53,640 nt of DNA from the NCBI GenBank assembly GCA_964484305.1, contig CAZAEI010000005.1:1-53640 (forward strand), in the 5' to 3' direction. The stretch comes from an uncultured archaeon. GTDB lineage: Archaea > Aenigmatarchaeota > Aenigmatarchaeia > QMZP01. The position numbers and the translations under genes are program-made. Position 1 is the stretch's first letter. The number at the start of each line of letters is the position of its first letter. The notes below the pieces were generated by a model. The model was not told the origin of the DNA and ran no database searches. It worked only from the letters and a program-made list of their open reading frames with translations. Below are positions 1 through 53,640 of the stretch, one piece after another.

Positions 1-1
1 A

Positions 2-346
2 TTCTGGTTTATTTTCACAAAGAAACATTCCTGTGAATGGGGATGTAGAAAATTCATTTGCTATTACAGGAGAGCCTGCTATCATATTACCATTTATCCC
101 ATTTAGCCCAGAACCAGCAAGCAAATCTATGTAAATCACATTTTTAAAAAATTTTTGCGTCTTCTGAGAGAAAGCTATCTTTGAAAAAAGTTCAACATAT
201 AAGAGAAGGGTTATTAATTTCAGAGCAGACCATGGTCCTGTTGGATAAAAAACATCAGGTTCTATTTTACTTATTGTGGATGTTTTTTGTATTAACGCAA
301 CAAGGTGTTTTTCCAACCAGTCCCAATTTGTGCCATATGCCTTCAT
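2..346 (-). CDS. Three-Cys-motif partner protein TcmP-like (Rossmann methyltransferase-like); 3' end runs off the window
   Basis: Not in the ORF track; translated by hand from ATG at 346: MKAYGTNWDWLEKH...GPWSALKLITLLLYVELFSKI...VIYIDLLAGSGLN...IAGSPVIA. The W-x2-KL-x5-Y, YIDLxAGxG and GSP motifs match TcmP. AT-rich. Confidence 0.7.
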   Translation of the reverse strand, partial: MKAYGTNWDWLEKHLVALIQKTSTISKIEPDVFYPTGPWSALKLITLLLYVELFSKIAFSQKTQKFFKNVIYIDLLAGSGLNGINGNMIAGSPVIANEFSTSPFTGMFLCENKPE

Positions 347-354
347 AAAACCAC

Positions 355-1344
355 TTAATTTATACAGTTACACTTTATCTCCCTGTAGTCCATGCCGAGG
401 CTGTCCCACATCTCGGTGGTCTCCTTGCACATGGCCACGCGCCTGAAGCCGTGGCTGTCCTTGAGGTGGTTGATTGTGGTTGAGTACATCTCATGGCGGG
501 TCTGGAAGTCTATCTTTCTGCCCCAGTTTGAGCGTTCTGATAGGTAGGGGACCCAGCTCCTGTCTGTTGCGTTGTTTATGGTGCTCTGGAGGCCGCGCAG
601 GGAGCCTATAGTTATTCTTTCCGGGGTCAGGTTGGAAAATATCTTGTCTATCAGGTTGTTGTAGTGTTCCTTCCAGTTTTCCACAGGGACCATGGGGTCT
701 ATCCTGAGGCGCACCTTGTATCCCACTTCGCTTAGTTTCCTCGCGGCCTTTATCCTAAGCCTGGTGCTTGGGGCCCTGTGTTCCCACCTGTCGGATACGT
801 GCTCTGCATTGAGCGTAAAGCTGACTATGGGACAGTAGTTTGACGGGATTTTAAGAAGGTTTTTTATATTGACGGTTTTTGTTAGGAACAAGACTTTGTG
901 TTTTTTCTGCGATTCGAATAGGGATATTATGAATTCTGAGAATGGGCTGCCGTTGTTTTCATCCATGAGGGAGTCTGCAAGCTCTCCTGTGTTGAGGACC
1001 TCCCTTTGGTAACCGTTTGACACGGTTTCATCAAAGAAACTCATGACGTGGCTTCTGATTTTATCCCTATCCTTGAGCCTGGGATGTGCTTTTGTCGGAA
1101 GGAACCTGAATGTTCCCTTCAAGTAGCACCACGCACAGTCAAAGGGGCACCCATTGGCCCATTTTAATTCGAGGAAATGGGGACACACAACATCCGTTGA
1201 TTTTTGTGGTGGAGGGGTTCTATCGAACCGTGTTATTATTGAACCGTCACCTACTGTTTTCACCAGTTTTTGGTGTCTGTGGGGATTTTTAAGTAACTGG
1301 TAGTTATGGTATCTGACTGCTACCTTTTTGAAGGCAGGCTCCAT
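355..1344 (-). CDS. Radical SAM protein, spore photoproduct lyase (SplB)-like family
   Basis: CxxxCxxC motif (GCPFDCAWCYL), TGELADSL, LFLTK, SFTLN, RLRIDPMVP, ERITIGSLR. Start placed at the second Met (1344); the track start is 1389. Confidence 0.75.
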   Translation of the reverse strand: MEPAFKKVAVRYHNYQLLKNPHRHQKLVKTVGDGSIITRFDRTPPPQKSTDVVCPHFLELKWANGCPFDCAWCYLKGTFRFLPTKAHPRLKDRDKIRSHVMSFFDETVSNGYQREVLNTGELADSLMDENNGSPFSEFIISLFESQKKHKVLFLTKTVNIKNLLKIPSNYCPIVSFTLNAEHVSDRWEHRAPSTRLRIKAARKLSEVGYKVRLRIDPMVPVENWKEHYNNLIDKIFSNLTPERITIGSLRGLQSTINNATDRSWVPYLSERSNWGRKIDFQTRHEMYSTTINHLKDSHGFRRVAMCKETTEMWDSLGMDYREIKCNCIN

Positions 1345-1418
1345 AATAAACCCTTGCCGTGGGGGTATAAAAGCCTGAGCATAGGACATTTCCGTTTTCC
1401 GTTAGGATTTCTGACCTC

Positions 1419-2540
1419 TCACCAGTCACTGAAGTGCAGTTCATGCCTGCCCTTCCTCTTTCTTACTATCCCCTCAAGGATGCCACGGAAGTAGGAAGTG
1501 GTCATTGTTGGGAAGTAGAGGAGCATGAACCTGAGTGTCCTTAAGGGGAGGAAGCCACCCCCACCCGTGCGGAATAATATCAGGGAGTGGAGGTACATGG
1601 CCACGAACACGGATACGAGCTCGATTATTATGGGTGCCGCCAGTGAGGGAAAAAGAAGTGGTGAGAGGATGAGTAAGATGGAGAGGAGACCTGTGGCTAT
1701 GCCCAGGGCGAAGTAGGGATAGAAGAAGCTTATGAACTGGGGGGAGCCCAGATAGAACCTCCAGTGCCCCCGGAAGGCAAGGTAAGCGCCCTCGCCCCAT
1801 CTCCTCTTCTGACGCCTGAGCTCATGTGTGGTTCCCGGCTCACGGGTGTGCGTGACCGCAAGGGGCTCCCACACTATCCTGTGGCCCTGACTGGCCAGGG
1901 TTGCGGAGAGGTGGTTGTCCTCCATCAGGGTTTCCGGCCAGGGGTGCCTCTCCAGAATGTCCCTCCTTATAAGGACGCTGCAGCCCCTGAACCCCACCAT
2001 GCCCCCAAAGAACATGTGGATGCGCAGGAGGGCAAAGGTGAACAGGTTCTCCAGGGCAGCCAGCCTGGACACAGGGCTGCTGTTCTTCAGGAGGTACCTG
2101 GGCATGACCGCGGCCACCTCCCTTCTGGAGAACCATGGAACCATCCTCTTCAGGCAGTCCCTGGATGCCGTGGTGTCAGAGTCCAGGAAGAAGAGGAGCT
2201 CACCCCTGGATGCCCCTACTGCCCTGTTCAGGGAGGCCGGCTTGCCCGTCCTCTCAGGGTTCTGGATGACCCTAGCACCGTAGCTCCTCGCTATTGCAGG
2301 CGTGCTGTCCCTGGAGTCGTTTACCACTATCATCTCCTTTCTTGGGTAATCAAGGGCCCTTGCTGATTTGAGGGTCCCCCCTATTGTCTTCTGGGAGTTG
2401 TAGGCCGGGATTATTACCGATACGAGGGGCTGCCTGGATGGGGGGAGGGCATCCCTCTCCCTGTCGAGCCTTGACATGCCGGCCCTGCCGAGAATGAGAT
2501 AGGCTGATGTCAGGGCCGCGACAGCTGTTAGCATAAGCAT
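1419..2540 (-). CDS. Glycosyltransferase family 2, membrane-bound
   Basis: VSVIIPAYN, VVND, GKPASLN, FLDSD (DxD), EDNHL, QKRRW (QxxRW); C-terminal TM helices. Confidence 0.9.
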   Translation of the reverse strand: MLMLTAVAALTSAYLILGRAGMSRLDRERDALPPSRQPLVSVIIPAYNSQKTIGGTLKSARALDYPRKEMIVVNDSRDSTPAIARSYGARVIQNPERTGKPASLNRAVGASRGELLFFLDSDTTASRDCLKRMVPWFSRREVAAVMPRYLLKNSSPVSRLAALENLFTFALLRIHMFFGGMVGFRGCSVLIRRDILERHPWPETLMEDNHLSATLASQGHRIVWEPLAVTHTREPGTTHELRRQKRRWGEGAYLAFRGHWRFYLGSPQFISFFYPYFALGIATGLLSILLILSPLLFPSLAAPIIIELVSVFVAMYLHSLILFRTGGGGFLPLRTLRFMLLYFPTMTTSYFRGILEGIVRKRKGRHELHFSDW

Positions 2541-2561
2541 AATCTATATTGCGGCGGGGTG

Positions 2562-3227
2562 TTAAAAATAGGTTCTTATCTTCATGAGGCCGCGCTTTAT
2601 GCGGGGCTTCACTGCCTGGCTGCTGGTGAAGAGCTCTGCCCTTCCGGAGCCTATGGCATCGAGTATGGCCCGGGTCTCCCTGGGGGCACTGACAAGCATG
2701 TAGACCCCTCCCATCTCCTCGGGGAAGTGGCTGTCGCTTCCGACCACTCCCGGAAGGCCATGTTCCCTGGCAAAGGAGAGGGCCCTTTCATTGAACCTCC
2801 TGAAGATTGTTCTTGCATTGAAGACCTCGATTGCGTCTATGTGCTTGAGGCAGGGTGTGATAGCGTTGCCCAGCCCCTTCCTCATAAGGTCAAAGGGGTG
2901 CGGGGTTATGACAAAGCCGCCTGCCTGCCTGGCCTGCCTGGCTGTTTCAGGGGCAGGCCTGCCGCTGGCCAGGGTCTTCCTCAGGCCCAGGGCTATCAGC
3001 TCGCCCTCAGAGGTGAGGATCTCCTGGCCCGGGATTACAAGGAGCCCGGTTCCCCCCGCGAGCCGCTCAGCCTCAAGGGAGCCCGAGACTGTTCCGTGAT
3101 CGGTCACTGCTATGGCATCAAAACCAAGCTCCAGTGCCCGGTTGACCATGCTTTCAGGGCTGGCCCTGCTGTCCCTGGAGTGGTTCGTGTGGATGTGGAG
3201 GTCCACCTTGAGTGGTTTTGGGGTCAT
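2562..3227 (-). CDS. PHP-domain metal-dependent phosphoesterase
   Basis: DLHIHTNHS, IAVTDH, GQEI, PHPF, GSDSH motifs. Confidence 0.9.
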   Translation of the reverse strand: MTPKPLKVDLHIHTNHSRDSRASPESMVNRALELGFDAIAVTDHGTVSGSLEAERLAGGTGLLVIPGQEILTSEGELIALGLRKTLASGRPAPETARQARQAGGFVITPHPFDLMRKGLGNAITPCLKHIDAIEVFNARTIFRRFNERALSFAREHGLPGVVGSDSHFPEEMGGVYMLVSAPRETRAILDAIGSGRAELFTSSQAVKPRIKRGLMKIRTYF

Positions 3228-3299
3228 GCCAATCACACTGGAGATATTTTGATAAAAACAATATAAAAACAGGATACATTCTCAACATAGGGTGATTCA

Positions 3300-4105
3300 C
3301 TGAAGGATTCCGGCCTTTCAGGGCTGATGTCGCTGTGCCAGGGGGCATGGTAGACCAAGGTCCTGTCTGTAGCCATTGAGACAGAGCTATTCACCAGGAT
3401 TTCCAGGGGAGCCAACACCGTGGACAAGCTATCCCAGGAGTCCGGGATGGATGTAAGGATACTCAAGATGCTGACAAATGCGTGCAGGGCCCTGGGCCTT
3501 CTTAACGGTGAGGGTGAGACCCTGAAGAACTCCCCAGGGGCCGATGTGTTTCTGGTCAAGGAAGGGGAGTCCTATATAGGAGATTTCATAACCCCGATTG
3601 GCGGGGAGTATTATGATGTTTGGAGGGGCCTTAAGGAGGTCGTTGTAACAGGGAAGCCTGTCAGGGATGACAGGATGGTCCGGCTGAGCAAGCCGGGATA
3701 CGCCGAGGCCTATGTAAGAGCCATGCAGGGCATATCCCAAGGGGCGGCCGCAGGGCTTGCCAGGGCCATGGATATCTCGGGGCAGAAGAGCCTGCTCGAG
3801 GTCGGGGGTGGTTCCGGGACATACTCCATAGCACTCGCCAAGAAGAACCCGGGCCTCAGAGGGTGTATGAGGCCCTTCCCAGGGGAGGGGCTGTTGTTGT
3901 GAACGAGTTCCTCTTGGAAGGTGGTGGAGCAAGCCCTGTGTTTTCGAGCCTGTTTGCCCTGAATGCATTCATGTTCTCAGATGGGGGCTCCCTCCACACC
4001 AGGGATGAGATATCAGATTGGCTCACGGATGTGGGGTTTGAGGGCGTTAAAGCTATAAAAACATCTGACTTCATAATCAGTTTAGCCGCAAAGAGGGTGG
4101 GATAG
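3300..4105 (+). pseudogene. Degraded SAM-dependent O-methyltransferase (dimerisation domain plus methyltransferase domain)
   Basis: GGTGA RBS at 3291 is followed by CTG rather than ATG. In-frame TAG at 3351-3353 within GAW*TKVLSVAIETELFT; LLEVGGGSG motif I. A deletion/frameshift near 3862-3868 jumps from PGLRG to VYEALPRGG in another frame. Confidence 0.8.
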
Positions 4106-5646
4106 TGAAATCCGAGAAAATCCTTGATATAGCCAAGAGAAGGGGCTTCTTCTGGCAGAACTCCCTGGTCCACGGCCCGATTGCCGGGTTCTATGATTAC
4201 GCACACCTGGGAGCGGCCCTCAAGAGGAAATGGGAGAATGAGTGGAGGGGCTTCTTTCTGGGGCTGGATGACAACTTCCATGAGATACAGGCCTGCCAGA
4301 TAATGCCCGAGGGGGTATTCAAGGCATCAGGCCACCTGGAATCCTTCATAGACCCTGTGGTGAAGTGCAAGAAGTGCGGGAATGTCGAGCGTGCTGACCA
4401 CGTTCTTTCAGATGAGGTAGTGGGGGATTTTGAGGGGGTCTCGCTTGAGAGGATGGGTGAGCTCATAAGGAAGCACGGGCTCCGCTGCAAGAAATGCGGG
4501 GGTGAGTTTGCAGAAGTCGGTGTGCTCAACATGATGTTTCCCTTGGAGATAGGGACGGGTAAGACAAAGGGGACGGGCTACCTCTCACCAGAGACCGCCC
4601 AGGGGGCGTATGTCAATTTCAAGCTTGAGTTCGAGTCCCTGAGGAGGCGGCTTCCCCTGGGGCTAGCCATAGTAGGGAAGGCGTTCAGGAACGAGATTTC
4701 CCCGAGGAATGCCCTGATAAGGATGAGGGAGTTCACCCAGGCCGAACTCCAGATATTCTTTGACCCCGGCACGATTAAGGAGCATCCCAGGTTCGGGGAG
4801 GTCGCGGGCTACAAGCTCAGGGTGTTCCCTGTCAGGAACAGGAAGTCGGGGAGGATAGATGAGATTAAGTGCAGCGAGGCTGTGACCAAGCTGAGGCTTC
4901 CCAGATTCTGTGTGTATCACATGGCCAGGGTTCAGCAGTTCTATCTCGACCACATGAAGCTGCCCAGGGAGAGGTTCAGGCTGAAGCAGCTGACGAATGA
5001 TGAGAAGGCCTTTTACAACAAGTACCACTGGGATGTCGAGCTCGACCTGGAGAGCCTGGGTGGTTTTCGGGAGATGGCCGGTGTGCATTTTCGCACAGAC
5101 CACGACCTGAAGGGCCACCAGAGGGTTTCGGGTGAGAGCATGGAGGTGAACATGAACGGAAAGAGCTTCATTCCCAATGTCCTGGAGCTCAGTTTTGGCG
5201 TGGACAGGAACATCTATGCCCTGTTCGAGCTCGCCTTATCTGAGGAGAAGGACAGGACTGTCATGAGATTCCCCAGGAGGGTCTCCCCCTTCGACGCCGG
5301 GATATTCCCCCTCGTGAACAAGGACGGCCTCCAGGAAAAGACCAGGGGGATCCATGCCATGCTCAAGAAGGCCGGGTTCAGTGTGTTCTATGACGAGAGC
5401 GGCAGCATCGGCAGGAGGTATAGACGGGTCGATGAGGTTGGTATAGCAGCGTCCTTTACAGTCGACCATCAGACACTTGAGGATGACACAGTCACCCTGA
5501 GGGACCGGGATACCATGAAGCAGATAAGGGTAAAGATAGGGGAGTTGCCCGGGGTCCTGGGGGAGTTCCTTGCCGGGAAGGCCCTTGAAAGGCTCGGTGT
5601 TATCATAAACCATAGTAAACAAAATCAAGTGCCCCATCATAAATGA
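4105..5646 (+). CDS. glyS: Glycyl-tRNA synthetase (archaeal/eukaryotic alpha2 type)
   Basis: YLSPETAQGAYVNF (motif LRPETAQG), GKAFRNEISPRN, RMREFTQAELQIF, ELSFGVDR, and a C-terminal anticodon-binding domain (GSIGRRYRRVDEVG). GTG start. Confidence 0.95.
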   Translation: MKSEKILDIAKRRGFFWQNSLVHGPIAGFYDYAHLGAALKRKWENEWRGFFLGLDDNFHEIQACQIMPEGVFKASGHLESFIDPVVKCKKCGNVERADHVLSDEVVGDFEGVSLERMGELIRKHGLRCKKCGGEFAEVGVLNMMFPLEIGTGKTKGTGYLSPETAQGAYVNFKLEFESLRRRLPLGLAIVGKAFRNEISPRNALIRMREFTQAELQIFFDPGTIKEHPRFGEVAGYKLRVFPVRNRKSGRIDEIKCSEAVTKLRLPRFCVYHMARVQQFYLDHMKLPRERFRLKQLTNDEKAFYNKYHWDVELDLESLGGFREMAGVHFRTDHDLKGHQRVSGESMEVNMNGKSFIPNVLELSFGVDRNIYALFELALSEEKDRTVMRFPRRVSPFDAGIFPLVNKDGLQEKTRGIHAMLKKAGFSVFYDESGSIGRRYRRVDEVGIAASFTVDHQTLEDDTVTLRDRDTMKQIRVKIGELPGVLGEFLAGKALERLGVIINHSKQNQVPHHK

Positions 5647-5973
5647 TGGAGTATGCATATGAGCATGCATCGATTATCTGTGTGGGGTACATCTTGCAAC
5701 CCCCACCCTGAAAGGTGGATATAAGGGATTGCAATAAATAATCTCTGCTTGGATTTGATTTGCTGGTTGTGCTCTCAACGATTATAGTAAAGGGCATAAC
5801 AAATTAGAAATTGTCCTTTGCTAGTTGTATCGGAATTGATTCCAAAAAGTCTTGCATGCCAATGCGAGAGATATGCATGCACTCTCGTGCTGATGCACAA
5901 GATTTTGTCCGATACTATAATAGTCAGGTTTATTGTTTGGAGCACTATAGTTCTGCCGGGGGGGGCCGAAGGG

Positions 5974-8673
5974 TTATATGTCCGGCCTGAAGAGCCTGTC
6001 CCTGAGCCATATTATGGCCAGGATCGTGCTCGAGACCGCGAGTATCTCCAGCCATTCCACAAGGCCCAGGGCCATTGTGGTGAATATGGGCTGGAGTACA
6101 GGGGTGTAGACAACCAGGAGCTGGAGCAGTATGGAGACTACCATGGCCAGGAGCAGCTTCCTGTTTGAGAAGACCCCTATCCTGTACTTGAGCCTCACGG
6201 ACTGGACCCTGACCATCTCGAAGACGACCAGGGATGTGAAGGCCATGGTCACTGCCTTGGTGGCACCCCCCGGGAGGTTCAGCCAGAACAGGAAGAGCGT
6301 TCCCATGCAGATTATCACACCTACGAGCCAGATGTCAGTGAGCATGCCCCTGGAGAGTATCCTCTCCTTGGGGCTCCTCGGCGGCCGCTCCATGATGTTG
6401 GGGGCAGGCGGGTCAACGCCCAGGGCCAGGGCAGGGAGGCCGTCTGTCAGGAGGTTTATCCAGAGGAGCTGAATGGCAGTGACGGGGATGAGGACAGCCC
6501 CGGTGGCCGGGTCGGTGAAGCCTATTAGTATGGCCAGGAAGACAACAAGGACCTCACCCACGTTGCTTGAGAGCAGGTACTGTATGAACTTCTTGATATT
6601 GTCATAGATGGCACGGCCTCCCTTGACGGCTGTTACGATGTTTGAGAAGTTGTCATCCCTCAGGACCATGTCCGAGGCCTCCCTGGCAACGTCCGTTCCC
6701 TTGATGCCCATGGCTATCCCTATGTCAGCCTTCTTCAGGGCAGGGGCGTCATTGACCCCGTCACCTGTCATGGCTATTATGTGGCCCTTACCCTTCAGGG
6801 CTTCCACTATACGGACCTTGTGTTCCGGGTTTACCCTGGCATAGACCGAGACGTCCCTGGCTATGGAGGCCAGCTTATCTTCAGAGAGGTTGTCGAGCTC
6901 CTCACCTGTAAGGGCCATTACATTGCCATGGTTGAGGTTCAGCTGCCTTGCTATTGCGACAGCCGTATTCCGGTGGTCTCCTGTTATCATAACCACCTTA
7001 ATGCCTGCCCTGCTGCAGAGCTCTATGTCCTCCCTGACACCATCCCTGGGAGGGTCTATCATACCCACAAGGCCCAGAAGGGTCAGGCCTGACTCTGCCT
7101 GCCTCTGGCTGGCCGTGTCCCTCAGCGGCCTTGTGGCCACTGCCAGGACCCGGAGCGCCTTGCTCGTCATCTCAAGGTTGGCGTCGAGGATGACCTTCCT
7201 GTCCCTCTGGGTGAGCCTTACCCTCTGACCATTCCTGAGCATATGCGTGGAAAGGGAGAGTATGGTCTCAGGCGCGCCCTTGGCGTGAAGAAACGACCTG
7301 TCTGCCCTGCAGATGACGCTCATCCGCTTTCTTTCAGAGGAGAACGGAAATTCCCTTATTCGCTTGTGCCTGGAGAGCCCTTCCGGGGCAATGCCTGCCT
7401 TGGCTGCGGCAACGATAAGGGAGCCCTCGGTGGGGTCGCCGATTATTGACCACAACCCCTTATCCTTCACGAGCCTGGCGTTGTTGCACAGGGCGCCTGA
7501 GCGGAGGATGGCCTTCAGGGTGGTGTCTGTAGAGGGGTGAACAGGCCTTCCCCTGAAGAGGAATTCCCCGGTTGGGGAATATCCCTCCCCTGTTATCTCA
7601 ATTGTCTTGCCGCTGTGCCATATCTGGGTTATTGTCATCTCGTTCTTGGTGAGGGTTCCTGTCTTGTCAGCACAGATTGCCGTGGTCGAGCCAAGGGCCT
7701 CCACTGCGGGGAGCTTCCTTATCAGGACGTTGTGCTTGGAGAGCCGTTGCAGGCCAAGGGCCAGGGTTATGGTGACCACAATAGGGAGGCCCTCGGGTAT
7801 GGCAGCCACTGCCAGGGCTATGCCTATTATCACCATGGATATCAGGAGATCCTGGGTTATGGGAAGCCCTGCCAGGGGTCCTGACCTGAGGATTCCCAGG
7901 AGGACTACTGCGGCGCATATGGCCAGGATGAGGGTGCCCAGCCTCCTTCCAAAGGAGTCCAGTTTCTTCTGGAGCGGGGTGAGCTCCTCCCCGGCCTCCT
8001 GAACAACATTTGCTATCATTCCCATCTGGGTTGACATGCCTGTCTCAGTGACCACCCCCCGTGCACGGCCGTAGGTGACGCTTGTCCCGGCCCAGGCCAT
8101 GTTGCTTATGTCGGCCAGGGAATCCTTACTGACCGGTTTGGTGATTTTATTGACAGGGGTAGACTCCCCTGTAAGCGCGGCCTCATCCAGCTTGAGGTTG
8201 ACCACCTCGAGGAGGCGCATGTCAGCAGGGACCCTGGTGCCCTGCTCCAATATAACAATGTCCCCCGGGACCAGGAGCCTGCTGGGAATCCTGGCCTCCC
8301 GGCCGTCCCTGAGGACAACTGCCTCGTGGGCTGCCATGCACTTGAGTGCTGCCATGGTCTTTTCAGCCCGGTATTCCTGGATGAAGCCGAATATCGCATT
8401 GAGAATTACTATTATTATGATGCCCAGGGCATCTGTGAAATAACCAATAAGGGCCGAGAATATGGTGGCGGCTATCAGTATTGCGATGAGGAAGCTCTTG
8501 AACTGGTTGAGAAATATGGAGACCGGCCCGGGCCCCTTCTCCTCCCTCAGCTCGTTGAGGCCGTATCTCTTTAGGCGGGAGGCTGCCTCAGTAGAAGAGA
8601 GCCCTCCCTCAGGGGTCTTCAGGTCACCCAGAACCTGGGCTGTGGTCTTCTTGTGCCAGCCAGGAAGAGTCAT
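5974..8673 (-). CDS. P-type cation-transporting ATPase (type IIA, Ca2+-ATPase-like)
   Basis: TGES, IPEGL, DKTGTLT, KGAPE, DPPR, MITGD, TGDGVNDAPAL, and LWINLLTDGLPALAL (two-site Ca-type M6). Confidence 0.95.
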   Translation of the reverse strand: MTLPGWHKKTTAQVLGDLKTPEGGLSSTEAASRLKRYGLNELREEKGPGPVSIFLNQFKSFLIAILIAATIFSALIGYFTDALGIIIIVILNAIFGFIQEYRAEKTMAALKCMAAHEAVVLRDGREARIPSRLLVPGDIVILEQGTRVPADMRLLEVVNLKLDEAALTGESTPVNKITKPVSKDSLADISNMAWAGTSVTYGRARGVVTETGMSTQMGMIANVVQEAGEELTPLQKKLDSFGRRLGTLILAICAAVVLLGILRSGPLAGLPITQDLLISMVIIGIALAVAAIPEGLPIVVTITLALGLQRLSKHNVLIRKLPAVEALGSTTAICADKTGTLTKNEMTITQIWHSGKTIEITGEGYSPTGEFLFRGRPVHPSTDTTLKAILRSGALCNNARLVKDKGLWSIIGDPTEGSLIVAAAKAGIAPEGLSRHKRIREFPFSSERKRMSVICRADRSFLHAKGAPETILSLSTHMLRNGQRVRLTQRDRKVILDANLEMTSKALRVLAVATRPLRDTASQRQAESGLTLLGLVGMIDPPRDGVREDIELCSRAGIKVVMITGDHRNTAVAIARQLNLNHGNVMALTGEELDNLSEDKLASIARDVSVYARVNPEHKVRIVEALKGKGHIIAMTGDGVNDAPALKKADIGIAMGIKGTDVAREASDMVLRDDNFSNIVTAVKGGRAIYDNIKKFIQYLLSSNVGEVLVVFLAILIGFTDPATGAVLIPVTAIQLLWINLLTDGLPALALGVDPPAPNIMERPPRSPKERILSRGMLTDIWLVGVIICMGTLFLFWLNLPGGATKAVTMAFTSLVVFEMVRVQSVRLKYRIGVFSNRKLLLAMVVSILLQLLVVYTPVLQPIFTTMALGLVEWLEILAVSSTILAIIWLRDRLFRPDI

Positions 8674-8709
8674 ATCTTTAGTATTGTCTGACCTGGCTTA
8701 ATAGTTTCC

Positions 8710-9252
8710 TCAGTAGGGCATCTGGAATCCCTGGGGGCCGCCGTATTCCGCCATGAAGGGCACGAGGAAGCTCAGGGCCATGAGCGCCAGTACAGCCAGT
8801 ATTATCATCGGCACTATGAAGGCTATCAGTATGGAGAGCGCTGCCCTGTCCCCTGGCATGCCGTGCAGCTTCTGGAGGCCTGTCCAGTCCAGGTAGAGGG
8901 ACCAGAGCCAGAAGAGTATGCCTATATAGGGTATCCATCCCAGCAGATAGCTGGGAGTGCCCCCATAGAAGACTGTCTTGAGGGTCTGGTGTAGCCCCTT
9001 CTTGGCCCCAAACACATAGGCCCACAGGTGCAGCCAGAGGCCGGCTATCACAGCTCCTACTATCCCGAATATGTAGATTGTTATAAAGGTCAGGGGATTG
9101 AGGGATATTATAGCAGATAGCACCGAAACGATAAGGAAGAGGATGGCCATGTACTTGAAGGCCTCAATAACATCGGTTCCCTTCTCCTTATCATACGCCT
9201 TGGCGGGTTGCTGCAGAAATCCCATTGCCTTTTGGAATATGTCGTTTAACAT
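8710..9252 (-). CDS. Yip1-family membrane protein
   Basis: Five hydrophobic segments; N-terminal LQQPAKAY, YGGTPSYLLGWIP and GLQKLHG pattern typical of Yip1. Confidence 0.7.
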   Translation of the reverse strand: MLNDIFQKAMGFLQQPAKAYDKEKGTDVIEAFKYMAILFLIVSVLSAIISLNPLTFITIYIFGIVGAVIAGLWLHLWAYVFGAKKGLHQTLKTVFYGGTPSYLLGWIPYIGILFWLWSLYLDWTGLQKLHGMPGDRAALSILIAFIVPMIILAVLALMALSFLVPFMAEYGGPQGFQMPY

Positions 9253-9316
9253 TGGTTATTCTATGTTTCTGGTATTTAAATCATCCACCCGTATGGCCGC
9301 TGGTTGGTGATAGAAG

Positions 9317-9646
9317 CTACCGGCCTTCCTCTTTCAGGCCCATTATGGCCTCTGCTATTCCACCAAACCGCTGGAGCGCTCTGCGGGCATCCTCCTGGGA
9401 GACCCCGGCCTTATCAGCTACCATCTCCACGTCATCGTCAGAGAACCCGGATTTTTCCCGCTCCTCCACATCCCCGGATATCTGGAAGGTCTCCTGGCCC
9501 ATCATGTTAACCTTGGCCACAGAGGGGTTGTGTATGACTATCTCCCCTTCAGGGGTCTTTATTATAACCTCTTCTGCGTCTATCTGGGCGCTCTGGATGC
9601 CCATCTTCCTGGCCATCTTCTCGAGCTGGCGGGGGTTTATCTTCAT
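9317..9646 (-). CDS. nac: Nascent polypeptide-associated complex protein (aeNAC)
   Basis: INPRQLEKMARKMGI, AEEVII, MGQETFQISG NAC domain plus a UBA-like tail (DDVEMV...AIMGL). GGTGA RBS precedes ATG at 9646. Confidence 0.92.
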   Translation of the reverse strand: MKINPRQLEKMARKMGIQSAQIDAEEVIIKTPEGEIVIHNPSVAKVNMMGQETFQISGDVEEREKSGFSDDDVEMVADKAGVSQEDARRALQRFGGIAEAIMGLKEEGR

Positions 9647-9712
9647 GAAACTCACCTTTATTTGGTTGGTGTTGGTTTATTTAAATGATATTGTCCTCGA
9701 AGCCCTGAATAC

Positions 9713-9727
9713 ATAACAGTGTTATAT
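9713..9727. promoter_or_regulatory. Palindromic operator-like motif, copy 1 (ATAAC-AGT-GTTATAT)
   Basis: Lies in the nac / HTH divergent intergenic region. The same motif recurs at 11398 and 18007. Confidence 0.55.
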
Positions 9728-9791
9728 CCGTTTGTTTTTCAGGCGGCCACATAAAAGAAGGTTTTAAATACACATATCATAATTATCGAAC

Positions 9792-10520
9792 ATGGATAGT
9801 GTAACTGACGAATTTTCACTTGCAAAACAGAAGCTGGCCAAGGACGTTGTGGGGGAGATTGTCCTTACCGAGAGCTCAGAGATGGTTATAAAGAAGTGGA
9901 GGAGTATATTCAAGATTTCCCAGAAGGCCCTGGCCAACGAGCTCGGGATAACCCCCTCTGTTATATCTGATTACGAGTCAGGCAGGCGAAGGTCCCCTGG
10001 TATAAAGCTGGTGGGAAGGTATGTGAACGCCCTCCTGAAGATAGACGAGGATAAGGGAGGCAGCGTCATCAGGAGCTTCTCCAAAACCAACCATGAAATA
10101 CCAAGCATATCCAATGCCATTATTGACATAAGGGAATTCTCATCCACTGTCAGCATACAGGATATCTGCCGCCACCTGAACGCACCATTTGTCGTGAAGA
10201 ACGGCATGGACAAACCTGTCTACGGCTATACTGTTATTGATTCACTCAAGGCAATCACAGAGCTTTCGTTTAATGAGTTGATAAAGCTCTATGGCATAAC
10301 ATCACAGCGGGCCCTCATATTCACCAAGGTCTCCACTGGAAAGACCCCCATGGTGGCCATAAAGCTGACAAACCTCCACCCGGCTCTGGTTGTCCTGCAC
10401 GGTCTTGATGTTGTGGATGGGGTTGCGAAAAGGATTGCTGAGGTAGAGGGCATCCCACTGGCCGTTTCCAGGGTGGCGTCCCCCGAGGACATAGTTGAGA
10501 GGATGAAGGAATTTGAATAA
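9792..10520 (+). CDS. XRE-type HTH transcriptional regulator with a C-terminal DRTGG-like domain (COG1709-like)
   Basis: GEIVLTES...IKKWRSIFKISQKALANELGITPSVISDYESGRRRSPG; C-terminal YGYTVIDSLKAI, RALIFTKVSTGKTPMVAIK. Confidence 0.85.
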   Translation: MDSVTDEFSLAKQKLAKDVVGEIVLTESSEMVIKKWRSIFKISQKALANELGITPSVISDYESGRRRSPGIKLVGRYVNALLKIDEDKGGSVIRSFSKTNHEIPSISNAIIDIREFSSTVSIQDICRHLNAPFVVKNGMDKPVYGYTVIDSLKAITELSFNELIKLYGITSQRALIFTKVSTGKTPMVAIKLTNLHPALVVLHGLDVVDGVAKRIAEVEGIPLAVSRVASPEDIVERMKEFE

Positions 10521-11207
10521 TCAGGCCTTGAGGATCACCCTCTTTATCTCACACTCTATTTTCCCTTTATTTATGGTCACGATACCATACCTTCCGGTAT
10601 AGAAGGGTCCCGGATAGAAAAGCACGCTTTTACCTATCCTGTCCTCCCCAATCGATTCATGTATGTGGGCGGATATCACGAGTTTTGGTTTCCTCTTCTC
10701 AATAAACTCCCTTATTACCGGAGAACCAGCATGCTCGCCTGTGGCTGTCCTGTCAAGCTTCGTGTCCCTGGGTGGGTTGTGTAGTATAAGGATAAAATCA
10801 TCACCTGCCCTTTTTGCCATCCCCTCAAGGGCCTCCTTGGTCTCCTCTTCTGTGGGCTCAAATGCTGTGTTGAAGGGGGTGAGGGCGCCGCCCCAACCAA
10901 TAAAGGTTTCTCCACCAAACTTCCTTACCTTACCATGGAGATTCACATCATACTCCTCGAACGCATCTATTATTTCATAGGGATCGTGGTTTCCAGGCAC
11001 ACAAAGCAGCGGAACCCCAAAGGAAACCAGCTTCTGTAGTATAAGGTCTGCTATGTTGTGTTGGGAGAACCCGGGTGGTTGGTTGAACATGTCAGTAAAG
11101 TCCCCCGGGGAGATAATAAGGTCAAATCCCGTGGCGTCTATCTTCTTAAAGAACTCTGAGATGTCATCAGAATAGCCATGCAGGTCTGCTATTATTAGTA
11201 TCTTCAT
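10521..11207 (-). CDS. Calcineurin-like metallophosphoesterase (Icc-related)
   Basis: IADLHG, PGDFTD, VPGNHD, LHNPP, SAHIHE. Start moved to MKILII at 11207. Confidence 0.9.
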   Translation of the reverse strand: MKILIIADLHGYSDDISEFFKKIDATGFDLIISPGDFTDMFNQPPGFSQHNIADLILQKLVSFGVPLLCVPGNHDPYEIIDAFEEYDVNLHGKVRKFGGETFIGWGGALTPFNTAFEPTEEETKEALEGMAKRAGDDFILILHNPPRDTKLDRTATGEHAGSPVIREFIEKRKPKLVISAHIHESIGEDRIGKSVLFYPGPFYTGRYGIVTINKGKIECEIKRVILKA

Positions 11208-11306
11208 ATAACCACCAACACCACCCCGCCACATTGTTGTGGGGCCGGATGTGTTGTTTGGTTTACAACTTAGTAGGCAAAGCCTTAAAAGCATGTGTTT
11301 GTGGTT

Positions 11307-11478
11307 CCCTTGTTTCCTGTGGAGATGGTTTTTTCAGACACCCCTCCATGGTTTCCTGTGGAGACTTAAAAAGAGAAAACAAGCAACAAGCAAACATATA
11401 TAACAGTGTTATATTATAGTTATAGTTATTCAATAACAAAAAGGTTTATAATACTCCCTCCATAAGAAACAAGGGGGG
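11307..11478. other. Candidate replication origin / Cdc6-binding region: three ORB elements around an AT-rich spacer
   Basis: ORB-like TCCACAGGAAAC-N-G-string on the minus strand at 11307-11325 and 11341-11365, and CTCCATAAGAAACAAGGGGGG on the plus strand at 11458-11478. A 92-bp AT-rich spacer (11366-11457) separates them, directly upstream of cdc6. Confidence 0.8.
11398..11414. promoter_or_regulatory. Palindromic operator-like motif, copy 2 (ATATAAC-AGT-GTTATAT)
   Basis: Perfect 7-bp inverted repeat with a 3-nt spacer, upstream of the cdc6 TATA box (TTTATAAT near 11446). Confidence 0.55.
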
Positions 11479-11483
11479 TGTAC

Positions 11484-12689
11484 ATGGAGCAGTCCAGCCT
11501 GAAAAACATATTCAATTCCTATATATCAGAAAGGAATATATTCAAGAACAAAGATACACTCACAACACGCTTTACACCGGAGAACATACCACACAGGGAT
11601 TCCCAGATAAAGCAGATTGCCCACATCCTGGCCCCGATACTGAGAAACGAGAAGCCATCAAACATATTCATATATGGCAAGACCGGGACAGGAAAAACCC
11701 TCGTTATAAGGAACATTATAGAGACCCTCACAAAGACAGCCGCGGCCTCTGGCGTCGGCCTGAAGGCCATATATGTGAACTGCAAGATGCAGAAGATAAC
11801 AGACACAGAATACCGCCTGCTTGCCTGCCTTATTAACGAGTTTGGTGAGTCAGTCCCCTACACCGGGCTGCCAACCAACGAGCTTTACAAGAAGCTGTTC
11901 AAATATCTTGAAGTGGGGGACAAGAACACAATTATAGTCCTCGATGAGGTGGATTCCCTTGTAAACAAGATAGGTGACGGGGTTCTGTACAACCTCACCA
12001 GGATAAACCAGGAACCAGAAAAAACAAAACTTACCATAATAGGGATATCAAACAACCTAACCTTTGTAGAATCCCTTGACCCCAGGGTGAGATCCTCACT
12101 CTCAGACGAGGAAATTGTCTTCCCTCCCTACAACGCCACCCAACTCAAGGACATACTCTCTGTCCGCGCTGGGGAGGCCTTCATCCCCAACACACTCTCC
12201 CCTGGGGTGATAGCCAAGTGCGCTGCCCTGGCTGCCCAGGAGCACGGGGATGCCAGAAAGGCCCTCGATCTGCTCAGGGTTTCTGGTGAGATGGTGGAGC
12301 GTGAGGGGACCTCCACGGTCACAGAGGTATATGTGGACATGGCGCAGAAGAAGCTTGACACAGACCGCTTCATGGAGACCATAAAAACCCTACCCAAGCA
12401 ATCCCAGGCGGTCTTTATAGCCATACTGAACCTCTCTGTGGGTGGGAAGGGGGGTATCCAGACAGGCGCTGTCTACGACACCTACTCAAGCACCTGCAGG
12501 GGTGTCGGGATGAATCCACTCACGCAGAGGAGGGTCTCAGACCTGATATCAGAGCTTGAGACCGCTGGGATAATAAACACATCAGTAACCTCCCGGGGAA
12601 GGTATGGCCGGACAAGGATAATAAACATTCCCCTCTCGGACAGCCTGGTAAAGAAGATGAAGGGGGTTCTCTTAAAGGAGTTTTCGTGA
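11484..12689 (+). CDS. cdc6: Orc1/Cdc6 replication initiator
   Basis: Walker A GKTGTGKT, Walker B IIVLDEVD, LDPRVRSSL, FPPYNATQL, HGDARKALDLL, and a wH domain (RRVSDLISELE, GRYGRTR). ATG at 11484 preferred over GTG at 11478. Confidence 0.97.
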   Translation: MEQSSLKNIFNSYISERNIFKNKDTLTTRFTPENIPHRDSQIKQIAHILAPILRNEKPSNIFIYGKTGTGKTLVIRNIIETLTKTAAASGVGLKAIYVNCKMQKITDTEYRLLACLINEFGESVPYTGLPTNELYKKLFKYLEVGDKNTIIVLDEVDSLVNKIGDGVLYNLTRINQEPEKTKLTIIGISNNLTFVESLDPRVRSSLSDEEIVFPPYNATQLKDILSVRAGEAFIPNTLSPGVIAKCAALAAQEHGDARKALDLLRVSGEMVEREGTSTVTEVYVDMAQKKLDTDRFMETIKTLPKQSQAVFIAILNLSVGGKGGIQTGAVYDTYSSTCRGVGMNPLTQRRVSDLISELETAGIINTSVTSRGRYGRTRIINIPLSDSLVKKMKGVLLKEFS

Positions 12690-12690
12690 T

Positions 12691-13671
12691 ATGGACAGAC
12701 AGGCCGTGGTAAGGGAGCTTACAAAGAAGGGAATCATCGTAACCCCCGAGATGCTTGAGGGTGACGGCCCGGGCATGCCACACAAAGGTGATGCATCCCA
12801 GGCCCCGCTATCCAAACAACCAAAGGCCAGGCTCTCCGTCAAGGTAGCGAGGGTGGATGGGCTGCCCAGGATGTCTGCTGGTGACTTCACTTCCTACTAC
12901 AACAGCCGCTATAACGGGCTGAGGGACATCCTCCTGAAGAAGATGCCCGCGCTCTCCATAAACAAGGCCAGAGAGAGCCTTTCTGAAGTCTCTGTTATAG
13001 GCATGGTTAAGGAGAGAACCCCTCAGGGGTTTGTCCTTGAGGACACCACTGGTGAGATTCCTGTCGTGAGCAGTGACGAGGTCAGGGACGATGATGTTGT
13101 TGGCGTAAAGGGGGCGGTCAGGGAGGGCCGCCTGTTCCAGGGGGAGCTTGTCTGGCCAGACATCCCCCTAAGCAACGGGGCGAGGTTTGTGCCCGGCATG
13201 ACGCTGCTGCTCTCGACCATCTTGGACGAAGGCATAAGAAAGGCAGCCAGGGACGCCAGCCTGGTGTTCATTCCAGAGAGGCCGGAAACAGCGCTGACAG
13301 AAGACGAGGAGAGGAGGCTGATAACAGCCCTGCCAAACCCCTGCCATGCTGCCATAATGAAGGAAGACGAGACATTCAACCTGCTTATATACCACCCAGG
13401 CAGGCCGGTATCCGGGCAGGATGCCCTGGGGATGCTGAGAAGGAGGCACCTCTCCCCTGACAGGAGAGAGATATCCACAACAACCGACCCCTATCTTATA
13501 GAGCCCGTCCCGGACCTGTTCTGGATAATGTCCCAGGAGCGCCACACCGAGAGGTATAGGGGCGTCACTGTGATAATAACAGGCAACCAGGACGCTGTAA
13601 AATACAACGCAGAAACAGGTGAGGCCACCTTTACCCACGACATCGCACCTTCACGCGCCGTGCCGGCCTGA
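12691..13671 (+). CDS. Shortened, catalytically inactivated DNA polymerase D small subunit (DP1)/B-subunit-like protein
   Basis: OB fold (YYNSRYNGLRDIL, VSVIGMVKE, LEDTTGEIPV, DDVVGVKG) and DP1 C-terminal signatures (LPNP, LIYH, RRRHLSP, DPYLIEPVPDLF, YRGV). The SDxH, GDxxDG, GNHD and GHxH motifs are absent. Confidence 0.75.
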   Translation: MDRQAVVRELTKKGIIVTPEMLEGDGPGMPHKGDASQAPLSKQPKARLSVKVARVDGLPRMSAGDFTSYYNSRYNGLRDILLKKMPALSINKARESLSEVSVIGMVKERTPQGFVLEDTTGEIPVVSSDEVRDDDVVGVKGAVREGRLFQGELVWPDIPLSNGARFVPGMTLLLSTILDEGIRKAARDASLVFIPERPETALTEDEERRLITALPNPCHAAIMKEDETFNLLIYHPGRPVSGQDALGMLRRRHLSPDRREISTTTDPYLIEPVPDLFWIMSQERHTERYRGVTVIITGNQDAVKYNAETGEATFTHDIAPSRAVPA

Positions 13672-13703
13672 CAAACATTTTTGTCATCACCCCAAATATA
13701 ACC

Positions 13704-14930
13704 ATGTTCCTGGATATCCTCCTGTTCATGCTCCTGGGCATACTCATCGGAACCATTACCGGCCTCATGCCCGGGATACACCCAAACACCGTCTTCGTGG
13801 CCATGATATCAGCGGTTGCCCTTCTGCCACCCACCCAGACAGAGCTGCTCCTTGTGTTCATCATGGCGCTCGCCGTCTCCAACACCTTTGTGGATTTCCT
13901 CCCCTCCATCATATTCGGCGCGCCTGACCCCGCGACCGCCCTCTCGGTCCTGCCTGGCCACAGGTTCCTGCTTGAGGGTAGGGGGTATGAGGCAGTCCTT
14001 CTTACGGTCATGGGCGGCCTGGGTGTTGCCCTGCTCACGCTACTCACACTCCCCCTTCTAATCTACATTATACCGGGGATATACCACATCATAAGGCCCG
14101 CCCTGCACATCCTTCTCCTCCTGGTCGTTGCCTGGATGATTCTTACAGAGGCCGGCTGGGGCAGGGTCCTCGCCCTGGCGGTCTTCTCACTATCAGGGCT
14201 GCTCGGCCTTGTAACCCTGAACGCCTTTGCCTCTGAGTCCATGCTCTTCCCCACCCTGACAGGCCTCTTTGCCCTGAGCACCCTCCTTGTGAGCTTCTAT
14301 ACCAGGAGCGTGATACCCGTCCAAGCAAGGACCGGGGAAATCAGGGGTGACCACAGAAAGGGAATCCTGACAGGATGGCTTGCCGGGTGGTTTGCAGGCA
14401 TGCTGCCTGGTGTGGGTGCTGCCCAGGCCGGGGTCCTGGCTGCGCAGTCCCTGAGGGCCAGCACCAGGGAGTTCCTGACCGCTCTTGGGGGAATCAACAC
14501 CTCAAACATAATGTTTACGTTCATAGTATTCTATTCAATATCAAAAACCCGCTCAGGTGCTGTGTGGGCAATATCCCAGCTGGTCTCCACCATCACGCTC
14601 TGGGACATGCTCCTCCTGGTTATGGTCGGGATAACAGCCTGCTTCATCTCAGCCATCCTAACCCTCGGTCTCGCAAGGGCCCTCCTAAGCCAGATAGGAA
14701 GGATAAACTACAGCACAGTGAGCCTGGGGGTGCTGATATTCCTTGTCCTGGTGGTCGCTGTCCTCTCAGGCCCCCTGGGCCTCCTGGCAGCGCTTGCAGG
14801 GACCTTCACAGGCCTGCTCGCAATCCTCTTCAGGGTCAGGCGCTCCCACCTGATGGGTTACCTCCTGCTCCCCACCATACTCTACTTTTCAGGCCTCTCC
14901 CCCACAGTGATGGTAACCATGGGAATATGA
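13704..14930 (+). CDS. TctA-family (DUF112-like) membrane transporter
   Basis: GTITGLMPGIHPNT, DFLPSIIFGAPD, VLPGHRFLLEGRG, LPGVGAAQA; about 11-12 TM helices. Confidence 0.85.
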   Translation: MFLDILLFMLLGILIGTITGLMPGIHPNTVFVAMISAVALLPPTQTELLLVFIMALAVSNTFVDFLPSIIFGAPDPATALSVLPGHRFLLEGRGYEAVLLTVMGGLGVALLTLLTLPLLIYIIPGIYHIIRPALHILLLLVVAWMILTEAGWGRVLALAVFSLSGLLGLVTLNAFASESMLFPTLTGLFALSTLLVSFYTRSVIPVQARTGEIRGDHRKGILTGWLAGWFAGMLPGVGAAQAGVLAAQSLRASTREFLTALGGINTSNIMFTFIVFYSISKTRSGAVWAISQLVSTITLWDMLLLVMVGITACFISAILTLGLARALLSQIGRINYSTVSLGVLIFLVLVVAVLSGPLGLLAALAGTFTGLLAILFRVRRSHLMGYLLLPTILYFSGLSPTVMVTMGI

Positions 14931-14948
14931 TGGTTAATGAACCAGGGC

Positions 14949-15083
14949 AAGGTAATGTGAACTTCCACAGGAAACAGGGGGGTGTTCCGGCCCTGCATGC
15001 TATCGAAATGAACACAAAATGAAGGTAATGTGAACCCCATGGTTTCCGGTGGAGAAACCACACCCCCTCACTTCCACTGGAGG
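14949..15083. other. Second ORB cluster (candidate origin core)
   Basis: CTTCCACAGGAAACAGGGGGG (+, 14962-14982), TCTCCACCGGAAACCATGGGG (-, 15035-15055) and CCTCCAGTGGAAGTGAGGGGG (-, 15063-15083). A 14-bp direct repeat AAGGTAATGTGAAC occurs at 14949 and 15022. Confidence 0.75.
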
Positions 15084-15222
15084 CTTCTACACTGCTTCAC
15101 AGAAACACGCAAACTTAACGCACGGCGCAGTGAAGTGATTGTTAACAAAACCATGGCACGTTAATGTCATGTGAACAAGAATGGTGCCGGCTCTGGAATG
15201 GCACGTAGGGTGCCTGGGCCAG

Positions 15223-17877
15223 CTATCTTCCCGGGCCCTGGGTGGTGACCATCTCTGCTGTCCCGCCTCTATGGGAGAAGAGAAGCCTCCCCCCGCAGGA
15301 GCAGGCCCCGACCAGGGGGATTCTGGGGTAGAACCTCCCGCATTTCTCACAAGCGAAGCCGCTCATGTCCGCAACCGGAATCTCCCTTACAGGCCCCTTC
15401 TGCTCTGCCTGGGTGTTGATTATGTGCATGAGGTCAGACTGCCTCCCTCCACCCATGAGCATAGAGCGTGAAACCCCCAGGACGCTGAATATCCTCTCCA
15501 TTGGAGGCAGGAGCTGGTTCTCGATATAATACCTGGAGTCCACCTGGATGCCGTTCTCCTCAACATATGTGGGGTCCTCGGCGCGCTTGGAGAGCAGACC
15601 CATACCCTTCACAATGACATAACCTATCCGGTCTCCCACACCAGGCACCTCACCGCTGTTCCTTGTCTGGAGCTTCTTCACCAGCTCTATATGCGGCTGC
15701 ATGCCCTCATATTTTTCCGGCGGCTTGGTCATGGTCTTGGTAACCACAAGCTTCTGCACAGACACCTCGTTCTTCACAAGCTTCTGGACTATTTCTGTGA
15801 AGTATGATACAGCCTCCATGGGATCGTCCCTCTTCAGGACAATCTCTATGACATTCCTGAGGGTATCGCCCACGAGCTCGCACCAGTCCCTCCGGACGGT
15901 CTCTATACCCTTCATCTCTATGCCCTCCTTCCATCCGCCATCCACAGGCTCAAATCTCCAGGCAAAGTAGCGCTTCTTGGTCAGCGGCAGAAACCTCTTG
16001 AACACCTTCTCAAACTCCAGCTCTATGATGCCAGGCAGCTTATCTGTCACATCCTTGGATATCCTGTTCGCTATCTTTCTTATCTTCTCCAGGTCATCCG
16101 TGTCAACCTTAATGACAACGGAATCAGTGTCACCATAGACCACCCTGTAGCCATACTCCTTCTCAATAATGTCCTTGGTTTTGTGGATGATGTCCCTTCC
16201 ACAGGCCGTGATGGTATTGGCCACGCTCAGGTCATATATCCTTGCCCTGGAGTATCCCATGTGCCCGTAGAAGGCATTGGCCATTATCTTGAGAGCCCAC
16301 TGCTCTGCCTCATAGGCCTTCTTCTTGAAGGGGTCCTTTGCCCTGGCCTTCTTTTTCTTGGCCTCCACCCTGCTCTCCAGCAGGCCCTCGATTATGGTTG
16401 GTATGATACCCACCCTTACCTTTCTGGGGGCGAATTTCGTTCCCGCAACAGTCTCTATGGGGTTGTCAACGGGCTTGTCCCTGATAATCGTGGTCGGGCA
16501 TATATTGAACGACCTTACTATGGAGGGGTACATGCTCTTGAAGTCCAGGACCACCACATTTGAATGGGGCTTCTTTTCAGGCTCGAACACAAAGCCGCCC
16601 TTGAGCTCCCTCTTCTTATCATCCTCCCTCCTGGCTATCTCGCTGCTTGTGGGCCTGCACGGAAGGATATAGCCCGCCCTGTTGAATTCCCTGAGAAGGA
16701 AGTTCTCTATCCTTGTTGTTTCACCGCTGTTCAGGGTGTCCTGCAGCAGGGTCCCGGAGACCTTGGAAAGGGCCACATACTTGTCTATCAGGTTGAGCCT
16801 CTGTACAAGAGACATTGCCAGAACCGAGTCCTTCTGCGAATACTTCACAAGCCTGGCAAACTCCTCAGGGCTGCCCCTCCAGAACCTCTCTATCTCACGC
16901 AGCTTCACAGGCTCCTTGTGGTCATTCAGGAGCCTCTCTGCGACAAAATCAAGGCCGTACCTCGCAAGGGAGTAGTCCTTCTTTACAATCTCAAAGCTGT
17001 CCACAACAACCCTGCCTATTATGGATATCCTGTACCTGGCCATGAGCTTCCTGGCATTGACCTGCTTCTGGTTGCAGCGGCCCATGAAAGGCCTTATCCT
17101 ATGTTCTCTCATCCTGTCCAGTATGTAGGGGATGTCGAAGTTGTTTACGTTGTAGCCGGTCAGGATGTCAGGGTCGTACTGGTTTATTATCTCAGCAAAC
17201 CTCTCCAGCATCTCCTTCTCTGATGAGAGGGTAGTCACGCCAGGGCCCGGCCTCGTGCTAAGCACCATCCTTTCAGCGCCCTTGAAGGGCTCCCCAAAGA
17301 CCATGGATATGAGGACAATGGGGTCCCTGGAAGCCTCTGGCAGGGTCCCTGGCCTTACAGACACGCACTCTATGTCAAAGGCAAGCATCCTTAGGGGAAC
17401 ATCCTTGAGCCCCTCCACGGGCTCCACCGAGCTGACCCTTACACACCTGTCAACATTAACGGTTTCGGTGGAGACGCCGTTTTCTTCCTTGAACCCAATC
17501 CAGCCAAGGCCCCTGATGCCCAGGTCGTTCATGAACCTGTACTTGAAGAGTATGTCAGCCTCATAGGCCGTGACCCCCGCAGCCACCAGCCGCTCCCTTA
17601 TCTCAGGGGTCCTTGATGGGTTGGTTATGGTTATCTTATATACATCCCTGGGGTCCTGGTAGCCCATTACCATCTTCCTGGAGACCCTCTCTATCTTCTG
17701 CACCTGGGGTTCCTTCTCCATGAGTTCCCTGGTCTTCTCTCCATCTGCATAGAAATACGGCTTGTACCCCTCGTAGAAGGCGCACACGGATTTGCCTGAT
17801 TCAGTCTTGCCGAATATCCTGACTATGGGCCTCTCATCCACCAGGATGTAGTCGACATCGATAACCTGTATCTCCAT
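15223..17877 (-). CDS. polB: Family B DNA polymerase with a C-terminal Cys4 Zn-finger extension
   Basis: Exo motifs FDIEC, GYNVNNFD, YSQKDS; pol motifs LDFKSMYPSI, KIMANAFYG, YGDTDS, KKRY. PIP-like QSDLMHII, then CEKC-x12-CSC. Start at 17877 follows a GGTG RBS. Confidence 0.95.
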   Translation of the reverse strand: MEIQVIDVDYILVDERPIVRIFGKTESGKSVCAFYEGYKPYFYADGEKTRELMEKEPQVQKIERVSRKMVMGYQDPRDVYKITITNPSRTPEIRERLVAAGVTAYEADILFKYRFMNDLGIRGLGWIGFKEENGVSTETVNVDRCVRVSSVEPVEGLKDVPLRMLAFDIECVSVRPGTLPEASRDPIVLISMVFGEPFKGAERMVLSTRPGPGVTTLSSEKEMLERFAEIINQYDPDILTGYNVNNFDIPYILDRMREHRIRPFMGRCNQKQVNARKLMARYRISIIGRVVVDSFEIVKKDYSLARYGLDFVAERLLNDHKEPVKLREIERFWRGSPEEFARLVKYSQKDSVLAMSLVQRLNLIDKYVALSKVSGTLLQDTLNSGETTRIENFLLREFNRAGYILPCRPTSSEIARREDDKKRELKGGFVFEPEKKPHSNVVVLDFKSMYPSIVRSFNICPTTIIRDKPVDNPIETVAGTKFAPRKVRVGIIPTIIEGLLESRVEAKKKKARAKDPFKKKAYEAEQWALKIMANAFYGHMGYSRARIYDLSVANTITACGRDIIHKTKDIIEKEYGYRVVYGDTDSVVIKVDTDDLEKIRKIANRISKDVTDKLPGIIELEFEKVFKRFLPLTKKRYFAWRFEPVDGGWKEGIEMKGIETVRRDWCELVGDTLRNVIEIVLKRDDPMEAVSYFTEIVQKLVKNEVSVQKLVVTKTMTKPPEKYEGMQPHIELVKKLQTRNSGEVPGVGDRIGYVIVKGMGLLSKRAEDPTYVEENGIQVDSRYYIENQLLPPMERIFSVLGVSRSMLMGGGRQSDLMHIINTQAEQKGPVREIPVADMSGFACEKCGRFYPRIPLVGACSCGGRLLFSHRGGTAEMVTTQGPGR

Positions 17878-18006
17878 GGAACGCACCATTAAGGCAAAAC
17901 ACAACATTACAATCTTGCCATGAAAACAATAAAAACACAGCACGGCCCGCGTTGTATATTATGGAGAGATATTTTCCTGCCTCCTGGTTTGCGGAAGGTT
18001 GGGAAA

Positions 18007-18023
18007 ATATAACGGTGTTATAT
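18007..18023. promoter_or_regulatory. Palindromic operator-like motif, copy 3 (ATATAAC-GGT-GTTATAT)
   Basis: Perfect 7-bp inverted repeat in the polB / hjc divergent intergenic region. Confidence 0.55.
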
Positions 18024-18059
18024 CCCACCAAATTAAAAGCCATTTACCCATATATTATC

Positions 18060-18425
18060 ATGAAACTCTACCGCAAGGGCTTCAGGGCAGAGCGCGAATT
18101 GCTGAGGTTCCTGAGCGCCCGCGGCTACTCCTGCGTGCGCAGCGCCTCCTCGGGTGGCGCCCTCACTCCAGTGGATGTCGTGGCCATAAAATCAGGCAAG
18201 CTGCTTTGTTTTGAGATAAAGTCCTGGGCCAGGAAGCCCAGGCTCGACAGGAGCCAACTCTCCCGCTTCTCCGAATGGTGCAGGAACGCCCAGGCCCACG
18301 GCTTCGTTGCCTGGTACAACCAGAACCAGTGGAGGTTCCTTCCCGTAAGGGATGCCGAGGCCAACCGCTACGGTGACGAGTTCTGGATAGACTATGAATC
18401 CTTCCTAAGGGTCTTCACCCAATAA
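18060..18425 (+). CDS. hjc: Holliday junction resolvase Hjc
   Basis: YRKGFRAERELL, VRSASSGG, VDVVAIK, CFEIKS (PD-(D/E)xK). Start at ATG 18060. Confidence 0.9.
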   Translation: MKLYRKGFRAERELLRFLSARGYSCVRSASSGGALTPVDVVAIKSGKLLCFEIKSWARKPRLDRSQLSRFSEWCRNAQAHGFVAWYNQNQWRFLPVRDAEANRYGDEFWIDYESFLRVFTQ

Positions 18426-18469
18426 GCCTTTACAGGAGCTAACCGCTTTCCCAAAGGCTTAAGCCAAAC
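18423..18469. repeat. Intergenic palindromic repeat, copy A
   Basis: TAAGCCTTTACA...AAAGGCTTAAGCCAAAC with a 9-bp terminal inverted repeat. Related copies lie at 18818 and 46014. Confidence 0.7.
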
Positions 18470-18489
18470 TCACAAAATTTACAGGATAA

Positions 18490-18786
18490 TCACAACATGG
18501 TCCTCAGGCCCCTCACAACCTGCTCCTCTCCTATGTCCGGGTTCTTTATCCTGACCAGCTTTATCTTGAGCCCCACATCCTCGAGCTCCTCTGGTATGAC
18601 CATATCCACGAAGGGGGCCATCCACACGTCCAGCGTCCTTGACACCGTCCACTTGTGGAGCCCGGCCATGCGGGCTATCTCCCCCACAGTGATGTGACCC
18701 CTGTCCTCCTGGTGCGCCTTCACGAGAACCCTGTATATCTTCAGGACATTCTCAGTGGTGTTCCTATAGAACCTCGGTCTGGCCAT
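18490..18786 (-). CDS. Small winged-helix/HTH DNA-binding protein
   Basis: ITVGEIARMAGLHKWTVSRTLD HTH pattern. Confidence 0.7.
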   Translation of the reverse strand: MARPRFYRNTTENVLKIYRVLVKAHQEDRGHITVGEIARMAGLHKWTVSRTLDVWMAPFVDMVIPEELEDVGLKIKLVRIKNPDIGEEQVVRGLRTML

Positions 18787-18817
18787 GATAGTAATTTGAC
18801 TTGGGTAAATTTATTTC

Positions 18818-18958
18818 TAAGCCTTTACAGAAGGCCGAGACCTTTCTCAACACACCGTCGCTTCGCGACAGGTGGTTTTGTGCCGCAGTACGAAACATGT
18901 GGCACATATCTCGCGTCAAAGCCGCAAGATTACCTTCGGTAACAGGCTTAAGCCAAAC
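18818..18958. repeat. Intergenic palindromic repeat, copy B (expanded, multi-hairpin)
   Basis: Same ends as copy A (TAAGCCTTTACA / AGGCTTAAGCCAAAC). They enclose the hairpins GAGA-CCTT-TCTC, GTCGC-TTC-GCGAC, TGTGCCGCA...TGTGGCACA and TTACC-TTC-GGTAA. Confidence 0.7.
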
Positions 18959-18975
18959 ATGGAAACAACATCAAG

Positions 18976-20148
18976 CTATTTCTTCCCCTTTCTGACAGTC
19001 CTCTCAATCCTGTCCATGGCCTTCTCAATCTTCTCATACGCCGTCGCATAGGAGAGCCTTATGAAGCCCTCTCCCATCCCGCCGAACTCTGTCCCAGGTA
19101 TCGTCGCCACCCTTGCCTCCTTGAGCAGCCAATCCGAGGCCTTCAGGCTCTTCATCCCCATGCTCTTTATATTCGGAAACGCATAGAATGCCCCCTCAGG
19201 CTCCAGGCATGACCAGCCAGGAACCTCCCTTACTCTCTTGATAATCATCCTTCTCCTCCTGTCATACTCCCTCCTCATCCTTTCCACAGCGCCCTGCGGC
19301 CCCCCCAGGGCCTCAACCCCAGCGACCTGCGACACAGTCGGCGCGCACAGTGAGGAGAAGACATGCAGCTTGGTCATGGCCCTTATTACCTCCTCTGGCC
19401 CGCATGCATAACCAAGCCTGAACCCGGGCATGGCATAGGTCTTGGAGAAGCTGTGCAGGGTCATCACATATTTACTCATTCCATTCAGCGAACCCATGGA
19501 CACGTGCCTGGCATTCCCATACACGAACTTCTCATAGGCCTCATCAGAGAGGACAAGCAGCCCGTGCTCCACCACAAAATCAGCGACCTCCTCAAGGGTC
19601 TTCCTGCTCAGGACCGTCCCTGTGGGGTTTGAGGGAGTATTGATTATCAGCACTCTGGTCTTCTCAGGGACAATCATCCTTTCCATCACGTCCACATCAA
19701 GCTGGAACCCCTTCCCCTCCTCCAGGGGAATGGATATGGGCATCCCGTTCAGGACCTCCACTGTGGGCTTATATGAAAGAAACCCCGGGTCAGGAAGCAT
19801 CACCCCCTCTCCGGGGTCTACAGTGGCAATGAGGGCAAGCATTATGGCCTCTGTGGAGCCGCTGGTCACTATTATGTTCTCCTCCCCTGCCTCTATCCCA
19901 TTCTCCTTTTTAAGCTTCCTTATCACAGCCTTCTTAAAATCTGTCCTTCCGGCCACAGGCGAATAGTGGGTCATCCTTCTGTCCAGGGCCCCCTTAGCTG
20001 CCCTTATTATGTTCTCAGGAGAAACAAAGTCAGGCTCCCCCGGCCCCAGTGATATGACAGTCTTGCTCTCCGCAGCAATCTTCAGCATCCTCCCTATGGT
20101 GGAAACAGGAAGCTCCCTCTCCCTCTCAGAGATGATATTCCTTAGCAT
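18976..20148 (-). CDS. PLP-dependent aminotransferase class I/II (aspartate aminotransferase-like)
   Basis: LGPGEPDF, NTPSNPTG, SDEAY, SFSKTYAMPGFRLGY, PEGAFY, FIRLSYA. Confidence 0.93.
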   Translation of the reverse strand: MLRNIISERERELPVSTIGRMLKIAAESKTVISLGPGEPDFVSPENIIRAAKGALDRRMTHYSPVAGRTDFKKAVIRKLKKENGIEAGEENIIVTSGSTEAIMLALIATVDPGEGVMLPDPGFLSYKPTVEVLNGMPISIPLEEGKGFQLDVDVMERMIVPEKTRVLIINTPSNPTGTVLSRKTLEEVADFVVEHGLLVLSDEAYEKFVYGNARHVSMGSLNGMSKYVMTLHSFSKTYAMPGFRLGYACGPEEVIRAMTKLHVFSSLCAPTVSQVAGVEALGGPQGAVERMRREYDRRRRMIIKRVREVPGWSCLEPEGAFYAFPNIKSMGMKSLKASDWLLKEARVATIPGTEFGGMGEGFIRLSYATAYEKIEKAMDRIERTVRKGKK

Positions 20149-20179
20149 ATTTTATATTGCGGCCCTCCAAATAAATATC

Positions 20180-21553
20180 ATGAAGAAACTTGACTACTTT
20201 TTCCAACCCAAGTCCGTTGCCATAATAGGCGCAAGCCGCAACCCCAAGAAAATCGGCCACGTGATGCTAAGAAACCTCATTGAGGGAAAATTCCGCGGCA
20301 AGATATATCCCATAAACCCCAAGACAGACAGGATGTTCGACCTTCCCTGCTACCCCTCTGTGCTCAGGGTCCCCGGCAGAATAGACCTTGCCGCCATCTC
20401 TGTCCCGGCTCCCATTGTCCCAAAAATCCTGGACGAGTGTGGAAGAAAGCATATCCCCGCGGTGATAATAATATCAGGCGGCTTTGCCGAGGTCGGCAAC
20501 ACCGAGCTCGAACAGGACTGCGCAAGGATAATCAGGCGCTACCGCATGCGTGCTCTGGGCCCCAATTGTATTGGGGTGTTCGACCCCTGCTCAGGGGTGG
20601 ACACCTTTTTCCTCCCCAGGTACAAGCTCGAGAGGCCCAAGGAAGGCAGCGTGGCCTTCATCTCCCAGTCCGGTGCCCTGGGCTCCGTGGTCCTTGACTG
20701 GATGGCCATGAAAGGCTACAAGATATCCAAGTTCATCTCCTATGGCAACGCCATCGACGTGGACGAGGCTGACCTGACAGAATACCTTGCAGACGACCCC
20801 AAGACCAGGGTGATATGCTGCTACTTCGAGGGCCTCAGGCAGGGCCGGAAGTTCTTCAACACACTTAGGAGGGCCTCCAGGAAGAAGCCTGTGATTATAC
20901 TCAAGGGCGGCACGACCCAGGAGGGCACCCACGCAGTCTCCTCCCATACAGGCTCCCTTGCCGGCTCCAAGCAGATCCATTCTGCTGCCTTCAGGCAGGC
21001 CGGGGCAATACAGGCCCAGAGCCTTGAGGAGCTCTTTGACTTTGCCAGGGTCCTGACCTCACAGCCCATACCCAGGGGCGACCGGGTCCAGATAATAACA
21101 GACGGCGGGGGCTTCGGCGTCCTCACCACAGACTGGGTAATCGAGAACAGGCTCTCCCTTGCCCGGATGGACAGGAAGATTCTGGCATCCCTCAGGAAGG
21201 CCTTCCCACCCCACGTGGTCCTCAAGAACCCACTTGACCTTACAGGTGACGCCGATGTCGAGCGCTACAGGCTCGCCATCGATGCCGCAATCCAGGATTC
21301 AAATGTGGACATGATAGCTCTCATAACACTTTTCCAGATACCCACGCTCACAGCAGACATAACCGATGTTGTCTCCGCAGCTTCTGAGAGGAGTAGCAAA
21401 CCCCTTGTGGTGATAGCGGCAGGGGGCCGCTTCACCGAGGTGCTTAAAAAGACCTTGGAGGACTCGGGCGTGCCGACCTTCTCATACCCGGAGAGGGCTG
21501 CCCAGGCCCTGCGCGCACTCTACGAGTTCGGCCAGGAAAGGAGGAAAAGATGA
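20180..21553 (+). CDS. acdA: Acetyl-CoA/acyl-CoA synthetase (ADP-forming), alpha subunit
   Basis: PKSVAIIGAS, GPNCIG, ISQSGALG, YGNAIDV, SHTGSLAG (phospho-His), TDGGG, NPLDLTGDA. Start at ATG 20180. Confidence 0.9.
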   Translation: MKKLDYFFQPKSVAIIGASRNPKKIGHVMLRNLIEGKFRGKIYPINPKTDRMFDLPCYPSVLRVPGRIDLAAISVPAPIVPKILDECGRKHIPAVIIISGGFAEVGNTELEQDCARIIRRYRMRALGPNCIGVFDPCSGVDTFFLPRYKLERPKEGSVAFISQSGALGSVVLDWMAMKGYKISKFISYGNAIDVDEADLTEYLADDPKTRVICCYFEGLRQGRKFFNTLRRASRKKPVIILKGGTTQEGTHAVSSHTGSLAGSKQIHSAAFRQAGAIQAQSLEELFDFARVLTSQPIPRGDRVQIITDGGGFGVLTTDWVIENRLSLARMDRKILASLRKAFPPHVVLKNPLDLTGDADVERYRLAIDAAIQDSNVDMIALITLFQIPTLTADITDVVSAASERSSKPLVVIAAGGRFTEVLKKTLEDSGVPTFSYPERAAQALRALYEFGQERRKR

Positions 21554-23013
21554 AAGCCCATGGAATCCTTATCAGAGGAAAGTGGATAAAGTCCAGTTCA
21601 GGCGAGACCCAGGAGAGCATAAACCCCACAACAGAGAAACCACTCGGCCTGTTCCAGAGGGGAACAGCCCACGATGTTGACCTTGCAGTGGATGCAGCAG
21701 AGAAGGCCCTTCCGGCATGGAGGGATCTCCCTGCCCCAAGGCGGGGCGAAATCCTGCTCAGAATAGCCAACCTCCTCAGAAAAAACAAGGAGCGTCTAGC
21801 CAGGCTCATGACCATGGAGATGGGTAAGGTGATATCCGAGGCCCGCGGAGACGTTCAGGAAGCCATTGACATAACCGAGTACATGGCAGGCGAGGGCCGC
21901 CGCCTCTTTGGCCACACCACCCCCTCAGAACTCCGTGACAAGTTCTGCATGACCATGAGGATGCCCCTTGGCGTCTGCGGCCTGATAACACCCTGGAACT
22001 TTCCCATAGCCATCCCTTCCTGGAAGCTCATGCCCGCCCTGATATGCGGCAACACCGTGGTATTCAAGCCTGCATCTGACACCCCTCTCTGCGCAATCGA
22101 GTTTGTCAAGCTCATGGAATCCACTGGCCTCCCCAGGGGTGTGGTCAACCTCGTGACAGGCCCGGGCAGCTCTGTGGGCACCGCCTTGGTGAAGCACCGC
22201 GACATCAGGGGCATCTCCTTCACAGGCTCCAGGGACGTCGGTGAGTTCATCTCCCGCGAGGCCGGACTCAAGAAGGTTGGCCTTGAGTTGGGCGGCAAGA
22301 ACGGTATAATAGTCATGGACGACGCCAACCTCGAGCTTGCCCTGGATGGAGTGATATGGGGGGCCTTCGGCACAACCGGCCAGCGCTGCACAGCGGCCTC
22401 CAGGGTAATCGTCCACAAAAAAATCAAACCAAAATTCGAGAAGATGCTGGTCTCCAGGATAGGCAAACTCAGGCTCGGGGACGGCCTCAAACCCTACACG
22501 GATGTGGGTCCCCTAATCAACAGGACGGCCCAGAGAAAGGTTCACTACTACACCGGTGTGGGCCTCAGCGAGGGGGCCAGGCTCCTCTGCGGCGGCTCCC
22601 CTGTCAAGGGCAGGGGATTCTTCTACAGACCCACCCTTTTCACCGATGTCACCCCCAACATGCACATAGCCCAGGAGGAGATATTCGGACCCTCCCTCTC
22701 CCTAATCGAGGTCCAGAACCTCGACCAGGCCATCGATGCCATGAACTCCATAACCTACGGCCTCAGCTCTGCGATATACACAAACAACGTCAGCAGGGCC
22801 ATGGAGGCAGTGGAGAGGATAGAATCGGGCCTGGTCTATGTCAACTCCAGCACCATCGGCTCCGAGGTTCACCTGCCCTTCGGCGGGGTCAAGGCCACGG
22901 GCCACGGCCGCGAGGCCGGCATTGAGGGCCTCAACGAGTTCTCCGAAACCAAGACAGTCTACATAGACTACTCCGGCCGCCTCCAGAAGGCCCAGATTGA
23001 CGTGATCAAATGA
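21550..23013 (+). CDS. NAD(P)-dependent aldehyde dehydrogenase
   Basis: ITPWNFP, FKPAS, FTGS, LELGGKN, GQRCTA, EEIFGP, PFGGVK. Confidence 0.95.
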   Translation: MKAHGILIRGKWIKSSSGETQESINPTTEKPLGLFQRGTAHDVDLAVDAAEKALPAWRDLPAPRRGEILLRIANLLRKNKERLARLMTMEMGKVISEARGDVQEAIDITEYMAGEGRRLFGHTTPSELRDKFCMTMRMPLGVCGLITPWNFPIAIPSWKLMPALICGNTVVFKPASDTPLCAIEFVKLMESTGLPRGVVNLVTGPGSSVGTALVKHRDIRGISFTGSRDVGEFISREAGLKKVGLELGGKNGIIVMDDANLELALDGVIWGAFGTTGQRCTAASRVIVHKKIKPKFEKMLVSRIGKLRLGDGLKPYTDVGPLINRTAQRKVHYYTGVGLSEGARLLCGGSPVKGRGFFYRPTLFTDVTPNMHIAQEEIFGPSLSLIEVQNLDQAIDAMNSITYGLSSAIYTNNVSRAMEAVERIESGLVYVNSSTIGSEVHLPFGGVKATGHGREAGIEGLNEFSETKTVYIDYSGRLQKAQIDVIK

Positions 23014-23096
23014 AATAAAGTCCGACGCATTCCCCCTTGTTGATGGGGGAGTTAGTAGGGTATAATTATTTAAATAACTGATTACAATACATTACT

Positions 23097-23228
23097 ATGA
23101 TGAAGAGAAAATGCCTAAAATGTGGACATAGGTGGGTTCCAAGAATAGATAATCCAAGGGTGTGTCCCAAATGCCATTCCGCATGGTGGGATAAGGAAAC
23201 TAAACATGCAAGTGGCAAAAACCGTTAG
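23097..23228 (+). CDS. 43-aa zinc-ribbon microprotein inside the IS, upstream of tnpB
   Basis: Translated by hand: MMKRKCLKCGHRWVPRIDNPRVCPKCHSAWWDKETKHASGKNR*. Two CxxC pairs; overlaps the tnpB start. Confidence 0.65.
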   Translation: MMKRKCLKCGHRWVPRIDNPRVCPKCHSAWWDKETKHASGKNR

Positions 23229-24318
23229 GTGCAAGATACACTCCCTTACAGGGATAAAGGAACAGATACTCAGCGATGAGTATAACGATTACCAAACTTT
23301 GTGCAAAGAGGTGTCGGATTGCGTGGACAACGACTGCATGCCACAGCTTCCATATTTCACATTCAAGAAGCCCCACAGGTACAGTGCGACCGTGTGGGGG
23401 GCCATAAGGAGTATAGAAAAGAAGAGACAGTTCGACAACATCAAGGAGCAGCCATTACACCTACGCAACGATGTTTTTACAGTCGTGGAGAAGCAGACCG
23501 AGGTGTCCAAGCATTGGCTCAGGCTACCCACCAAGCAGAGGCATGGTGGGGTTTGGCTACCAGTCATAGTCCCAAGGAAATACGAGAGCCTGCTAAAGCT
23601 AAATGTAGGCGACTCGAAGATAGCCAGGAACAAGAATGGATGGTTCTTGATGCTGACCGTCAGGAAGGAAGTAACTATCCGAAAATCATACTCTAACATA
23701 CTCGCCATAGATCTGGGGGAGAAAGTCATAGCGACTGTCTGTGGCAGTTTCAACAGCCAGAGACCCGAGTTTCTGGGGCGGGAGGTTAGGGGAACACGAA
23801 GGCACTATGCATGGCTACGCAAGAGGCTCGGAAAGAAGAAACTCCCAAAGGTAATCAAGCAGATAGGACAAACGGAACAGAGGAAGGCCAACGACACCCT
23901 GTTCAAGATAGCAAGGCATGTCAACGATCTGGCAGAGGAGCACAACGCTATAATCGTCCTTGGAGACCTTAAGGGCATAAGGAACTCAGCCAAAGGTAAG
24001 AGATTCAATAGAATAGTATCTTCTATGCCATACTTCAAACTAACCCAAACCATAACACACATGGCTAACTGGGATGGAAGACAGGTAATCAAGATAGATG
24101 AGAGGGGAAGGACATCCCACACATGTTCAAGGTGTGGAAGCAAGGGGACAAGACCACACCAGGGCTTATTCGGATACCCCCACTGCGGATACCAAGCGAA
24201 TGCCGACCATAATGGTGCAAAAAGAATCGCACAGATAGGTCTTGAGACTATACCATCTCTTGATGGGGCGACACTGGCATCGCCCATAACTTTAGGAGCG
24301 TGGCAACGTGCCCACTAA
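23206..24318 (+). CDS. tnpB: TnpB RNA-guided endonuclease
   Basis: RuvC-I LAIDLG, IVLGDLKGI, KIDER before TSHTCSRCG, RuvC-III NADHNGAKRI; 370 aa. Confidence 0.92.
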   Translation: MQVAKTVRCKIHSLTGIKEQILSDEYNDYQTLCKEVSDCVDNDCMPQLPYFTFKKPHRYSATVWGAIRSIEKKRQFDNIKEQPLHLRNDVFTVVEKQTEVSKHWLRLPTKQRHGGVWLPVIVPRKYESLLKLNVGDSKIARNKNGWFLMLTVRKEVTIRKSYSNILAIDLGEKVIATVCGSFNSQRPEFLGREVRGTRRHYAWLRKRLGKKKLPKVIKQIGQTEQRKANDTLFKIARHVNDLAEEHNAIIVLGDLKGIRNSAKGKRFNRIVSSMPYFKLTQTITHMANWDGRQVIKIDERGRTSHTCSRCGSKGTRPHQGLFGYPHCGYQANADHNGAKRIAQIGLETIPSLDGATLASPITLGAWQRAH

Positions 24319-25195
24319 AGAACCCTCACCCTTCAGGGTGGGGAGTGTCAGATACATCTCCAGGGGCTTTGTCAGGAAGTCCTATCCCGAAAGGCCAGCA
24401 TGGTCCCACAAGGGGGACTTCGGCAGGCTCCTTGTGGTGGGCGGCTCCAGGAGATACTCAGGCGCCCCTGCCCTGGCCGCCTTGGCTGCCCTCCGCTCTG
24501 GCTGCGACCTCGTGACAGTGGCTGCCCCTGAGCGTGCTGCCAACATCATAGCCTCCTTCTCCCCTGACCTGATAACAGAGCCCATAACAGGAAACTGCCT
24601 CAACAACTGGCACACCCGCTCAGTTCTTGAGATGGCCAAGCAGGCAGATGCCGTCGTCCTGGGAGGCGGCCTCGGAAGGAGGCCCGAGACCATGACCTTT
24701 GTCCAGAACCTCCTGGCCCGCCTTGACAAACCCTGCGTCATAGATGCCGATGCCATCCACGCTGTCTCGGCAAACAAGAAGCTCCTCGGGGGCAGCTTCA
24801 TCCTCACTCCCCACTCAGGGGAGTTCCTCACCCTCACAGACCACGAACCCAGCCAGAATATAAAGGAAAGGCTCGAGCAGGCCAGGCTCTTCTCCTCCCA
24901 CATGGGCTGTGCCATACTCCTCAAGGGCCACATCGATGTCATATCAGACGGCAAGTCCGTGGCCCTGAACAGGACTGGCATACCATTCATGACCAAGGGC
25001 GGAACAGGCGACATCCTTGCAGGCATCTGCGGCGCCCTCCTAGCAATGGGCCTGGAGCCATTCGGGGCGGCCTGCTCAGCAGCCTATATAAACGGCCTTG
25101 CGGGTGACCTGGCCTCAAGGGAGTTCGGCCCGGGTCTGCTCGCCTCAGACCTGATTTCTTTCATACCCAGGGCCCTGAAGTCAATCCTTGGATAG
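24308..25195 (+). CDS. nnrD: ADP-dependent NAD(P)H-hydrate dehydratase, 5' end interrupted by the IS (native start 23010)
   Basis: HKGDFGRLLVVGGS, YSGAPALA, VIDADA, LTPHSGEF, LLKG, KGGTGDILAG. The first 15 codons of the track ORF are IS right-end sequence. Confidence 0.88.
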   Translation: MPTKEPSPFRVGSVRYISRGFVRKSYPERPAWSHKGDFGRLLVVGGSRRYSGAPALAALAALRSGCDLVTVAAPERAANIIASFSPDLITEPITGNCLNNWHTRSVLEMAKQADAVVLGGGLGRRPETMTFVQNLLARLDKPCVIDADAIHAVSANKKLLGGSFILTPHSGEFLTLTDHEPSQNIKERLEQARLFSSHMGCAILLKGHIDVISDGKSVALNRTGIPFMTKGGTGDILAGICGALLAMGLEPFGAACSAAYINGLAGDLASREFGPGLLASDLISFIPRALKSILG

Positions 25196-25630
25196 CTTGG
25201 ACCTTATACAGTCTATCACATCGATGTCTGCTTGAAATCCCAGGATATTTCTGGCCCTGCTGGTATCCGCCTGCGTCTCCTTTACATGGTTCTTTATGGG
25301 GGTTTCAACCAATCTATATTCTTTCAGGCCCACGGCCTCTATTATATCCCTGAGCGAGTGCACCCTTTCGGTTCCGATGTTCATCACATCCGAGACCACA
25401 CTGGAATTCATGGCTTTAATAAAGGCCTCCACCACATCATCAACATGAACAAAATCCCTCAACGTCTCCATATCATAGACATCAAATTGTTCTCCTGATT
25501 CCTTTGCCCAAATCATCTGCGAGGCTATATTTGCATGTCTTCCCTTACTTTTCTCATTATTACCATACACGCTAAACAGCCTGAGTCCGACCGACTCGAG
25601 CCCGAAGAAATTACGCCATGTACCATTCAT
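25181..25630 (-). pseudogene. C-terminal fragment of an NAD-dependent epimerase/dehydratase (extended SDR)
   Basis: GLRLFSVYG, RDFVHVDDVVEA, NIGT, ADTSRARNILGF. The N-terminal GxxGxxG and YxxxK regions are missing. Confidence 0.75.
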
Positions 25631-25926
25631 TACTGGCTATCCTATACAAGCTGGGTTATGGGAGCAGGAACCAGGAATGTACAATCAATGCAATAGAATA
25701 TTTCATTGATGAAGAAAAACTGGATATCGACAGGGAGTATATAGAAATGATAAGGTCTGCCAAGAAGAGGGAGGGTGCAAAATCAACAAGAGAAGATATG
25801 CAATACGGTGCAAAAACAAGGCTGGAGGAGGACAGGTGCAGGGGCTTAATGCACAATGCCATGAGGTTTGTTGAAAAGATGAGGGTTGCGTTAAAGATAA
25901 TAGACATTGACACCAACGGAGAGTGA
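25612..25926 (+). pseudogene. N-terminally truncated HEPN-domain protein
   Basis: YAMYHSLLAIL...SRNQEC...RE-x2-QY pattern of archaeal HEPN proteins. The first helix is missing, and the fragment is back-to-back with the epimerase fragment. Confidence 0.6.
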
Positions 25927-25994
25927 GAACAAACCAGGCCATTCTTGTATGTCTGCAGGACTGGGGCTGTTTTTTATTCCAGGGCCGGCTGAAA

Positions 25995-27464
25995 TCATGT
26001 GTATATCCTGAGCCTGCTGTAGAGCCGCCTTATCCTGTCATAGAGCATGTTGACATCCTGATAATCCTCTGCCTCATTGAGCTGGTCATACAGGGAGACT
26101 GTCTCCCTGTAGAGCTTCTTGGCGATGTCAAGGTTCCCCCTCTTTATGGCCTCTTCGATCTGGTCCATCAGGGAGTCCATGCTGCCCTCTATCGCAAGGA
26201 CAGGGCTAATCTGTGTCAGGGGTCTATTCTCTGTACCGGGCTGTGGCGGGCCCCCCTCTCGGACAGGTGCAGGGGGAATCCTTCCCCCGGTTTTTTTAAC
26301 ATCCTCCGTTCTCGGGAGAGCCTTCCTAGGAACTTCCCCGGACTCTGGCTTCTCCCGGACAGGGGCCTTGGGGATTTTCCTGACATGCTGTTGCCTTACC
26401 ATTTCAGAGAAATCCGGACCCGTTCCCTTTATTTCACCAGCGAACTCTATCCTCTTCTCCCTCACAGTCTGCGCTGTGGCCTCCCTGAGCATGTCCAGCT
26501 TGGCGCCTATCTCCTCCAGGTCATCCTTGGTCGCAAACATCCTGTCCAGCCTTGACTTGCCCACACTTTCCATGATACCCTTCATACCGCTTTCCTTTAG
26601 CGCTGTAAGAAGGCTATCCACAAGCTTCTTGAGTTCATATAGCTTGTCATCACCCTCTGTTCTCACCCGCTCGAACCTCTCCTCAACGGAGCCCTCCAAT
26701 TTCTTCAGGTCATCCTTCTTTGTGGTTTCATCGAACCTTGTCTCGAGCGTGTCAACAACCTTCATTATCTCGTGCATGGTCTCCTCATTGAATGCTATTC
26801 TGTCCTTGTAGCTCTGGAACTCCCCGAGCTTGTTGCTGAGGTCCGAGAACATAGTCTCTATCTTTCCGGCTGTTCTTGATGTGAACTTCCTGTCATCATC
26901 TATCTTACCCATCTTCTCCTTGAGCGTCTGAACAACACCAGACATCTCCTTGATTCCCCTGATGTTTTCCAGCACATCGGAGTTAGCCTTTATGTCCTTT
27001 CTCAGCTGCTTTATCTGTACAGCAAGGGCCTCTATTGTTGCCTGGTTCTTCTCAATTGACTCATCCTTCTCGGCGAGCTGCCTGGTTATCTTCTCGGGCT
27101 CCATACCCTCTGCCATCTCCTTTATACTGGAGAATCCCTTCTGGACCTCCCTGGTAACCCTGTCCCTCTCCATCACAGAGGACCTGAGCTCGCCAATCTC
27201 CTGGTTGAGGCCAGAGAGCCTCTCATCCACAGCCTTCCGGTAGTCTGCCATGGCCTCTATCTTTCCCTCAAGCTTCTCTGTCTTCAGAACAAGCATCTCC
27301 ACATCAGTGGCCTTTTCTCTGCGGGGCGGTTTCGGTACTGCCTCCACCTTGGCAGGGGTCTTCTTGAGCCTTACCTTCTTTTCCTCTTTCTTCTCAAGCT
27401 CCTCAAATTCTGAGGGGGTTATCACATTCTCTTCATTAGAGGATTTCTTGTCCTTTTCTTCCAA
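25995..27464 (-). CDS. Uncharacterised cytoplasmic long coiled-coil protein
   Basis: About 300 aa of E/K/L heptad-rich sequence, a Pro-rich linker and a helical C-terminal domain. TTG start after a GGTGA RBS, abutting the stop of the giant gene. Confidence 0.7.
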   Translation of the reverse strand: MEEKDKKSSNEENVITPSEFEELEKKEEKKVRLKKTPAKVEAVPKPPRREKATDVEMLVLKTEKLEGKIEAMADYRKAVDERLSGLNQEIGELRSSVMERDRVTREVQKGFSSIKEMAEGMEPEKITRQLAEKDESIEKNQATIEALAVQIKQLRKDIKANSDVLENIRGIKEMSGVVQTLKEKMGKIDDDRKFTSRTAGKIETMFSDLSNKLGEFQSYKDRIAFNEETMHEIMKVVDTLETRFDETTKKDDLKKLEGSVEERFERVRTEGDDKLYELKKLVDSLLTALKESGMKGIMESVGKSRLDRMFATKDDLEEIGAKLDMLREATAQTVREKRIEFAGEIKGTGPDFSEMVRQQHVRKIPKAPVREKPESGEVPRKALPRTEDVKKTGGRIPPAPVREGGPPQPGTENRPLTQISPVLAIEGSMDSLMDQIEEAIKRGNLDIAKKLYRETVSLYDQLNEAEDYQDVNMLYDRIRRLYSRLRIYT

Positions 27465-30400
27465 TCACTCACCCTTGCTTAAATGTTGCTCAAGGGACGT
27501 TATATAGATTTGCGCCATCCTGAAACGCCCCTGCTTCAGCTTGTCCCTGGCCAGCTTGAGCTCAAGCTCAATCTCAAATGTATCCTCTCCAGCCTTCTTG
27601 AGCCGCTCTATCTTTACATCTATCTCCTCGAGCCTCCCTGCAAAGTCACTGTAGAGCTCCATCTCCTTGTTGCTTATCTTGTGCGGATTATGCCACGTGG
27701 GCCTGAACTGGACAAAGTACGGCTTGCCGTCATTATACTTGGGGTTCTGAAGCATGCCCACGCCGACACCCTGCCTGGATATTTTCTTGGCATACTCCCC
27801 ACCGTACTTGGTCTCCACCTTCTGTATGTCTGTAATAGACTTGGTGTTTAGCTGCACCTCTGTCAGGACATTTCCTGCAATGGCCTCCTTGAAGTCAGCC
27901 AGGACCTGGCTGCACATTATGATGCCTATGCCCCACTTCCTGAACTCCCTGGCTGCCTTCTCCAGGGACACGTAGCCGCCCTTGCCCCCGTACTTCTCAA
28001 GAAGCCTGTGCACCTCATCAAATACCATTATCACCTTTAGCGTGGTGGATTCCTCCCAGTTCATGCTGAAGAGGGAGTCTATTATTATGCCAACGGCCTC
28101 ATCATACTGTCCTGGCTTGAGCTTGTCGAGCGCGAATACCGTGATTTCACCCGGGGCAAGGTATTTTTTAAATCCCTTCTTTATATCACGGAGAAGCTCC
28201 TGGGGGTCTGTCACCTCGAATATCATGCCCTTGAACGGCCTGGTCGACTTCGGGTCCATGCCGAACATGCTGTAGTATTTCATAAGGTTCCTGTCCTCCA
28301 GGGCCTTGACAAAGCCTGTCCACTGGGCAGTGGGGTCGAATACAATCACAGGGATGTTCTTGTCCAGGGCCTCCTCCACAAACACCGAGGCCCCCACTGA
28401 CTTGCCAGCCCCTGTGGCGCCGGCCACTATAATGTGCGTGGTGAGGTCCGCGGGATTGAACCACGCATTCCTGTCTGTTTCAGCAACCCTGCCTATCCAG
28501 AATGAGTCCCCGCTCTCCTGGGGCATCTTTCTGTAGTTAATGGGAAATATGTACCTGGCCCTTTCAGACTTCCACTTCTTATATAATCCCCACCCATAGT
28601 AACCTACGATACCCATGCCCAGCATGGAGAGTATAAGCAGTATGATTTTTCCCTCCCAGGAAGACCAGTAGGGCTCGACCAGATTGAACACTGCCACCTC
28701 ATTTACGGACTTCCCGTCTGCAAAATACGCCCATATATCCAGGTAGTACTGGCCCGTGGGATTGTTCCCTTTCATTTCTATGGATTTCGTGAACGCGAGG
28801 GACTCCTCCAGGAAGACATACTCGCTCGCATCAGCCACTACCCGCTCCCTCTCACTGTCCTTGATTATGTACACTATGCTGACATTGAACCCGGGCGGTA
28901 GTGCCAGGTTTTTGAGCTCCACACCAAACCTGAGCTTGCCCCCCGGGTTGACATTCGGGGTCAGTATATTGATGCTGAGTGAGACCAGGTCCTTGGCCTC
29001 AATGCTCACAGTCATGGTTATGGGTATCTCCTGGCTCCTCCCTGCAGCCGTGACCAGGATGCTTCCTGTATATGTCCCTGTTCCCATGGTATCCGGAACG
29101 GACACCACAACATCTATACTCTCACTGCCATTGTAGGCAATCTCTAGGAGGCTCTTCTCCGGGAATATGAAATCCTCCAGGCCCTGGACGTCCAGGGAGA
29201 CAGTCAGGTTCTCGCTGGCCTTGTTCTTTACCGAGAACAGATAGGTCTTGTTCTCCCCGGGGTGAATCCTGATGCTGCCTATCGAGGTAGTAACAGTAAA
29301 GGGTATGGTCGTTGTGATGGTGCTCACAATCGATGACCTGCTGCTACCCCCTGTACTCCCGGTCCCGTCATCGCCATTACCATTCCCGTTCTCGCCTGTA
29401 CCCTCCCACTCGGCCACCACATAGGACGATGCCCCTGTGGTATTGAAGCCTACCCTATCCTCTATAGTATCCACGCTCGCTGATATGGAGACATTCTCGA
29501 ACCCCCCTGTGCAGGACCTCTCGCTTATGCTCCAGTTCGAGCATCGGTAGACCCCCAGGCTGGACTCTGTTATAGAGCCTATTGGCGTATAGGTGTAGAA
29601 GTCCTGGAGTGCTTGGGTGTAGTCAAGACTGAAACTTGTGATGCTGCTGGTCCTTGTAAGGTTGTGCTCCAGGGCAATCACCATGATGGGGTTCTCGGCC
29701 CCTTCGGGAAGGGTAACCCCTATCTGGGTGGTGTTCTCTGCTGTATAGAGGTCCAGTGTTATCGGGCTGGTCAGGTTGTCTGGATACTCTACTCCGTGCT
29801 GGTTCACAGCAGAGGCATTAACATCCACCCCGTAGAGCAAGACCTCGTGTCCAGAGAACCCCAGCTTCGTGTCATAGACCCTTCTGTGGAGGGTGTGGTT
29901 GTAGCCGCCTGAACTGTTGGCACTGAATCTATCGTGTATCTCCCAGAGGGTGCCGCTCTTGTAGAACGTGAAGTTCGCCTCTATGGCCACCCCGTCCTTG
30001 TCCGCCAGCGTCCCGTTCAGGTCTATCGGATGGTAGAGGTCAAAGTACCCCATGAGCGATGATGAGGTATTGGCCTCGTTCCCTGTGCTGTCGTTGGCAA
30101 AAACCACGGCCCTGTAGTCCCCCTCTGTCAGGGAGGAGCTGAAATTAAACTTCCATGTGCCCGGGGATATCTCGTACATTCCGGACGTATTCCTGAGGGT
30201 TCCCTCATAATAAATCCATGCCCATGCGGATGTTACATTTTCATTGTCAGTCAGGTCAGATTCCATCACCACTTCGCTTCTGCTTCCAGAATATTGAAGG
30301 TTCCCCTCATCATCCACGTCCGAATTCACAACCCTTATGTCATGTATCTGCGGCGCGGTCACGTCCCTGTATATCACTGCATCCGTCTCTTCTGCCGGGA

Positions 30401-33400
30401 AGGATACATCCTCTGTTTCATAGTATCCCGTGAGGTTGAGGATGTTTTTTATGAAATTGCCCGGAATGTCGGGGGCGCTGCAGTTTATGTGCCAGAGCTG
30501 GTCAGTTAGATTATAGGCGCTCTGGACGTTGCCACAGAATAAGCCACCCACCACAACGTACCATGTTATGTTTTCATCCACAGGGCTGCCGCCCATGGTC
30601 GCATTGGCCGTTATGTTCAGGATATCCCACGGCACGATATCAGTAGCAGGGTTACTCTGGTTCGGGAAGAGTATGTCTATGGAGAAGTTTATAACATTGA
30701 GGGAGACAGAGACATTGATGCTCTGGGGGACGGCGTCCTCATTGTTGGCTATGGTTATGTTGGTCAGGTAGAGGCCCTCTGCATATTCGCCTGTGGTGTT
30801 GTGGTAGACCTCGAGGCTGAAGGCCGAAAACGGGGTTAGCGTGAAATTACTAGCCGAGACCGTTATGTTTCCCGTCCCGTTGGCCTGGTCATCCATGGTC
30901 ACATTGAATGACCAGTCTGCATCCTTGCTGTTTATCACCTGGATTGTCCCTATGCTCCCGTTGATGGGGGTTGGGTTGCGCCCTATGGTCTTGTTGAGAT
31001 GGGTATCAGAGACCCTCCAGTCAAGCATGCTCACATTGAGATTGAACACGAGGCTGTCCCAGCACAGGTTTGCCGGGCTGCAGTCCGAGCCAGTGGCATT
31101 TGCTGTTATGTTCGCGGTGTAGAGCCCCACTGTCGCATTATCCGGGACAGTCACTGTTATGTTCACCAGCTGCTTCCCGTCGTGGGGAATCACGCTTACC
31201 GGGGGCTCAGGCGAATAGGTCAGGTTCCACTGGCTGATCTCGCTTGCATTCCCGCCTGAAAGTGAGAAGTTAACAGAGAGCAGCTCGGTGTTCCCAAAGG
31301 ATTCCACAGTGAAGTTGCCCGCCAGGGCAGAGCCTCCCTTGGGCATTGTGTAGTTTAACTCACTCTCGACTATGTTGAGGACTGTGTTGTTCTCCACAAC
31401 AACCCCGGTGGCATTTGAGACATTCCCCTGGGAGGTATCCGAGTTTATCCAGGTCACATTCACATAGATATCCTTGAAGCCCGCTGTGGCCAGGTATGTG
31501 ACATTTACAACAGAGGTCCTGTTGCAGCTCTCTGCGGGCGGTATGGGTGGGCAGTTCACGGTCTCTGCGTGGATGCCTCCTGATGTGAGAGATGTGTTTA
31601 TCCCCACAACGACATCGTACATGCTCTCTGTAGCGCCCGTGTTTGTTATGTTGATGTAGAGGTAGTATGTACTGTTGAATATCTTGGTCAGGTTCCCGGC
31701 CGGCGTTGGGGGCGTCAGGTCTGTCCCCAGTTCCGCTGTGGTTGTTCCGGAGCTTATGTTGAACACTATCTCTGCGCTGTTGTTATCGCTCGCATTATAG
31801 AATATATCTGAGTCATTCGTAATATTGCAGACTATGCTGTGGTTGCCCTCTGAATCAGAGGAGTTTACCCAGTTTATGAGGGACACCCCATCAGAATCCG
31901 TGATATTGGAGCCTATATAAACCCCGTCCCCCCAGAAGCTCACATTGTGGCCCTCGAGCGGCTCTGAGATATTGGCATCCCAGACATAGCAGAACACATC
32001 CATACTGGCGTTCTGCCTGCACACCCAGGTATCATTATAGGTGCAGTTTGTTGATGATATGTTGCCTGCATCCAGGCTGCTCCACCCGTATATATATACA
32101 TAGAGATTCTCAACATCAGGCTTGTAGCGCTCTCCTGAGGCATTGGCAGCCACCCTCCTCAACCCAACAGTCTCATTCAGGGGAATTGTCCATGTTATGT
32201 TGTCAGAATGGTTCAGGGGTGTTTCAGAGAGTATTGACACAGTGTGCGGGTATCCCGAGTGGTAGTTTACGCAGTCCCCGCTGGAATTTGCCAGGCAGAC
32301 GTAGTCTATGTGGACATGGGAAGCGCCACCTTCACCCCCACCATCGCCATAGTCATGAACCGTGATATTGACCCAGAGCGCCGATGAGAAGGAGGCATTG
32401 TAGCAGACCTCCTCGAGCCATACACCGGTTGTGTTGTCAAGCTCGCACATACCAGAGCCAGCATATAGTCTTATGTACGCGTCATTGGCGAACTCCCCGG
32501 TGGGTTTGTACCTTATCTTTATCCCGTCCTGTCCCAGGGGCCAGCCCGCGGAAAGGCTGGCGCTCTGGAGGGCCGGGTCATCTGACCCTTTATTTTCTGA
32601 TGAGAGATAGAGTGAATAACTCCCATTGGTCTCATTGCCCTCCTGCCTGATTTCGCACTGGCAGTACTGGCCTGTGCAGTTCGAGGAGAAGCACCCCCAT
32701 GGAAGAATCACACCTGACTCAAATCCCCCGTTCTCCAGATAACCAAACTCCTCCTGCTCATCAGAGCGGTTGTAAACAACCTCATAGGTCAGGTTCTCCC
32801 ACCCTGACTGGTTGACCAGAAAGACAAGCTCTGAATAGCTGTTGAAATATTCCTGCGACCAATTTATGACAGTTCTGCTGCTGTCGTTCCATGCATTGAT
32901 TCTGCTTGGCACATCCACACCATTCAGGAGGACCCTGGTGTGGTTTATGTCCCAGTCCCCGAAATCGATGTTCCGGGCCTCCAGACCGCTGGCGTTCACT
33001 ATCACCGGAAAGGTCTGCTCATCATATCCAGGGGTCTTGTTTACAGCTGCCTCTAGCCTCCTCTTCCACTTTACAGACCAGTTAACAGAGTAGTTTCCAG
33101 GGCTGCAGAGCCCGCACGTGTCGTTCACACTCGAATTGAAGCCCGCACCATTGCCCCTGTGGAAGAGGCTGTAATCCTGCGGCTCCAGTATGGTGATATT
33201 TAACTCATCGTGCAGGGAGACATTACTCCAGTCCATTTCATTGAGGATGGAGTAGCTCCCGTTCGGCTCTGTCAGGGTCACATTGACCAGATAGTCCTGT
33301 CTTGAATACCCGCACGGAGGGGTCCAGGATATATTGCAGCGCCCGTACTCGGTTGTGTTACTGGAATCCAGATACGTATAATTGAACCAGAAGCTGCAGT

Positions 33401-36314
33401 TGAACCCCGACTGGTTGACATCAAGGCCGTACTGGTCCACCAGCCCGGCCTCGAGGCGGTTGCTCGAGTTCCTGTGAAGGATTCCCCCATCCTCCGGCGC
33501 TGTGAGGCTTATGTTGACCCTCCCGCTTACTGTAAGGACAAAGCCACTGGAGTTCGAATCATTATAGTAGGTGTCATCCCAGACCCCAACCTTCCAGGTC
33601 TGGTTCCCGGCCGAGTAGTTCCCGTCCGGGGTGAAGTGGAAGACACAGTAACCCGATGAATTTGTAGAGCTGCTGTTACCCCCATCAAAACCCGAGCCAT
33701 TGTATGTCACCCAGAGTGTGCAGCTGACGCCCCCCTGGACCCATGTCTCAGTGTCAGTGTCGTTTATCATTACCACAAGCTCCACAGACTCTGACCTGTT
33801 CACCGAGCTCTCGTTGCCAGACACATAGACAACCTCGGTGCTGTGCTTCCTGGCCAGGGGCCCCCAGTATATGATGGTGTTCCGGGAGGAGTGCATTGGC
33901 CAGCCCGAGGAATTGAAGTCCTGATACTGGAACCCATACTTATTCACCCCTGACCAGTCCTTGTCCGAGGACATGTTGAACCAGGCTGTGCCATTGCCTG
34001 TTATATTGGTTGTGCTCCCATTGAACCATGAACCCATGTTCTCCAGCCAGTACCAGAGCGTGACGCTCACGTTGTCCCCGTCCGTGTCATTGACAAAAAC
34101 AGAGTAGTTGAACCACTCTCCCCATAGGCTGTCGTTCAGCGTCACGTTCGGGCTGCTCAGGTTCGCAGGAAGATTGGTGGCCCCGCCTGCCTGGTAGCTC
34201 ACACTGGAATTGGAATAAGGCTGCACCCACCTGAAGAATGTGTCCTTCTTGCAAACATAGAATGTGTCAGAACCGCAGCTGAACGGGGCGTATACAGGAC
34301 TCCCGAAGTCGCATGAGGAATCGTCCTGCTGTGGTGTTATGTTGCATGCCTGGCCAGACCAGGTGACATTCAGGAACAGCATGCCCTTGATTGAGGAATC
34401 ATCAACAGTGGTGTTTCCCGTTATGTTATAGAATGTTGTATTGGTCTCGTTCCATATGTTTATCGTCTTGCTGGAAAGGAAGCAGTCGGTCTCATTTGTA
34501 TAGGAATACCCTGATTCATTGCCCTTCACAGGCACGGCCGATGCCATGCTGTCATCCCAGAAATGGAACGGCTCAGGGAGCGGTCCTGCCTCATTAATCG
34601 TGAAGTCCGGCACATCACATGTGTTGTCCGGGCCCACTGCAGCGGTCTGGCAGGAACTCCCGTTGAAGTCGCACCTGCTGGCAGAGCCCGGAATCTTTAT
34701 GTACCTGACCTCAATGTCATGGTCCGGGCCTGCAGGGAAGCTCACGTTCCTGACCTCATATCCCACACTCTCGTTAACCCGGATATTCCATGTCCTTGAC
34801 GACGTGTTCGTGAGATTGGCATAGCTTACCACACCGCTGGCGTTATAGGAATATGATATATTCAGGCCGGATATATTGAGCCTTCCCTTGGCATCCGAGT
34901 GAAAAATAAGGCTGGTGTTGCATAAACTCTCTCCGCAAGAATCAAGTGCATCCTGGAACTCCCCCGCTATCCCAGTAACGGTTTGCATGGCCCTGAGCTT
35001 CCCTGACTTGTTCCAGTTGTATCCATCATCACCCCCCACGTCCAGCGAAACATTGGTTGGGAAGTAATCGAAATTGAAAACGTAAAGGTTTCCGTCTGAG
35101 ATTGTGGGGACATCACCTGCAAGCATCTCGTTCCCTATATCATTTGTAACGTCTCCTATAGCCACTGTTCTGACTATCTTCCCGGTCTGGTAGCTCCAAA
35201 TCAGATCCCCCGTTGAATCCAGTGTCAATATATCCCCGTTCTCCAGGCCCGCAACGATTTCGTTTCCCGGATATTCTTCAGTTGAGTCATCAATAGCAAC
35301 GTCTCTTACAATCGAACCTGTGGAATAGTTCCAGAGTTCATCACCACTCGAGTTGATAAGATATATCCTGGTGTTCGTCCCAAGGACTATCTCATCATTC
35401 TGGTCCGAGGTGATGTTGCCCGCTCCGACGCTGTTGATGTTAGAGACACTCTTACTCCAAAGGGTGTTTCCCTGTGAGTCAAGAACATAAACATTGGAAT
35501 CCGTGCCCACAACCGTTTCATTGCCTGAGGAGGAGTTTACATCACCCAAAGCAATCTCATTTATCGCCCCTGTGAAACCTGTTGAGTTCCATGCCAGGGT
35601 CTGGTTGTCCCAGTATACATAGACAGTGCTGGAATCCGCAGCGACTATCTCATTAATCTCGTCTCCATCCAGGTCTCCTATCTCCAAAGAATTAACTGCG
35701 TTTGATGGTCCAGCTGAGACATTGAAAGTCCACGCAACGGTCCCTCCCGCATCATTACAGTCTATTATATAAACGCTATTGTTCGAGCTCCCTGTCCCGG
35801 CCACAACCTCATCTCCAGGATTATTGGTCACATTTCCGACATCAGTAGCCAGAACCTCGTAGCTTCCTCCAAGAGAAAGGCTCCATATCAGGGTTCCGTT
35901 CTCCCCGTAAAGAACCCTTATAAGGCCCTCGGCTCCATCGGTTCCAACCACCGTCTCATTCCCATTGTGGGTTGTGATGTTTCCCACAGAGAGGCCCCTC
36001 AACCCAAGGAGGTTAACGGTCTCTGTATAGATTGGCGTCATTATCCCTGTCAGGCTCATGGTTGCGTTCAAAATTGTGGAGTTCTTCGGTACCTGAACAT
36101 AATAGGTCTTGTTCCCCCCTAATATTGGGAAATCGTGTATCTGGAAATAGCCAGAATCATTGAAAGTATCTTGCTCAAACGGGAAAACAGGACTGGCCAG
36201 GTCGAGGACAAACCCCTTCTGGACAGCTGCTGTTATCTCTGGGCTTCTGTACGCAACCAGGAGAAGCAGGAATATTGCTACAACTACGGCTAACCCCGCC
36301 CTTTTTGATACCAT
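27465..36314 (-). CDS. Giant (2949 aa) surface protein fused through a TM helix to a HerA/VirB4/FtsK-like (DUF87-like) ATPase
   Basis: N-terminal signal/TM, FG-GAP-like repeats (IGDLDGDEINEIV etc.), long N/S/T-rich beta-sandwich region, TM (IILLILSMLGMGIVGYYGW). Then HIIVAGATGAGKS, MVFDEVH, REFRKWGIGIIMCSQ. Confidence 0.88.
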   Translation of the reverse strand: MVSKRAGLAVVVAIFLLLLVAYRSPEITAAVQKGFVLDLASPVFPFEQDTFNDSGYFQIHDFPILGGNKTYYVQVPKNSTILNATMSLTGIMTPIYTETVNLLGLRGLSVGNITTHNGNETVVGTDGAEGLIRVLYGENGTLIWSLSLGGSYEVLATDVGNVTNNPGDEVVAGTGSSNNSVYIIDCNDAGGTVAWTFNVSAGPSNAVNSLEIGDLDGDEINEIVAADSSTVYVYWDNQTLAWNSTGFTGAINEIALGDVNSSSGNETVVGTDSNVYVLDSQGNTLWSKSVSNINSVGAGNITSDQNDEIVLGTNTRIYLINSSGDELWNYSTGSIVRDVAIDDSTEEYPGNEIVAGLENGDILTLDSTGDLIWSYQTGKIVRTVAIGDVTNDIGNEMLAGDVPTISDGNLYVFNFDYFPTNVSLDVGGDDGYNWNKSGKLRAMQTVTGIAGEFQDALDSCGESLCNTSLIFHSDAKGRLNISGLNISYSYNASGVVSYANLTNTSSRTWNIRVNESVGYEVRNVSFPAGPDHDIEVRYIKIPGSASRCDFNGSSCQTAAVGPDNTCDVPDFTINEAGPLPEPFHFWDDSMASAVPVKGNESGYSYTNETDCFLSSKTINIWNETNTTFYNITGNTTVDDSSIKGMLFLNVTWSGQACNITPQQDDSSCDFGSPVYAPFSCGSDTFYVCKKDTFFRWVQPYSNSSVSYQAGGATNLPANLSSPNVTLNDSLWGEWFNYSVFVNDTDGDNVSVTLWYWLENMGSWFNGSTTNITGNGTAWFNMSSDKDWSGVNKYGFQYQDFNSSGWPMHSSRNTIIYWGPLARKHSTEVVYVSGNESSVNRSESVELVVMINDTDTETWVQGGVSCTLWVTYNGSGFDGGNSSSTNSSGYCVFHFTPDGNYSAGNQTWKVGVWDDTYYNDSNSSGFVLTVSGRVNISLTAPEDGGILHRNSSNRLEAGLVDQYGLDVNQSGFNCSFWFNYTYLDSSNTTEYGRCNISWTPPCGYSRQDYLVNVTLTEPNGSYSILNEMDWSNVSLHDELNITILEPQDYSLFHRGNGAGFNSSVNDTCGLCSPGNYSVNWSVKWKRRLEAAVNKTPGYDEQTFPVIVNASGLEARNIDFGDWDINHTRVLLNGVDVPSRINAWNDSSRTVINWSQEYFNSYSELVFLVNQSGWENLTYEVVYNRSDEQEEFGYLENGGFESGVILPWGCFSSNCTGQYCQCEIRQEGNETNGSYSLYLSSENKGSDDPALQSASLSAGWPLGQDGIKIRYKPTGEFANDAYIRLYAGSGMCELDNTTGVWLEEVCYNASFSSALWVNITVHDYGDGGGEGGASHVHIDYVCLANSSGDCVNYHSGYPHTVSILSETPLNHSDNITWTIPLNETVGLRRVAANASGERYKPDVENLYVYIYGWSSLDAGNISSTNCTYNDTWVCRQNASMDVFCYVWDANISEPLEGHNVSFWGDGVYIGSNITDSDGVSLINWVNSSDSEGNHSIVCNITNDSDIFYNASDNNSAEIVFNISSGTTTAELGTDLTPPTPAGNLTKIFNSTYYLYINITNTGATESMYDVVVGINTSLTSGGIHAETVNCPPIPPAESCNRTSVVNVTYLATAGFKDIYVNVTWINSDTSQGNVSNATGVVVENNTVLNIVESELNYTMPKGGSALAGNFTVESFGNTELLSVNFSLSGGNASEISQWNLTYSPEPPVSVIPHDGKQLVNITVTVPDNATVGLYTANITANATGSDCSPANLCWDSLVFNLNVSMLDWRVSDTHLNKTIGRNPTPINGSIGTIQVINSKDADWSFNVTMDDQANGTGNITVSASNFTLTPFSAFSLEVYHNTTGEYAEGLYLTNITIANNEDAVPQSINVSVSLNVINFSIDILFPNQSNPATDIVPWDILNITANATMGGSPVDENITWYVVVGGLFCGNVQSAYNLTDQLWHINCSAPDIPGNFIKNILNLTGYYETEDVSFPAEETDAVIYRDVTAPQIHDIRVVNSDVDDEGNLQYSGSRSEVVMESDLTDNENVTSAWAWIYYEGTLRNTSGMYEISPGTWKFNFSSSLTEGDYRAVVFANDSTGNEANTSSSLMGYFDLYHPIDLNGTLADKDGVAIEANFTFYKSGTLWEIHDRFSANSSGGYNHTLHRRVYDTKLGFSGHEVLLYGVDVNASAVNQHGVEYPDNLTSPITLDLYTAENTTQIGVTLPEGAENPIMVIALEHNLTRTSSITSFSLDYTQALQDFYTYTPIGSITESSLGVYRCSNWSISERSCTGGFENVSISASVDTIEDRVGFNTTGASSYVVAEWEGTGENGNGNGDDGTGSTGGSSRSSIVSTITTTIPFTVTTSIGSIRIHPGENKTYLFSVKNKASENLTVSLDVQGLEDFIFPEKSLLEIAYNGSESIDVVVSVPDTMGTGTYTGSILVTAAGRSQEIPITMTVSIEAKDLVSLSINILTPNVNPGGKLRFGVELKNLALPPGFNVSIVYIIKDSERERVVADASEYVFLEESLAFTKSIEMKGNNPTGQYYLDIWAYFADGKSVNEVAVFNLVEPYWSSWEGKIILLILSMLGMGIVGYYGWGLYKKWKSERARYIFPINYRKMPQESGDSFWIGRVAETDRNAWFNPADLTTHIIVAGATGAGKSVGASVFVEEALDKNIPVIVFDPTAQWTGFVKALEDRNLMKYYSMFGMDPKSTRPFKGMIFEVTDPQELLRDIKKGFKKYLAPGEITVFALDKLKPGQYDEAVGIIIDSLFSMNWEESTTLKVIMVFDEVHRLLEKYGGKGGYVSLEKAAREFRKWGIGIIMCSQVLADFKEAIAGNVLTEVQLNTKSITDIQKVETKYGGEYAKKISRQGVGVGMLQNPKYNDGKPYFVQFRPTWHNPHKISNKEMELYSDFAGRLEEIDVKIERLKKAGEDTFEIELELKLARDKLKQGRFRMAQIYITSLEQHLSKGE

Positions 36315-36390
36315 GTATTATAATTACTTAACTTCATAATAAACCTTAACGGTTAACGTTGCGACAACTAACCAATAAAAAGCATCGGTT

Positions 36391-36606
36391 CTACTTTGCG
36401 TTCTTGATGACTTCCCTGAGGCTGGCTACTTCCTTCCTGAGCTCCCTCATCTCGTTGCTGAGCTGGAGCTCCTCCTCATCGAACTTCCTTGTTATCACCC
36501 TGAGTTGCCTGAACTCGAACTCCAGGATGACGAGGTAGACAACCACCACCGTGGAGAATATGACGAGCAACTCCAGTATGGGTACGTCAATGCCGAATAT
36601 GTACAT
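36391..36606 (-). CDS. 71-aa bitopic membrane protein with a C-terminal coiled coil
   Basis: Hydrophobic LELLVIFSTVVVVYLVIL followed by heptads; its ATG directly follows the upstream TAG. Confidence 0.7.
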   Translation of the reverse strand: MYIFGIDVPILELLVIFSTVVVVYLVILEFEFRQLRVITRKFDEEELQLSNEMRELRKEVASLREVIKNAK

Positions 36607-39600
36607 CTAGATACCCCCGTACGCCTGCGGCCTCCTTGACCTTACCTCCCTCAGACGCCTGAAGGAGAAGTATATCAATATCAGAGACACCATCACTATC
36701 ATGAGAATCTCAAGGGATTCGGGAATGCCCCCTGACACACCCATTACATAGAAGTTCCCTGTGGCAGAGGCCAGGACAGCAAAGTCCTCCCTGAATCTTG
36801 CCGAGGCGACATACATGCCGGACGGGGCAGCAGCGGGAATCACGAACTTCTCGTATGTCTCGGTCTTCTCCAGGGGCTCCATCCCCTCCAGACTCTCTAT
36901 GTTGGTGAATATCACATCCATTCCAGGCGTGTATATCTCAACCTCAAGGTAGGGATAATCAATCTTCTCCCCCCCGTTAATCACCAGGATCTCCAGGCTC
37001 ACGGGGCTGTTGAGGTTATACCTGTCCCTGTCAGGTGTTATTATAATAGTCGGGTAGCTCTCCTTGTATATCACCGTTATGGTCTTGAGCAGGCCTGCAT
37101 CCATCCTATCCACGGTTATGCTGCTAGTCTCCGGGCCCCCTGTGAATGGAAGCCTGTTGCCAAAACCATCCCTCACCTCCTCCACGTTCTGATAGGCAAT
37201 GGGAAGATTCAGGATAACATTCTCATAGCTCTCCTGGGCAAAGCTCTTGAGGTAGACATCCATCTTGAGCCTGACCTTCTTTTCAGGCAGCTGCTCCAGA
37301 ACCTCGATATCCCTGTCTATCTCAAGGACAGGGGGCGTCAGCACAGTAACCTCATAACTCCTGGTCTCAAATGCATTTATCGAGCCCTGCCATTGCATGA
37401 CCCTCCTTCCCTGTGAGTCCTTTGAGAATACAACAACCTCTTCTATCCTCCTTCCACTTTCATCAAAATAGCTTACATATCCGTCTGTTGCATCATCAAA
37501 AACCACGGCTTCGAAATCTGAACTGAGCCTTCTCGGATTCGGGTTGTATACATCAAAGTCCTTGTTCCATACAGCGGGCTTGCCCACAAGCACGGTCTTG
37601 GACTGCTTGAGTTCCCCCTCATCTATTGTCAGGGGTATGTTGGGCTCTGGTATGACTACCTTAACCACTCCATAGAGTGTGGTTGCCAGGGATGCTCCTG
37701 TATCAGGGTCGAATGCAGCTATCATGACAGGAAGCACATATGCCCCGGGGGTGGTGAAGTTTATCTGGTAAATAACCTCTATGTATTCATCATTCGTGAG
37801 GTTCCAGCCCTGGTATGTCCCGTTCACGAACTCGAACATCTGGACAGTTAGGCCATCTGAAAGGCTTGTCGTCCCGTTATCGGTTATATGGTAATCCACA
37901 CCATAGGTCAATACAGTGCCGTTGCGAATCACAACAGCATCGCCATTAGAGAAATTACCCCAATAGTCAGTATAGCTTATGGTGTTGTCAGGGACATAAT
38001 CCATGAACTTTATTCCTGATATGCCAGAACCCATGGTGTCCTCAACAGAAATGTTTATGGTTGTATTAATCAGCGTGGGGGTGCCGGGTGTGTAGGCTAT
38101 GAGGTCCTTGTAGCCAGTTATCCTCTTTCCTGACACAGTGACTGTCTGGTTGTTGAAGTATTCCCTGTCCTGGGTGTCAGAACTCGAGTTGAGTTGCCCG
38201 ATGCCCGAGAATACGTATTCATCACCGGTTGTCATCGCAATATCGGATGTGACCTTATATGATATCGTCAGGTTGTCGCTGTCGCTGCCACCGTTCGAAT
38301 TAAAGGTGTGACCGACCTTGTCCGATGTGCCCCAGAATACGCAGTTGGGAAGGTCGTATATGCTGACATTAACAAGACCGTCAGAGCTTTCTGTGGGGTC
38401 TGTTATCTCCAGCACGCAGTTGCTGTCGTTCTTGAGCCTGTAGGTTTCGTTCAGGTATATCACGACATCGTCCTGTATGTCCCAGCCGCTCCCCCTCCAG
38501 TACCCCAGATGTGTTTTGCTGGGAACATAGGAAAGAATCTGTACAAAATGGGGCTCTGTCTCATTGGCACCCACATTGTGAAGGGTGTCGTTTATTGTCA
38601 CATTTTCACCACCCATTTCAGGGGAGATCGTGCCAGAGACTGACTTTATACCATCCAGGTCGACCATGTATAGCACGGGAAGGTCCAGTGTTGTGTTTAT
38701 GTATGTTATATTGTTCTCGCTGTTTGTGGAGTTCCATATCACCTCCCAATTAAAGTAGACAGCTATATAGGGCTTGGAACCCGACGATGTATTGAACATG
38801 GTCTTGTTCGATGACCTTGAGGCATCGGTTGTGTATATCCTCCCATCATCGGGCGTTATGAGGTCAGTGGTCCCCGGAGTCACATTGAATCTCCCTGTCT
38901 GGTTGGCCGTGTCATAGGGCACACCCGATGACTGTATCTCATATATACCCCATTCGCTTATGTTGTATGTTAGGTTGTAGCCAGTGTCTGCTGCATCGCC
39001 CATGTTCCTTATGAGGCCCCTCACATACCAGAACCCCCCGTTTGAGGAGAGGTCAACACCATGCCTGATTGGTCCCCTAGTGAACTTGTCAGAAACCGTT
39101 ACCCCCGAGAACATATAGCTCGTGTTTGAATAGGTGGCGTTCTGACCGTCCCCTGAACCGGGCTGCAGGTCCACGCTGTCCGTCGTTCCGCTTATGTGAA
39201 CCCCTCCCGTTATGTTCAGCACGACAGTCAGGTTGACAGTCGAGGCTTTCCCTACATCCACGCTCGACCATGTTATGTAATCATTGAGTGTGCCAGTATC
39301 ATCACCACCATCATCAGAGACGGATACTGAACCGTCCTGTGCCGATGTGTCTATAACCGCAGGCTCGTCATTACCCTCAACATCCTTTACAAAGTTGATG
39401 ATTGATGTGATATCAACAAGGTCCCTTGTCGAGCTCGGGTTAGTGAGGCTGAAAACCAGGGTCATGTTGTTGTCAGGGTCATCTATGTTGGACTCATCAT
39501 AGAGGTCGTATCCCCCCCTGTCATTGGAATAATAAACCGAGAGGTTTATGGTCGGGGCAATGTTGGCAACATCATTGTCTATTGTGTAGCTGGTTGAGGA

Positions 39601-39966
39601 GTAGTCACCGGTGATGTTGACATAGAGGAGACTCCACTTGTCATCGGTGGGAAAGGATGTCAGAACATCCTGGTATACGGTGTCGTTATCTATGTCGGTA
39701 TTTGTGTTGTATCCGGAGTCAAGAGTCACCCTCATGTACTGGAGCACATCCTCATTGTTGGGAACAGACGCAAAGAACTGTCCGGTCCTTGCGGCAGTGG
39801 TCTTCACTGTCCCGTTGTGATAGTATTCGCCTGTCACATCCTCCTGTATCAGGAGCTTGGGCCCGTATATCTGGGCACGGGCACCCCCCAGAAGCACCGC
39901 TGTTAATATGAAGACAACACCTGTAACTAGAAGAATCCTTCTTGCCATCCACAAAGAAAGCCGCAT
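36607..39966 (-). CDS. Large C-terminally anchored surface (S-layer/adhesin-like) protein, paralog 1
   Basis: Signal peptide, Ig-like beta-rich body with many NxS/T sequons, C-terminal TM plus basic tail. Start at 39966 or 39948. Confidence 0.75.
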   Translation of the reverse strand: MRLSLWMARRILLVTGVVFILTAVLLGGARAQIYGPKLLIQEDVTGEYYHNGTVKTTAARTGQFFASVPNNEDVLQYMRVTLDSGYNTNTDIDNDTVYQDVLTSFPTDDKWSLLYVNITGDYSSTSYTIDNDVANIAPTINLSVYYSNDRGGYDLYDESNIDDPDNNMTLVFSLTNPSSTRDLVDITSIINFVKDVEGNDEPAVIDTSAQDGSVSVSDDGGDDTGTLNDYITWSSVDVGKASTVNLTVVLNITGGVHISGTTDSVDLQPGSGDGQNATYSNTSYMFSGVTVSDKFTRGPIRHGVDLSSNGGFWYVRGLIRNMGDAADTGYNLTYNISEWGIYEIQSSGVPYDTANQTGRFNVTPGTTDLITPDDGRIYTTDASRSSNKTMFNTSSGSKPYIAVYFNWEVIWNSTNSENNITYINTTLDLPVLYMVDLDGIKSVSGTISPEMGGENVTINDTLHNVGANETEPHFVQILSYVPSKTHLGYWRGSGWDIQDDVVIYLNETYRLKNDSNCVLEITDPTESSDGLVNVSIYDLPNCVFWGTSDKVGHTFNSNGGSDSDNLTISYKVTSDIAMTTGDEYVFSGIGQLNSSSDTQDREYFNNQTVTVSGKRITGYKDLIAYTPGTPTLINTTINISVEDTMGSGISGIKFMDYVPDNTISYTDYWGNFSNGDAVVIRNGTVLTYGVDYHITDNGTTSLSDGLTVQMFEFVNGTYQGWNLTNDEYIEVIYQINFTTPGAYVLPVMIAAFDPDTGASLATTLYGVVKVVIPEPNIPLTIDEGELKQSKTVLVGKPAVWNKDFDVYNPNPRRLSSDFEAVVFDDATDGYVSYFDESGRRIEEVVVFSKDSQGRRVMQWQGSINAFETRSYEVTVLTPPVLEIDRDIEVLEQLPEKKVRLKMDVYLKSFAQESYENVILNLPIAYQNVEEVRDGFGNRLPFTGGPETSSITVDRMDAGLLKTITVIYKESYPTIIITPDRDRYNLNSPVSLEILVINGGEKIDYPYLEVEIYTPGMDVIFTNIESLEGMEPLEKTETYEKFVIPAAAPSGMYVASARFREDFAVLASATGNFYVMGVSGGIPESLEILMIVMVSLILIYFSFRRLREVRSRRPQAYGGI

Positions 39967-40031
39967 ATTAATATTTAATGGTATGGTAAATATATAAAAC
40001 TTATACAAAACTTGTCTAATTTCCAGGATAT

Positions 40032-43000
40032 TTATCTTAATTCCCTCAGCTTCCTCTTGAGCTCCCCTATACCCTCCGGCCTCTTCCTCCTCCAGAACCT
40101 GAACAGCAGGTAGCCTATTGCTGCCAGGGCCACGGCCAGGAATACCATCCAGCTCAATGAAACAATGGTCCTTTCAGGGCAGTTCACATAGAAGTCTGAG
40201 TGGTCTGTAAGTATGGTCTGGAAGTCCTTCTTGAACCTGCTATAGACCGAATACTTCCCGTCAGAGAAGCTCCTCAAGTCCACCGAAAAGGGCAGCCTGA
40301 CCTCTTCCCATGGCCAGACATCCTTCATCTCCACAAGCTGGGCATTCATGGTCTTGAGGTGGGGACTGGGTCCCACCACCTCAATCTCCAGGTAGGAGCC
40401 TGTCTCCCTTTCAGAGGGGATTACGAACACCGTTATGTTGGCATAATCGCTGCACCCGTGCATCACCGCACCCATGGCAGTCAGAAGTATTGGCGGGACC
40501 TCTGTATAGACTATCGTGAGCTCCCTCTTCCGGCCAGCCTCCATCCTTCCCAGGAATATCTCTGTGGTAGAGTTGTCATATTCACTGTAGTTTAGCAGGT
40601 TCTCCCCCTCCATCACATATACAACGTTGCCGGTCCCTGACTTGAACAGGAGAGACACCCCGCTATAGACCTCGAGTGCAAAGTTCTCCACAGTGGTATT
40701 GACCACGAATCTTATCTCCCTCTCACCCGATTCCAGGACATTCACAACCCTCTTGGTTTCCAAGACAGGCGGTGTTACAGCCTCCAAGACATAGGTCTTG
40801 GTCTCACCAGACTTCAGCCTGAACGTGATGTCCACATGGGTTGTTTCACCCTCCTTGAGAGCCAGGGATTCCCTGTCTCCCCCCTCCCGAATGACATGGG
40901 CGCTCAGGGTGTCAGGAAAGACCTCCAGCCTCATTAAGTGCTCCACAGAGACACTGTTTGGATTATGAACCGTCAGGCCCTTTGTCCATCTTACAGGGAC
41001 GCCCACACGCACCCCCTCTACTTGCCATCCCCCATCCACGACCTCAAGGTCCTGAAGAATCCCCTCCCTCCTGACAGGGATGTACATATCCTCAAATATG
41101 TATTTATCCTCATAGTAGTTGTAGCCAAACACCCTTGTTATAAGGAAGCTGGTTCCCACAGGAACCGTGGTTTTGTAGCTGATCTCTATCTTGTCCCCAT
41201 TGAACAGGTTCAGGCTCTCCTCAAGCAGCCCGCCTGATGTAATCTTGGTTATAAGGTATTCCCTGTGCCTTCTGCCATTCACCAAGGTCATGCCGTTATC
41301 GGTCATCTTGTAGTCATTTCCCGGGTTCCACTCAATCCATTTCCCCGAAGAGTTTTCATATATCCTGAATGAGAGGGATGAGATGTCAAGGCTCCCGTAC
41401 TCGGGTATGTAAATAACGGCCTTGATATCCTTTACCCCCTTGTTCCCTGTATCAATTATATTATATCTTGCCAGAACACGGACGAGGTTATCTGCTATAA
41501 AGTAGCCCTCTCCCATCTCCCTTGCTATGTCAGCATACATGGCGGGTTCAACAGGCCCTCCGCCAGGGCCACCCGGTTCAGGCTCTCCACCAACCCCCGG
41601 AATGACCACATCCTGGCATACATTCTTGGTCACAGGCGTGCCCGAGAGCGTGACCAGTGTGGATGTCTGGCAGAACTGATATGTATGTGTGCTGGCATGG
41701 GAGCCCCCTGCCACGTCATACTCAAGCCTTATATCCTCATTCTGCTGGAGGCCGTGGCCCAGAAGAGAAGTTAAATTGTTTATGCTTACATTCACAAAAC
41801 CATCGTTCAGGGTGGTGGCTGCCTGGGTCATTATGGAGACCTGGGTGGTTATCTCTGTCTGTCCAGATGCGTTTATATAGAACACCCTGACATCAGATGG
41901 GGCCCAGTTGTTGCTTGTACCCCCGGCTGACTGATGTGGTATGACAGAGCCTATACTAACAGAACCGACTGAGAGGCCTGAATGCCCGATGTGCCTGGCC
42001 AGGTCCTGTACCGACAGGCCCGTTCCGCTCTCGGTGCTGTACCCCACAACTACGCTCTTGTCCACCCATGCATCTATCTCATAGAGCACAGGCAGGCTTA
42101 TGGTAGCCTGGCTCATGCTTGAATAATATGACGAACCCCAGACTACCTCCCAGTCCCAGGACGTGCTGTAATATCCTCCCTTGTCCTGCATTCCCGGAAG
42201 GCCTGTGTCATACCAGTCCGTATATTTGGTTTCGCCTGGGTTGAAGGGATATATCTCCTCACTTGAGGATATGACCGGAGAGCCCTGACCTATCTGATAC
42301 AGCCCCCATCCGTGTATCCTGTAGTCCAGTCCCAGTGCCATGTTCCTGATGAAACCCCTCACTATCCATGTATCCATGGTGAGCATATCCACACCCACCC
42401 TCACCGGGCCGCGGGAGAACCTGTCAACAAAGCTTATCCCAGTGGGGGTGGATGTTCCTGTACTTGTGTGGGTGGCCTGGCTCGTGGTCTCCTGGTCAAG
42501 GTCCACATACATGAAGTTTTCATTAAAGTTCACATCGGGTGTGATGTATCCCCGGAAGTATATCTCCACATCCACGCCGGCTGACAGGGGACCAGTCCAG
42601 GAGAGCATATCAAAGAAGCCGTCCCCGTCAGAATCCCAGGAATCACTATTCCCTGAGGTGGGGGATACCCCATAGAGGTGAATGGAATCATTGAGACCAA
42701 GCGTGTTCCTGGCGAACCTCAGGTAGACAGAGACCCCGTTCAGGTCATGCGTGGAGTTTATGGTCAGATCGAAGCTGAATGAATTGGTTCCGCCCGAATA
42801 GATGTCCCTCCCCCCGGCATCGTTTGCATACTCCATGCCAAGGTATATCACCGGCATCACACCACCGGTTATATTATAGCTTATGTTGCTCTCGCTGCTT
42901 GTTGTGTTGACATAGAGCCTGGTCCTGTCACCGGGGCTTGGTGATGCCGCCACCCCCCTGTAGGTAAGGGTTGACTGAAGGTTTGTGTTGGCGGTTCCAG

Positions 43001-43229
43001 AGAGCTCAAGAACGAGATACTGGAGAACATCCAGCTGGTTCGGGACCTCGACCTCCACGTATCCAAGGCACACCACCGGGCTTACCAGGGAGCCGTCTGT
43101 GTTGTAATCTGCACCGGAAACCTCTGTTATATAGGATGTCGGAACATCCGCCCTGGCGACAGCCGGATATAAAAGCAGGGAAACCAAACTTATCACTAGG
43201 ACGGACTTCCAATGGGCTGGCCAAACCAT
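40032..43229 (-). CDS. Large C-terminally anchored surface protein, paralog 2
   Basis: Collinear motifs shared with paralog 1 (VPNxxDVLQY, RGPxRxGVD, WxVRGxIRNM, WEVxW, LPVLY, TPPVLE); C-terminal TM. Confidence 0.75.
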   Translation of the reverse strand: MVWPAHWKSVLVISLVSLLLYPAVARADVPTSYITEVSGADYNTDGSLVSPVVCLGYVEVEVPNQLDVLQYLVLELSGTANTNLQSTLTYRGVAASPSPGDRTRLYVNTTSSESNISYNITGGVMPVIYLGMEYANDAGGRDIYSGGTNSFSFDLTINSTHDLNGVSVYLRFARNTLGLNDSIHLYGVSPTSGNSDSWDSDGDGFFDMLSWTGPLSAGVDVEIYFRGYITPDVNFNENFMYVDLDQETTSQATHTSTGTSTPTGISFVDRFSRGPVRVGVDMLTMDTWIVRGFIRNMALGLDYRIHGWGLYQIGQGSPVISSSEEIYPFNPGETKYTDWYDTGLPGMQDKGGYYSTSWDWEVVWGSSYYSSMSQATISLPVLYEIDAWVDKSVVVGYSTESGTGLSVQDLARHIGHSGLSVGSVSIGSVIPHQSAGGTSNNWAPSDVRVFYINASGQTEITTQVSIMTQAATTLNDGFVNVSINNLTSLLGHGLQQNEDIRLEYDVAGGSHASTHTYQFCQTSTLVTLSGTPVTKNVCQDVVIPGVGGEPEPGGPGGGPVEPAMYADIAREMGEGYFIADNLVRVLARYNIIDTGNKGVKDIKAVIYIPEYGSLDISSLSFRIYENSSGKWIEWNPGNDYKMTDNGMTLVNGRRHREYLITKITSGGLLEESLNLFNGDKIEISYKTTVPVGTSFLITRVFGYNYYEDKYIFEDMYIPVRREGILQDLEVVDGGWQVEGVRVGVPVRWTKGLTVHNPNSVSVEHLMRLEVFPDTLSAHVIREGGDRESLALKEGETTHVDITFRLKSGETKTYVLEAVTPPVLETKRVVNVLESGEREIRFVVNTTVENFALEVYSGVSLLFKSGTGNVVYVMEGENLLNYSEYDNSTTEIFLGRMEAGRKRELTIVYTEVPPILLTAMGAVMHGCSDYANITVFVIPSERETGSYLEIEVVGPSPHLKTMNAQLVEMKDVWPWEEVRLPFSVDLRSFSDGKYSVYSRFKKDFQTILTDHSDFYVNCPERTIVSLSWMVFLAVALAAIGYLLFRFWRRKRPEGIGELKRKLRELR

Positions 43230-43397
43230 GTATAATAATTATCCTGAATAATAAATAAAGCAGACCTATCAATACTTTACACGCCAATTTCATAGTATAG
43301 GATTCTAACGGAATATCGGAAAGATGCTATCCATAGACTTATATAACAAGATATGTAAGCCTAAATTGATAAAGAATATACGATAAGGCATGGAAAA

Positions 43398-44747
43398 ATG
43401 ACTGAAATCCCTGTATGCAAAATTGAAGTAAAGGGAAAATCAGAGCAAATCACAATAAAGAAAGGTGCTGTTAATCTCAAAAACAACAATATTCTTCTCT
43501 TAAGGTCTTCACAAGAAAACATCTCTTGGCTGGCTAAAGTGTCTTCGCATGGTTATTCTAATTACATTCGTTTGACCTCAAATCTAAAACAAAGACCTAC
43601 TGATATTGAGGTTATTAAAATAGCTAAAGTAGGCGAAAGACCTCCCCTTGGGCCGCTTTCTAGAAACCAAGTGGATATATTGAACTTTATTAATGATAAT
43701 TGTACATGCATAGAAAGACCTCAAGGAAATGTTAGCATATACAAGCCACCCAAAGGACCCAGCATAACAATAAAAAGAATAATAAACCTGGACGAAGATT
43801 TAGCATGGTCAATAGGATTTTACCTCGCCGAAGGTCCTAAGGTCAGTTATGGTGTTGGAATAACCAATCACGAACTTTATCTTTTAAAACACTTTCAAGA
43901 GTCTATAGAAAAGAATTTTGATATTCAAAATAAAGAGTGGTTTGTTTATATCCATTCTCGTAATAAAGATAGTTCTAAAAAATTTAAAAGCAGGATTGTG
44001 CGCATCTTCCAAACAAATAAAATTAGTGATGTCAAGGCCAGATTAGCAACTAAAGATACTATTGAATTAAAAATTAACAATACCTTATTTGCCATTATTT
44101 TTAACCAATTTGTTTCAAAAGCAATAGAATTAATATTAGAAGATACATCTCTTGCTTTGGCGTTTTTAAAAGGCTATGAAATTGGCGATGGTTGTATTCT
44201 TCAACGTAATAGCTGCTATTTATATGGTATATGTATAACAACTAAAAACAACAGCAACAAAGAAATTTTAGTAAAAACATTGCAAAAATTGTATAATAAA
44301 AAACCAAGAATAAGAAGTAATAAAGGCTGTTATGAGATTACATGTACAGGAATAAATTTAATGACAGAATTTATTTTGGATGAACATTTTTCTTCATCAC
44401 CAAAACAGTGGAAAAAAATAATAAATTCTTATCTTAAGAAACAATATACAAGATCCCACATTAGATATTGGTTGGCATTAAAAAATAAAAAATTGCTTAC
44501 AAGAGAAATGGCACAAATTGCTGGTAGATCATATTGGTCGGTTCTAGATGCTATGAATAAAGATGCAAAATTAGGATTGATAAAAACTGAAAAGAGAAGG
44601 TTTCCTAACAAAGCGGGTCTCCACAATATTTATTCCCTCACAAACAAGGGGGACAAGCTATTGAGTTTAATAGGAGGTGTTGATGAAAAAACCAATTCGA
44701 GTAGCCTTGATGGGAGCTGGGGGAAGAGACAGGCGCTGGCCCTCTAA
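43398..44747 (+). CDS. Free-standing two-motif LAGLIDADG endonuclease with a C-terminal winged HTH
   Basis: LAWSIGFYLAEG and LAFLKGYEIGDG motifs; C-terminal TREMAQIAGRSYWSVLDAM...IYSLTNKG. Strongly AT-rich; overlaps the next gene by 65 nt. Confidence 0.8.
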   Translation: MTEIPVCKIEVKGKSEQITIKKGAVNLKNNNILLLRSSQENISWLAKVSSHGYSNYIRLTSNLKQRPTDIEVIKIAKVGERPPLGPLSRNQVDILNFINDNCTCIERPQGNVSIYKPPKGPSITIKRIINLDEDLAWSIGFYLAEGPKVSYGVGITNHELYLLKHFQESIEKNFDIQNKEWFVYIHSRNKDSSKKFKSRIVRIFQTNKISDVKARLATKDTIELKINNTLFAIIFNQFVSKAIELILEDTSLALAFLKGYEIGDGCILQRNSCYLYGICITTKNNSNKEILVKTLQKLYNKKPRIRSNKGCYEITCTGINLMTEFILDEHFSSSPKQWKKIINSYLKKQYTRSHIRYWLALKNKKLLTREMAQIAGRSYWSVLDAMNKDAKLGLIKTEKRRFPNKAGLHNIYSLTNKGDKLLSLIGGVDEKTNSSSLDGSWGKRQALAL

Positions 44748-46016
44748 TTCCACAACTTCCTTGTATACTTTAAGGACAACCCAACCTACAAAGTCGTATG
44801 CTTTACGGCTACCCAGATACCTGGAATAGAAAACAGAACATTCCCAAAAGAGTTTGCTGACAAGCTTTATACCAGAGGTATACCTATCTATCCCGAGGAA
44901 AGACTACCAGAACTTATCAGGAAATATAAAATCGATATGGTGGTCCTGGCCTACAGCGACCTCTCCCACGCAGACGTGATGCACAGGGCAAGCCTGGTTA
45001 ATTCCCTGGGTCCTGACTTTGTCCTTATGGGAACCAGGAACACCATGCTGAAATCCCGCAGGCCTGTGATAGCCGTGACTGCCGTGAGGACGGGCTGCGG
45101 CAAGTCCCAGACCACCAGGAAGCTCGCCATGATTCTCAAAACCCTTGGAAAGAGGGCCGCCGTGGTCAGGCACCCCATGCCCTATGGAGACCTCAGGAAG
45201 CAGGCCTGCCAGAGGTATGAGCGCTTCAAGGACCTTGACATACACAGGTGCACAATCGAGGAGAGGGAGGAATACGAACCACTTATAGAGGACTCTGACA
45301 TACTCTATGCCGGGGTTGACTATGAAAGAATTCTCAGGGAGGCTGAGGGGGAGGCCGATGTCATAATCTGGGACGGCGGGAACAACGACACCCCCTTCTT
45401 CAGACCAGACCTCCACATCGTCATAGTAGACCCCCACAGGGCCTTCCATGAGATATCATACCATCCCGGCGAGACCAACTTCAGAATGGCCGACGTGATC
45501 ATAATCAACAAGGAAAGGACCGCACCAGAGGGCAGCGTGAGGATAATCAGGGAGCACATCAGGGCATACAACCCCAAGGCCACGGTTGTGGATGCGAACT
45601 CTGTGATAACAGTGAACGACCCCGCCCTTATCCAGGGCAGGCGCGTCCTGGTTGTTGAGGACGGCCCCACCCTGACCCACGGCGGTATGTCCTATGGCGC
45701 CGGGACAATTGCGGCCAGGCATTTCTCTGCCAGACCAGTGGACCCCAGGCCCTATGCCACGGACTCCATAAAGAGGGTCTTCATGAAATACCCGCACCTC
45801 GGCAATGTCCTGCCGGCCATGGGATACTCTGAGAAGCAGGTGAGGGAGCTCGGGCGCACCATAAACAGGGTCAAATGCGACGCCGTCATATCCGGCACCC
45901 CAATAGACCTGAGAAGGATAATCCATGTCAGGAAACCCATAGTCCGGATACATTACAACCTCGAGGAGACCAGCAGGCCCAACCTCACGGACATAGTTAA
46001 GGACTTCCTCAAATAA
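44683..46016 (+). CDS. P-loop GTPase, COG2403 / cyclic 2,3-diphosphoglycerate synthase-like; predicted spliced, join(44683..44730,44748..46016), 438 aa
   Basis: GGAGGTG RBS and ATG at 44683. Exon 1 MKKPIRVALMGAGGRD joined to FHNFLVYFKDNPTYKVVCFTATQIPGI restores the family motif GRDFHNF. Also AVRTGCGKSQT, WDGGNND, EDGPT. Confidence 0.85.
44731..44747 (+). other. Candidate 17-nt bulge-helix-bulge (BHB) mRNA intron
   Basis: AGGCGCTGGCCCTCTAA. Forms a 3-nt bulge (ACA), a 4-bp helix (AGAG/CUCU) and a 3-nt bulge (AAU). Cleavage after the second nt of each bulge excises exactly these 17 nt. Confidence 0.82.
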
Positions 46017-46043
46017 GCCTTTCAAAAAAAGGCTTAAGCCAAA
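46014..46043. repeat. Intergenic palindromic repeat, copy C (minimal)
   Basis: TAAGCCTTT-CAAAA-AAAGGCTTAAGCCAAA; starts at the GTPase stop codon, between convergent genes. Confidence 0.7.
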
Positions 46044-46074
46044 AGGAGATTCACTTCGTTCGCTTCCACGACAA

Positions 46075-46719
46075 TCAGAACAGCTTATCCACATTCTGTA
46101 CCTCTTCCAGGGGGGCCACCATTATGACGGTGTCCCCCTGCTGAATCCTTTCCTTGGGAGAGGCCTTGAGGAACCCCCCGTCCCTGAATATGGCCGCTAT
46201 GGTGAACTTCTCCCCATCAAATTCCTTTACACTCCTGTTTGCTATCCTGGACTTGCTGTCCACCAGGCGCTCGAATACCTCGGCCTTTTCACCCGCCACC
46301 AGGTTCACCAGCCTCTTTCCGGGTTTCTCTATAACCCTCTTGAAGGCGAGGATTGCAGAAACTGTGGTGTTTATGCTGGCTGTTATTCCGAGCTTGGAGA
46401 AAATCGGGTCATTGGACGAATCCACGACCCTTGAGACTATGCTCGGGACCTTGAAGTCCTTGGCTATCTCGCACACAAGCAGATTGGTCTTGTCATCCCC
46501 TGTCATTGCAATGAGGGCATCGCACTTCTTGATGCTCCCGTCCTTGAGAACCTTTCTCTCTGTCCCGTCCCCGTGCAGGACGAGTGCATCCAGGTTCTCG
46601 CCCAGGTATTCAGCCCTCTTGTCATTCTTCTCCACCACCACGACATCGTGCTTCTCCTTGACAAGCAGGCCGGCGAGCCCGTTCCCCAGGTGCCCCCCAC
46701 CCACAATGATTACCTTCAT
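46075..46719 (-). CDS. trkA: TrkA-family potassium uptake regulatory protein (RCK N and C domains)
   Basis: MKVIIVGGGHLG, VLHGDGT, MTGDDKTNL, IQQGDTV. AAGGTG RBS precedes 46719. Confidence 0.9.
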   Translation of the reverse strand: MKVIIVGGGHLGNGLAGLLVKEKHDVVVVEKNDKRAEYLGENLDALVLHGDGTERKVLKDGSIKKCDALIAMTGDDKTNLLVCEIAKDFKVPSIVSRVVDSSNDPIFSKLGITASINTTVSAILAFKRVIEKPGKRLVNLVAGEKAEVFERLVDSKSRIANRSVKEFDGEKFTIAAIFRDGGFLKASPKERIQQGDTVIMVAPLEEVQNVDKLF

Positions 46720-46845
46720 ATCAACACCTTCCTTCCAGACCTGATTATACAAACCCAACCCATCTCCTGAGATGACAGCGAGCACATCGGGAAGTTCTGG
46801 TAATTATGATTTATTAGTGGGCCCTGTAAATATAAAACTGATACA

Positions 46846-48039
46846 ATGATGTGGCTCAAAGACATCAGGACCCGTGCCGAACTCGGCAGGCCGCCCGTTC
46901 TCTCAGGCAGGAGCGCCAAGCTCGGCAAGGTGAGCTTCGATGACCTTGTCTTTGTCCCTGCCCAGCTATCTAGGGTCCCTGTGGATTACTTCAGGGAGAG
47001 CATCTCCTCCGAGACCATAATAGGCAGGACCAGCAGGAAACCACTCAAGCTCTCCATGCCAATCGTGTTCGCAGGCATGAGCTTCGGTGCCCTCTCCAGG
47101 GAGGCCAAGATTGCGATAGCCAGGGCCAGCACAATCCTCGGTACCTGTACAAACACAGGAGAGGGCGGCATGCTCCCGGATGAGAGGAAACACGCCAGGC
47201 TCCTTATCGCTCAGTACTCAACAGGCCGCTTTGGTGTGGACGATGCCTACCTCAGGGCAGCTGACGCAATTGAGATAAAAATCGGCCAGGGGGCCAAGCC
47301 CGGCCAGGGGGGGCTCCTCCCCAAGGAGAAGGTGACCATGGAAATCATGAAGGTCAGGAAGCTCCCCAGACAGATGGATGTCCACTCTCCTGCCTCCCAC
47401 CCCGACATCAGGACCCCCTCAGACCTGAAAAAGAAGGTGGACATGCTCAGAAAGAAGTCAGGGGGCAAGCCTGTAATAATAAAGCTTGGGGCCGGCCATG
47501 TCAGTGACGATGTCAGGATTGCCCTGAAGGCAAACCCGGATATCATATCCCTGGACGGCATGTCCGGCGGGACAGGTGCCGCCCCTGAGATAATGCTCGA
47601 TGACTTTGGGGTTCCCATCCTCCCTGCAATAGTCCAGGCCCGCACGCTCATGGACAGGCTCAGGGCCAGGCAGGACCTGATAGTGGGAGGGGGATTCAGC
47701 AAGGGCGCGGACATTGCCAAGGCCCTGGCCCTCGGGGCAGACGCTGTCTTCATGGGCTTCCCCCTCATGATAGCCATGGGCTGCATCTACTGCAGAAAGT
47801 GCTACAAGGGAGAGTGCCCGTACGGCATAGCCACCCAGGACCCGAAGAAGAGGAAAAACCTCAAGATTGATGAAGCCACCCAGAGCATAGTCAACTTTGT
47901 TAGGGCCTGCTCCGAGGAGGTCAAGATGGCAGCCGGAGCTACGGGCCACGACAGCGTCCACAAGATGACCCCGGACGACATGAGGGCTCTTGACTTCAAT
48001 ATGGCCAGGATATCCGGAGTCAAACTGGTAGGGGACTAA
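46846..48039 (+). CDS. FMN-binding glutamate synthase family protein (stand-alone GltB FMN domain)
   Basis: GMSFGALS, NTGEGG, QYSTGRFG, EIKIGQGAKPGQGGLL, DGMSGGTGAAP, C-x2-C-x2-C-x4-CPYGIATQDP. Confidence 0.9.
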   Translation: MMWLKDIRTRAELGRPPVLSGRSAKLGKVSFDDLVFVPAQLSRVPVDYFRESISSETIIGRTSRKPLKLSMPIVFAGMSFGALSREAKIAIARASTILGTCTNTGEGGMLPDERKHARLLIAQYSTGRFGVDDAYLRAADAIEIKIGQGAKPGQGGLLPKEKVTMEIMKVRKLPRQMDVHSPASHPDIRTPSDLKKKVDMLRKKSGGKPVIIKLGAGHVSDDVRIALKANPDIISLDGMSGGTGAAPEIMLDDFGVPILPAIVQARTLMDRLRARQDLIVGGGFSKGADIAKALALGADAVFMGFPLMIAMGCIYCRKCYKGECPYGIATQDPKKRKNLKIDEATQSIVNFVRACSEEVKMAAGATGHDSVHKMTPDDMRALDFNMARISGVKLVGD

Positions 48040-48109
48040 CCACCTCCCCACAAGTATCCTTCGGAAACTGAAAGAACATATTCCACTTATTTGACGCATA
48101 TGCAAGGTG

Positions 48110-48598
48110 TTACCAGTACCAGACAGTCACCTTAAGCAGCTTCTGGTCCATATCACTTATACCAAACCTGGTGACCCTGGCGTTCTGTATACCGCTGGGA
48201 AGACTTCCACACTCGAGCAGGTTAGTCTCACCCCCGGAGCCCAGGGACTTGTTTACCTCCAGCGCTATCCAATGCATTTGAGAATCGACATTGAGAAGTC
48301 GAATCACATCATTCATGCTGCTCTGGCACAACGTTTCCAGGTCGCTTATCTTATCCTCATCGAGCTCGGGCCACTCATTCGCAAGGCCCAGCGCCAAGGG
48401 AGGGCTTCCTGACCAGTCCCCCTGGCTCCTGACCAACACCTCTGAAATCTGCCAGGCCTTGCTCTCAAGGATATTGATGTGGTGGTCACTGGAATAGAGA
48501 AAGACCGTACTGTTGAGATAGTTTATGGTGTACATGATTATTGCGAGAAAGAACAGGGTCGCTACAATGAACTCGAAAACAAGCTGGCCTTTCAACAC
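48110..48598 (-). CDS. Archaeal type IV pilin-like protein (class III signal peptide)
   Basis: KG/QLVFEFIVATLFFLAII prepilin cleavage motif with +5 Glu. Start at GTG 48598 or TTG 48595 after GGAGG. Confidence 0.75.
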   Translation of the reverse strand: MLKGQLVFEFIVATLFFLAIIMYTINYLNSTVFLYSSDHHINILESKAWQISEVLVRSQGDWSGSPPLALGLANEWPELDEDKISDLETLCQSSMNDVIRLLNVDSQMHWIALEVNKSLGSGGETNLLECGSLPSGIQNARVTRFGISDMDQKLLKVTVWYW

Positions 48599-48697
48599 CC
48601 TCCCTCCGTCTTGCTCCACCCTACTCAAGACGGTATCTGATCTTGCCCGGCTGTGACCCCTCATAATAATATATACTTTCCACGGCATATAATTAAT

Positions 48698-49762
48698 ATG
48701 CGCGCTCCCCTCATTATACTGCCCATAATACTCACACTCCTCGTCTCAGGCTGCACCATACCAGGCATGCCTAGCGGCTTCTGCATACCAGGCCTGACCT
48801 GCGGCGCCACAGTGGAGGAGACCCACGACGTCATTATCATTGAGAGCCTCCAGGCCCTCCCCAACAACATCCCGCCCGAGGGGACCATAAAGCTCGTGGC
48901 CATTGTCAGCAACGTGGCCGATGTCAAAGCCGAGATAAGGGACGTCGATGTCTATGTCCAGCTTTATGATTACTGCTCAGGCCTTTTTAAGGAACCTACC
49001 AAACAAACCCAGCAAATCAAACTCTTAAGGGGCGAGAAAAAACAGATAGAGTGGACCCTTCAGGCCCTCCCAAAGACCTGGGTCCCTGTCAAGACCGAGT
49101 GCACACTCAAGATCCTGGCCAAATACCCCTATGCCACCAAGAGCATAACCACCCTTCACCTTATAGACTACGCCGAGATGCAGAGGAGGATAAACGAGGG
49201 GACCTACAAGGAGATAGGCTCATACACATCTGTCGGCTACGGACCGATAAAACCCTACATAACAGTCGAGGGCACCCAGCCCATACCGGTTGAAAACAAT
49301 AAGATAAATACAGTCCTCTCTCTCCAGATAAAGAACCGCGGCAAGGGCTTCCTCTCAACCCCCTATTGCAAGGATGAGGCAGAATGCAAGAAATACAGGT
49401 GTCCCTCAACCGCAAAAGGCAATGACGACGCAGGACCTATAATAAGAAGGGAACAGGTTAAAGTCACGTCCGTTGCCAAGGACCAAATCTCCCAAGATAT
49501 TTCAGGGATATTGCATAAGGACGGTGCTAAAAATGACGCACTCGATGATTTCTTCACTAGCACATGCGCAGCCGGGGATTATAAAGATCAGGCCTATGTA
49601 AAGCTCATAAAAAAGGAATCCACCCCCATGCCCTGCACTGTCACAAGAACACTCAGCGGAAATGTCCCTGTAGAGTCCACAAAGACACTCCAGGCTGAGA
49701 TAAGTAATTACTGGTACGAGTTCAGGAAGGAAATCAAGGTCACTGTGGAGCCAAAGTTCTGA
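48698..49762 (+). CDS. Predicted lipoprotein, paralog 1 (Cys-rich)
   Basis: Hydrophobic leader ending LLVSGC; beta-rich body with several Cys pairs. Confidence 0.7.
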   Translation: MRAPLIILPIILTLLVSGCTIPGMPSGFCIPGLTCGATVEETHDVIIIESLQALPNNIPPEGTIKLVAIVSNVADVKAEIRDVDVYVQLYDYCSGLFKEPTKQTQQIKLLRGEKKQIEWTLQALPKTWVPVKTECTLKILAKYPYATKSITTLHLIDYAEMQRRINEGTYKEIGSYTSVGYGPIKPYITVEGTQPIPVENNKINTVLSLQIKNRGKGFLSTPYCKDEAECKKYRCPSTAKGNDDAGPIIRREQVKVTSVAKDQISQDISGILHKDGAKNDALDDFFTSTCAAGDYKDQAYVKLIKKESTPMPCTVTRTLSGNVPVESTKTLQAEISNYWYEFRKEIKVTVEPKF

Positions 49763-49822
49763 CGCCCGGGGAAAACAACCGCAAACTTATAAATTAGTTA
49801 AGGGCCAAATATATAACAGGTA

Positions 49823-50776
49823 ATGGTTCTGATGGCGGAAAGAAATCCCCCTGGTGCGAAGCCCCTGATGTTTCTCCTAATCCTTTCTGCAGTCCTGATT
49901 GTATCCGGCTGCGTTACTGACGGGGGCATCTCCTACGGCAAGGGTGTTGCCATAACCGATTTCAATTCTGACTTCAGCTCTGTGCAGTCAGGTGATGATG
50001 TAACCCTTCGGGTCAGGGTCCAGAACCAGGGAGAGATGGACGCCGAGAATGTCAAGGCCCAGATAATAGGCATAGACCTGGACGAATGGGGCACGGGCTA
50101 CGGCTGGAGCGATGAAAAGGACCTCGGAACCCTCATTGCAGCAGACCCTACAACAGGCACCGAGGGCCAGACCAAGCAGTCTGAGTGGTACCTTGAAGCC
50201 CCGGACTATCCCAAGAACATAAAATTCACGCACACCCCTGAGGTAAGGGTTATTTACGATTACAAGACCACGGCATTCAAGCCCATAACGCTTGTGGATG
50301 AGGATGAGCTCAGAAGGATAAGGGACGCGGGCAGGACCATCCCAGGCGGCGCCACAGAATCCTCTGCCGGCCCGCTCTCTGTTCAGATAAAGACAGGGAA
50401 CTTCATCAAGACCCAGGACTATGACGACCCCTTCCCGCTCAACATAATCATAACCAATGATTTAACGGGCAGTGTTATCGAGGGCTCTGGTTACTACGGC
50501 GGCCGGATATCTGAGGACTATAAATCCCCTGTCAAGGTAACGATAACCCTTCCCCCTGGCATGAACCTTGAGTCAAGCGAGGGCTGCAGCACCTCAGGCG
50601 AATGGGTGAACCTGTTCAAGGGCAGGGACCACATGCTGACCTGCGAGATAAGTATTGACGACCCGCCTGAGTACAAGGTTGAGAAATTCATCCAGGTCGA
50701 GCTCGAGTACACCTATTCTGTCGACGCCTCCACCACAATCGAGGTCATAGGGACAGAGGAAGGCTGGGGCTGGTAA
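49823..50776 (+). CDS. Predicted lipoprotein, paralog 2
   Basis: Leader ending LIVSGC; shares the LRVRVQNQG, YDYKT, GPLSV and LEYTY pattern with its neighbours. Confidence 0.7.
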   Translation: MVLMAERNPPGAKPLMFLLILSAVLIVSGCVTDGGISYGKGVAITDFNSDFSSVQSGDDVTLRVRVQNQGEMDAENVKAQIIGIDLDEWGTGYGWSDEKDLGTLIAADPTTGTEGQTKQSEWYLEAPDYPKNIKFTHTPEVRVIYDYKTTAFKPITLVDEDELRRIRDAGRTIPGGATESSAGPLSVQIKTGNFIKTQDYDDPFPLNIIITNDLTGSVIEGSGYYGGRISEDYKSPVKVTITLPPGMNLESSEGCSTSGEWVNLFKGRDHMLTCEISIDDPPEYKVEKFIQVELEYTYSVDASTTIEVIGTEEGWGW

Positions 50777-50825
50777 GCCCTATTCTTAACCCAATATTAA
50801 TAGCTTAACGAACAAATATAAACCG

Positions 50826-51767
50826 ATGAGCAGACATGCTTTGCCTGGCCTGGTTCTCCTCCTTGCAGCAGTCGTAGTTGCATCAGGATGCACCAATCCC
50901 AGCCTCCAGACCGGGGACGGTGTCGCCATACAGGAGTTCACCCCAGGCTTCTCCGAGGTCTATCCAGGGGAGCCCGTAACATTCTTACTCAAGTTCAAGA
51001 ACATCGGCTCTGTCGAGGCCACGGGGGTCTTTGCCGAGCTCCTGGGCCTGGATGAGGACTGGGCAGCCTCCAGCAGCGGACTTGGCACAATACTCAATAA
51101 TGAGATGCTCCCCCAGGAGGCCAAGTGCCAGTACCCTAACATGGGAAACCATTTCTCCATGAAGCCCCCAGACCTGTTCTACGGGACCGAGGGGGAGACA
51201 TCCACGTGCACATGGAAGTACAAGGCCCCGCCCGTCCCCGGAGGCTTTGGGGTCACCTATCCCATCACAGCCAGGCTGTTCTACAGCTACAGGACAGCCA
51301 TCGTGAAGTCCTTTACCATCCTCTCCACAGGGGAGCTCACGAGATACAACCAGCAGGGCAAGACAGTCCCCTCAAGCACGGTGAGCTCCACACGGTCACC
51401 CATAACCATAACAGCCGAGGCCATGGACCCCATAAGGTTCTGGGAGGGCAGCATAACCTTCCCCATTGCCATAACCTTCTCCAACACGGGCGGGGGCATG
51501 GTCTGCCTCAAGGACCACTGCAAGAAGACCAATGGACAGGAGTGGAACCAGCTCGGGTTCTCAATCAAGGAGATAAGCAAGGGGGTCAAGGTCGACTGCT
51601 TCGGCCGCAATGAGATTGAGGTCTGGCCAAACAGGGACAACACCATAGTGTGCGATGTCACGGTTTCAGACACCTCCCAGATTACAGGCCACGAGGAGAG
51701 GATAATCAGCATATCAGCAGACTACAGCTACTTCACAGATGCCGAGGCCTCGATAACCGTACTCTAG
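50826..51767 (+). CDS. Predicted lipoprotein, paralog 3
   Basis: Leader ending VVASGC; shares the FKNIG, YSYRT, SPITI and ADYSY pattern. Confidence 0.7.
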   Translation: MSRHALPGLVLLLAAVVVASGCTNPSLQTGDGVAIQEFTPGFSEVYPGEPVTFLLKFKNIGSVEATGVFAELLGLDEDWAASSSGLGTILNNEMLPQEAKCQYPNMGNHFSMKPPDLFYGTEGETSTCTWKYKAPPVPGGFGVTYPITARLFYSYRTAIVKSFTILSTGELTRYNQQGKTVPSSTVSSTRSPITITAEAMDPIRFWEGSITFPIAITFSNTGGGMVCLKDHCKKTNGQEWNQLGFSIKEISKGVKVDCFGRNEIEVWPNRDNTIVCDVTVSDTSQITGHEERIISISADYSYFTDAEASITVL

Positions 51768-53023
51768 AAATCCATTATGCTTCTCTGCTTCCCAGCCGCG
51801 GGCTCCCCTGTGAGCTTCTCTGGCTCCCCCCTGAACAGGGGCCTTCCATACTCGCCATCAAAACCTGGCTGCATCCTGACCTGGCCGTTCCTCACCCTTA
51901 CCACAGCCTCTGCTATCCTGGGGTCCACGACCCTGGCCATCTCACCCTGCCCTGCCTCCATCAGGACCCTGTACTCAGAGCCAAAGGCCTCTATCAGCCT
52001 GTTGTACTCTGCCCAGACCTTCCTCGAGGACACGAGACCTGTCCCGAGAATGGAGGCTATTATCTCCGATAACGGTATAAGGCTCCTGAAGGGCCTCGCC
52101 CCCTCGGGCCTGAAGCCCTCCTCCCTGTCAGCCAGCTCCTCCACCCTATGGAGCACCCCTATGGTGAGGGGCCTCCTGCACACAGGGCAGACATTCCCTG
52201 CCCTGATGCTCTCCCCGGGCTCCATGCATACCCCACAGGCCCTGTGGCCGTCATAGTGGTACTTGCCCTCCTCGGGGAAGAATTCCAGCGTCTCTGTGAG
52301 GCCCTCCCTTGTCCTTATGGCCTTGATCATATTGCTATAATCCAACTCCTTCAGGTCAAAGACAGTGGCCTCCCTTCCCAGCCTCCACGGCCACGGCGAA
52401 TGGGAATCAGAGAACGAGACCAGGGAATACCTGTCAAGGGCGGACAGCCTCCAGTTCATTTTGGGATCGCTCGACAGCCCGGTCTCCAGTGCATGTATGT
52501 GCCTGGCCTGGTCCCCAAAACACTCCTCCACTGAGTTGAAACCAGATGAGGCACCCATCGCCCCAAAATGTGGAGTCCAGATGTGTGCAGGTATAACCTC
52601 TATTTTATCATCAATGTTTCTCATAGCTTCTACAAGTTCAATGCAGCTGAATCCGAATATTGGTCTCCCGTCATAATCAACCCTACCTTTTGTTTTCAGC
52701 CAATCTGTTATCTTTTCAGCAGTTTCACAATCTGGAGCAAGTATCACGTTATGAACCTTTCGCCCCCTTCCTCCTTGAGTGTATATAAGGGAGATTTCAG
52801 TAGAGAAAAGGAATTTCATTCCATTATATTCATAAATACCAGAAGACACCTCTGTGAGCCTGTTCTTGAGTTCAGAAAACCAATGTGGGTGGGTGAAGTC
52901 CCCTGTCCCCAGAAGGTTCACGCCCTTTACCTTGGCATACTTGGAAAGTTCCTCCATGTTCATGAGCTTTGACGTTGCCCTGCTGTAGTGGCTGTGTATG
53001 TGCAGGTCAGCTATAATTCGCAT
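51764..53023 (-). CDS. Endonuclease Q (TIGR00375-like PHP-domain DNA repair endonuclease)
   Basis: DLHIHSHYSRATS, GTGDFTHP, DGRP, IPAHIWTP, ETGLSSDP, SDSHS, GKYHYDGHRAC, CPVC, C-terminal PIP box QRSIMDF. Confidence 0.88.
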   Translation of the reverse strand: MRIIADLHIHSHYSRATSKLMNMEELSKYAKVKGVNLLGTGDFTHPHWFSELKNRLTEVSSGIYEYNGMKFLFSTEISLIYTQGGRGRKVHNVILAPDCETAEKITDWLKTKGRVDYDGRPIFGFSCIELVEAMRNIDDKIEVIPAHIWTPHFGAMGASSGFNSVEECFGDQARHIHALETGLSSDPKMNWRLSALDRYSLVSFSDSHSPWPWRLGREATVFDLKELDYSNMIKAIRTREGLTETLEFFPEEGKYHYDGHRACGVCMEPGESIRAGNVCPVCRRPLTIGVLHRVEELADREEGFRPEGARPFRSLIPLSEIIASILGTGLVSSRKVWAEYNRLIEAFGSEYRVLMEAGQGEMARVVDPRIAEAVVRVRNGQVRMQPGFDGEYGRPLFRGEPEKLTGEPAAGKQRSIMDF

Positions 53024-53640
53024 GAATTCACCTTGTATTCAGCATATCTTCTTATATTGCCAGCATAATATGGTAGGATTGTTTTAACAATATCCCTTCT
53101 TCTGTAGTTGCAGAGGAGATTCCGACACGACCCAACAGCACGCCCTGTCGCTCTTGCCAAATCAAGCGAGTTGAATGAGCACTTCTCCTTCTCAATAGAT
53201 TTCATCTTAGAAATATAAATATCAGAACATTCCTTTTTTCGATATTGAATAACCTTAAAACTATTTATGAGCCCTCTCAGCTTTCTCCTTTTTTCAAGAT
53301 GCCTTAAGTTGAATGAACCATTAATTCTTTTTATCTGATATGAGCCATTAATCTGAATTACTTTTTGAATCCTGTCTCTTCCTCTAACAGAACCATATTT
53401 TTTTCGTTGATAAACAGCTGGCTCAACACCTAGGTCTTCAAACAATCTTGTTATTCCTTCGACGAGATGGAATGTTTTGTGATTCTCCTCGATAGCAAAA
53501 TTCATTTTTATGTGCTTTGAAGCTAGATTAACGCTTCCTTCGTCATCAAAAAGCTGGGATAAGAACTCCCATTTTTTGTCTTTGGTTAGATTGAAAATGA
53601 AATCAGGTATCTTTTGGTTGTTTACTACCTTTCTTCCGGG
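53011..53640 (-). CDS. Second LAGLIDADG endonuclease with a C-terminal HTH; 5' end outside the window
   Basis: The frame is open from the window edge: PGRKVVNNQKIPDFIFNLTKDKKWEFLSQLFDDEGSV (LAGLIDADG motif), ending in SLDLARATGRAVGSCRNLL. AT-rich; overlaps the endoQ RBS and start. Confidence 0.72.
   Translation of the reverse strand, partial: PGRKVVNNQKIPDFIFNLTKDKKWEFLSQLFDDEGSVNLASKHIKMNFAIEENHKTFHLVEGITRLFEDLGVEPAVYQRKKYGSVRGRDRIQKVIQINGSYQIKRINGSFNLRHLEKRRKLRGLINSFKVIQYRKKECSDIYISKMKSIEKEKCSFNSLDLARATGRAVGSCRNLLCNYRRRDIVKTILPYYAGNIRRYAEYKVNSCEL

Follow-up and report, generated by a model that had tools for sequence, protein, structure and literature searches.

The replicative polymerase of the archaeon analysed here is very probably a heterodimer of a family-B polymerase (PolB) and a DP1-like protein, resembling the pair of catalytic and B subunits found in eukaryotes. 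The window, that is, the whole stretch of 53,640 nucleotides (53.6 kb) of archaeal DNA analysed here, carries both genes. It is judged to come from a genome of the Aenigmatarchaeota (DPANN) by its nearest named relatives, which belong to Candidatus Aenigmatarchaeota (locus L001 and the named relatives of the window's PolB, one of the latter labelled Nanoarchaeota). A preliminary description had read the two genes as a eukaryote-like two-subunit replicase. This reading is supported by a PolB with the motifs of an active enzyme, a DP2-derived tail, a nuclease-dead DP1, the conservation of both genes and their co-location at oriC and cdc6. It had also been cautioned that the zinc domain alone may not be new. 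Not only this domain but the two-subunit reading as a whole has been published before for the Aenigmatarchaeota; proposed in 2020 and put to a yeast two-hybrid test in 2025, it is supported here but is not new. The features of the locus are collected in Table 1.

Table 1. Features of the PolB/DP1-like locus, with positions counted from the first nucleotide of the window
Feature	Position	Strand	Remarks
Metallophosphoesterase	10521-11294		Adjoins cdc6
Predicted oriC core	11306-11483		ORBs on both strands flanking an AT-rich stretch, ~11366-11457
ORB core TCCACAGGAAAC, two copies	11312-11323, 11351-11362	-	
ORB TCCATAAGAAAC-AA-GGGGGGTGT	from 11459	+	
orc1/cdc6 initiator	11478-12689	+	NCBIfam ORC1-type E=2e-149; Pfam Cdc6_C, Cdc6_lid
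Shortened DP1/B-subunit homologue, 326 aa	12691-13671	+	NCBIfam PolD small subunit E=7e-21
DP1N-like N-terminal helix	aa 1-23		DP1-like protein
Disordered linker	aa 24-44		DP1-like protein
OB fold	about aa 95-155		DP1-like protein
Reduced phosphoesterase-like fold	aa 168-316; 13192-13638	+	DP1-like protein
TctA-family membrane protein	13704-14930	+	Pfam TctA E=3.5e-42; conserved spacer gene
Second ORB cluster	14961-15068		Intergenic, where TctA and PolB converge; repeats D8, I6
ORB of second cluster	14964-14975	+	With GGGGGGTGT tail
ORB of second cluster	15042-15053	-	
AAGGTAATGTGAAC direct repeats	in second ORB cluster		
PolB, 888 aa, Pol delta-related	15223-17889	-	Pfam DNA_pol_B E=6.7e-109, exo1 E=2.6e-36
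C-terminal zinc ribbon of PolB, ~50 aa	15238-15387	-	Single C4 motif; DP2 Zn-III homologue
Zn motif FACEKCGRFYPRIPLVGACSCGG	15289-15357	-	Read in the PolB translation
PIP-like box QSDLMHII	15418-15441	-	5' of the zinc domain, in a disordered linker
TnpB-like gene	23206-24318		5 kb away

The DP1-like protein

The smaller of the two proteins is a homologue of DP1 along its whole length. An end-to-end profile-profile alignment with canonical DP1 (hhalign) gave a probability of 100% and E=3.3e-47. Its AlphaFold2 model was predicted confidently (pLDDT 86.6, pTM 0.80), and all of the significant Foldseek matches of this model in the PDB (43/43) were DP1 or eukaryotic B subunits, with 9f2a_A at the top (E=1.6e-16) and the p50 subunit of human Pol delta (6tny_B) matching at E=1e-13. 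As in these proteins, an OB fold is followed by a calcineurin-like phosphoesterase fold, the latter being shorter by about 100 residues. The retention of the OB fold and of the RRRHLSP and VPDLF scaffold, described earlier from the sequence, was borne out; both motifs are found in the open reading frame, along with ERPE and MSQE. The Pfam model DNA_pol_E_B (PF04042) gave no match to the protein at E≤0.01, an observation that counts against the pair; because of this miss, NCBIfam and the profile and fold comparisons were needed for its recognition.

The phosphoesterase motifs I-V of an active DP1 exonuclease (DxH, GD, GNHD, H and GHxH) have all been lost. In the alignment with canonical DP1, motif I (SDIHVGS) is represented by LLLST, motif II (GDLVDG) by IPERPE and motif V (GHVH) by MSQE, while the GNHD of motif III falls in a deletion. 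Motif IV (YHG) appears as YHPG in the protein of the window, and its histidine is not conserved across the family. The earlier claims that GHxH is replaced by MSQE and that SDxH is lost thus stand, but ERPE, which had been taken as the replacement of GNHD, aligns with motif II. By these motifs, the DP1-like protein is nuclease-dead.

An active metallophosphoesterase is encoded on the other side of cdc6, and it was considered as the split-off nuclease half of DP1. This candidate was rejected, since the relatives of known structure that match it best are aq_1956 and Rv0805 and its likeness to DP1 (probability 77%) is limited to the generic motifs I-III.

The PolB and its zinc-ribbon tail

The PolB gene probably starts at GTG 17889 or ATG 17877, and the database copy of the protein (P0061) has 888 aa. 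The ExoI-III and Pol A-C motifs, read from the translation, are all intact (FDIE, NVNNFD, YSQKD, DFKSMYPS, KIMANAFYG and YGDTDS); judged by them, PolB is an active family-B polymerase. Catalytic subunits of Pol delta are its top sequence matches in the PDB, that of human being the first (E=2.3e-117), and the thumb, at its end, most resembles that of yeast Pol delta. This similarity agrees with the Delta-like clade in which the "B6-aenigma1" PolB was placed by phylogeny (Kazlauskas et al. 2020, PMC7544198).

The zinc-finger tail that had been located at about 15285-15360 is indeed present, and so is the PIP-like box said to precede it (exact positions in Table 1). The box follows the family pattern G-x-G-[KR]-Q-x-x-[LI]-x-x-x-[ILF], and the linker that carries it is predicted to be disordered (pLDDT ~50). 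In the tail, the cysteines are spaced C-x2-C-x12-C-x-C, and the family alignment contains only these four conserved cysteines. A profile built from 35 PolB tails of this type matched the Zn-III module of DP2 from both T. kodakarensis (6knb_B 1129-1165, E=2.3e-7) and P. abyssi (6hms_B 1121-1157, E=8.5e-6). With this DP2 Zn-III match, four conserved cysteines and a Zn motif shared by 117 out of the 120 top-ranking relatives of PolB, the tail has the features that mark B6-aenigma1. A conserved Arg-x-Pro-Leu-x-Gly loop corresponds to the KxRRxP loop of DP2, which is known to contact DP1 in PolD (PMC6355029).

Structure prediction for the tail (76 aa) gave a confident beta-rich mini-domain. A Foldseek search with this model returned no significant match (best E=0.2); the zinc modules of DP2 and Pol epsilon ranked second, third and seventh, which, not being significant, lends only weak support. 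In DP2 and in the catalytic subunits of eukaryotes, a helical bundle also takes part in partner binding; the tail has no such bundle, and this counts against the pair.

The origin and the gene neighbourhood

The two genes had been described as lying next to cdc6 and oriC, and ORBs and an AT-rich stretch are indeed found directly upstream of cdc6. The arrangement, i.e., inverted ORBs around an AT-rich element adjoining orc1/cdc6, is that of an archaeal origin, and the region is accordingly a predicted one. A scan for ORBs gave 16 matches at ≤2 mismatches, against 5.6 expected, and the four matches with 0-1 mismatch are confined to two intergenic regions. The repeat search at the oriC core returned the repeats D13 and I5. 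The true start of cdc6 is probably ATG 11484, and a single base separates its stop codon from the ATG of the DP1-like gene. Linkage of oriC, cdc6 and DP1 is widespread among archaea, and an interaction of Cdc6 with DP1 has been proposed (PMC2643942).

The distance from the 3' end of PolB to the end of the DP1-like gene is 1.55 kb, not the three kb given in the preliminary description. Housekeeping genes in the vicinity of the block include a class II aminoacyl-tRNA synthetase, NAC and Hjc. The window of 53.6 kb holds no tRNA genes and no DP2-sized open reading frame with a match to DP2.

Conservation and co-occurrence

Clustered at 50% identity, the DP1-like family falls into 289 clusters or more (E≤1e-30), and the best 150 of these range from 165 to 378 aa. 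An alignment of 27 sequences, reaching down to 28% identity, has 20 invariant columns, and the DP1N-like helix is retained in the family. Related loci were found by scanning genomes with a profile from a 12-sequence alignment of DP1-like proteins; the scan with the single protein as query returned zero relatives. An analysis of whether the two genes co-occur across genomes had been suggested. They share a contig in at least 12 cases (eight pairs matched by the length of their longest contig, L002, which also matches P0069, L004, L005 and the window), and the order oriC-cdc6-DP1-like-TctA-PolB is found in six other contigs (L001, L002, L004, L005, L009 and L010).

This gene order is stable among relatives down to 29% identity of the DP1-like protein. 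The TctA-family gene that separates the DP1-like gene from PolB was called by Pfam in L004, L005, L009 and L010, and L001 and L002 have an open reading frame of matching size at this place. In each of these loci but L005, it follows the DP1-like gene immediately; in L005, the order is otherwise that of the window but metallophosphoesterase (MPE) and HTH genes are inserted between the two. The one-base junction of cdc6 with the DP1-like gene recurs in L001, L009 and L010. ORBs 5' of cdc6, and likewise an ORB in the TctA-PolB intergenic region, are present in L001, L002, L004, L005 and L009. In L007 and L008, PolB is not beside the DP1-like gene, an observation that counts against the pair.

Neither the second ORB cluster nor the one-base junction was found in a small, non-exhaustive set of papers (for the cluster, PMC7544198 and PMC12680538), and the gene order from oriC to PolB was not found in PMC7544198 and PMC12680538.

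Proposed organization of the replicase

In the proposed heterodimer, the Pol delta-like PolB would both polymerise and proofread. The zinc ribbon, inherited from DP2, would dock at the junction of the OB and phosphoesterase folds of the DP1-like protein, which, having lost its nuclease, would act as a structural B subunit. The DP1N-type N-terminal helix probably links the polymerase to GINS/CMG, and the PIP-like box 5' of the zinc ribbon may bind PCNA. The DP1-like gene would be translationally coupled to cdc6 at oriC, and the locus would represent the old archaeal oriC-cdc6-DP1(-DP2) arrangement from which DP2 was lost. PolB/DP1-like would then be the main chromosomal replicase of these archaea.

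A further and more tentative suggestion, which we hold to be possible but rather doubtful, concerns the origin itself. The origin may be bipartite, with an ORB cluster and unwinding element 5' of cdc6 and a second conserved ORB cluster 3.6 kb away, the two bracketing the cdc6-DP1-like-TctA block. Being translationally coupled to Cdc6, the DP1-like protein would be a tether, loaded at the origin, by which PolB is recruited to the newly formed CMG, and such a tether would be the archaeal forerunner of a Dpb2-type role.

Alternative explanations

The DP1-like protein might instead serve mainly as a scaffold at the origin or CMG, working with Cdc6, GINS or both without involvement of PolB, with the zinc ribbon having another job, e.g., gripping DNA or another partner. 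The conserved one-base junction, the widespread cdc6-DP1 linkage and the proposed Cdc6-DP1 interaction (PMC2643942) would fit such a role, as would the retained DP1N-like helix, since DP1N is reported to bind Gins51 in Thermococcus (PMC9023282). The separation of the two genes in L007 and L008 points the same way, and because the Zn-III module of PolD touches DNA as well (PMC6355029), the PolB tail might serve another role. We nevertheless regard this explanation as unlikely: published yeast two-hybrid data show DP1 binding to PolB-DP2CTD in the Aenigmatarchaeota (PMC12680538), the DP1-contacting loop is retained in the PolB tail, and the two roles are compatible, as eukaryotic B subunits do both.

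The PolB/DP1-like pair might also be an accessory module, or one derived from a mobile element, and not the main chromosomal replicase, but this is quite improbable. B6 PolBs may derive from mobile elements (Kazlauskas et al. 2020, PMC7544198), and a TnpB-like gene lies nearby. However, the pair sits at a canonical ORB/cdc6 origin amid housekeeping genes, its gene order holds among distant relatives, the lineage is reported to be without DP2 (PMC12680538), and the repeat search of the window showed neither an integrase nor bordering repeats around the block. It is barely credible that the DP1-like gene is a functionless, decaying remnant of DP1. It has lost all catalytic motifs and about 100 phosphoesterase residues, and its evolution is faster than that of PolB: in L001, identity is 62% for the DP1-like protein and 80% for PolB, and in L002 the values are 40% and 68%. 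Against decay, every locus examined has an intact open reading frame of similar length, and the fold is predicted confidently. A lineage-restricted decaying copy, named earlier as a finding that would refute the two-subunit reading, is contradicted by the invariant columns and the 289 clusters, and decay was rejected on these conservation data.

Comparison with known systems

The closest known system is the B6-aenigma1 PolB of Aenigmatarchaeota with its "Aenigma_GB_GCA_002789635-like" DP1 (PMC7544198), from the same phylum as judged by the nearest named relatives. Kazlauskas et al. described this PolB as bearing a DP2-like tail, in a lineage whose DP1 is inactivated and in which DP2 is missing, and it has the same single DP2-Zn-III-like C4 motif and the same proposed heterodimer. 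There is no essential difference from the window, which represents another genome of this lineage. In 2025, it was reported in Nat Ecol Evol that Aenigmatarchaeota are without DP2 but keep DP1 (PMC12680538). In yeast two-hybrid, DP1 bound PolB-DP2CTD and not the PolBs without the tail, and for Aenigmatarchaeota both this assay and the AlphaFold3 predictions were positive. In the same report, the aenigmatarchaeal tail is described as a DP2CTD that has degenerated and is predicted to have another structure. Similarly, Baldrarchaeia have a PolB3-DP2CTD, i.e., a DP2-derived tail fused to PolB, with DP2 absent, DP1 kept and a positive yeast two-hybrid result; their tail is full length, like the eukaryotic and DP2 CTD, whereas the aenigmatarchaeal one, as in the window, is shorter and degenerate (PMC12680538).

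In PolD (P. abyssi 6HMS/6T8H, T. kodakarensis 6KNB), the small subunit is homologous end to end with the DP1-like protein and the Zn-III of DP2 with the PolB zinc ribbon, and in Thermococcales its gene is also found beside cdc6 and oriC (PMC2643942). In contrast to PolD, the catalytic subunit of the window is a family-B enzyme and not the double-psi-barrel DP2, its tail lacks the DP2 helical bundle, and its DP1-like protein lacks the Mre11-like nuclease and part of the phosphoesterase domain. Pol delta, alpha and epsilon, with B subunits p50, p70 and p59, likewise combine a family-B subunit bearing a C-terminal metal-binding module with a second subunit of OB and inactive phosphoesterase folds, and among them Pol delta is closest to the PolB core of the window. 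In place of the eukaryotic CysA and CysB, the tail has one C4 motif; it lacks a helical bundle and shows no sign of an Fe-S site, and the B subunit, with its truncated phosphoesterase fold, has 326 aa against 409-573 residues in the matched eukaryotic chains.

Significance

In eukaryotic replicases, a family-B catalytic subunit is joined through a C-terminal metal-binding domain to an inactive, DP1-like B subunit. How this chimera of PolB and PolD arose is a central question on the origin of the eukaryotic replisome. The window is a clean and complete example at a recognisable origin of a point already made and partly tested. To this it adds a well-annotated locus with a minimal interface, a zinc ribbon of 50 residues with a B subunit of 326 aa, which could suit biochemical and structural work. 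It also offers a gene order that is conserved, and a further ORB cluster whose origin function could be studied. The Aenigmatarchaeota indicate that the swap is possible inside an archaeon: PolB takes on the tail of DP2, DP2 is lost, and the nuclease of DP1 dies.

Polymerase B and its zinc tail

The family-B DNA polymerase (PolB) carries the Pfam DNA_pol_B domain (E=6.7e-109) along with an exonuclease domain (E=2.6e-36), and ExoI-III and Pol A-C are intact in its translation (FDIE, NVNNFD, YSQKD, DFKSMYPS, KIMANAFYG and YGDTDS). Its best solved sequence relative is the catalytic subunit of human Pol delta (E=2.3e-117), with the Thermococcales PolBs slightly behind, and its last thumb segment is closest to yeast Pol delta. 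A linker of about 20 residues separates the PIP-like box from the zinc motif. The tail, of the form G-F-x-C-x-K-C...Y-x-R-x-P-L-x-G-x-C-x-C-G-G, is found in 117 of the 120 best database relatives, and the remaining three look truncated. A profile of 35 tails gave significant E-values against DP2, the large subunit of archaeal PolD, only (6knb_B 1129-1165, E=2.3e-7; 6hms_B 1121-1157, E=8.5e-6). The segment matched is the C-terminal Zn-III module, whose KxRRxP loop occupies the OB/PDE groove of the small subunit, DP1, in the PolD structure (PMC6355029). In an AlphaFold2 model of the 76-residue tail, residues 23-72 form a confident beta-rich mini-domain (pLDDT above 90) and the PIP region is disordered. 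Foldseek returned no significant match for this very small domain; its 2nd, 3rd and 7th hits are P. abyssi DP2 and Pol epsilon catalytic subunits.

Features of the window and of related genomic loci (L handles)
Feature	Position	Strand	Remark
Metallophosphoesterase	10521-11294	-
Intergenic region, 183 bp			between metallophosphoesterase and orc1/cdc6
orc1/cdc6	11478-12689	+	NCBIfam E=2e-149
DP1-like ORF, 326 aa	12691-13671	+	begins one base past cdc6 stop
TctA-family membrane protein	13704-14930	+
Intergenic region, 292 bp			between TctA and PolB genes
Second ORB pair/cluster	14961-15068		intergenic
PolB	15223-17889	-
Zinc motif FACEKCGRFYPRIPLVGACSCGG	15289-15357	-	past PolB linker
PIP-like box G-G-G-R-QSDLMHII	15418-15441	-	first element past PolB thumb
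Hjc	17952-18425	+
TnpB-like ORF, 370 aa	23206-24318	+	Cas12f1-like TNB domain, Pfam E=9e-17
ORF, 2949 aa	27465-36314	-	HerA-type (DUF87) ATPase segment close to C-terminus, E=1.9e-8
ORF, 1133 aa	36607-40008	-
ORF, 1065 aa	40032-43229	-
TctA/PolB-intergenic ORB, L001	4406-4417
TctA/PolB-intergenic ORB, L002	12255-12266
TctA/PolB-intergenic ORB, L004	12201-12212
TctA/PolB-intergenic ORB, L005	11013-11024
TctA/PolB-intergenic ORB, L009	10283-10294

The DP1-like protein

A Pfam scan of the DP1-like protein gave no match, and NCBIfam identifies it as PolD small subunit (E=7e-21). Its family profile matches solved DP1 chains (E=1e-14) across the OB fold and the RRHLSP...VPD segment. A profile-profile alignment with canonical DP1 extends over the full length of both proteins (probability 100%, E=3.3e-47). 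The AlphaFold2 model (pLDDT 86.6, pTM 0.80) has 43 significant PDB matches, every one a DP1 or a eukaryotic B subunit, from Pol delta, epsilon, alpha or zeta. The protein's N-terminal helix, MDxxxIVRxLTxxGxLVTPE, lines up with the start of DP1. Its phosphoesterase domain is about 100 residues shorter than that of canonical DP1. In the profile-profile alignment, motif I (canonical SDIHVGS) reads LLLST, motif II (GDLVDG) IPERPE and motif V (GHVH) MSQE; motif III (GNHD) falls within a deletion, and motif IV (YHG) reads YHPG, with a His not conserved across the family. With these motifs lost, the protein is nuclease-dead, as the preliminary description had stated. It had also given ERPE as the substitute of GNHD; ERPE is indeed present, but the pairing is off by one motif, as ERPE stands at the motif II position.

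Conservation and linkage

The first protein search found about 46 full-length DP1-like orthologues (275-350 aa), with identity down to about 27%, and in an alignment of 27 of them 20 columns do not vary. When 1.84 billion cluster representatives were searched exhaustively with an HMM, 289 reached E<=1e-30; the top 150 of these are 165-378 aa long and mostly matched end to end. The possibility of a decaying gene copy was rejected on this conservation.

The DP1-like gene and PolB share a contig in at least 12 cases. Eight of these are DP1-like/PolB pairs whose longest contigs are equal in length; L002, L004, L005 and the window carry both genes directly, and the length of the L002 contig (40,970 bp) also matches that given for a database PolB relative, P0069. 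The order HTH-MPE-cdc6-DP1-like-TctA-PolB(-), MPE being the metallophosphoesterase, recurs in L009 and L010, and its cdc6-DP1-like-TctA-PolB(-) part in L001, L002 and L004. This gene set is found in L005 too, but there MPE and HTH separate the DP1-like gene from TctA as an insert. In L007 and L008, the DP1-like gene is still behind cdc6, and PolB is not adjacent.

Neighbouring genes

In six related loci, too, a TctA gene stands between the DP1-like gene and PolB, which makes it an odd constant member of this replication gene cluster. Around the origin block, the same Yip1, NAC, HTH and metallophosphoesterase genes vary in order and orientation among relatives (window 8710-10520 against L005 8163-14836), which suggests inversions around oriC.

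The calcineurin-like metallophosphoesterase has DxH, GD, GNHD and HxH all present and is, by its motifs, apparently active. It adjoins cdc6 and the DP1-like gene in every related locus with a listing of called genes, within L004-L011 (L004, L005 and L007-L011), and resembles the DP1 phosphoesterase domain only generically. In L011, it lies just upstream of cdc6, with P0047 (8001-9197) directly after cdc6. This 398-aa DP1 homologue still matches Pfam PF04042 but has degenerate catalytic motifs, and seems to show, in a related lineage, DP1 inactivation at a less reduced stage.

The TnpB-like, transposon-associated nuclease gene lies about 5 kb from the PolB start, on the side opposite the DP1-like gene. 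Further on, three very large consecutive ORFs are almost without Pfam matches.

Replication origin and published work

Upstream of cdc6, some 90 bp of AT-rich sequence are flanked by two minus-strand ORBs and one plus-strand ORB. The ORBs have the form TCCACAGGAAAC and then a G-string, for example GGAGGGGTGT or GGGGGGTGT. The second ORB cluster lies 3.6 kb away, between the convergent 3' ends of TctA and PolB; it could represent the origin's second half, or else a Cdc6 regulatory site. All four matches in the window at <=1 mismatch are inside the two intergenic regions, and ORBs at both locations also occur in L001, L002, L004, L005 and L009. Neither this conserved second cluster nor the conserved one-base cdc6/DP1-like junction came up in searches of PMC7544198 and PMC12680538; PMC2643942, on other archaeal lineages, was searched for DP1 and oriC only. 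Both are small additions over known work. Linkage of cdc6 and DP1 at oriC is a common archaeal arrangement, and in Pyrococcus cdc6 forms a group with the genes for DP1 and DP2, adjoining oriC (PMC2643942). The place of the DP1-like gene thus resembles that in the old operon, minus DP2.

The locus closest by DP1-like identity (62%) is titled Candidatus Aenigmatarchaeota archaeon, and the named PolB relatives are labelled likewise. In Aenigmarchaeota, Kazlauskas et al. (2020) described the PolB group B6-aenigma1, which has one DP2-Zn-III-like motif, as well as a clade of inactivated DP1, and reported that DP2 is absent from most of these genomes (PMC7544198); the PolB tail has since been termed a degenerate DP2CTD (PMC12680538). 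The eukaryote-like pairing of a zinc-tailed PolB with a dead DP1-like protein, as first read from this locus, is therefore supported and already known. Kazlauskas et al. proposed a replacement of DP2 by PolB, and saw in it a possible route to the eukaryotic design (PMC7544198).

Follow-up and report, generated by a model that had tools for sequence, protein, structure and literature searches.

The window analysed here, a 53,640-nt stretch of contig CAZAEI010000005.1 from an uncultured archaeon of the Aenigmatarchaeota, carries a non-autonomous IS200/IS605-family element of 1337 bp on its plus strand (23015..24351, with one A ambiguous at the junction); all features described below lie on that strand unless stated otherwise. 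The element comprises a gene for a 43-aa zinc-ribbon microprotein (23097..23228), a tnpB gene for a 370-aa protein with a rearranged RuvC-II site (23206..24318), which the microprotein ORF overlaps by 23 nt, and an omegaRNA-like scaffold (24207..24351) spanning the 3' end of tnpB and the right end. Its boundaries are the points at which similarity to sister loci starts and stops, with the onset just past TGAA(A) upstream and the end at GTCAG downstream, and GC content is 0.40-0.52 across the element against 0.57-0.62 in the flanks. The insertion split nnrD. The element is absent at the orthologous site of a same-genus genome (G001), where an aldehyde dehydrogenase gene is followed by an uninterrupted nnrD starting ATG-AAA, and removing 23015-24351 in silico restores the nnrD reading frame with the same N-terminal length as in that genome. 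The tetranucleotide TGAA (23011..23014) overlaps two gene boundaries, the stop codon that closes the aldehyde dehydrogenase gene upstream and the ATG-AAA with which nnrD originally began. Of 9 sister elements, 8 likewise have TGAA(A) immediately 5' of their left end, from which TGAA is predicted to be the TAM; it occurs on the left side only and there is no target duplication, as is usual for IS200/IS605 insertions. The base following GTCAG varies among the sisters, which favours 24351 as the right end and TGAA as the TAM.

Subterminal hairpins, another hallmark of the family, are present at both ends. The one at the left end, read from the sequence (23031..23050; 6-bp stem, 8-nt loop), is kept in sister elements with a zinc-ribbon (Zn), ribbon-helix-helix (RHH) or tnpA gene upstream of tnpB, and the one at the right end (24323-24343) lies inside the omegaRNA-like scaffold. 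A TATA-box-like sequence, TTTAAATA (23069..23076), lies about 25 nt 5' of the microprotein ATG and is kept in all sister elements; it is the putative promoter of the element, and its spacing implies a leaderless or near-leaderless transcript. Within the microprotein ORF, 9 nt 5' of the tnpB ATG, is a Shine-Dalgarno-like AAGGA (23193..23197) that may serve tnpB, and a GAGGAG/AAGGAG-like run is kept at this position in Zn-, RHH- and tnpA-type elements. The element encodes no Y1 transposase TnpA and must therefore be non-autonomous: the slot is filled by the 43-aa ORF. No cognate TnpA was found in the host genome, which is 88% complete and holds a single copy of the element; its sole Y1 transposase (L206, G000:C17:546-908) is 28% identical to the TnpAs of the sisters. 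There is also a second, distant TnpB (L002, G000:C31:6446-7135; 29% identity).

Some further features of the site deserve mention. The disrupted nnrD, an NAD(P)HX dehydratase-like gene (24308-25195), lost its ATG-AAA start through the insertion, and in-frame GTG codons at 24308 and 24338, within the right end of the element, could be rescue starts. Most sister insertions follow ATGAA(A) (L052:2804, L005:2806, L161:1279, L165:601 and L163:225, as well as position 23010 of the window); since this resembles the start codon of a host gene with a Lys codon after it, the TAM may steer these elements towards the starts of genes. A second dip in GC content (0.42-0.46), at 25250-26000, coincides with a short ORF on the minus strand (25181-25630).

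A rearranged TnpB and its omegaRNA

The TnpB is readily recognised by profile searches: it scores 136.8 bits against the NCBIfam model guided_TnpB (NF040570; cut-off 100) and 61.4 bits against Cas12f1-like_TNB (PF07282; 9e-17, cut-off 26.3). The canonical D-E-D triad is not found at its usual RuvC positions. While the RuvC-I Asp (IDLG, D169) and the RuvC-III Asp (NAD, D334) are present, alignment to solved Cas12f structures places the Gly of LGDL (G253) under the Glu of the canonical EDL motif, and a Glu (E299) appears upstream of the zinc finger instead. Both G253 and E299 are invariant in an alignment of 28 sequences, with relatives 43-100% identical, which assigns the protein to the known "RIIr/Ealt" rearranged type; since that subtype is an established one, the relocated Glu299 probably restores the triad in three dimensions. 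Between RuvC-II and RuvC-III, where the clade consensus is a C4 zinc finger, the window copy has C307, C310, Y324 and C327. At position 324, at least 90% of relatives have Cys and the window copy alone has Tyr, and C324Y and Y285H are the sole departures of this copy from columns conserved at 90% or more. An earlier reading of this DNA, made from the sequence only, had described the Glu-to-Gly change, the Glu before the zinc finger and a degenerate second finger pair, and had pointed to known clades with a relocated Glu; all of this holds, with the added detail that the degenerate finger is private to the window copy.

Altae-Tran et al. 2023 (PMC10691335) described RIIr TnpBs, in which a Glu further downstream makes up for the change of Glu to Gly, and Yoon et al. 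2023 (PMC10711439) described "Ealt" TnpBs, whose Glu precedes the zinc finger by six residues. The window TnpB shares with these proteins the Gly in RuvC-II, the conserved Glu upstream of the finger and the D-hydrophobic-G of RuvC-I; it differs in that seven residues rather than six separate the Glu from the first Cys, and in having lost one zinc ligand through C324Y. Candidate branches for it are RIIr-5, -6 and -8.

The last 145 nt or so of the element have the conserved structure expected of an omegaRNA. A consensus fold over 11 sister elements contains 48 pairs, 12 of them with compensatory changes, and conservation stops sharply at 24351, immediately after GTCAG; the structured RNA thus runs across the 3' end of tnpB and ends at the right end, as it should in a TnpB system. 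An Rfam search of the window matched no family. Under the TnpB/omegaRNA model, the guide is read from the DNA just 3' of the right end. The predicted guide-encoding flank is accordingly 24352..24371, the first bases of the interrupted nnrD, and TnpB is predicted to carry out RNA-guided cleavage adjoining the TAM TGAA; the restored empty site, TGAA followed by the sequence of 24352..24371, would be its target.

Of 371 genomes in a sample of the phylum, 12 contain the TnpB clade, and neither of the two same-genus genomes has it. The nearest genome with a sister element carries the label Candidatus Aenigmatarchaeota and belongs to the same family as the host of the window. The closest TnpB of all (L164:1-260; 77% identity) has lost its left end, its slot and its own ATG, which now reads ATA; its tnpB was extended upstream by gene callers and the copy is probably decaying. 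A scan of viral contigs (viral_contigs) returned a single relative above 31% identity, which at 46% is too distant to add an example of a slot type. As a separate observation, the elements at L132, L135 and L162 are flanked by virus-like genes (YopX, Hjc-like, HNH, DUF5131, DNA methylase and runs of small ORFs), which suggests that archaeal viruses spread this element family.

A small-gene slot upstream of tnpB

The 43-aa microprotein has the pattern CxxC-x13-CPxC and a pI of about 10. It is clearly under purifying selection. In the 36 codons that lie outside the overlap, comparison with the L052 orthologue gives dN 0.13 and dS 1.26 for the microprotein, and the two tnpB genes show dN 0.16 and dS 1.47; dN/dS is thus about 0.1 and equal for the two genes. 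Three of the four Cys codons differ synonymously between the window and L052. Zinc-ribbon ORFs occur at the identical position and frame offset in L052, L005 and L022, and the four Cys, Trp13 and Pro24 are invariant in the four IS-borne copies. The TnpBs of L052 and L005 are each 75% identical to that of the window, with microproteins 72-74% and 35% identical, respectively, and in L022 the corresponding values are 37% for TnpB and 38% for the microprotein. The zinc ribbon is very basic, with 10-12 Lys and Arg in roughly 42 residues. ORFs with two CxxC pairs make up 0.29% of all ORFs of 30-60 aa in the loci examined.

The fold is recognisable in general terms. An AF2 model (pLDDT 75) consists of a zinc-knuckle hairpin followed by a helix at residues 24-40. 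Searched with Foldseek against the PDB, this model returned generic zinc ribbons only (ribosomal proteins, Nop10, LysW and PF0610), all at E > 1; Pfam zinc-ribbon families (PF23470, PF24445, PF09538 and others) stayed below their gathering cut-offs, the best at 21.5 bits against 26, and a profile search gave no RHH match. The neighbours of the microprotein in the ESM Atlas are unnamed clusters of 40-51 aa, none of them specific. A word-based protein database search with the microprotein returned no candidate, not even the microprotein itself, which indicates that gene callers miss the gene.

The possibility that the microprotein arose from tnpA through an internal deletion was considered and rejected. 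Local alignments of the cores with three TnpAs, each evaluated against 2000 shuffles, gave best p values of about 0.008-0.012 (21 comparisons, uncorrected), stemming from a short W-I-P motif. The microprotein and TnpA have only their last eight or so residues in common, and these are encoded by the overlap with tnpB.

A survey of about 96 TnpB relatives shows what else this slot can hold. Sister elements with 68-77% TnpB identity share the left-end hairpin, the TATA-like box some 25 nt upstream of the first ATG, the Shine-Dalgarno-like site and the 23-nt overlap, and the slot between these landmarks is occupied by a zinc ribbon in the window, L052 and L005, by a Y1 transposase of 130-131 aa in L132-134, L162 and L163, or by a 42-aa Arc-like RHH protein in L135, L161 and L165, and also in L053. 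The RHH proteins are bona fide members of their fold (RHH_3 at 2e-12; DUF7557 above cut-off) and a trio of them is likewise conserved, with dN 0.04 and dS about 1. Across the whole survey, at least 14 loci encode an RHH-type protein of 39-58 aa, about 20 have tnpA or remnants of it and four have a two-CxxC ORF, always at the same position and frame offset; most of the remaining slots contain nothing recognisable. The Zn-, RHH- and tnpA-type backbones have the 5' end of tnpB in common, and the segment that differs by type runs from just past the TATA box to just before the Shine-Dalgarno-like site, so that the promoter-proximal DNA moves together with the small gene to which it belongs. A possible further variant is found at L055 (2604-2978), where an ORF of 124 aa containing several CxxC pairs extends 11 nt into a 59%-identical tnpB and may be a larger zinc protein in the equivalent slot.

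Slot content switches repeatedly on the TnpB tree. In the maximum-likelihood tree the four Zn-type elements need four changes: that of L052 is sister to a tnpA-type element (support 100/99), and that of L022 is nested between RHH-type elements. The same mixture is seen in a distant TnpB subfamily (37-39% identity), in which one Aenigmarchaeota genome holds both an RHH-type and a Zn-type element with the same ends. Furthermore, the IS-borne zinc ribbons fall into three subtypes, each closest to different free-standing microproteins of 34-50 aa in the phylum, which points to repeated recruitment. The contexts of such free-standing relatives were viewed at a handful of loci; in one of these (L186:1480-2281) the relative lies directly upstream of a LAGLIDADG endonuclease gene and in another (L194:1465-2531) it overlaps a C5 cytosine methylase gene by 1 nt, pointing to a controller-like position upstream of selfish or DNA-acting genes.

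The microprotein gene is therefore real and under selection, lies within the mobile unit and is exchanged with RHH and tnpA genes as a module. The sequence-only reading had picked out the 43-aa CxxC/CxxC ORF overlapping the start of tnpB and placed it where tnpA would be, and this placement turns out to be exact, down to the left-end hairpin, the TATA box and the 23-nt overlap found in tnpA-type sisters; the pairing search that it proposed finds the small ORF again beside the tnpB homologues of L052, L005 and L022, so that the lack of conservation which would have refuted that reading is not observed. Its choice between a passenger and a regulator can be narrowed: a regulator is the better reading by analogy with Arc, and the word passenger applies only in the sense of cargo that is exchanged as a module. 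Its suggestion that the microprotein structurally complements the damaged zinc finger finds no support, since C324Y is private to the window copy, the partner TnpBs of L052, L005 and L022 have intact CxxC...CxxC fingers, and relatives of the microprotein also occur free-standing or 5' of unrelated genes.

Possible functions of the zinc ribbon

In bacterial IS605 elements, the RHH protein Arc was shown experimentally to bind the promoter of the element and to repress it (a 2026 preprint, bioRxiv 10.64898/2026.09.24.754181). By analogy, the zinc ribbon could be the counterpart of Arc, repressing the promoter of its own element and so keeping the expression of tnpB and the omegaRNA low, a proposal to which we give roughly an even chance. 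The TATA box of the left end would drive transcription from the microprotein ATG or close to it, and tnpB would be translated from its own Shine-Dalgarno-like site embedded in the microprotein ORF. The microprotein would then bind promoter-proximal DNA of its own element and thereby repress transcription of itself, tnpB and the omegaRNA. This proposal rests on the interchangeability of the zinc ribbon with RHH proteins in position, size, charge and selection, and on the promoter-proximal DNA that is carried along with each. The strength of purifying selection on the microprotein matches that on tnpB; the proteins that fill the slot in RHH-type sisters share the fold of Arc, which binds and represses IS605 promoters; the mixed genome of the distant subfamily repeats the exchange; four changes of slot content together with repeated recruitment of Zn subtypes indicate that it has happened several times; and free-standing relatives in a controller-like position, as well as the Lys/Arg-rich composition, fit a DNA-binding regulator. 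On the other hand, the zinc ribbon is not homologous to Arc, and its function is thus transferred by position only. The presence of the Zn ORF in just four of about 96 slots and the generic matches of the fold searches also speak against repression. Each slot type has short repeats, direct or inverted, in the stretch from the TATA box to the ATG, which in the window take the form ATTAC N5 ATTAC, but this DNA is AT-rich and the repeats may be no more than chance would give.

Zinc ribbons frequently bind RNA and proteins as well, and the microprotein could thus bind TnpB or the TnpB-omegaRNA complex and inhibit or modulate it, in the manner of an antitoxin or a cofactor. Gene overlap would ensure the co-expression that such a partnership needs, and direct action of this kind has been proposed for small DNA-binding proteins upstream of archaeal rearranged TnpBs, where RHH/MazE-TnpB pairs (RIIIr-4) were interpreted from co-folding as toxin-antitoxin modules (Altae-Tran et al. 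2023, PMC10691335). We nevertheless consider it unlikely here. Non-homologous RHH and Zn folds, and three Zn subtypes, have been swapped on nearly identical TnpBs, which makes a specific interface improbable, and relatives of the microprotein are for the most part free-standing or 5' of unrelated genes. The published pairs do resemble the present one in having a small DNA-binding-type gene directly 5' of an archaeal, catalytically rearranged tnpB, but theirs is a clade in which the RuvC-III Asp is changed to His and the zinc finger is lost, and which was described as immobilised (PMC10691335). The clade of the window, by contrast, keeps the RuvC-III Asp (NAD) and the finger, has intact ends and a TAM, and occupies different insertion sites, with autonomous tnpA-bearing sisters. 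Moreover, if the guide targets the empty site only, a resident element would need no antitoxin.

Two further roles would leave transcription untouched. A very basic zinc ribbon might bind the single-stranded end hairpins or the omegaRNA and affect mobilisation or RNA processing, and the conserved hairpins at the left and right ends and the structured 3' RNA would offer it suitable ligands. However, the ends and the omegaRNA are alike across Zn-, RHH- and tnpA-type elements, and it is the promoter-proximal DNA that co-varies with the small gene; with the only Y1 transposase in the 88%-complete genome so distant from the sisters' TnpAs, a part in mobilisation is further weakened, and we regard this role as improbable. 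The ORF might also be a mere translated spacer, a leftover of tnpA whose sequence is unimportant and which couples ribosomes from a leaderless mRNA to tnpB. Its position, ATG context and 23-nt overlap are the same as those of tnpA, and the transcript is probably leaderless. Yet a dN/dS near 0.1, the synonymous differences at three of the four Cys codons, a Cys pattern kept across copies that are only 35-38% identical, a tnpB with its own Shine-Dalgarno-like site and a core without significant similarity to TnpA leave this idea very little room, and we judge it the least probable of all. Repression of the element by its own zinc ribbon remains our preferred reading.

Both rearranged RuvC sites and small regulators in IS605 elements are already published, and what appears to be new is the zinc-ribbon form; among the papers searched, none links TnpB with a zinc-ribbon microprotein. 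The closest counterparts are the Arc-carrying IS605 elements described by Moon, Zedaveinyte, Wiegand & Sternberg (bioRxiv 10.64898/2026.09.24.754181). In both cases a micro-sized nucleic-acid-binding protein that annotation often misses is encoded inside an IS200/IS605 element and next to tnpB, here at 23097-23228 within 23015-24351, and sister elements of the one in the window have true RHH proteins in the identical slot. The differences are equally clear. The protein in the window has a Cys4 zinc ribbon, modelled as a hairpin and a helix, in which no homology to RHH can be detected; Arc accompanies tnpA, whereas the zinc ribbon replaces it and is co-directional with tnpB and overlaps it; and the Arc elements are bacterial, while the present host is a DPANN archaeon with a TATA-type promoter, where repression would be by analogy. 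Another instructive comparison is with small autoregulators of selfish genes such as the controller (C) proteins of restriction-modification systems, whose short ORFs likewise sit just upstream of a selfish, DNA-acting gene and share its transcript. C proteins have a helix-turn-helix fold, and the likeness of the zinc ribbons to them is one of gene position, seen at few loci.

A broader and more speculative view is that archaea (DPANN) have a widespread, so far unrecognised class of "controller" microproteins, the zinc ribbon among them, that selfish DNA-acting genes, such as TnpB elements, homing endonucleases and orphan methylases, have repeatedly captured together with their operator DNA, and that are interchangeable in function with RHH repressors; or else that the zinc ribbon is a direct modulator of TnpB-omegaRNA activity and, as such, a natural switch for a miniature genome-editing nuclease. 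We hold this view to be doubtful at present.

IS605-family elements were long thought to carry tnpA and tnpB only. Our analysis shows that in archaeal TnpB-only elements an unrelated fold, a 43-aa zinc ribbon, fills the slot of Arc, is under equally strong selection and has been swapped with RHH and tnpA genes several times. If the zinc ribbon also represses, self-silencing would be a general need of TnpB elements, one that is met by any small DNA binder at hand, and microprotein/TnpB pairs could then serve as compact, natural control parts for TnpB-based editors. The finding also draws attention to a large family of archaeal microproteins that lack annotation and merit functional study.

Follow-up and report, generated by a model that had tools for sequence, protein, structure and literature searches.

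A SPEARE-type giant protein with a HerA-like ATPase in an Aenigmatarchaeota-type genome

Introduction

Why would an archaeon join a long adhesin-like ectodomain, through one membrane helix, to a cytoplasmic ATPase? This question is raised by the gene for a 2949-aa protein in a 53,640-nt stretch of DNA from an uncultured archaeon. (We refer to this whole stretch as the window.) How DPANN archaea attach to their hosts and take up host nucleotides, lipids, and proteins is a central question, and SPEARE-type genes are the most conspicuous candidates. The SPEARE family of giant DPANN proteins, with members in Nanohaloarchaeota and EX4484-52, was described by Hamm 2019 (PMC6642349), who reported that the extracellular portion is separated from the TM-ATPase portion, and was re-read by Reva 2023 (PMC10266531) as an adhesin followed by a transmembrane (TM) helix, a VirB4/TraG-like ATPase, and a coiled coil. 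In the published layout, a signal peptide, propellers, and Ig repeats precede the TM helix, the cytosolic ATPase, and the coiled coil (PMC10266531). A 3,105-aa protein of KA24 was also called SPEARE in the description of the KA24/KA27 MAGs (PMC8470020). SPEARE has been discussed almost only for Nanohaloarchaeota; the gene described here belongs to a group of collinear orthologues of ~2,950 aa in Aenigmatarchaeota-type genomes.

Results

Topology of the giant protein

The SPEARE-type gene (27465..36314; this and every other feature given here with coordinates lies on the minus strand) starts with ATG and encodes a signal peptide, an ectodomain, a TM helix, a HerA-clade ATPase, and a C-terminal helical hairpin. 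A stop-free run of 2949 codons would arise by chance with a probability of about (61/64)^2949, or roughly 1e-61 by this estimate. The protein has only two hydrophobic segments. The first is a signal peptide or hydrophobic leader at residues 1-29 (36228..36314; Kyte-Doolittle window maximum of 2.28). The second is the single TM helix at residues 2553-2575 (28590..28658), which is also seen as the long helix 24-56 of the AF2 model. The sequence KKWKSERAR lies directly C-terminal of the TM helix, on the cytoplasmic side, in agreement with the positive-inside rule.

The distribution of N-X-S/T sequons fits this topology. There are 163 of them in the ~2,520-aa ectodomain (vs. 45.6 ± 5.9 in shuffled sequences) and none in the 377 cytoplasmic residues, and all 20 orthologues have the same bias (81-199 sequons in the ectodomain and 0-2 in the cytoplasmic part). 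The leader and the sequons together show a protein of which ~2,520 residues are predicted to be exported via the signal peptide and heavily N-glycosylated.

Modules of the ectodomain

The N-terminal fold is certainly a beta-propeller, with seven FG-GAP-like blades at about residues 95-440 (34995..36032). Pfam's Beta-prop_CGLA matches with 38.6 bits, above the gathering score of 26.8, and FG-GAP_3 matches weakly (20.4 bits vs. a gathering score of 26.9, E = 8e-4). The region holds seven repeats of the type GDxxxDxxxE(I/V)VxG, one of which reads GDEINEIVAAD. Precomputed matches for homologues are to FG-GAP, PQQ, or Itfg2 propellers, and distant relatives match PF01839 and PF13517.

A beta-sandwich that resembles a carbohydrate-binding module (CBM) runs from the motif NGGFE (residues 1194-1354, 32253..32735) and, of the whole ectodomain, varies most among the orthologues. 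It was recognized by profile, AF2 model, and fold matches: CBM_4_9 reaches 17 bits, below the Pfam cut-off of 25.9; the search against PDB profiles gave E = 0.005; and the modeled core (pLDDT 80-96) is most similar to CBM61 (2xom, E = 1e-7, TMt 0.61-0.67), followed by CBM4-2, CBM11, and CBM27. The model shows a predicted jelly roll of the CBM61/CBM4 type amid many beta-sandwich modules, with a putative role in sugar binding.

Just outside the membrane, at about residues 2440-2548 (28671..28997), is another beta-sandwich, which ends in PYW/PFWT and is common to the short (~625 aa) members of the family. Its alignment consensus is GxYY...DxF....PFWT and its Pfam matches are Ig domains of the FixG_C/NPCBM_assoc type. 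Profile searches of the 2949-aa protein detected no protease, laminin-G, or toxin domain, and a sequence search of residues 501-1900 of the ectodomain against the PDB gave no match.

The ATPase is closer to HerA and CedD than to VirB4

The P-loop ATPase core (residues 2600-2875, 27690..28517) was identified by Pfam, Foldseek, the AF2 model, and its motifs. DUF87/HerA exceeds Pfam's gathering score, and DUF87/HerA_C matches all 37 of the family members that we aligned. The AF2 monomer model (pLDDT 89.3) has a HerA fold: the top match from Foldseek is the HerA hexamer 4d2i (E = 1e-12), followed by 9x1m, 8wod, and 8xau, with a sequence identity to solved HerAs of 11-19% over the top 50 matches. 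Walker A (GATGAGKS, residues 2632-2639, 28398-28421), Walker B (IMVFDE, residues 2762-2767, 28014-28031), the arginine-finger motif (REFRKWG, residues 2789-2795, 27930-27950), and the SQ motif (CSQ, residues 2801-2803, 27906-27914) are invariant across the 37 members. A first-pass annotation had reported these motifs as intact, with Walker A at about 28400-28425, and this holds. Because the catalytic residues are so strongly conserved, ATP turnover must matter, but conservation does not tell us for what purpose. The core is followed by a coiled-coil-like tail of three helices (residues 2882-2949, 27468..27671), which the AF2 model places at 353-378, 384-398, and 402-418 with pLDDT ~95 and which carries a conserved LKxGxFxMAxIY motif.

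Among NCBIfam profiles, CedD is the best for all 37 members (best E = 2.4e-15), and HerA_Thermprot matches all 37 as well. Every NCBIfam match is far under the cut-off for its family: 39.7 bits vs. 600 for CedD, 21.5 vs. 700 for CedB, and 29 vs. 800 and 18.5 vs. 970 for the HerA equivalog models NF040937 and NF040819. With scores this low, we describe a resemblance to HerA and CedD and not membership in the Ced system. As for VirB4, Pfam did not detect its N-terminal domain (PF03135) in the ATPase members, TIGR00929 (VirB4_CagE) matches just 1 of the 37, and the top 50 Foldseek matches, whose top ranks are all HerA, include no VirB4 structure. Weaker fold or profile matches are to TcpA, FtsK, and TraD. 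By profiles and fold matches, then, the ATPase is closer to HerA and CedD than to VirB4. The annotation had called it HerA/VirB4-like, and the first half of that label is the better fit. No protease or endonuclease family was found by Pfam or NCBIfam, and the ResIII matches in 22 of the 37 relatives fall on the P-loop region.

To our knowledge, every solved relative in the HerA/FtsK superfamily forms a ring, and all of the characterized rings work by passing a polymer along a central pore. Since the trans-acting R/K motif is invariant and the top fold matches are hexameric, we infer that the ATPase probably assembles into a hexamer with a central pore.

In 100-aa bins, identity to the orthologues is 57-69% in the cytoplasmic part and 25-45% in the ectodomain, so the ATPase is about twice as conserved as the ectodomain.

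Overall, the first-pass annotation's architecture (a propeller, a CBM-like module, a sequon-rich ectodomain, a single TM helix, and a cytoplasmic ATPase) is borne out by the profiles, the fold matches, and the 163 vs. 0 sequons. It had also considered that the ATPase might be extracellular or inactive; the lack of cytoplasmic sequons and the positive charges predict a cytoplasmic location, and the catalytic residues are conserved.

A SPEARE protein outside the Nanohaloarchaeota

The 3,105-aa SPEARE of KA24 is collinear with the 2949-aa protein over its whole length, and their ATPases are 59% identical. The alignment to AQV86_02330 of Nanohaloarchaea SG9, which is a named SPEARE locus (PMC6642349), covers 99% of the ATPase query at 50% identity (E = 3.3e-135), and the identity to a nanohaloarchaeal cluster of 7,878 aa is also 50%. 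Among the features by which SPEARE has been defined, our protein has the long exported ectodomain of adhesin type, the single C-terminal TM helix, and cytoplasmic homology to named members, and it lacks the protease or endonuclease domain. This lack is not disqualifying because Reva 2023 (PMC10266531) reject such domains even in the founding members. Judged by its sequence, the 2949-aa protein is a chromosomal member of SPEARE, and its architecture was already known. We have high confidence in both the family assignment and the predicted topology of ectodomain, one TM helix, and cytoplasmic ATPase.

The annotation regarded ATPases of this kind as normally separate from surface proteins. That view does not hold, as the fusion, whose taxonomic distribution it had proposed to survey, is the published SPEARE architecture (PMC6642349; PMC10266531; PMC8470020) and is the rule in this family. 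GTDB species genomes contain at least 584 loci of the family, which is limited mostly to DPANN and has several paralogues per genome. The closest relatives of the 2949-aa protein are from Aenigmatarchaeota MAGs, which is consistent with the symbiotic (DPANN) source that had been suggested. Relatives are also found beyond DPANN, on a 1.9-Mb contig of Hydrothermarchaeum profundi and among MAGs labeled Methanosarcinales, so membership is not strictly confined to DPANN symbionts.

A word-indexed search for homologues of the N-terminal 500 aa returned only 5 proteins, and we therefore assembled the set of orthologues from genome loci. Could an adhesin gene have been wrongly joined to an ATPase gene, by misassembly or as a chimeric ORF? 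The annotation had raised this concern, and we reject it as having next to no chance of being right: the identical 2949-aa protein is found on 12 assembled contigs of 20-200 kb, closed orthologues in 19 other genomes (2,909-3,106 aa) stay collinear over their entire length, N-terminus and stop codon included, and 347 cluster representatives match at E ≤ 1e-30, with most of the best 150 listed being 1,000-7,900 aa long and having the ATPase at the C-terminus.

The family also has short members of 551-730 aa with the same TM helix, ATPase, and partner gene (see below), and the extracytoplasmic part varies from ~140 to >7,400 aa. From these comparisons, the conserved core appears to be a membrane-anchored ATPase with a small Ig-like ectodomain and a coiled-coil partner, to which the adhesin is a variable add-on. 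This reverses an adhesin-first reading of how the protein evolved, as it is the ATPase core that is constant. At 12 loci, the gene order is giant gene, short paralogue, and partner gene, and the two ATPases of a pair are 65-91% identical, which is compatible with co-assembly in the manner of CedB and CedD. Such tandems of giant and short paralogues occur in nanohaloarchaeal, Woesearchaeota, and other loci; we found no short ATPase paralogue within the 53.6-kb window.

The gene neighborhood

Immediately after the TGA stop codon of the giant gene is the TTG start of a gene for a 489-aa coiled-coil protein (25995..27464). Of 81 loci, 74 have a homologue of this partner gene, which shares the strand of the giant gene in 73 cases and mostly lies at a distance of -25 to +100 nt. 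We give no family for the partner because its only matches are to generic coiled coils (apolipoprotein, keratin, Baculo_PEP_C, and LmuB/JetC arms). An ORF cluster from 58 loci was left out of the comparison because it consists of antisense ORFs inside the ATPase and partner genes.

Upstream of the giant gene is a 71-aa ORF (36391..36606) that combines a single TM helix with a short coiled coil and is kept at the same position in 11 loci (31-86% identity). It separates the giant gene from that of a surface protein (36607..40008; ~1113-1133 aa) that has a signal peptide, is rich in sequons, and is anchored by a C-terminal TM segment. A homologue of this protein, for which no Pfam family matched, is encoded directly upstream and on the same strand in 11 related loci. 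Next is a paralogous surface protein of 1065 aa (40032..43229). It, too, has a signal peptide and is anchored at its C-terminus by a TM segment; it clusters with the 1133-aa protein and has homologues near the giant gene in ~19 loci, in varying orientation. On this comparison of loci, the clade of the giant gene has a conserved five-gene surface cluster. The conserved cluster contains no polytopic CedA/VirB6-like protein, pilin, coupling protein, nuclease, or relaxase, and the neighbors of the giant gene include no NurA, Sir2, or DUF4297 partner. Elsewhere in the window are genes for Cdc6/Orc1 and PolB, and the window gave no match when scanned for tRNAs and Rfam families.

Discussion

What might the ATPase do beneath the adhesin? 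We propose that the ectodomain would bind glycans or proteins on a host cell and that the ATPase, along with its coiled-coil partner, would form a ring beneath the membrane, probably a hexamer. The ring would spend ATP to move a polymer at the site of contact; the movement that we favor is DNA import, as with the membrane-anchored CedB and CedD. The annotation had suggested that a hexamer could be a contact-triggered conduit. A channel would need further membrane components: with one TM helix per protomer, and hence six per hexamer, a channel for DNA or protein is unlikely, and one helix per subunit together with the lack of a polytopic partner in the cluster argues against a self-sufficient pore. 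The ATPase and its partner would be the ancestral core machine and the adhesin a lineage-specific extension of the small ectodomain. Taken as a whole, with the SPEARE identity included, we would give this proposal an even chance; contact-coupled translocation of a polymer is by itself a tentative idea, drawn by analogy to related ATPases.

A first alternative is that the role is mechanical or organizing: the ring and its partner would be a cytoplasmic anchor or lattice that positions, clusters, tensions, or turns over the giants of the envelope, with no transport. The nearly constant presence of the coiled-coil partner, the single TM helix, and the clustering with two ~1,100-aa TM-anchored surface proteins and the 71-aa TM/coiled-coil protein would fit such an anchor, and the short forms with tiny ectodomains and the relatives outside of DPANN suggest a housekeeping function in the envelope. 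However, the characterized rings of the HerA/FtsK superfamily all translocate polymer, and the conserved catalytic residues show that ATP turnover matters, whatever it is for. We consider this alternative improbable, if worth keeping in mind.

Second, it was proposed that SPEARE is a secretion "straw" akin to a type IV secretion system (T4SS): the giant protein binds the host and a VirB4/TraG-like ATPase exports effectors into it (PMC10266531). Weak Pfam and NCBIfam matches to TrwB_AAD_bind, T4SS-DNA_transf, TraD, and TraC point this way, as does the second ATPase encoded after the giant gene at nanohaloarchaeal, Woesearchaeota, and other loci. But that second ATPase is a short paralogue from the same family and not a distinct VirB4. 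Also, the VirB4 N-terminal domain was not detected, the VirB4_CagE profile matches a single one of the 37 members, the fold matches favor HerA as described above, and genes like VirB6/CedA, VirB2, or a coupling protein are absent from the conserved cluster. We rate the straw as a rather poor prospect.

Third, the protein could be an FtsK-like pump for chromosome segregation or division that happens to carry surface domains. It is a membrane-anchored ATPase of the HerA/FtsK superfamily in lineages that lack FtsK, its short form is widespread, and the window does include Cdc6/Orc1 and PolB, although these are ~10-16 kb from the giant gene. This seems very unlikely because genomes have several paralogues with giant and fast-evolving adhesin-like ectodomains, because there is no FtsK gamma domain (and PF01580 matches weakly, in 13 of the 37 members), and because the distribution is mostly within DPANN.

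Finally, we reject an anti-virus defense module built on HerA as hardly credible. The matches to PADLOC's mad8 (E = 1.3e-12), to several defense-type HerA models, and, in Foldseek, to SIR2-HerA and DUF4297-HerA reflect the common HerA fold, and no effector of the Sir2, DUF4297, or nuclease kind is adjacent. The ATPase is held at the membrane under a ~2,520-aa glycosylated ectodomain, and instead of a patchy distribution the gene shows conservation and synteny in many reduced genomes.

Returning to polymer translocation at contact, we can extend it, as a speculation that we think is more likely wrong than right: the core (the TM-tethered HerA/CedD-like ATPase, its partner, and often a short paralogue) may be a DPANN-wide motor for importing DNA or another polymer from the host, with the ectodomains as interchangeable recognition heads. 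If true, this would be the missing route by which biosynthetically deficient DPANN archaea acquire nucleotides and DNA, and it would amount to a minimal translocon that is coupled to an adhesin and differs from both the Ced system and a T4SS. The soluble ATPase domain, the partner, and the CBM-like head are experimental targets for nanohaloarchaeal co-cultures.

How does the giant protein compare with known systems? Like FtsK/SpoIIIE, TrwB/VirD4, TcpA, and EssC/EccC, it has a membrane anchor N-terminal to a cytoplasmic ring-type ATPase of the FtsK-HerA kind. However, pumps of the FtsK/T4CP type have two to four TM helices instead of one and almost no extracellular part, and the 2949-aa protein lacks their all-alpha domain, gamma domain, and tandem ATPase domains. 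The HerA of HerA-NurA, SIR2-HerA, and DUF4297-HerA is the best structural match and shares DUF87 and HerA_C, Walker A, Walker B, the ExRKxG arginine-finger motif, and the SQ sensor. It differs in that our protein has no HAS-barrel: Walker A comes ~55 linker residues after the TM helix. The ATPase is also membrane-tethered. The NurA, Sir2, or DUF4297 partner is also lacking, and the identity to solved HerAs is low.

CedB and CedD are TM-anchored HerA-clade ATPases that are required for DNA import in crenarchaea (PMC11868833; PMC9905601). They have the N-terminal TM anchor and the cytoplasmic ATPase in common with the giant protein, CedD is its best profile in all 37 members, and their working together as two paralogues recalls the giant and short tandem pairs. 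In contrast, the profile scores are a small fraction of the Ced cut-offs, the giant protein lacks a VirB4-like N-terminal domain, neither CedA/CedE (VirB6-like) nor a Ced pilin is encoded nearby, and CedB and CedD have no large ectodomain.

The closest system is SPEARE itself, with which our protein shares a signal peptide, an N-terminal propeller, a long run of beta-sandwiches, a single TM helix near the C-terminus, and, in the cytoplasm, an ATPase of HerA/VirB4 type with a coiled-coil tail behind it. In the ATPase, its identity to the nanohaloarchaeal and KA24 members is 49-59%. The nanohaloarchaeal giants are longer (5,998 to 9,409 aa vs. 2,949 aa), and the ectodomain here is no array of near-identical Ig repeats but a fixed set of different domains that is conserved and collinear across 20 genomes. 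Also unlike some SPEARE loci, the coiled-coil partner follows at once, with no short ATPase paralogue in between, and the lineage is Aenigmatarchaeota-type and non-halophilic instead of nanohaloarchaeal. To the known architecture we add the HerA/CedD-like nature of the ATPase, the abutting partner gene at 74 of 81 loci, the five-gene cluster, and, at other loci, the tandems of a giant and then a short gene.

A giant surface protein joined to a cytoplasmic ATPase

The giant gene (window 27465..36314, minus strand) is one uninterrupted ORF of 2949 codons with an ATG start; we estimate the chance of a stop-free run of this length as about (61/64)^2949, or roughly 1e-61. Its product has only two hydrophobic segments, an export signal (residues 1–29) and a TM helix (residues 2553–2575), and the helix is directly followed by KKWKSERAR. 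The roughly 2,515 residues between signal and helix contain 163 N-X-S/T sequons (composition-preserving shuffles gave 45.6 ± 5.9), and the 377 residues after the helix contain none. All 20 orthologues examined have the same asymmetry (81–199 sequons outside, 0–2 inside). Because of this asymmetry about the TM helix, we consider the topology to be demonstrated: the long part is extracellular and the C-terminal part is cytoplasmic, as the first-pass annotation had proposed for a sequon-rich stalk, a single TM helix, and a cytoplasmic ATPase. The sequons also indicate the potential for heavy glycosylation on the outer side.

An assembly artefact is excluded as the source of the fusion. Twelve contigs (20–200 kb) carry exactly this 2949-aa protein, the fusion is present in many relatives, and 20 giants (2,909–3,106 aa, the window's included) align collinearly from signal peptide to stop codon, with an occupancy of at least 0.84 in each 100-residue bin. 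The identity of the giants to the window protein is 25–45% in the extracellular part and 57–69% in the intracellular part. When 1.84 billion cluster representatives were searched with the TM-plus-ATPase part, 936 relatives scored E ≤ 0.001, of which 347 reached E ≤ 1e-30; the best 150 are mostly 1,000–7,900 aa long and match at the extreme C-terminus. Scanning one genome per GTDB species yielded at least 584 family loci (numbered with an L below), and closed ORFs among the best 80 fall into size classes of about 2,900–3,100, 2,200, and 550–730 aa. The closest relatives are from MAGs labelled Aenigmatarchaeota (ATPase identity of 86% for L003 and 76% for L002).

Carriers without a DPANN label include L049 (Ca. 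Hydrothermarchaeum profundi, 1.9-Mb contig), L053, L057, and L081 (MAG labelled Methanosarcinales), and L021 (3.4-kb contig in a Heimdallarchaeota MAG), and some members in such genomes exceed 3,700 aa; these taxa are genome labels, reflecting either the real distribution or mis-binning. In L019 (CP070801.1, an Aenigmatarchaeota chromosome, around 9533–11194), the ATPase match is divided between two ORFs of about 260 aa each; a frameshift, decay to a pseudogene, or a sequencing error may explain the split on this otherwise complete chromosome. The rest of the window is ordinary archaeal chromosome, with genes for Cdc6/Orc1 (11478–12689, plus strand), family B DNA polymerase (15223–17943, minus strand), an aminoacyl-tRNA synthetase, and a P-type ATPase. 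The first two are within 6 kb of each other, and a replication origin may lie near them.

Ectodomain modules

The ectodomain contains adhesion-type modules. An FG-GAP-like propeller, as first described, is a fair reading of the N-terminus, where Pfam Beta-prop_CGLA exceeds its gathering score and FG-GAP_3 falls slightly short of its own, and where seven GDxxxDxxxE(I/V)VxG-type repeats are readable at a spacing of about 45 residues. For the NGGFE module (residues 1194–1354), which had been called carbohydrate-binding-like, the fold was borne out, and Pfam CBM_4_9 scored under the cut-off. An orthologue profile of this module matched TmCBM61 in the PDB (E 0.005), the core of its AlphaFold2 model has a pLDDT of 80–96, and the folds it matches best are those of CBM61 (E 1e-7, TMt 0.61–0.67), CBM4-2, CBM11, and CBM27. 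The module is the least conserved part of the ectodomain among orthologues (25% identity) and is deleted in L023, as would be expected of a specificity-determining head. The remaining ectodomain has only weak Ig-like matches (Big_13, NPCBM_assoc, and FixG_C) and carries conserved cysteine pairs.

A HerA-clade ATPase

All of the catalytic motifs reported in the first-pass annotation were found: Walker A (GATGAGKS, residues 2632–2639, window 28398–28421, minus strand), Walker B (IMVFDE, residues 2762–2767), the RK finger (REFRKWG, residues 2789–2795), and SQ (CSQ, residues 2801–2803). None of them varies across the 37 family members aligned. At the sequence level, this HerA-clade ATPase is catalytically intact and under strong purifying selection, and with its cytoplasmic location it appears to be neither extracellular nor inactive.

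The C-terminal 420 residues match Pfam DUF87 (the HerA central domain) above the gathering score and also match HerA_C. An AlphaFold2 model of the C-terminal part, built on the 37-sequence alignment (mean pLDDT 89.3), shows a RecA-like core that is preceded by a long helix, made up of the TM segment and its extension into the cytoplasm, and followed by three C-terminal helices. When the ATPase model was compared to the PDB with Foldseek, the top match was HerA (4d2i, E 1e-12); next came the HerA-NurA complex of T. kodakarensis, then SIR2-HerA and DUF4297-HerA. DndH, the packaging ATPase B204 of STIV2, TcpA, and FtsK were lower down, and no VirB4 structure was among the top 50 matches. The best NCBIfam families in all 37 members are CedD and crenarchaeal HerA (best E-values 2.4e-15 and 1.6e-11), and just one of the 37 matched VirB4_CagE; all of these scores are far under the equivalog cut-offs. 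The window ATPase belongs to a separate family within the HerA clade of the FtsK-HerA superfamily.

The conserved core and its gene cluster

The adhesin part is not the conserved core of the family. Short members (551–730 aa) consist of a signal peptide and one or two Ig-like domains, joined to the same PFWT-TM-RYxFP junction, ATPase, and tail as in the giants. Across the family, the ectodomain ranges from about 140 to over 7,400 residues.

In 74 of 81 loci, spread over DPANN lineages, the gene after the ATPase gene encodes a coiled-coil protein; 73 of these 74 share the strand of the ATPase gene, and the gap is usually −25 to +100 nt. In the window, the giant gene ends in TGA and the TTG start of this partner (489 aa; 25995–27464, minus strand) comes immediately after. 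Family and structure comparison recognised no specific family for the partner, and we found no mention of it in the SPEARE papers examined.

Twelve of the best 80 loci (L020, L031, L041, L045, L047, L053, L057, L058, L065, L075, L076, and L081, which include Nanohaloarchaea, Woesearchaeota, and EX4484-52) have the order giant, short paralogue, coiled-coil partner. The shorter paralogue is 551–1,500 aa, and stop and start codons frequently overlap. The paired ATPase domains are 65–91% identical and in several of these loci are sisters in an NJ tree, which suggests recent or repeated duplication or gene conversion. Such pairs would be compatible with mixed rings.

In the window's clade, a 71-aa ORF and one or two surface proteins of about 1,100 aa are encoded upstream of the giant gene, which with the partner makes a five-gene cluster. 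The window's two surface proteins (36607–40008 and 40032–43229, both minus strand) are paralogous and sequon-rich; each has a signal peptide and is anchored by a C-terminal TM helix, and neither matched a Pfam family. About 20 related loci have homologues of them beside the giant gene, and they may be envelope or S-layer proteins of the lineage. The 71-aa ORF (36391–36606, minus strand) separates the giant gene from the surface protein upstream. It has a single TM helix and a short coiled-coil segment and is kept at this position in 11 related loci (31–86% identity).

The surface-protein cluster is immediately preceded, on the opposite strand, by a free-standing ORF (43398–44747, plus strand; 449 aa) that carries LAGLIDADG endonuclease domains. 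About 3 kb from the cluster, a 370-aa ORF (23206–24318, plus strand) has a Cas12f1-like TNB domain (E 9e-17) and hence is a TnpB-type transposon-associated nuclease. Downstream of the coiled-coil gene, a 149-aa ORF (25181–25630, minus strand) matches NAD-dependent epimerase/dehydratase over its C-terminal part alone (profile positions 157–240) and may be a gene fragment.

Possible functions

We propose that the ectodomain would bind the surface of a host, that the ATPase would form a ring under the membrane together with its coiled-coil partner, and that ATP hydrolysis would move a polymer. We would favour DNA as the substrate because the close structural relatives are all DNA translocases and because CedD and CedB, the closest characterised relatives by profile, serve DNA import. 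(These TM-anchored HerA-clade paralogues are required for DNA import in Sulfolobales; PMC11868833.)

The observation of the first-pass annotation is confirmed, and its interpretation as a whole is partly supported; it proposed that a hexamer could form a contact-triggered conduit or motor. Having one TM helix per protomer argues against a self-sufficient conduit, as does the conserved cluster, in which we found no CedA/VirB6-like polytopic protein, pilin, or nuclease. The relatives in Methanosarcinales-labelled MAGs and in H. profundi, which is taken as free-living, also argue against it.

The main rival to polymer movement is that the ring and the coiled coil have a purely organising or anchoring role. 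Protein secretion by the ATPase is less likely, as is a role in segregation like that of FtsK. Anti-virus defence is also less likely, as the PADLOC matches amount to generic HerA similarity.

Comparison with HerA and SPEARE proteins

Against solved HerA structures, the window ATPase reaches just 11–19% identity across the top 50 Foldseek matches; the HAS-barrel of HerA is absent, with the TM helix in that position.

The expectation that HerA/VirB4-type ATPases are normally separate from surface proteins did not hold, as the same architecture was already published as SPEARE. Hamm et al. (2019, PMC6642349) described these mostly extracytoplasmic proteins of Nanohaloarchaeota, with a TM helix near the C-terminus, demonstrated their production by proteomics, and reported SPEARE-like sequences in Woesearchaeota, Aenigmarchaeota, Micrarchaeota, and Altiarchaeales. 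They interpreted the conserved intracellular portion as a type III restriction enzyme. The origin of this "restriction endonuclease" reading is the ResIII matches, which we found in 22 of 37 relatives and which are located on the P-loop region. Reva et al. (2023, PMC10266531) gave the layout as a signal peptide, an Ig domain, two beta-propellers, about 75 Ig-like domains, a TM helix, a cytosolic VirB4/TraG-like ATPase, and a coiled coil, and proposed adhesion with T4SS-like secretion. Their "second VirB4/TraG ATPase" downstream of the giant gene is probably the family's short paralogue.

Our L024, a homologue collinear with the window protein over its full length, is the 3,105-aa SPEARE with a C-terminal TM helix reported from the mud-volcano MAG KA24 (PMC8470020), and AQV86_02330 of strain SG9, a listed SPEARE locus, is 50% identical to the window ATPase. 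Given these homologies and the published architecture, the first-pass annotation had arrived anew at a known family and at what is essentially the interpretation of Reva et al.; the giant protein is a SPEARE and not a new type of system.

Follow-up and report, generated by a model that had tools for sequence, protein, structure and literature searches.

We analysed a window of 53,640 nt from an uncultured archaeon of the Aenigmatarchaeota, in which a free-standing LAGLIDADG endonuclease gene runs into the start of a host gene with a predicted BHB micro-intron. The features of the locus are listed below; L027 and L028 are syntenic relatives of the window.

43230..43264, unstranded: AT-rich native intergenic spacer, common to L027 and L028, with homology stopping at 43264
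43265..43397, plus strand: endonuclease leader, 5' end of the foreign block, absent from L027 and L028
43398..44747, plus strand: LAGLIDADG-wHTH endonuclease gene, free-standing (449 aa, GC 0.33)
43797..43841, plus strand: LAGLIDADG motif 1 (LAWSIGFYLAEGPK), GFYLAEG, with the invariant acidic residue E145
44151..44192, plus strand: LAGLIDADG motif 2 (LAFLKGYEIGDG), GYEIGDG, with the invariant acidic residue D264
44400..44675, plus strand: predicted C-terminal helical and winged-helix DNA-binding domain (model secondary structure, Foldseek, PDB)
44673..44678, plus strand: RBS of the host gene, GGAGGT, within the endonuclease ORF (read from the sequence)
44683..44730, plus strand: exon 1 (MKKPIRVALMGAGGRD) of the endonuclease-associated type, 48 nt from the ATG at 44683, in a frame other than that of the endonuclease ORF
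44722..44751, plus strand: hBHBh' motif (from the sequence, with a geometry common to the 28 of 28 alleles checked)
44731..44747, plus strand: BHB micro-intron of 17 nt (AGGCGCTGGCCCTCTAA); the same junction, near position 6046 in L027 and L028, is uninterrupted there
44748..46016, plus strand: host-gene exon 2, COG2403-type ('predicted GTPase / cyclic 2,3-diphosphoglycerate synthase-like'); the spliced protein would have 438 aa
44748..44950, plus strand: beginning of exon 2, low in GC3 and in identity to L027; may represent a co-conversion tract, though its extent is uncertain

The surroundings of the endonuclease ORF are AT-rich, with a GC content of 0.25-0.37 vs 0.52-0.60 in the flanks on either side. 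The 449-aa product matches LAGLIDADG_3 in Pfam at 25.2 bits (gathering cut-off 22.5), its PDB profile matches are I-DmoI and VMA inteins, and NCBIfam gave a weak match to the RpoA'' intein region and nothing else. Its AlphaFold2 model (pLDDT 85.2, pTM 0.84) resembles I-DmoI, I-Tsp061I, E-DreI, I-SceI and intein endonucleases with a Foldseek probability of 1.00; the predicted fold is of the LAGLIDADG type, with two alpha-beta-beta-alpha-beta-beta-alpha domains. The C-terminal domain has matches to MarR/PadR-type regulators in Foldseek and to 2d1h in the PDB sequence search. E145 and D264 are unchanged across 13 homologues that are 31-66% identical to the window protein (alignments A2 and A3), whose C-terminal tails are variable. 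Based on motifs, predicted fold and alignments, the window ORF is a LAGLIDADG-wHTH protein with intact catalytic residues. An intein was rejected: instead of being an in-frame insertion with Hint blocks, the ORF is placed upstream of exon 1, which it reads in another frame, and terminates on a stop codon. The sequence-only reading had described an AT-rich LAGLIDADG-wHTH ORF that spans the RBS and exon 1 of the host gene and ends on the TAA at 44745-47, all of which we confirmed.

Excision of positions 44731-44747 fuses GGA AGA GAC with TTC CAC AAC, giving GRD|FHNF. Of the 120 closest homologues of the host protein, 118 have this junction uninterrupted when natural variants at the His position, such as Phe, Gln or Asn, and at the Asn position are allowed, and 108 have the strict GRDFHN pattern. 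The closest homologues of the spliced host protein reach 83% identity across 100% of its length; NCBIfam assigned no family to it. Unspliced, the reading frame yields a 50-residue peptide at most. A GGAGG sequence also lies ahead of the host start codon at three other loci (L001, L007 and L003).

The insert of the window can be drawn as an hBHBh' structure. Helix h pairs GGA (44722-24) with TCC (44749-51), the central helix H pairs AGAG (44725-28) with CTCT (44742-45), and helix h' pairs GGC (44732-34) with GCC (44739-41) under a GCTG loop. The bulges ACA (44729-31) and AAT (44746-48) are on opposite strands, each 3' of its helix strand. The cut positions derived from this BHB, which was drawn by hand, are 44730/31 and 44747/48. 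The minimum-energy fold of 44700-44780 is BHB-like, with an energy no better than that of shuffled sequences (z = -0.23). As the motif is short, its folding energy does not rise above chance, and support for the intron thus rests on comparison with other loci. Searches for Rfam families and tRNAs throughout the window returned no match. A self-splicing group I or II intron was rejected on the absence of an Rfam match and on size, 17 nt vs the hundreds of nt of a ribozyme core.

We collected 29 distinct introns of 16-31 nt at the identical GRD|FHNF codon junction, from Aenigmatarchaeota, Micrarchaeota and Caldarchaeum; since the pattern scans demanded particular exon-1 codons, allele counts of this kind are minima from a biased sample. 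The 4-bp central helix is fully paired and the 3-nt bulges lie on opposite strands in all 28 tabulated alleles. For the closing helices, h on the exon side and h' on the intron side, at least 2 bp were required (hBHBh' definition, PMC7714728); h has three of three pairs in 27 of the 28 alleles, and h' has two to four of its first four pairs per allele, for overall pairing of 98.6% and 90.6%, respectively. Paired cells amount to 96.2% on alignment A1, vs at most 58% in slid controls. The same alignment holds 46 compensatory cells vs 14.5 +/- 2.8 after shuffling, a value reached in none of 500 shuffles, and six pairs changed on both sides. Central helix and Arg codon vary jointly, the helix being AGAG/CTCT, AGGG/CCCT, CGTG/CACG or CGCG/CGCG. 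Bulge 1 opens with AC or AT (Asp codon) in all alleles except L007, where AG gives Glu. At its third base, bulge 2 has T throughout (Phe codon), and the intron-internal bulge positions are free to vary. This pattern of constrained exon-side and free intron-side bases is the one predicted if cutting takes place after the second bulge base, and such cuts yield GRD|FHNF (GRE in L007) in 29 of 29 alleles, whatever the intron length.

Could the 17 nt be something other than an intron, such as the mark of a frameshifted pseudogene, a site of ribosomal frameshifting or bypassing, or a stretch ahead of an internal start at ATG 44937? Gene callers do annotate only a 359-aa remainder of the host gene (P0003), and the regional folding energy is unexceptional. 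Nevertheless, we regard this explanation as very improbable given 29 independent inserts at one codon junction, all canonical BHBs with covariation. Their lengths cover every value modulo 3 and read-through meets a stop codon in every allele; those with a length divisible by 3 have in-frame stops, which frameshifting cannot explain. In addition, exons 1 and 2 of the intron alleles are intact and conserved at 56-88% identity, and exon 1 encodes the conserved N-terminal motif of the host family. Frameshifting, bypassing and the internal start were rejected on the BHB covariation, the in-frame stops and the intact exons. Judged by this comparison among loci, the 17 nt of the window are a genuine intron of the splicing-endonuclease type, as had been proposed from the window alone, and the host mRNA is presumably spliced. 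In the scheme we favour, the tRNA-splicing endonuclease (EndA) would excise the intron from the mRNA and the RNA ligase RtcB would join the exons, producing the predicted junction ...GGAAGAGAC|TTCCACAAC and releasing the 17-nt intron.

Comparison with the two syntenic relatives delimits a foreign block. In BLASTN searches, window positions 39407-43264 align with 2126-5994 of L027 and with L028 up to its position 5994, and homology to both restarts exactly at 44748. The block 43265-44747 stands in place of 51 native nt in these relatives, which have none of the endonuclease gene, the exon 1 type and the intron found in the window. At ~43303-43350, its leader combines a TATA-like box with a conserved element; the element, ...TCTAACGGAATATCGGAAAG..CTATCCATAG.CTTATATA, is common to the endonuclease loci L002 and L007. 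Exon 1 of the window is 89% identical to that of L007 vs 60% to that of L027 and L028, which are themselves ~91% identical to each other in exon 1 (manual count). The proposal that the mobile unit comprises the endonuclease and a replacement 5' segment of the host gene was borne out here, all components being present or absent together. Less clear is how far the replacement reaches. AT-rich codon usage had been reported to continue for ~250 nt into the host gene. As composition this holds, with a GC3 of 0.48 and 0.58 in the first two 60-codon blocks and 0.65-0.83 afterwards. As a co-converted tract it is clear against L027, to which identity, along the spliced coding sequence, is 0.57-0.68 up to about nt 180 and 0.84-0.93 past nt ~225, but not against L028, which has neither element and yet shares the allele of the window (80% identity over the 5' part of exon 2). 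We dropped the idea that the window belongs to a methanogen with a DPANN donor: the best named matches of its DNA polymerase B are from Aenigmatarchaeota (~62% identity), so that the exchange would have taken place within DPANN.

The endonuclease family is small, with 12 proteins among 5.8 billion and one additional copy from a DNA search, all 13 of them intact. A vector search detected no relative in plasmids, and viral contigs gave a 29%-identical LAGLIDADG core and no closer relative. The endonuclease gene lies directly upstream of a COG2403-type host gene in 11 of 11 loci with readable context. It has the signature of a mobile element, with a single insertion site, clean indels (window vs L027/L028; L017 vs L037) and foreign composition, its GC being 0.26-0.39 vs 0.34-0.55 for the host DNA over all 11 loci. 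The intron is found at 10 of the 11 informative endonuclease loci (P0132 and L006 have no usable junction, and L041 has too little upstream DNA for scoring) vs no more than 2 potential cases among the 120 closest host homologues, which corresponds to a binomial probability of <1e-6 even assuming a 20% base rate. At the exceptional locus, L051/L052, an intact endonuclease gene sits beside an intron-less junction and the start codon of the host gene is out of frame. Conversely, 19 of the 29 distinct introns, including all Caldarchaeum alleles, have no endonuclease gene, and relaxed tblastn searches upstream of these intron-only alleles revealed no degraded remnants. Perfect co-occurrence, as the sequence-only reading anticipated, is thereby contradicted on both sides. 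Independent occurrence, which was to count against a partnership, applies to the intron, not to the endonuclease with its 10 of 11 loci: the dependence is one-way only.

The distance from the endonuclease stop codon to the intron is ~0-65 nt across the loci. In loci other than the window, the stop codon precedes or overlaps the host ATG, falls within exon 1 or straddles the 5' splice site. Thus, the remark that this stop codon forms the last three bases of the intron is correct for the window and peculiar to it; given this lack of conservation and the variable C-terminal tails, we rejected the coincidence as a functional feature.

With so little DNA between the two elements, their association, strong as it is, and their co-transfer could reflect linkage and shared ancestry rather than function. 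Both would then be real and functionally unrelated, joined by tight linkage after the endonuclease landed beside an intron-bearing allele, and the target would be elsewhere, for instance in the spacer or around the start of the host gene, or where the upstream gene begins. The 0-65 nt separation fits this explanation, as do the frequent introns without endonuclease and the one endonuclease locus without an intron. So does a pair of loci with nearly the same intron, L017 with and L037 without the endonuclease: the indel between them comprises the spacer and the endonuclease gene only, with exon 1 and intron the same in both. Against it, endonuclease loci have very different introns (16-31 nt, four central-helix variants) and are scattered among intron-less relatives; each of five endonuclease-plus-intron alleles has intron-less nearest neighbours. 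Recombination over such divergence should have paired the endonuclease with the commoner intron-less alleles in more than 1 of 11 cases, and the segment replaced in the window takes in exon 1 and the intron. We consider such a chance association unlikely.

Alternatively, the LAGLIDADG-wHTH protein might be a domesticated factor that regulates the downstream gene in a WhiA-like manner or assists splicing. The bacterial transcription factor WhiA similarly combines a LAGLIDADG scaffold with a following helix-turn-helix domain, and its structures 3hyi and 3hyj are among the Foldseek matches of the endonuclease model. The intactness of 13 of 13 copies, with no pseudogenes seen, also agrees with domestication, together with a fixed, operon-like position in which the endonuclease stop overlaps the host start, and with persistence in a Micrarchaeota cluster where every allele has the intron and the endonuclease remains intact at 46-56% identity. 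WhiA, however, is not known to retain the catalytic acidic residues and is conserved by vertical descent. Here, neither acidic residue ever changes, the gene comes and goes among close relatives, and its composition is foreign in every genome, features that do not fit a WhiA-like regulator. Furthermore, the endonuclease phylogeny is incongruent with that of the host gene (the window endonuclease is 69% identical to that of L001 and 57% to that of L002, vs 56% and 73% for the host gene body), and two-thirds of the intron alleles have no endonuclease. Domestication therefore appears improbable to us.

Collaborative homing in an archaeal form, in which the endonuclease cuts intron-less alleles and is transferred together with a protective intron, is the reading that we hold to be somewhat probable. 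The endonuclease gene is inserted between the promoter and the start codon of the host gene, together with its leader and a replacement RBS and exon 1; the remainder, on where the enzyme cuts, on the immunity and on the direction in which gains and losses ran, we infer. Its target would be intron-less alleles, cut within or close to the codons for GRD|FHNF, ~50-65 bp downstream of the endonuclease gene. Repair off the endonuclease-bearing donor would copy the entire block, namely endonuclease gene, exon 1 and intron, and since the intron splits the target, the carrier chromosome is proposed to escape cutting. Later loss of the endonuclease would leave a harmless intron, and such loss after spread would explain the many intron-only alleles. 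A two-part selfish system, with a LAGLIDADG endonuclease that spreads the BHB micro-intron and an intron that serves as the antidote by splitting the target, is a serious possibility.

Several observations sit uneasily with homing. The 19 introns with neither endonuclease nor remnants and the intact endonuclease at the intron-less junction of L051/L052 speak against it, and the near-identical intron of L017 and L037 can be accommodated only as endonuclease loss. An intact endonuclease in the all-intron Micrarchaeota cluster is unexpected for a purely selfish gene without remaining targets.

No description of this intron or endonuclease was found in the literature searched, that outside subscription journals. 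Our comparisons partly support the earlier proposal, and we consider the endonuclease-intron pair a candidate new variant of collaborative homing. In the phage systems, the free-standing F-CphI gene lies beside the psbA group I intron of cyanophage S-PM2 (Zeng, Bonocora and Shub; PMC6083498), and a further case is T4 mobE with I-TevIII (PMC2790892). There as here, a free-standing endonuclease gene adjoins a gene with an ORF-less intron (16-31 nt in our loci) and the intron also occurs without the endonuclease. The phage intron interrupts the target and both elements move by gene conversion, whereas the cleavage specificity is only proposed in our case. The archaeal pair differs by residing on chromosomes rather than in phage, by its LAGLIDADG enzyme where the phages have an Endo VII-like or HNH one, and by a 17-nt, protein-spliced BHB intron in place of a self-splicing group I ribozyme. 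In addition, the endonuclease gene overlaps the host start and supplies the RBS and exon 1.

In reviews up to 2025, the archaeal protein genes known to harbour BHB introns are essentially one family, cbf5 (PMC7714728, PMC12397907). The cbf5 intron resembles the present ones as a short BHB mRNA intron cut by the tRNA-splicing endonuclease, with patchy gain and loss among relatives; here, in contrast, the host is a COG2403 GTPase-like gene of Aenigmatarchaeota, Micrarchaeota and Caldarchaeum, paired with an endonuclease gene in some genomes. To our knowledge, such pairing has not been reported for the cbf5 intron, and introns of 16-31 nt are among the shortest BHB mRNA introns. The COG2403-type gene would be the second such family, with 29 alleles in three phyla, routinely mis-annotated as truncated. 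The pair also offers a first candidate mechanism for moving BHB introns among archaeal protein genes, with which intron invasion of such genes would become a testable question. If it is correct, endonuclease-driven gene conversion lets these introns enter and spread in such genes across phyla, and intron-only 'fossils' remain once the endonuclease is lost.

I-DmoI and I-Tsp061I are encoded within long rRNA introns of archaea. They share the fold, the two-motif single chain and the association with a BHB-spliced intron with the present endonuclease, which differs by its extra C-terminal wHTH domain and, in the long form, by an N-terminal beta domain as well. Its LAGLIDADG-wHTH scaffold is new, and a candidate target for it is defined.

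The AT-rich island from 43230 to ~44950 (GC 0.25-0.37, against 0.52-0.60 in the surrounding DNA) holds a single long ORF. Past its TAA, the same frame is open until 46016 and encodes the host protein, a COG2403-type 'predicted GTPase / cyclic 2,3-diphosphoglycerate synthase-like' protein. The features of the locus are as follows.

43398-44747, + strand: long ORF, 449 aa, ending on TAA 44745-47
44673-78, + strand: GGAGGT ahead of the host ATG, read from the sequence
ATG 44683 to 44730, + strand: host exon 1, 16 N-terminal codons, MKKPIRVALMGAGGRD, in another frame within the 3' end of the long ORF
44722-44751, + strand: hBHBh' motif, with h GGA/TCC, H AGAG/CTCT, bulges ACA and AAT (3 nt, opposite strands), h' GGC/GCC and loop GCTG

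Deletion of 44731-44747 makes GRD and FHNF contiguous and yields a host protein of 438 aa, to which homologues align over 100% of the length with up to 83% identity. The motif across GRD|FHNF is contiguous in 118 of the 120 nearest homologues, natural variants at the His and Asn positions being allowed. The sequence-only reading was therefore accurate in its description of the locus. The window belongs to an Aenigmatarchaeota-like DPANN archaeon; its family-B DNA polymerase has its best named matches in Aenigmatarchaeota, at ~62% identity.

Cleavage by the splicing enzyme follows base 2 of each bulge, which in the hand-drawn motif puts the cuts exactly at 44730/31 and 44747/48. The folding energy of the window insert region by itself is not significant; the case for an intron was built on comparison among loci. 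The contexts of all long-ORF relatives and two pattern scans provided 29 different inserts of 16-31 nt, all at one codon junction; the named records belong to Aenigmatarchaeota, Micrarchaeota and Caldarchaeum/Nitrososphaerota. The scans constrained exon sequence alone (GGAGC..GGAMGNGA in exon 1, TTYCAYAAYTT in exon 2) and thus missed alleles with other codons, and many of the contigs are short. Roughly one chance match was expected in the genome scan, as estimated beforehand. Matches in L018 (5165-5218, Paenibacillaceae), L039 and L042 do not resemble host-gene alleles; L018 is bacterial and none has the family N-terminal coding context upstream, and they were set aside as probable chance matches.

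In every one of the 28 alleles known at tabulation, the four pairs of the central helix all form and the bulges are 3 nt long. When 24 alleles are aligned in a fixed register, 96.2% of the cells are paired, and 46 cells are compensatory, compared with 14.5 +/- 2.8 in shuffles, none of 500 reaching 46. With slid partners, pairing falls to 58% or less. The intron strand of the central helix tracks the exon-1 Arg codon (AGAG/CTCT, AGGG/CCCT, CGTG/CACG, CGCG/CGCG). Coding fixes the bulge bases that remain in the exons (AC/AT for Asp, AG giving Glu in L007, and T for Phe), and those retained in the intron vary among alleles. Insert lengths cover every class modulo 3 and unspliced reading hits a stop in every allele, which excludes frameshifting and simple insertions. 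Based on these comparisons, the window insert is very probably a bulge-helix-bulge (BHB) intron, and we consider it highly improbable that it is not an intron at all. We found no description of this host-gene intron in the literature; cbf5 is the mRNA example given in reviews up to 2025 (PMC7714728, PMC12397907), the first of which defines the motif.

The long ORF scores above the Pfam LAGLIDADG_3 threshold, and its family profile matches I-DmoI and intein endonucleases in the PDB. In the AlphaFold2 model (pLDDT 85), structure searches showed that the core resembles I-DmoI, I-Tsp061I, intein endonucleases and WhiA, and the C-terminus MarR-type winged helices. The acidic residues of both motifs, E145 and D264, are invariant across 13 homologues that are just 31-66% identical to the window protein. 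From sequence and model, the predicted product is an intact LAGLIDADG-wHTH endonuclease. Only 12 related proteins were found in a collection of 5.8 billion, and one further copy, L017, by DNA search. The context could be read at 11 loci, and at every one of them the gene is directly upstream of the same host gene. Judged by these searches, the family is very rare and apparently site-specific.

The long forms carry an all-beta N-terminal domain (window 43398-43790, residues 1-130) that is absent from the 305-363-aa forms. The best whole-model Foldseek hits are endonuclease-containing VMA inteins, with a weak NCBIfam hit to the RpoA'' intein region; an intein endonuclease may have been the ancestor of the family. 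The start ATG of the L001 and L002 endonucleases corresponds to window 43390, out of frame there (ATGGAAAAATGA); the window ORF starts at ATG 43398.

The intron is present at 10 of 11 informative endonuclease loci (window, L001, L002, L003, L007, L008, L010, L017, L050, L053). The sole exception is L051/L052, whose junction GGGAGAGAT|TTTCACAAT is uninterrupted. Conversely, an endonuclease is missing beside 19 of the 29 introns, including all Caldarchaeum alleles, and no endonuclease remnants were found upstream of intron-only alleles, at least 1.5 kb of upstream DNA having been examined for most. Co-occurrence is not perfect, and these counts point to a one-way dependence: the endonuclease would need an intron-bearing allele, and the intron occurs independently of it. 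Among the 120 nearest host homologues, no more than 2 could carry an intron. Even at an assumed base rate of 20%, the probability of 10/11 by chance is below 1e-6, but the loci are phylogenetically non-independent and the intron and the endonuclease gene are just 0-65 nt apart. That the two are linked without function, with the endonuclease target elsewhere, appears unlikely. In L051 (4040-4130) and L052, identical in contigs of two samples, a one-base shift puts the host ATG out of frame, and the called gene start is a downstream GTG.

Evidence for mobility comes from L027 and L028/L029, which share with the window the 1065-aa upstream gene, then TrkA, a glutamate-synthase-like gene and further genes, and have neither endonuclease nor intron, with a spacer of just 41 nt. 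BLASTN homology between the window and L027/L028 ends at 43264 and restarts at 44748; a 1483-nt block (43265-44747) thus stands in place of 51 native bases (6 nt of leader and a 45-nt exon 1). In exon 1 the window shares 89% identity with endonuclease locus L007 and 60% with the syntenic relatives. The window's endonuclease leader includes an element with a TATA-like box that also occurs in L002 and L007. Endonuclease GC is 7-23 points under that of host DNA at 11/11 loci. The endonuclease closest to the window's is that of L001 (69% identity, 57% for the syntenic L002), with the opposite order for the host gene body (56 and 73%, respectively). Each of five endonuclease-plus-intron alleles has intron-less nearest neighbours. 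L017 and L037, with 87% identical flanks and nearly the same intron, differ by a clean 1.2-kb endonuclease indel with the spacer replaced. The long ORF being instead a domesticated LAGLIDADG-HTH factor would be consistent with the absence of endonuclease pseudogenes and with the persistence of the endonuclease in a Micrarchaeota cluster where all alleles bear the intron; we regard this as rather improbable.

The most likely reading, which we favour with modest confidence, is that collaborative homing (PMC6083498, PMC2790892) has an archaeal counterpart here. Alleles lacking the intron would be cut by the endonuclease at, or close to, the conserved sequence coding for GRD|FHNF, and repair would copy the endonuclease gene along with exon 1 and the intron. 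The carrier would be protected because the intron splits the target, splicing would keep the protein, and later endonuclease loss would leave intron-only alleles.

The FHNF His (second codon past the intron site; window 44748-44756) is Phe, Gln or Asn in the homologues P0005, P0007, P0008, P0010 and P0021. Such replacements occur in 5/20 nearest intron-less homologues versus 3/98 more distant ones (Fisher p = 0.0035), and could mark target sites that have escaped the endonuclease.

The ~250 nt of donor sequence proposed to extend into the host gene shows clearly in the comparison with L027, where identity to the window is 0.57-0.68 for approximately the first 180 nt of coding sequence and 0.84-0.93 past about nt 225. 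However, L028, which has neither element, carries the window/L007-type start of exon 2 (FHNFLVYFK...GIENRTFPKE; L028 6046-6160 versus window 44748-44860, with long identical runs) despite a native exon 1, making the extent of the tract and the direction of exchange uncertain. Such a mosaic hints that the block was once gained and lost, or that recombination took place immediately 3' of the junction.

The coincidence of the endonuclease stop with the last three bases of the intron is real in the window and peculiar to it. Elsewhere, the stop is ahead of or overlaps the host start (L003, L007, L008, L010, L053), falls within exon 1 in L001 or straddles the 5' splice site in L002, and the C-terminal tails are unconserved. 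The window ORF simply extends to the next stop, the conserved UAA of the 3' bulge.

Archease is a cofactor of RtcB, the RNA ligase that joins BHB-cut exons. An archease gene (L050 2503-2940) directly precedes the endonuclease in a Micrarchaeota-like contig, which may be a coincidence. The minus strand of the window carries, within 27465-43229, three consecutive ORFs of very large size (2949, 1133 and 1065 aa) that look like surface proteins. The 1065-aa ORF is oriented divergently from the host gene, the two being separated by just 41 nt in relatives. No Pfam matches are recorded for the relatives' counterparts of the 1133- and 1065-aa ORFs.

What the first reader, a model, noticed from the sequence alone, without database searches (positions are those of the whole stretch)
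44712..44760. Canonical bulge-helix-bulge mRNA intron (17 nt) in a protein-coding GTPase gene
Seen: the gene has a strong RBS and ATG at 44683 but is frameshifted by a 17-nt insert between GRD and FHNF. The RNA folds as follows: outer helix G44722-C44751, G44723-C44750, A44724-U44749; bulge A44746-A44747-U44748; 4-bp helix A44725-U44745, G44726-C44744, A44727-U44743, G44728-C44742; bulge A44729-C44730-A44731; inner GGC/GCC stem with a 4-nt loop. An extra exon-exon stem pairs 44712-16 with 44756-60. Known: the archaeal splicing endonuclease EndA cuts after the second nt of each bulge, which here removes exactly 44731-44747 and restores GRDFHNF. BHB introns are familiar in tRNA and rRNA, and the well-documented mRNA case is crenarchaeal cbf5. 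Inference: EndA-dependent splicing of a metabolic mRNA in a probable DPANN archaeon. Other apparent frameshifted genes in this genome may hide similar introns.
Basis: partly seen in the sequence, partly recalled or inferred. Interest (0 to 1): 0.95.

Follow-up and report, generated by a model that had tools for sequence, protein, structure and literature searches.

The report
Spliced mini-intron with homing endonuclease
A 17-base archaeal-type (bulge-helix-bulge) intron really does interrupt a protein-coding gene here; it recurs with compensating base changes in at least 13 lineages, almost always beside a homing-endonuclease gene, so it looks like a mobile "endonuclease plus mini-intron" cassette not described before in archaea.

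Summary
Removing 44731-44747 joins a 16-codon 5' exon (ATG 44683) to the 3' exon. This restores the invariant GAxGRD|FHNF motif of a COG2403 "predicted GTPase / cyclic-2,3-DPG-synthase-like" protein (438 aa).

The insert is not an assembly error: three independent assemblies carry it. The motif alone is weak evidence, since a BHB-shaped sequence occurs about 110 times per strand by chance. The comparative evidence is decisive:
- Thirteen lineages carry a 17-31 nt insert at the same codon boundary.
- All thirteen have 3-4-3 BHB geometry, and the central helix pairs in 100% of cases.
- The helix covaries with the Arg codon (AGAG/CTCT, AGGG/CCCT, CGTG/CACG, CGCG/CGCG).
- Every complete spliced ORF is intact.

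The ORF just upstream (43398-44747) is a double-motif LAGLIDADG homing endonuclease. That gene, the 5' exon, the intron and about 190 nt of the 3' exon form a 1.67-kb AT-rich tract that syntenic relatives lack. The host is an Aenigmatarchaeote (DPANN).

Best reading: an EndA/RtcB-spliced mRNA intron that is the protective half of a mobile cassette, an archaeal analogue of "collaborative homing". Splicing and the endonuclease's target are inferred, not shown.

The parts
43265..44936 (+). Imported AT-rich cassette tract: endonuclease gene, substitute SD and 5' exon, intron, and about 190 nt of co-converted 3' exon.
   Evidence: GC is 0.23-0.40 here against about 0.52 for the window. Syntenic relatives L004 and L005-7 have only 41 bp between the upstream minus-strand gene and the GTPase ATG. 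Homology to L005 ends after ..AAATAAAGCAGA at 43264. Identity to L004 is 0.53-0.67 up to codon 79 (44936), then 0.77-0.95.
43398..44747 (+). Free-standing double-motif LAGLIDADG homing-endonuclease ORF (449 aa). The folded part ends near residue 428 (about 44681); the tail reads through the GTPase 5' exon into the intron.
   Evidence: Pfam LAGLIDADG_3 at 25.2 bits, above its cut-off. The two motifs LAWSIGFYLAEG and LAFLKGYEIGDG have invariant E145 and D264. A profile hits I-DmoI and intein endonucleases in the PDB. The AF2 model has pLDDT 85 and residues 429-449 fall below 50. Foldseek top hits are LAGLIDADG enzymes plus a C-terminal winged helix.
44673..44679 (+). Shine-Dalgarno GGAGGTG of the GTPase gene, encoded by the endonuclease's conserved C-terminal codons (..LIGGV).
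   Evidence: Sequence. Equivalent purine-rich stretches lie before the start codon in the other cassettes.
44683..44730 (+). 5' exon, 16 codons: MKKPIRVALMGAGGRD. It is of foreign (cassette) origin.
   Evidence: It differs at 14 of 16 codons from the native-type exon of L004 and L005 but keeps the family consensus.
44731..44747 (+). 17-nt BHB intron AGGCGCTGGCCCTCTAA.
   Evidence: It is present in three independent assemblies at 99.9% identity.
44722..44751 (+). hBHBh' motif: outer helix 44722-24/44749-51, central 4-bp helix 44725-28/44742-45, bulges 44729-31 and 44746-48, inner helix 44732-34/44739-41, loop 44735-38.
   Evidence: Covariation across 13 lineages.
44712..44760 (+). Extended exon-exon stem (44712-16 with 44756-60) that closes the BHB.
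   Evidence: It appears in the MFE fold. It is 5/5 paired here and 3-5/5 in the other lineages. It lies in conserved codons, so it is not independent evidence.
44748..46016 (+). 3' exon (422 codons plus stop) of the COG2403-family P-loop NTPase. Codons 17-79 are cassette-type; the rest is native.
43230..43264 (+). Remnant of the native intergenic/promoter region (AT-rich TATA-like TAATAAATAAAG). It now lies upstream of the cassette.
   Evidence: It aligns with the 41-bp intergenic region of L004 and L005. Its role as promoter of an endonuclease-GTPase transcript is inference.

Best explanation
The 17 nt at 44731-44747 are a genuine archaeal bulge-helix-bulge intron in the coding region of an mRNA. 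The gene encodes a COG2403-family P-loop NTPase in an Aenigmatarchaeote.

Splicing step (inferred). In the transcript, exon and intron bases fold into a 3-nt bulge, a 4-bp helix and a 3-nt bulge. The tRNA-splicing endonuclease EndA cuts after the second nucleotide of each bulge. The RtcB ligase joins GAC to TTC. This restores the invariant GRDFHNF motif and a 438-aa reading frame.

Mobility step (linkage shown, mechanism inferred). The intron is one half of a composite mobile element. The other half is a free-standing LAGLIDADG homing-endonuclease gene immediately upstream, whose last codons supply the ribosome-binding site of the NTPase gene. The proposed cycle is as follows. The endonuclease cuts intron-less alleles in the highly conserved GRD|FHNF coding DNA. 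Repair from a cassette-bearing allele copies the endonuclease gene, the short 5' exon, the intron and some 3' exon. The intron splits the recognition site, so the carrier is immune, and splicing keeps the host gene working. This is 'collaborative homing' with a protein-spliced BHB intron in place of a group I ribozyme.

Shown here:
- the structure, its conservation and its covariation;
- intact exons under purifying selection;
- physical linkage to the endonuclease gene;
- the insertion polymorphism and the conversion tract.

Inferred:
- cleavage by EndA and ligation;
- the endonuclease's activity and target site;
- immunity conferred by the intron.

I put the splicing claim at about 0.85 and the homing claim at about 0.55.
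For: 1. The excision predicted by the BHB rule is the only one that restores the invariant motif.
2. Thirteen lineages have an insert of 17, 17, 17, 24, 19, 23, 29, 24, 29, 29, 28, 21 or 31 nt at exactly this codon boundary, all with 3-4-3 geometry.
3. Covariation: 96.2% of cells are paired and the central helix is 100% paired. Five pairs change on both sides, in 23 cells. No shuffle out of 500 reaches the observed score, and slid controls pair only 28-53%. The intron strand tracks the Arg codon: AGA/CTCT, AGG/CCCT, CGT/CACG, CGC/CGCG.
4. The frame-preserving inserts (21 and 24 nt) contain in-frame stops, so they too need removal.
5. All nine complete spliced ORFs are 434-445 aa. dN is 0.17-0.27 with saturated dS among four intron-bearing lineages. 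The 5' exons keep the family consensus despite many synonymous changes.
6. The insert is present in three independent assemblies.
7. Eleven endonuclease loci were examined, ten of them from related lineages, and ten carry the intron in the adjacent gene.
8. The endonuclease is a confident LAGLIDADG fold with both acidic residues invariant.
9. Syntenic relatives lack the cassette. The foreign tract spans both sides of the intron site.
10. An intron-only allele in a 55% GC contig has a 75% GC intron and an open spliced reading frame up to the contig end. The intron therefore persists without the endonuclease.
Against: - There is no RNA evidence. None of nine spliced proteins exists in the 15-billion-protein public collection.
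- endA and rtcB are not in the window, so their presence in this genome rests on their generality in archaea.
- The BHB shape is common by chance, and the fold energy is not exceptional.
- The pair-count alignment was assembled by position from the splice sites with loops trimmed, so it is not blind to the model.
- For the homing half, the endonuclease's cleavage site is untested.
- One locus has the endonuclease without an intron (L138) and one has the intron without the endonuclease (L088).
- The left junction of the cassette in the window lies in non-conserved intergenic DNA. Ordinary homologous repair does not explain it if the donor was a distant lineage.
Confidence: 0.78

Rival explanations
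1. The intron is spliced as described, but the neighbouring endonuclease is not its mobility partner. It might target a different site, such as its own insertion point upstream of the ATG. It might be an inactive or domesticated remnant. Or the linkage might only reflect common descent of one ancestral arrangement.
For: - The target site is untested.
- L138 has the endonuclease without an intron, and L088 the intron without the endonuclease.
- LAGLIDADG enzymes are normally encoded inside introns or inteins, not beside them.
- The C-terminal winged-helix domain resembles transcription regulators.
Against: - The cassette occurs in MAGs assigned to both Aenigmatarchaeota and Micrarchaeota, with endonuclease identity down to 31%. 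It lies in unrelated upstream neighbourhoods. A spreading element needs a conserved target, and GRD|FHNF is the only invariant DNA nearby.
- The foreign tract in the window flanks the intron site on both sides.
- Both catalytic acidic residues are invariant in 12 homologues.
Confidence: 0.17
2. The gene is dead. The insert is only a scar, or a target-site disruption left by a selfish endonuclease. No splicing occurs, and the cell either uses a truncated protein from M at 44937 or does without the protein.
For: - Gene callers report only the 359-aa ORF, or no gene at all in the NCBI records.
- No spliced protein is on record.
- DPANN genomes tolerate gene loss.
Against: - The truncated product would lack the invariant N-terminal motif and about 80 conserved residues.
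- Thirteen lineages keep the start codon, an SD-like sequence, a consensus 5' exon and an open 3' exon. Meanwhile the intron loops and the endonuclease have diverged almost completely.
- dN is far below dS.
- Helix covariation has no explanation under this model.
Confidence: 0.04
3. Translational recoding: ribosomes bypass or frameshift over the insert, as in phage T4 gene 60, without RNA splicing.
For: In L010 the insert is flanked by GAT...GAT with a stop right after the first. That resembles take-off and landing codons.
Against: - Matching flanking codons are absent in the window (GAC ... TAA|TTC) and in most lineages.
- Insert lengths give all three frame offsets.
- The conserved feature is the BHB geometry with pairing between exon and insert, not codon identity.
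Confidence: 0.01

Closest known systems
cbf5 pre-mRNA BHB intron of Crenarchaeota (Watanabe 2002; Yokobori 2009, PMC2738675)
   Same: It is a short BHB intron (16-44 nt) inside a protein-coding region. It is removed by the tRNA-splicing endonuclease and is present or absent among related species.
   Different: - The gene, phylum (DPANN) and position (codon 16/17 of a P-loop NTPase) all differ.
- The cbf5 introns have no associated endonuclease, and their origin is unexplained (PMC2738675).
- Here a LAGLIDADG gene is linked in 10 of the 11 endonuclease loci examined.
- cbf5 splicing was demonstrated experimentally. This one has not been.
5'-UTR BHB intron of Haloferax volcanii HVO_1309 (PMC7714728)
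   Same: It is an mRNA substrate of EndA with an hBHBh' motif.
   Different: It lies in the untranslated leader, so it does not interrupt a reading frame. It is a single-species case with no mobility gene.
Archaeal rRNA BHB introns that encode LAGLIDADG homing endonucleases (I-DmoI, I-Tsp061I and others)
   Same: They use the same splicing chemistry and the same endonuclease family. I-DmoI and I-Tsp061I are among the closest solved relatives.
   Different: There the endonuclease ORF lies inside a long intron of a non-coding RNA gene. Here the intron is 17-31 nt with no coding capacity, and the endonuclease gene is free-standing, upstream of a protein-coding host gene.
Collaborative homing: free-standing F-CphI plus the psbA group I intron of cyanophage S-PM2 (Zeng 2009; PMC6083498)
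   Same: A free-standing endonuclease gene sits next to an ORF-less intron. The intron is thought to interrupt the enzyme's own target and protect the carrier, while the enzyme gives the intron mobility.
   Different: That case is bacterial-viral. It uses a self-splicing group I ribozyme and an Endo VII-type nuclease, and its cleavage specificity was shown experimentally. Here the element is archaeal and chromosomal, the intron needs host enzymes, the nuclease is LAGLIDADG, and the specificity is untested.
Free-standing Seg/Mob homing endonucleases of T4-like phages ('intron-less homing', PMC2790892, PMC2988022)
   Same: The gene sits in an intergenic site and cuts a nearby conserved gene in genomes that lack it. 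Flanking markers are co-converted.
   Different: Immunity there comes from target-site polymorphism, not an intron, although L138 here may work that way. The nuclease families also differ (GIY-YIG, HNH).

Membership tests
Archaeal BHB (hBHBh') intron / EndA substrate | Two 3-nt bulges on opposite strands, separated by a 4-bp helix (definition in PMC7714728). | tested here: met
   Window: bulges 44729-31 and 44746-48, helix 44725-28/44742-45. All 13 lineages keep 3-4-3, with the central helix paired in 52 of 52 cells.
Archaeal BHB (hBHBh') intron / EndA substrate | Flanking helices h and h' on both sides of the bulges. | tested here: met
   The outer helix GGA/TCC is 3 bp in 10 of 13 lineages and 2 bp plus a mismatch in 3. 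The first three inner positions pair in 94.9% of cells. L015 has an A.C next to the bulge.
Archaeal BHB (hBHBh') intron / EndA substrate | Cleavage inside the bulges gives a functional mature RNA after ligation. | tested here: met
   In silico only. Cutting after the second bulge nucleotide on each side restores GRD|(F/Y)HNF in 13 of 13. It gives full-length ORFs in all 9 loci with both gene ends present.
Archaeal BHB (hBHBh') intron / EndA substrate | Structure maintained by compensatory substitutions. | tested here: met
   Five pairs change on both sides. The covariation score is 0.535 against 0.195 for shuffles, with 0 of 500 reaching it.
Archaeal BHB (hBHBh') intron / EndA substrate | Actual cleavage by EndA and ligation by RtcB, with a spliced RNA and a circular or linear intron detectable. 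| not testable with these tools
   No transcript data are available. No spliced protein is in the public collection. endA and rtcB are not encoded in the 53.6-kb window.
LAGLIDADG homing endonuclease (double-motif, monomeric) | Two LAGLIDADG helices, each ending in a catalytic acidic residue, on an alpha-beta-beta-alpha-beta-beta-alpha core. | tested here: met
   The motifs are ..GFYLAEG.. and ..GYEIGDG.. with invariant E145 and D264. Pfam PF14528 scores above its cut-off. A profile hits I-DmoI at E = 7e-5. The model has pLDDT 85 and Foldseek gives probability 1.0 to many LAGLIDADG structures.
LAGLIDADG homing endonuclease (double-motif, monomeric) | Site-specific cleavage of the allele that lacks the element. 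| not testable with these tools
   Only indirect evidence exists: the insertion polymorphism and the conversion tract around the intron site.
Collaborative homing (free-standing endonuclease plus ORF-less intron) | The endonuclease gene lies outside but adjacent to an intron that has no ORF of its own. | tested here: met
   The endonuclease ORF ends from 3 nt before to 64 nt after the host-gene start codon. The intron begins 42-57 nt downstream of that start. Ten of the 11 endonuclease loci examined carry the intron.
Collaborative homing (free-standing endonuclease plus ORF-less intron) | The endonuclease cuts the intron-less allele at or near the intron insertion site, and the intron prevents self-cleavage. 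| not testable with these tools
   This is inference. It rests on the invariance of the GRD|FHNF DNA, on the spread of the cassette across phyla, and on the breakpoint in L005 at the insertion site.
COG2403 'predicted GTPase / cyclic 2,3-diphosphoglycerate synthase-like' proteins | Full-length similarity, including the N-terminal GAxGRDFHNF motif and the P-loop (GCGKS). | tested here: met
   The spliced protein is 83% and 81% identical to P0001 and P0002 over 100% of its length, and 60-64% identical to Pyrococcus and Thermococcus proteins. The enzymatic function is not established: the Pfam cobW hit is below threshold, and NCBIfam and the PDB give no hit.

The most novel reading that the evidence does not exclude
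This would be the first archaeal case of collaborative homing. A free-standing LAGLIDADG endonuclease and a 17-31 nt BHB mini-intron would form one composite mobile element that invades a protein-coding gene. It would spread between DPANN lineages, with the cell's tRNA-splicing enzymes repairing the mRNA. It would also supply a mechanism for how short mRNA BHB introns such as those in cbf5 arise, and for how they persist after the endonuclease is lost, as in L088.
Probability: 0.5. Interest if true: 0.9.

Novelty: new variant of a known kind. Interest (0 to 1): 0.85.

Why it matters
Introns inside archaeal protein-coding regions are known from essentially one gene, cbf5 in Crenarchaeota. There is one further case in a 5' UTR (PMC7714728), and a 2025 paper still cites only cbf5 (PMC12397907).

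- This adds a second, widely distributed coding-region intron in a different superphylum, backed by strong covariation.
- It shows that EndA/RtcB splicing can rescue an essential-looking motif of an mRNA.
- It shows that such genes are systematically mis-called as truncated or pseudogenes. None of nine spliced products is in public protein data, which matters for metabolic reconstruction of DPANN MAGs.
- The linkage to a homing endonuclease makes the origin and mobility of archaeal mRNA introns directly testable. That question was left open for cbf5 (PMC2738675).
- It extends the 'collaborative homing' idea from self-splicing introns in phages to protein-spliced introns in archaea.
- The endonuclease itself is a candidate new meganuclease with a defined, conserved target of about 20 bp.

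Tried and rejected
- Thermodynamics: the fold of 44706-44766 is not more stable than shuffles (z = -0.82). The MFE uses a 2-nt bulge register, so energy alone neither finds nor supports the BHB.
- Motif counting: a strict 3-4-3 BHB is as frequent in the window as in random sequence.
- Rfam: no family at gathering score in the window. Only a chance snoRNA-like hit (E = 0.49) lies in 43200-45000.
- Other hidden introns: BHB candidates whose removal lengthens an ORF only fuse neighbouring genes or shadow ORFs. None is convincing.
- tRNA scan: no tRNA genes in the window, so no internal BHB reference.
- Viral carriers: no relative of the cassette in IMG/VR, by protein or by DNA pattern.
Only 2 of 119 stretches were real (L039, L088), so the census is incomplete.
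- Organism names through cluster look-up: none returned. Taxonomy came from PolB instead.
- Function of the host protein: NCBIfam gave no hit, the PDB none, and Pfam only a sub-threshold cobW hit.
- An idea dropped: that the endonuclease stop codon coinciding with the intron's last base (TAA 44745-47) is meaningful. In other lineages the stop lies anywhere from before the ATG to the 5' splice site, and the tail is disordered in the model.
- A second idea dropped: that a larger intron contains the endonuclease ORF. The 5' exon with its own SD and ATG lies downstream of the ORF body.
Full report
**1. What is in the sequence**

- The stretch 44683-44730 opens with a good ribosome-binding site (GGAGGTG, 44673-79) and an ATG. 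It encodes MKKPIRVALMGAGGRD.
- The reading frame then breaks. Unspliced, it runs into a 50-aa ORF.
- Deleting exactly 44731-44747 gives a 1317-nt ORF of 438 aa.

**2. What the gene is**

- The spliced product matches the family that sources call 'predicted GTPase' or 'cyclic 2,3-diphosphoglycerate synthase' over its full length. It is 83% and 81% identical to its nearest relatives and about 62% identical to Pyrococcus and Thermococcus proteins.
- In an 18-member alignment, G11, A12, G14, R15, D16, F17 and N19 are invariant. The insert therefore splits the most conserved motif at the N-terminus, between D16 and F17.
- The biochemical function is not established. Pfam gives only a sub-threshold cobW/P-loop hit. 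NCBIfam and the PDB give nothing.

**3. Not an artefact**

- The truncated 359-aa product is on record from seven contigs.
- Three assemblies from different samples carry the same DNA, including the 17 nt, at 99.9% identity: SRR9707989, JGI 3300031365 and SRR8556769.

**4. Is the shape beyond chance?**

- On its own, no. A 3-4-3 bulge-helix-bulge with 3-bp flanking helices occurs 128 and 173 times on the two strands. Random sequence of the same composition gives 84-122 per strand.
- The local fold is not unusually stable (z = -0.82).
- The BHB register lies 1.5 kcal/mol above the MFE.
- The non-trivial point is the register. Position and length are fixed independently by protein homology. For one such combination the chance expectation is about 6e-5.

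**5. Comparative evidence, the decisive part**

Homologues of the upstream ORF (see section 7) and a DNA pattern scan led to twelve further lineages. In each, the same gene carries an insert at the same codon boundary. Written as outer | central helix | bulge | inner | central helix | bulge | outer:

| Locus | Motif | Length |
|---|---|---|
| window | GGA\|AGAG\|ACA\|GGCGCTGGCC\|CTCT\|AAT\|TCC | 17 |
| L008 | GGT\|AGGG\|ATA\|GGTAATAACC\|CCCT\|AAT\|TCC | 17 |
| L009 | GGA\|AGGG\|ATA\|GGTATTAGCC\|CCCT\|AAT\|TCC | 17 |
| L010 | GGA\|CGTG\|ATT\|GATCGTTATTAACGATC\|CACG\|ATT\|TCC | 24 |
| L014 | GGA\|CGTG\|ATT\|AGCCAGAAGGTT\|CGCG\|AAT\|TCC | 19 |
| L015 | GGA\|CGTG\|ATT\|AGCTGCAGTAGCAGCC\|CACG\|AAT\|TCC | 23 |
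| L039 | GGA\|CGTG\|ATT\|AATCAAAACTAATTGTTTGATT\|CACG\|AAT\|TCC | 29 |
| L088 | GGA\|CGCG\|ACA\|GGGCCCGGTGAAGGCCC\|CGCG\|AAT\|TCC | 24 |

- L137 and L140 (29 nt), L142 (28), L143 (21) and L145 (31) follow the same plan.
- The loops share no sequence, and the lengths give all three frame offsets.
- The three inserts whose length is a multiple of three contain in-frame stops.
- I made a position-anchored alignment, with columns counted from the homology-defined splice sites and loops replaced by a spacer. On it, 96.2% of cells pair and the central helix pairs in 100% of cells.
- Five pairs change on both sides, in 23 cells. No shuffle out of 500 reaches the observed covariation. Sliding the partner strand by 1-3 columns drops pairing to 28-53% (11-sequence version).
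- The clearest signal is the central helix. Its 5' strand is exon (the last base of a Gly codon plus the Arg codon), and the intron strand follows the Arg codon: AGA with CTCT, AGG with CCCT, CGT with CACG or CGCG, CGC with CGCG.
- In three lineages the unconstrained MFE is the BHB itself. In the rest of the eleven folded, the BHB lies within 0.3-2.4 kcal/mol of the MFE.

**6. Selection on the exons**

- All nine loci that contain both ends of the gene give uninterrupted spliced ORFs of 434-445 aa.
- The short 5' exons keep a start codon, an SD-like sequence and the family consensus (..KVxIxGAAGRD), while differing at many synonymous sites.
- Four lineages share intron features and so probably inherited the intron. 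Among them dN is 0.17-0.27 while dS is saturated.
- A gene silenced by the insert would not look like this.

**7. The surroundings: a homing endonuclease and an imported cassette**

- The 449-aa ORF 43398-44747 directly upstream has two LAGLIDADG motifs with invariant acidic residues E145 and D264.
- A profile of the family hits I-DmoI and intein endonucleases in the PDB.
- The predicted structure is confident (pLDDT 85, pTM 0.84). It matches LAGLIDADG enzymes, and its C-terminal domain is a winged helix.
- Residues 429-449 overlap the NTPase 5' exon and are predicted to be disordered. The functional protein therefore ends at ..LLSLIGGV. Those codons (TTA ATA GGA GGT GTT) are the SD of the NTPase gene.
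- The stop codon falls on the last three intron bases here. In other lineages it lies anywhere from just before the ATG to the 5' splice site, so that coincidence carries no meaning.
- The region 43265-44936 has GC 0.23-0.40 in a 0.52 genome.
- Syntenic relatives have the same upstream 1067-aa gene and the same downstream TrkA and glutamate-synthase-domain genes. They have only 41 bp where the window has 1.45 kb, and their NTPase gene is uninterrupted.
- Homology to them ends at 43264, 6 nt before their ATG. Identity to L004 is 0.53-0.67 through codon 79, then jumps to 0.77-0.95 from 44937 on.
- The foreign tract therefore comprises the endonuclease gene, a substitute 5' exon, the intron and about 190 nt of 3' exon. 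Such a conversion tract spans the intron insertion site on both sides.
- L005-7 lack the cassette. They combine a native-type 5' exon with cassette-type codons immediately 3' of the insertion site. That would fit an old repair event at that point.

**8. Host and distribution**

- All but one of the named best hits of the window's family-B DNA polymerase are Candidatus Aenigmatarchaeota. The exception is a Nanoarchaeota MAG. 'DPANN' is therefore correct.
- Among 185,579 representative genomes, four close relatives of the endonuclease were found, in two Aenigmatarchaeota and two Micrarchaeota MAGs. There was also one weak bacterial hit at 24% identity.
- Eleven endonuclease loci were examined. 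Ten carry the intron in the adjacent NTPase gene.
- L138/L139 have the endonuclease but an intron-less, variant target (..GAT|TTTCACAATTAT).
- L088 has the intron but only about 50 bp to a divergent upstream gene and no endonuclease. Its intron is 75% GC in a 55% GC contig, which suggests long residence.

**9. Mechanism proposed**

- Shown: the RNA can form a canonical hBHBh' motif whose canonical cleavage sites give the only functional junction. The motif is maintained by compensatory evolution. The exons are under purifying selection. The intron is physically linked to a LAGLIDADG gene in a cassette that is polymorphic among relatives and compositionally foreign.
- Inferred from established knowledge of archaeal tRNA, rRNA and cbf5 splicing (PMC7714728, PMC2738675): EndA cuts in both bulges and RtcB ligates the exons.
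- Inferred by analogy with free-standing homing endonucleases and collaborative homing (PMC6083498, PMC2790892): the endonuclease cuts intron-less GRD|FHNF DNA, repair copies the cassette, and the intron interrupts the site to give immunity.
- The argument for that target is indirect. An element found in two phyla and in unrelated upstream neighbourhoods needs a conserved site, and this motif is the only invariant DNA within reach.
- The retained native AT-rich segment 43230-43264 may now drive an endonuclease-NTPase transcript. This is inference.

**10. Rivals**

- A dead gene is contradicted by sections 5 and 6.
- Translational bypass lacks matching take-off and landing codons in most lineages, and it does not explain pairing between exon and insert.
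- Assembly error is excluded by section 3.
- The serious alternative concerns only the second half of the model: the intron may be spliced while the endonuclease is not, or is no longer, its mobility partner.

**11. Comparison with what is known**

- It works like the crenarchaeal cbf5 intron, and it passes every sequence-level criterion for a BHB intron. The biochemical criterion could not be tested.
- It differs in gene, phylum and, above all, in having an associated endonuclease. The cbf5 authors noted that those introns are too short to encode one and left their origin open (PMC2738675).
- It differs from rRNA introns such as the I-DmoI intron because the endonuclease gene lies outside the intron.
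- It resembles the F-CphI/psbA arrangement of cyanophages in architecture, but it uses a protein-spliced intron and a LAGLIDADG enzyme.
- Searches of the held literature found no report of this intron, of BHB introns in DPANN protein-coding genes, or of a BHB intron paired with a free-standing endonuclease.
- None of nine spliced proteins is in the public protein collection.

**12. Verdict**

- This is a new variant of a known kind.
- Confidence is about 0.85 for a functional spliced intron and about 0.55 for the collaborative-homing mechanism.

Noticed in passing
L138 3440-3700 (and L139): The endonuclease homologue P0131 sits upstream of an NTPase gene that has no intron (GGGAGAGAT|TTTCACAATTAT, FHNY instead of FHNF). 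There is no ATG, GTG or TTG between the preceding stop and GAAGRD. This could be target-site immunity by sequence change, or a decaying or unusually initiated gene.
   Followed up: partly
L088 (reverse strand) about 13341-13410: This is an intron-only allele. A 24-nt, 75% GC BHB intron with an in-frame TGA sits in a 55% GC contig. No endonuclease is present, and only about 50 bp separate it from a divergent upstream gene. The taxonomy of this contig was not determined.
   Followed up: partly
L005/L006/L007, codons 17-51 of the NTPase gene: These relatives lack the cassette. They have a native-type 5' exon but window-cassette-type sequence starting exactly at the intron insertion site (codons 17-23 and 41-51). 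This looks like a remnant conversion tract, or a precise loss of intron and endonuclease.
   Followed up: partly
L137 2003-2440: An archease gene lies immediately upstream of the endonuclease in MAG GCA_964654575.1. Archease is the family that activates the RtcB RNA ligase. It may well be coincidence.
   Followed up: no
window 43398-43790 (endonuclease residues 1-130): The long endonuclease forms (P0121-P0125) carry an extra beta-rich N-terminal domain of about 130 aa that the short forms (P0126-P0132) lack. The best structural matches of the whole protein are intein-associated endonucleases. A degenerate Hint or DNA-recognition domain is possible.
   Followed up: no
window 44745-44747 and the equivalent positions in L008-L145: Most introns start with, or quickly reach, an in-frame stop (GAT|TAG, GAT|TGA, AGG TAA). 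Unspliced mRNA would therefore yield only a 16-22 aa peptide. The window is the exception, with a 50-aa product.
   Followed up: partly
L008 4305-5647; L010 4032-5390: The NCBI records of the two Aenigmatarchaeota MAGs call no gene at all over the intron-containing NTPase gene. Other pipelines call N-terminally truncated proteins of 359-424 aa. This is systematic mis-annotation.
   Followed up: yes
window 23206-24318 (+): This ORF has a Cas12f1-like/TnpB TNB domain (E = 9e-17). It lies in a lower-GC kilobase (0.47). It is probably an IS200/IS605-type element.
   Followed up: no
window 27465-43229 (-): Three consecutive giant ORFs of 2949, 1133 and 1065 aa lie here. The one scanned (1065 aa) has no Pfam hit. 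The two translations read (1133 and 1065 aa) are rich in N-x-S/T sequons, so they are probably surface proteins. The last one is the divergent upstream neighbour of the cassette.
   Followed up: no
window 11478-12689 (+), 15223-17943 (-), 17952-18425 (+): Cdc6/Orc1, family-B DNA polymerase and the Hjc Holliday-junction resolvase are clustered here. An AT-richer patch near 11-12 kb could be a replication origin region.
   Followed up: no
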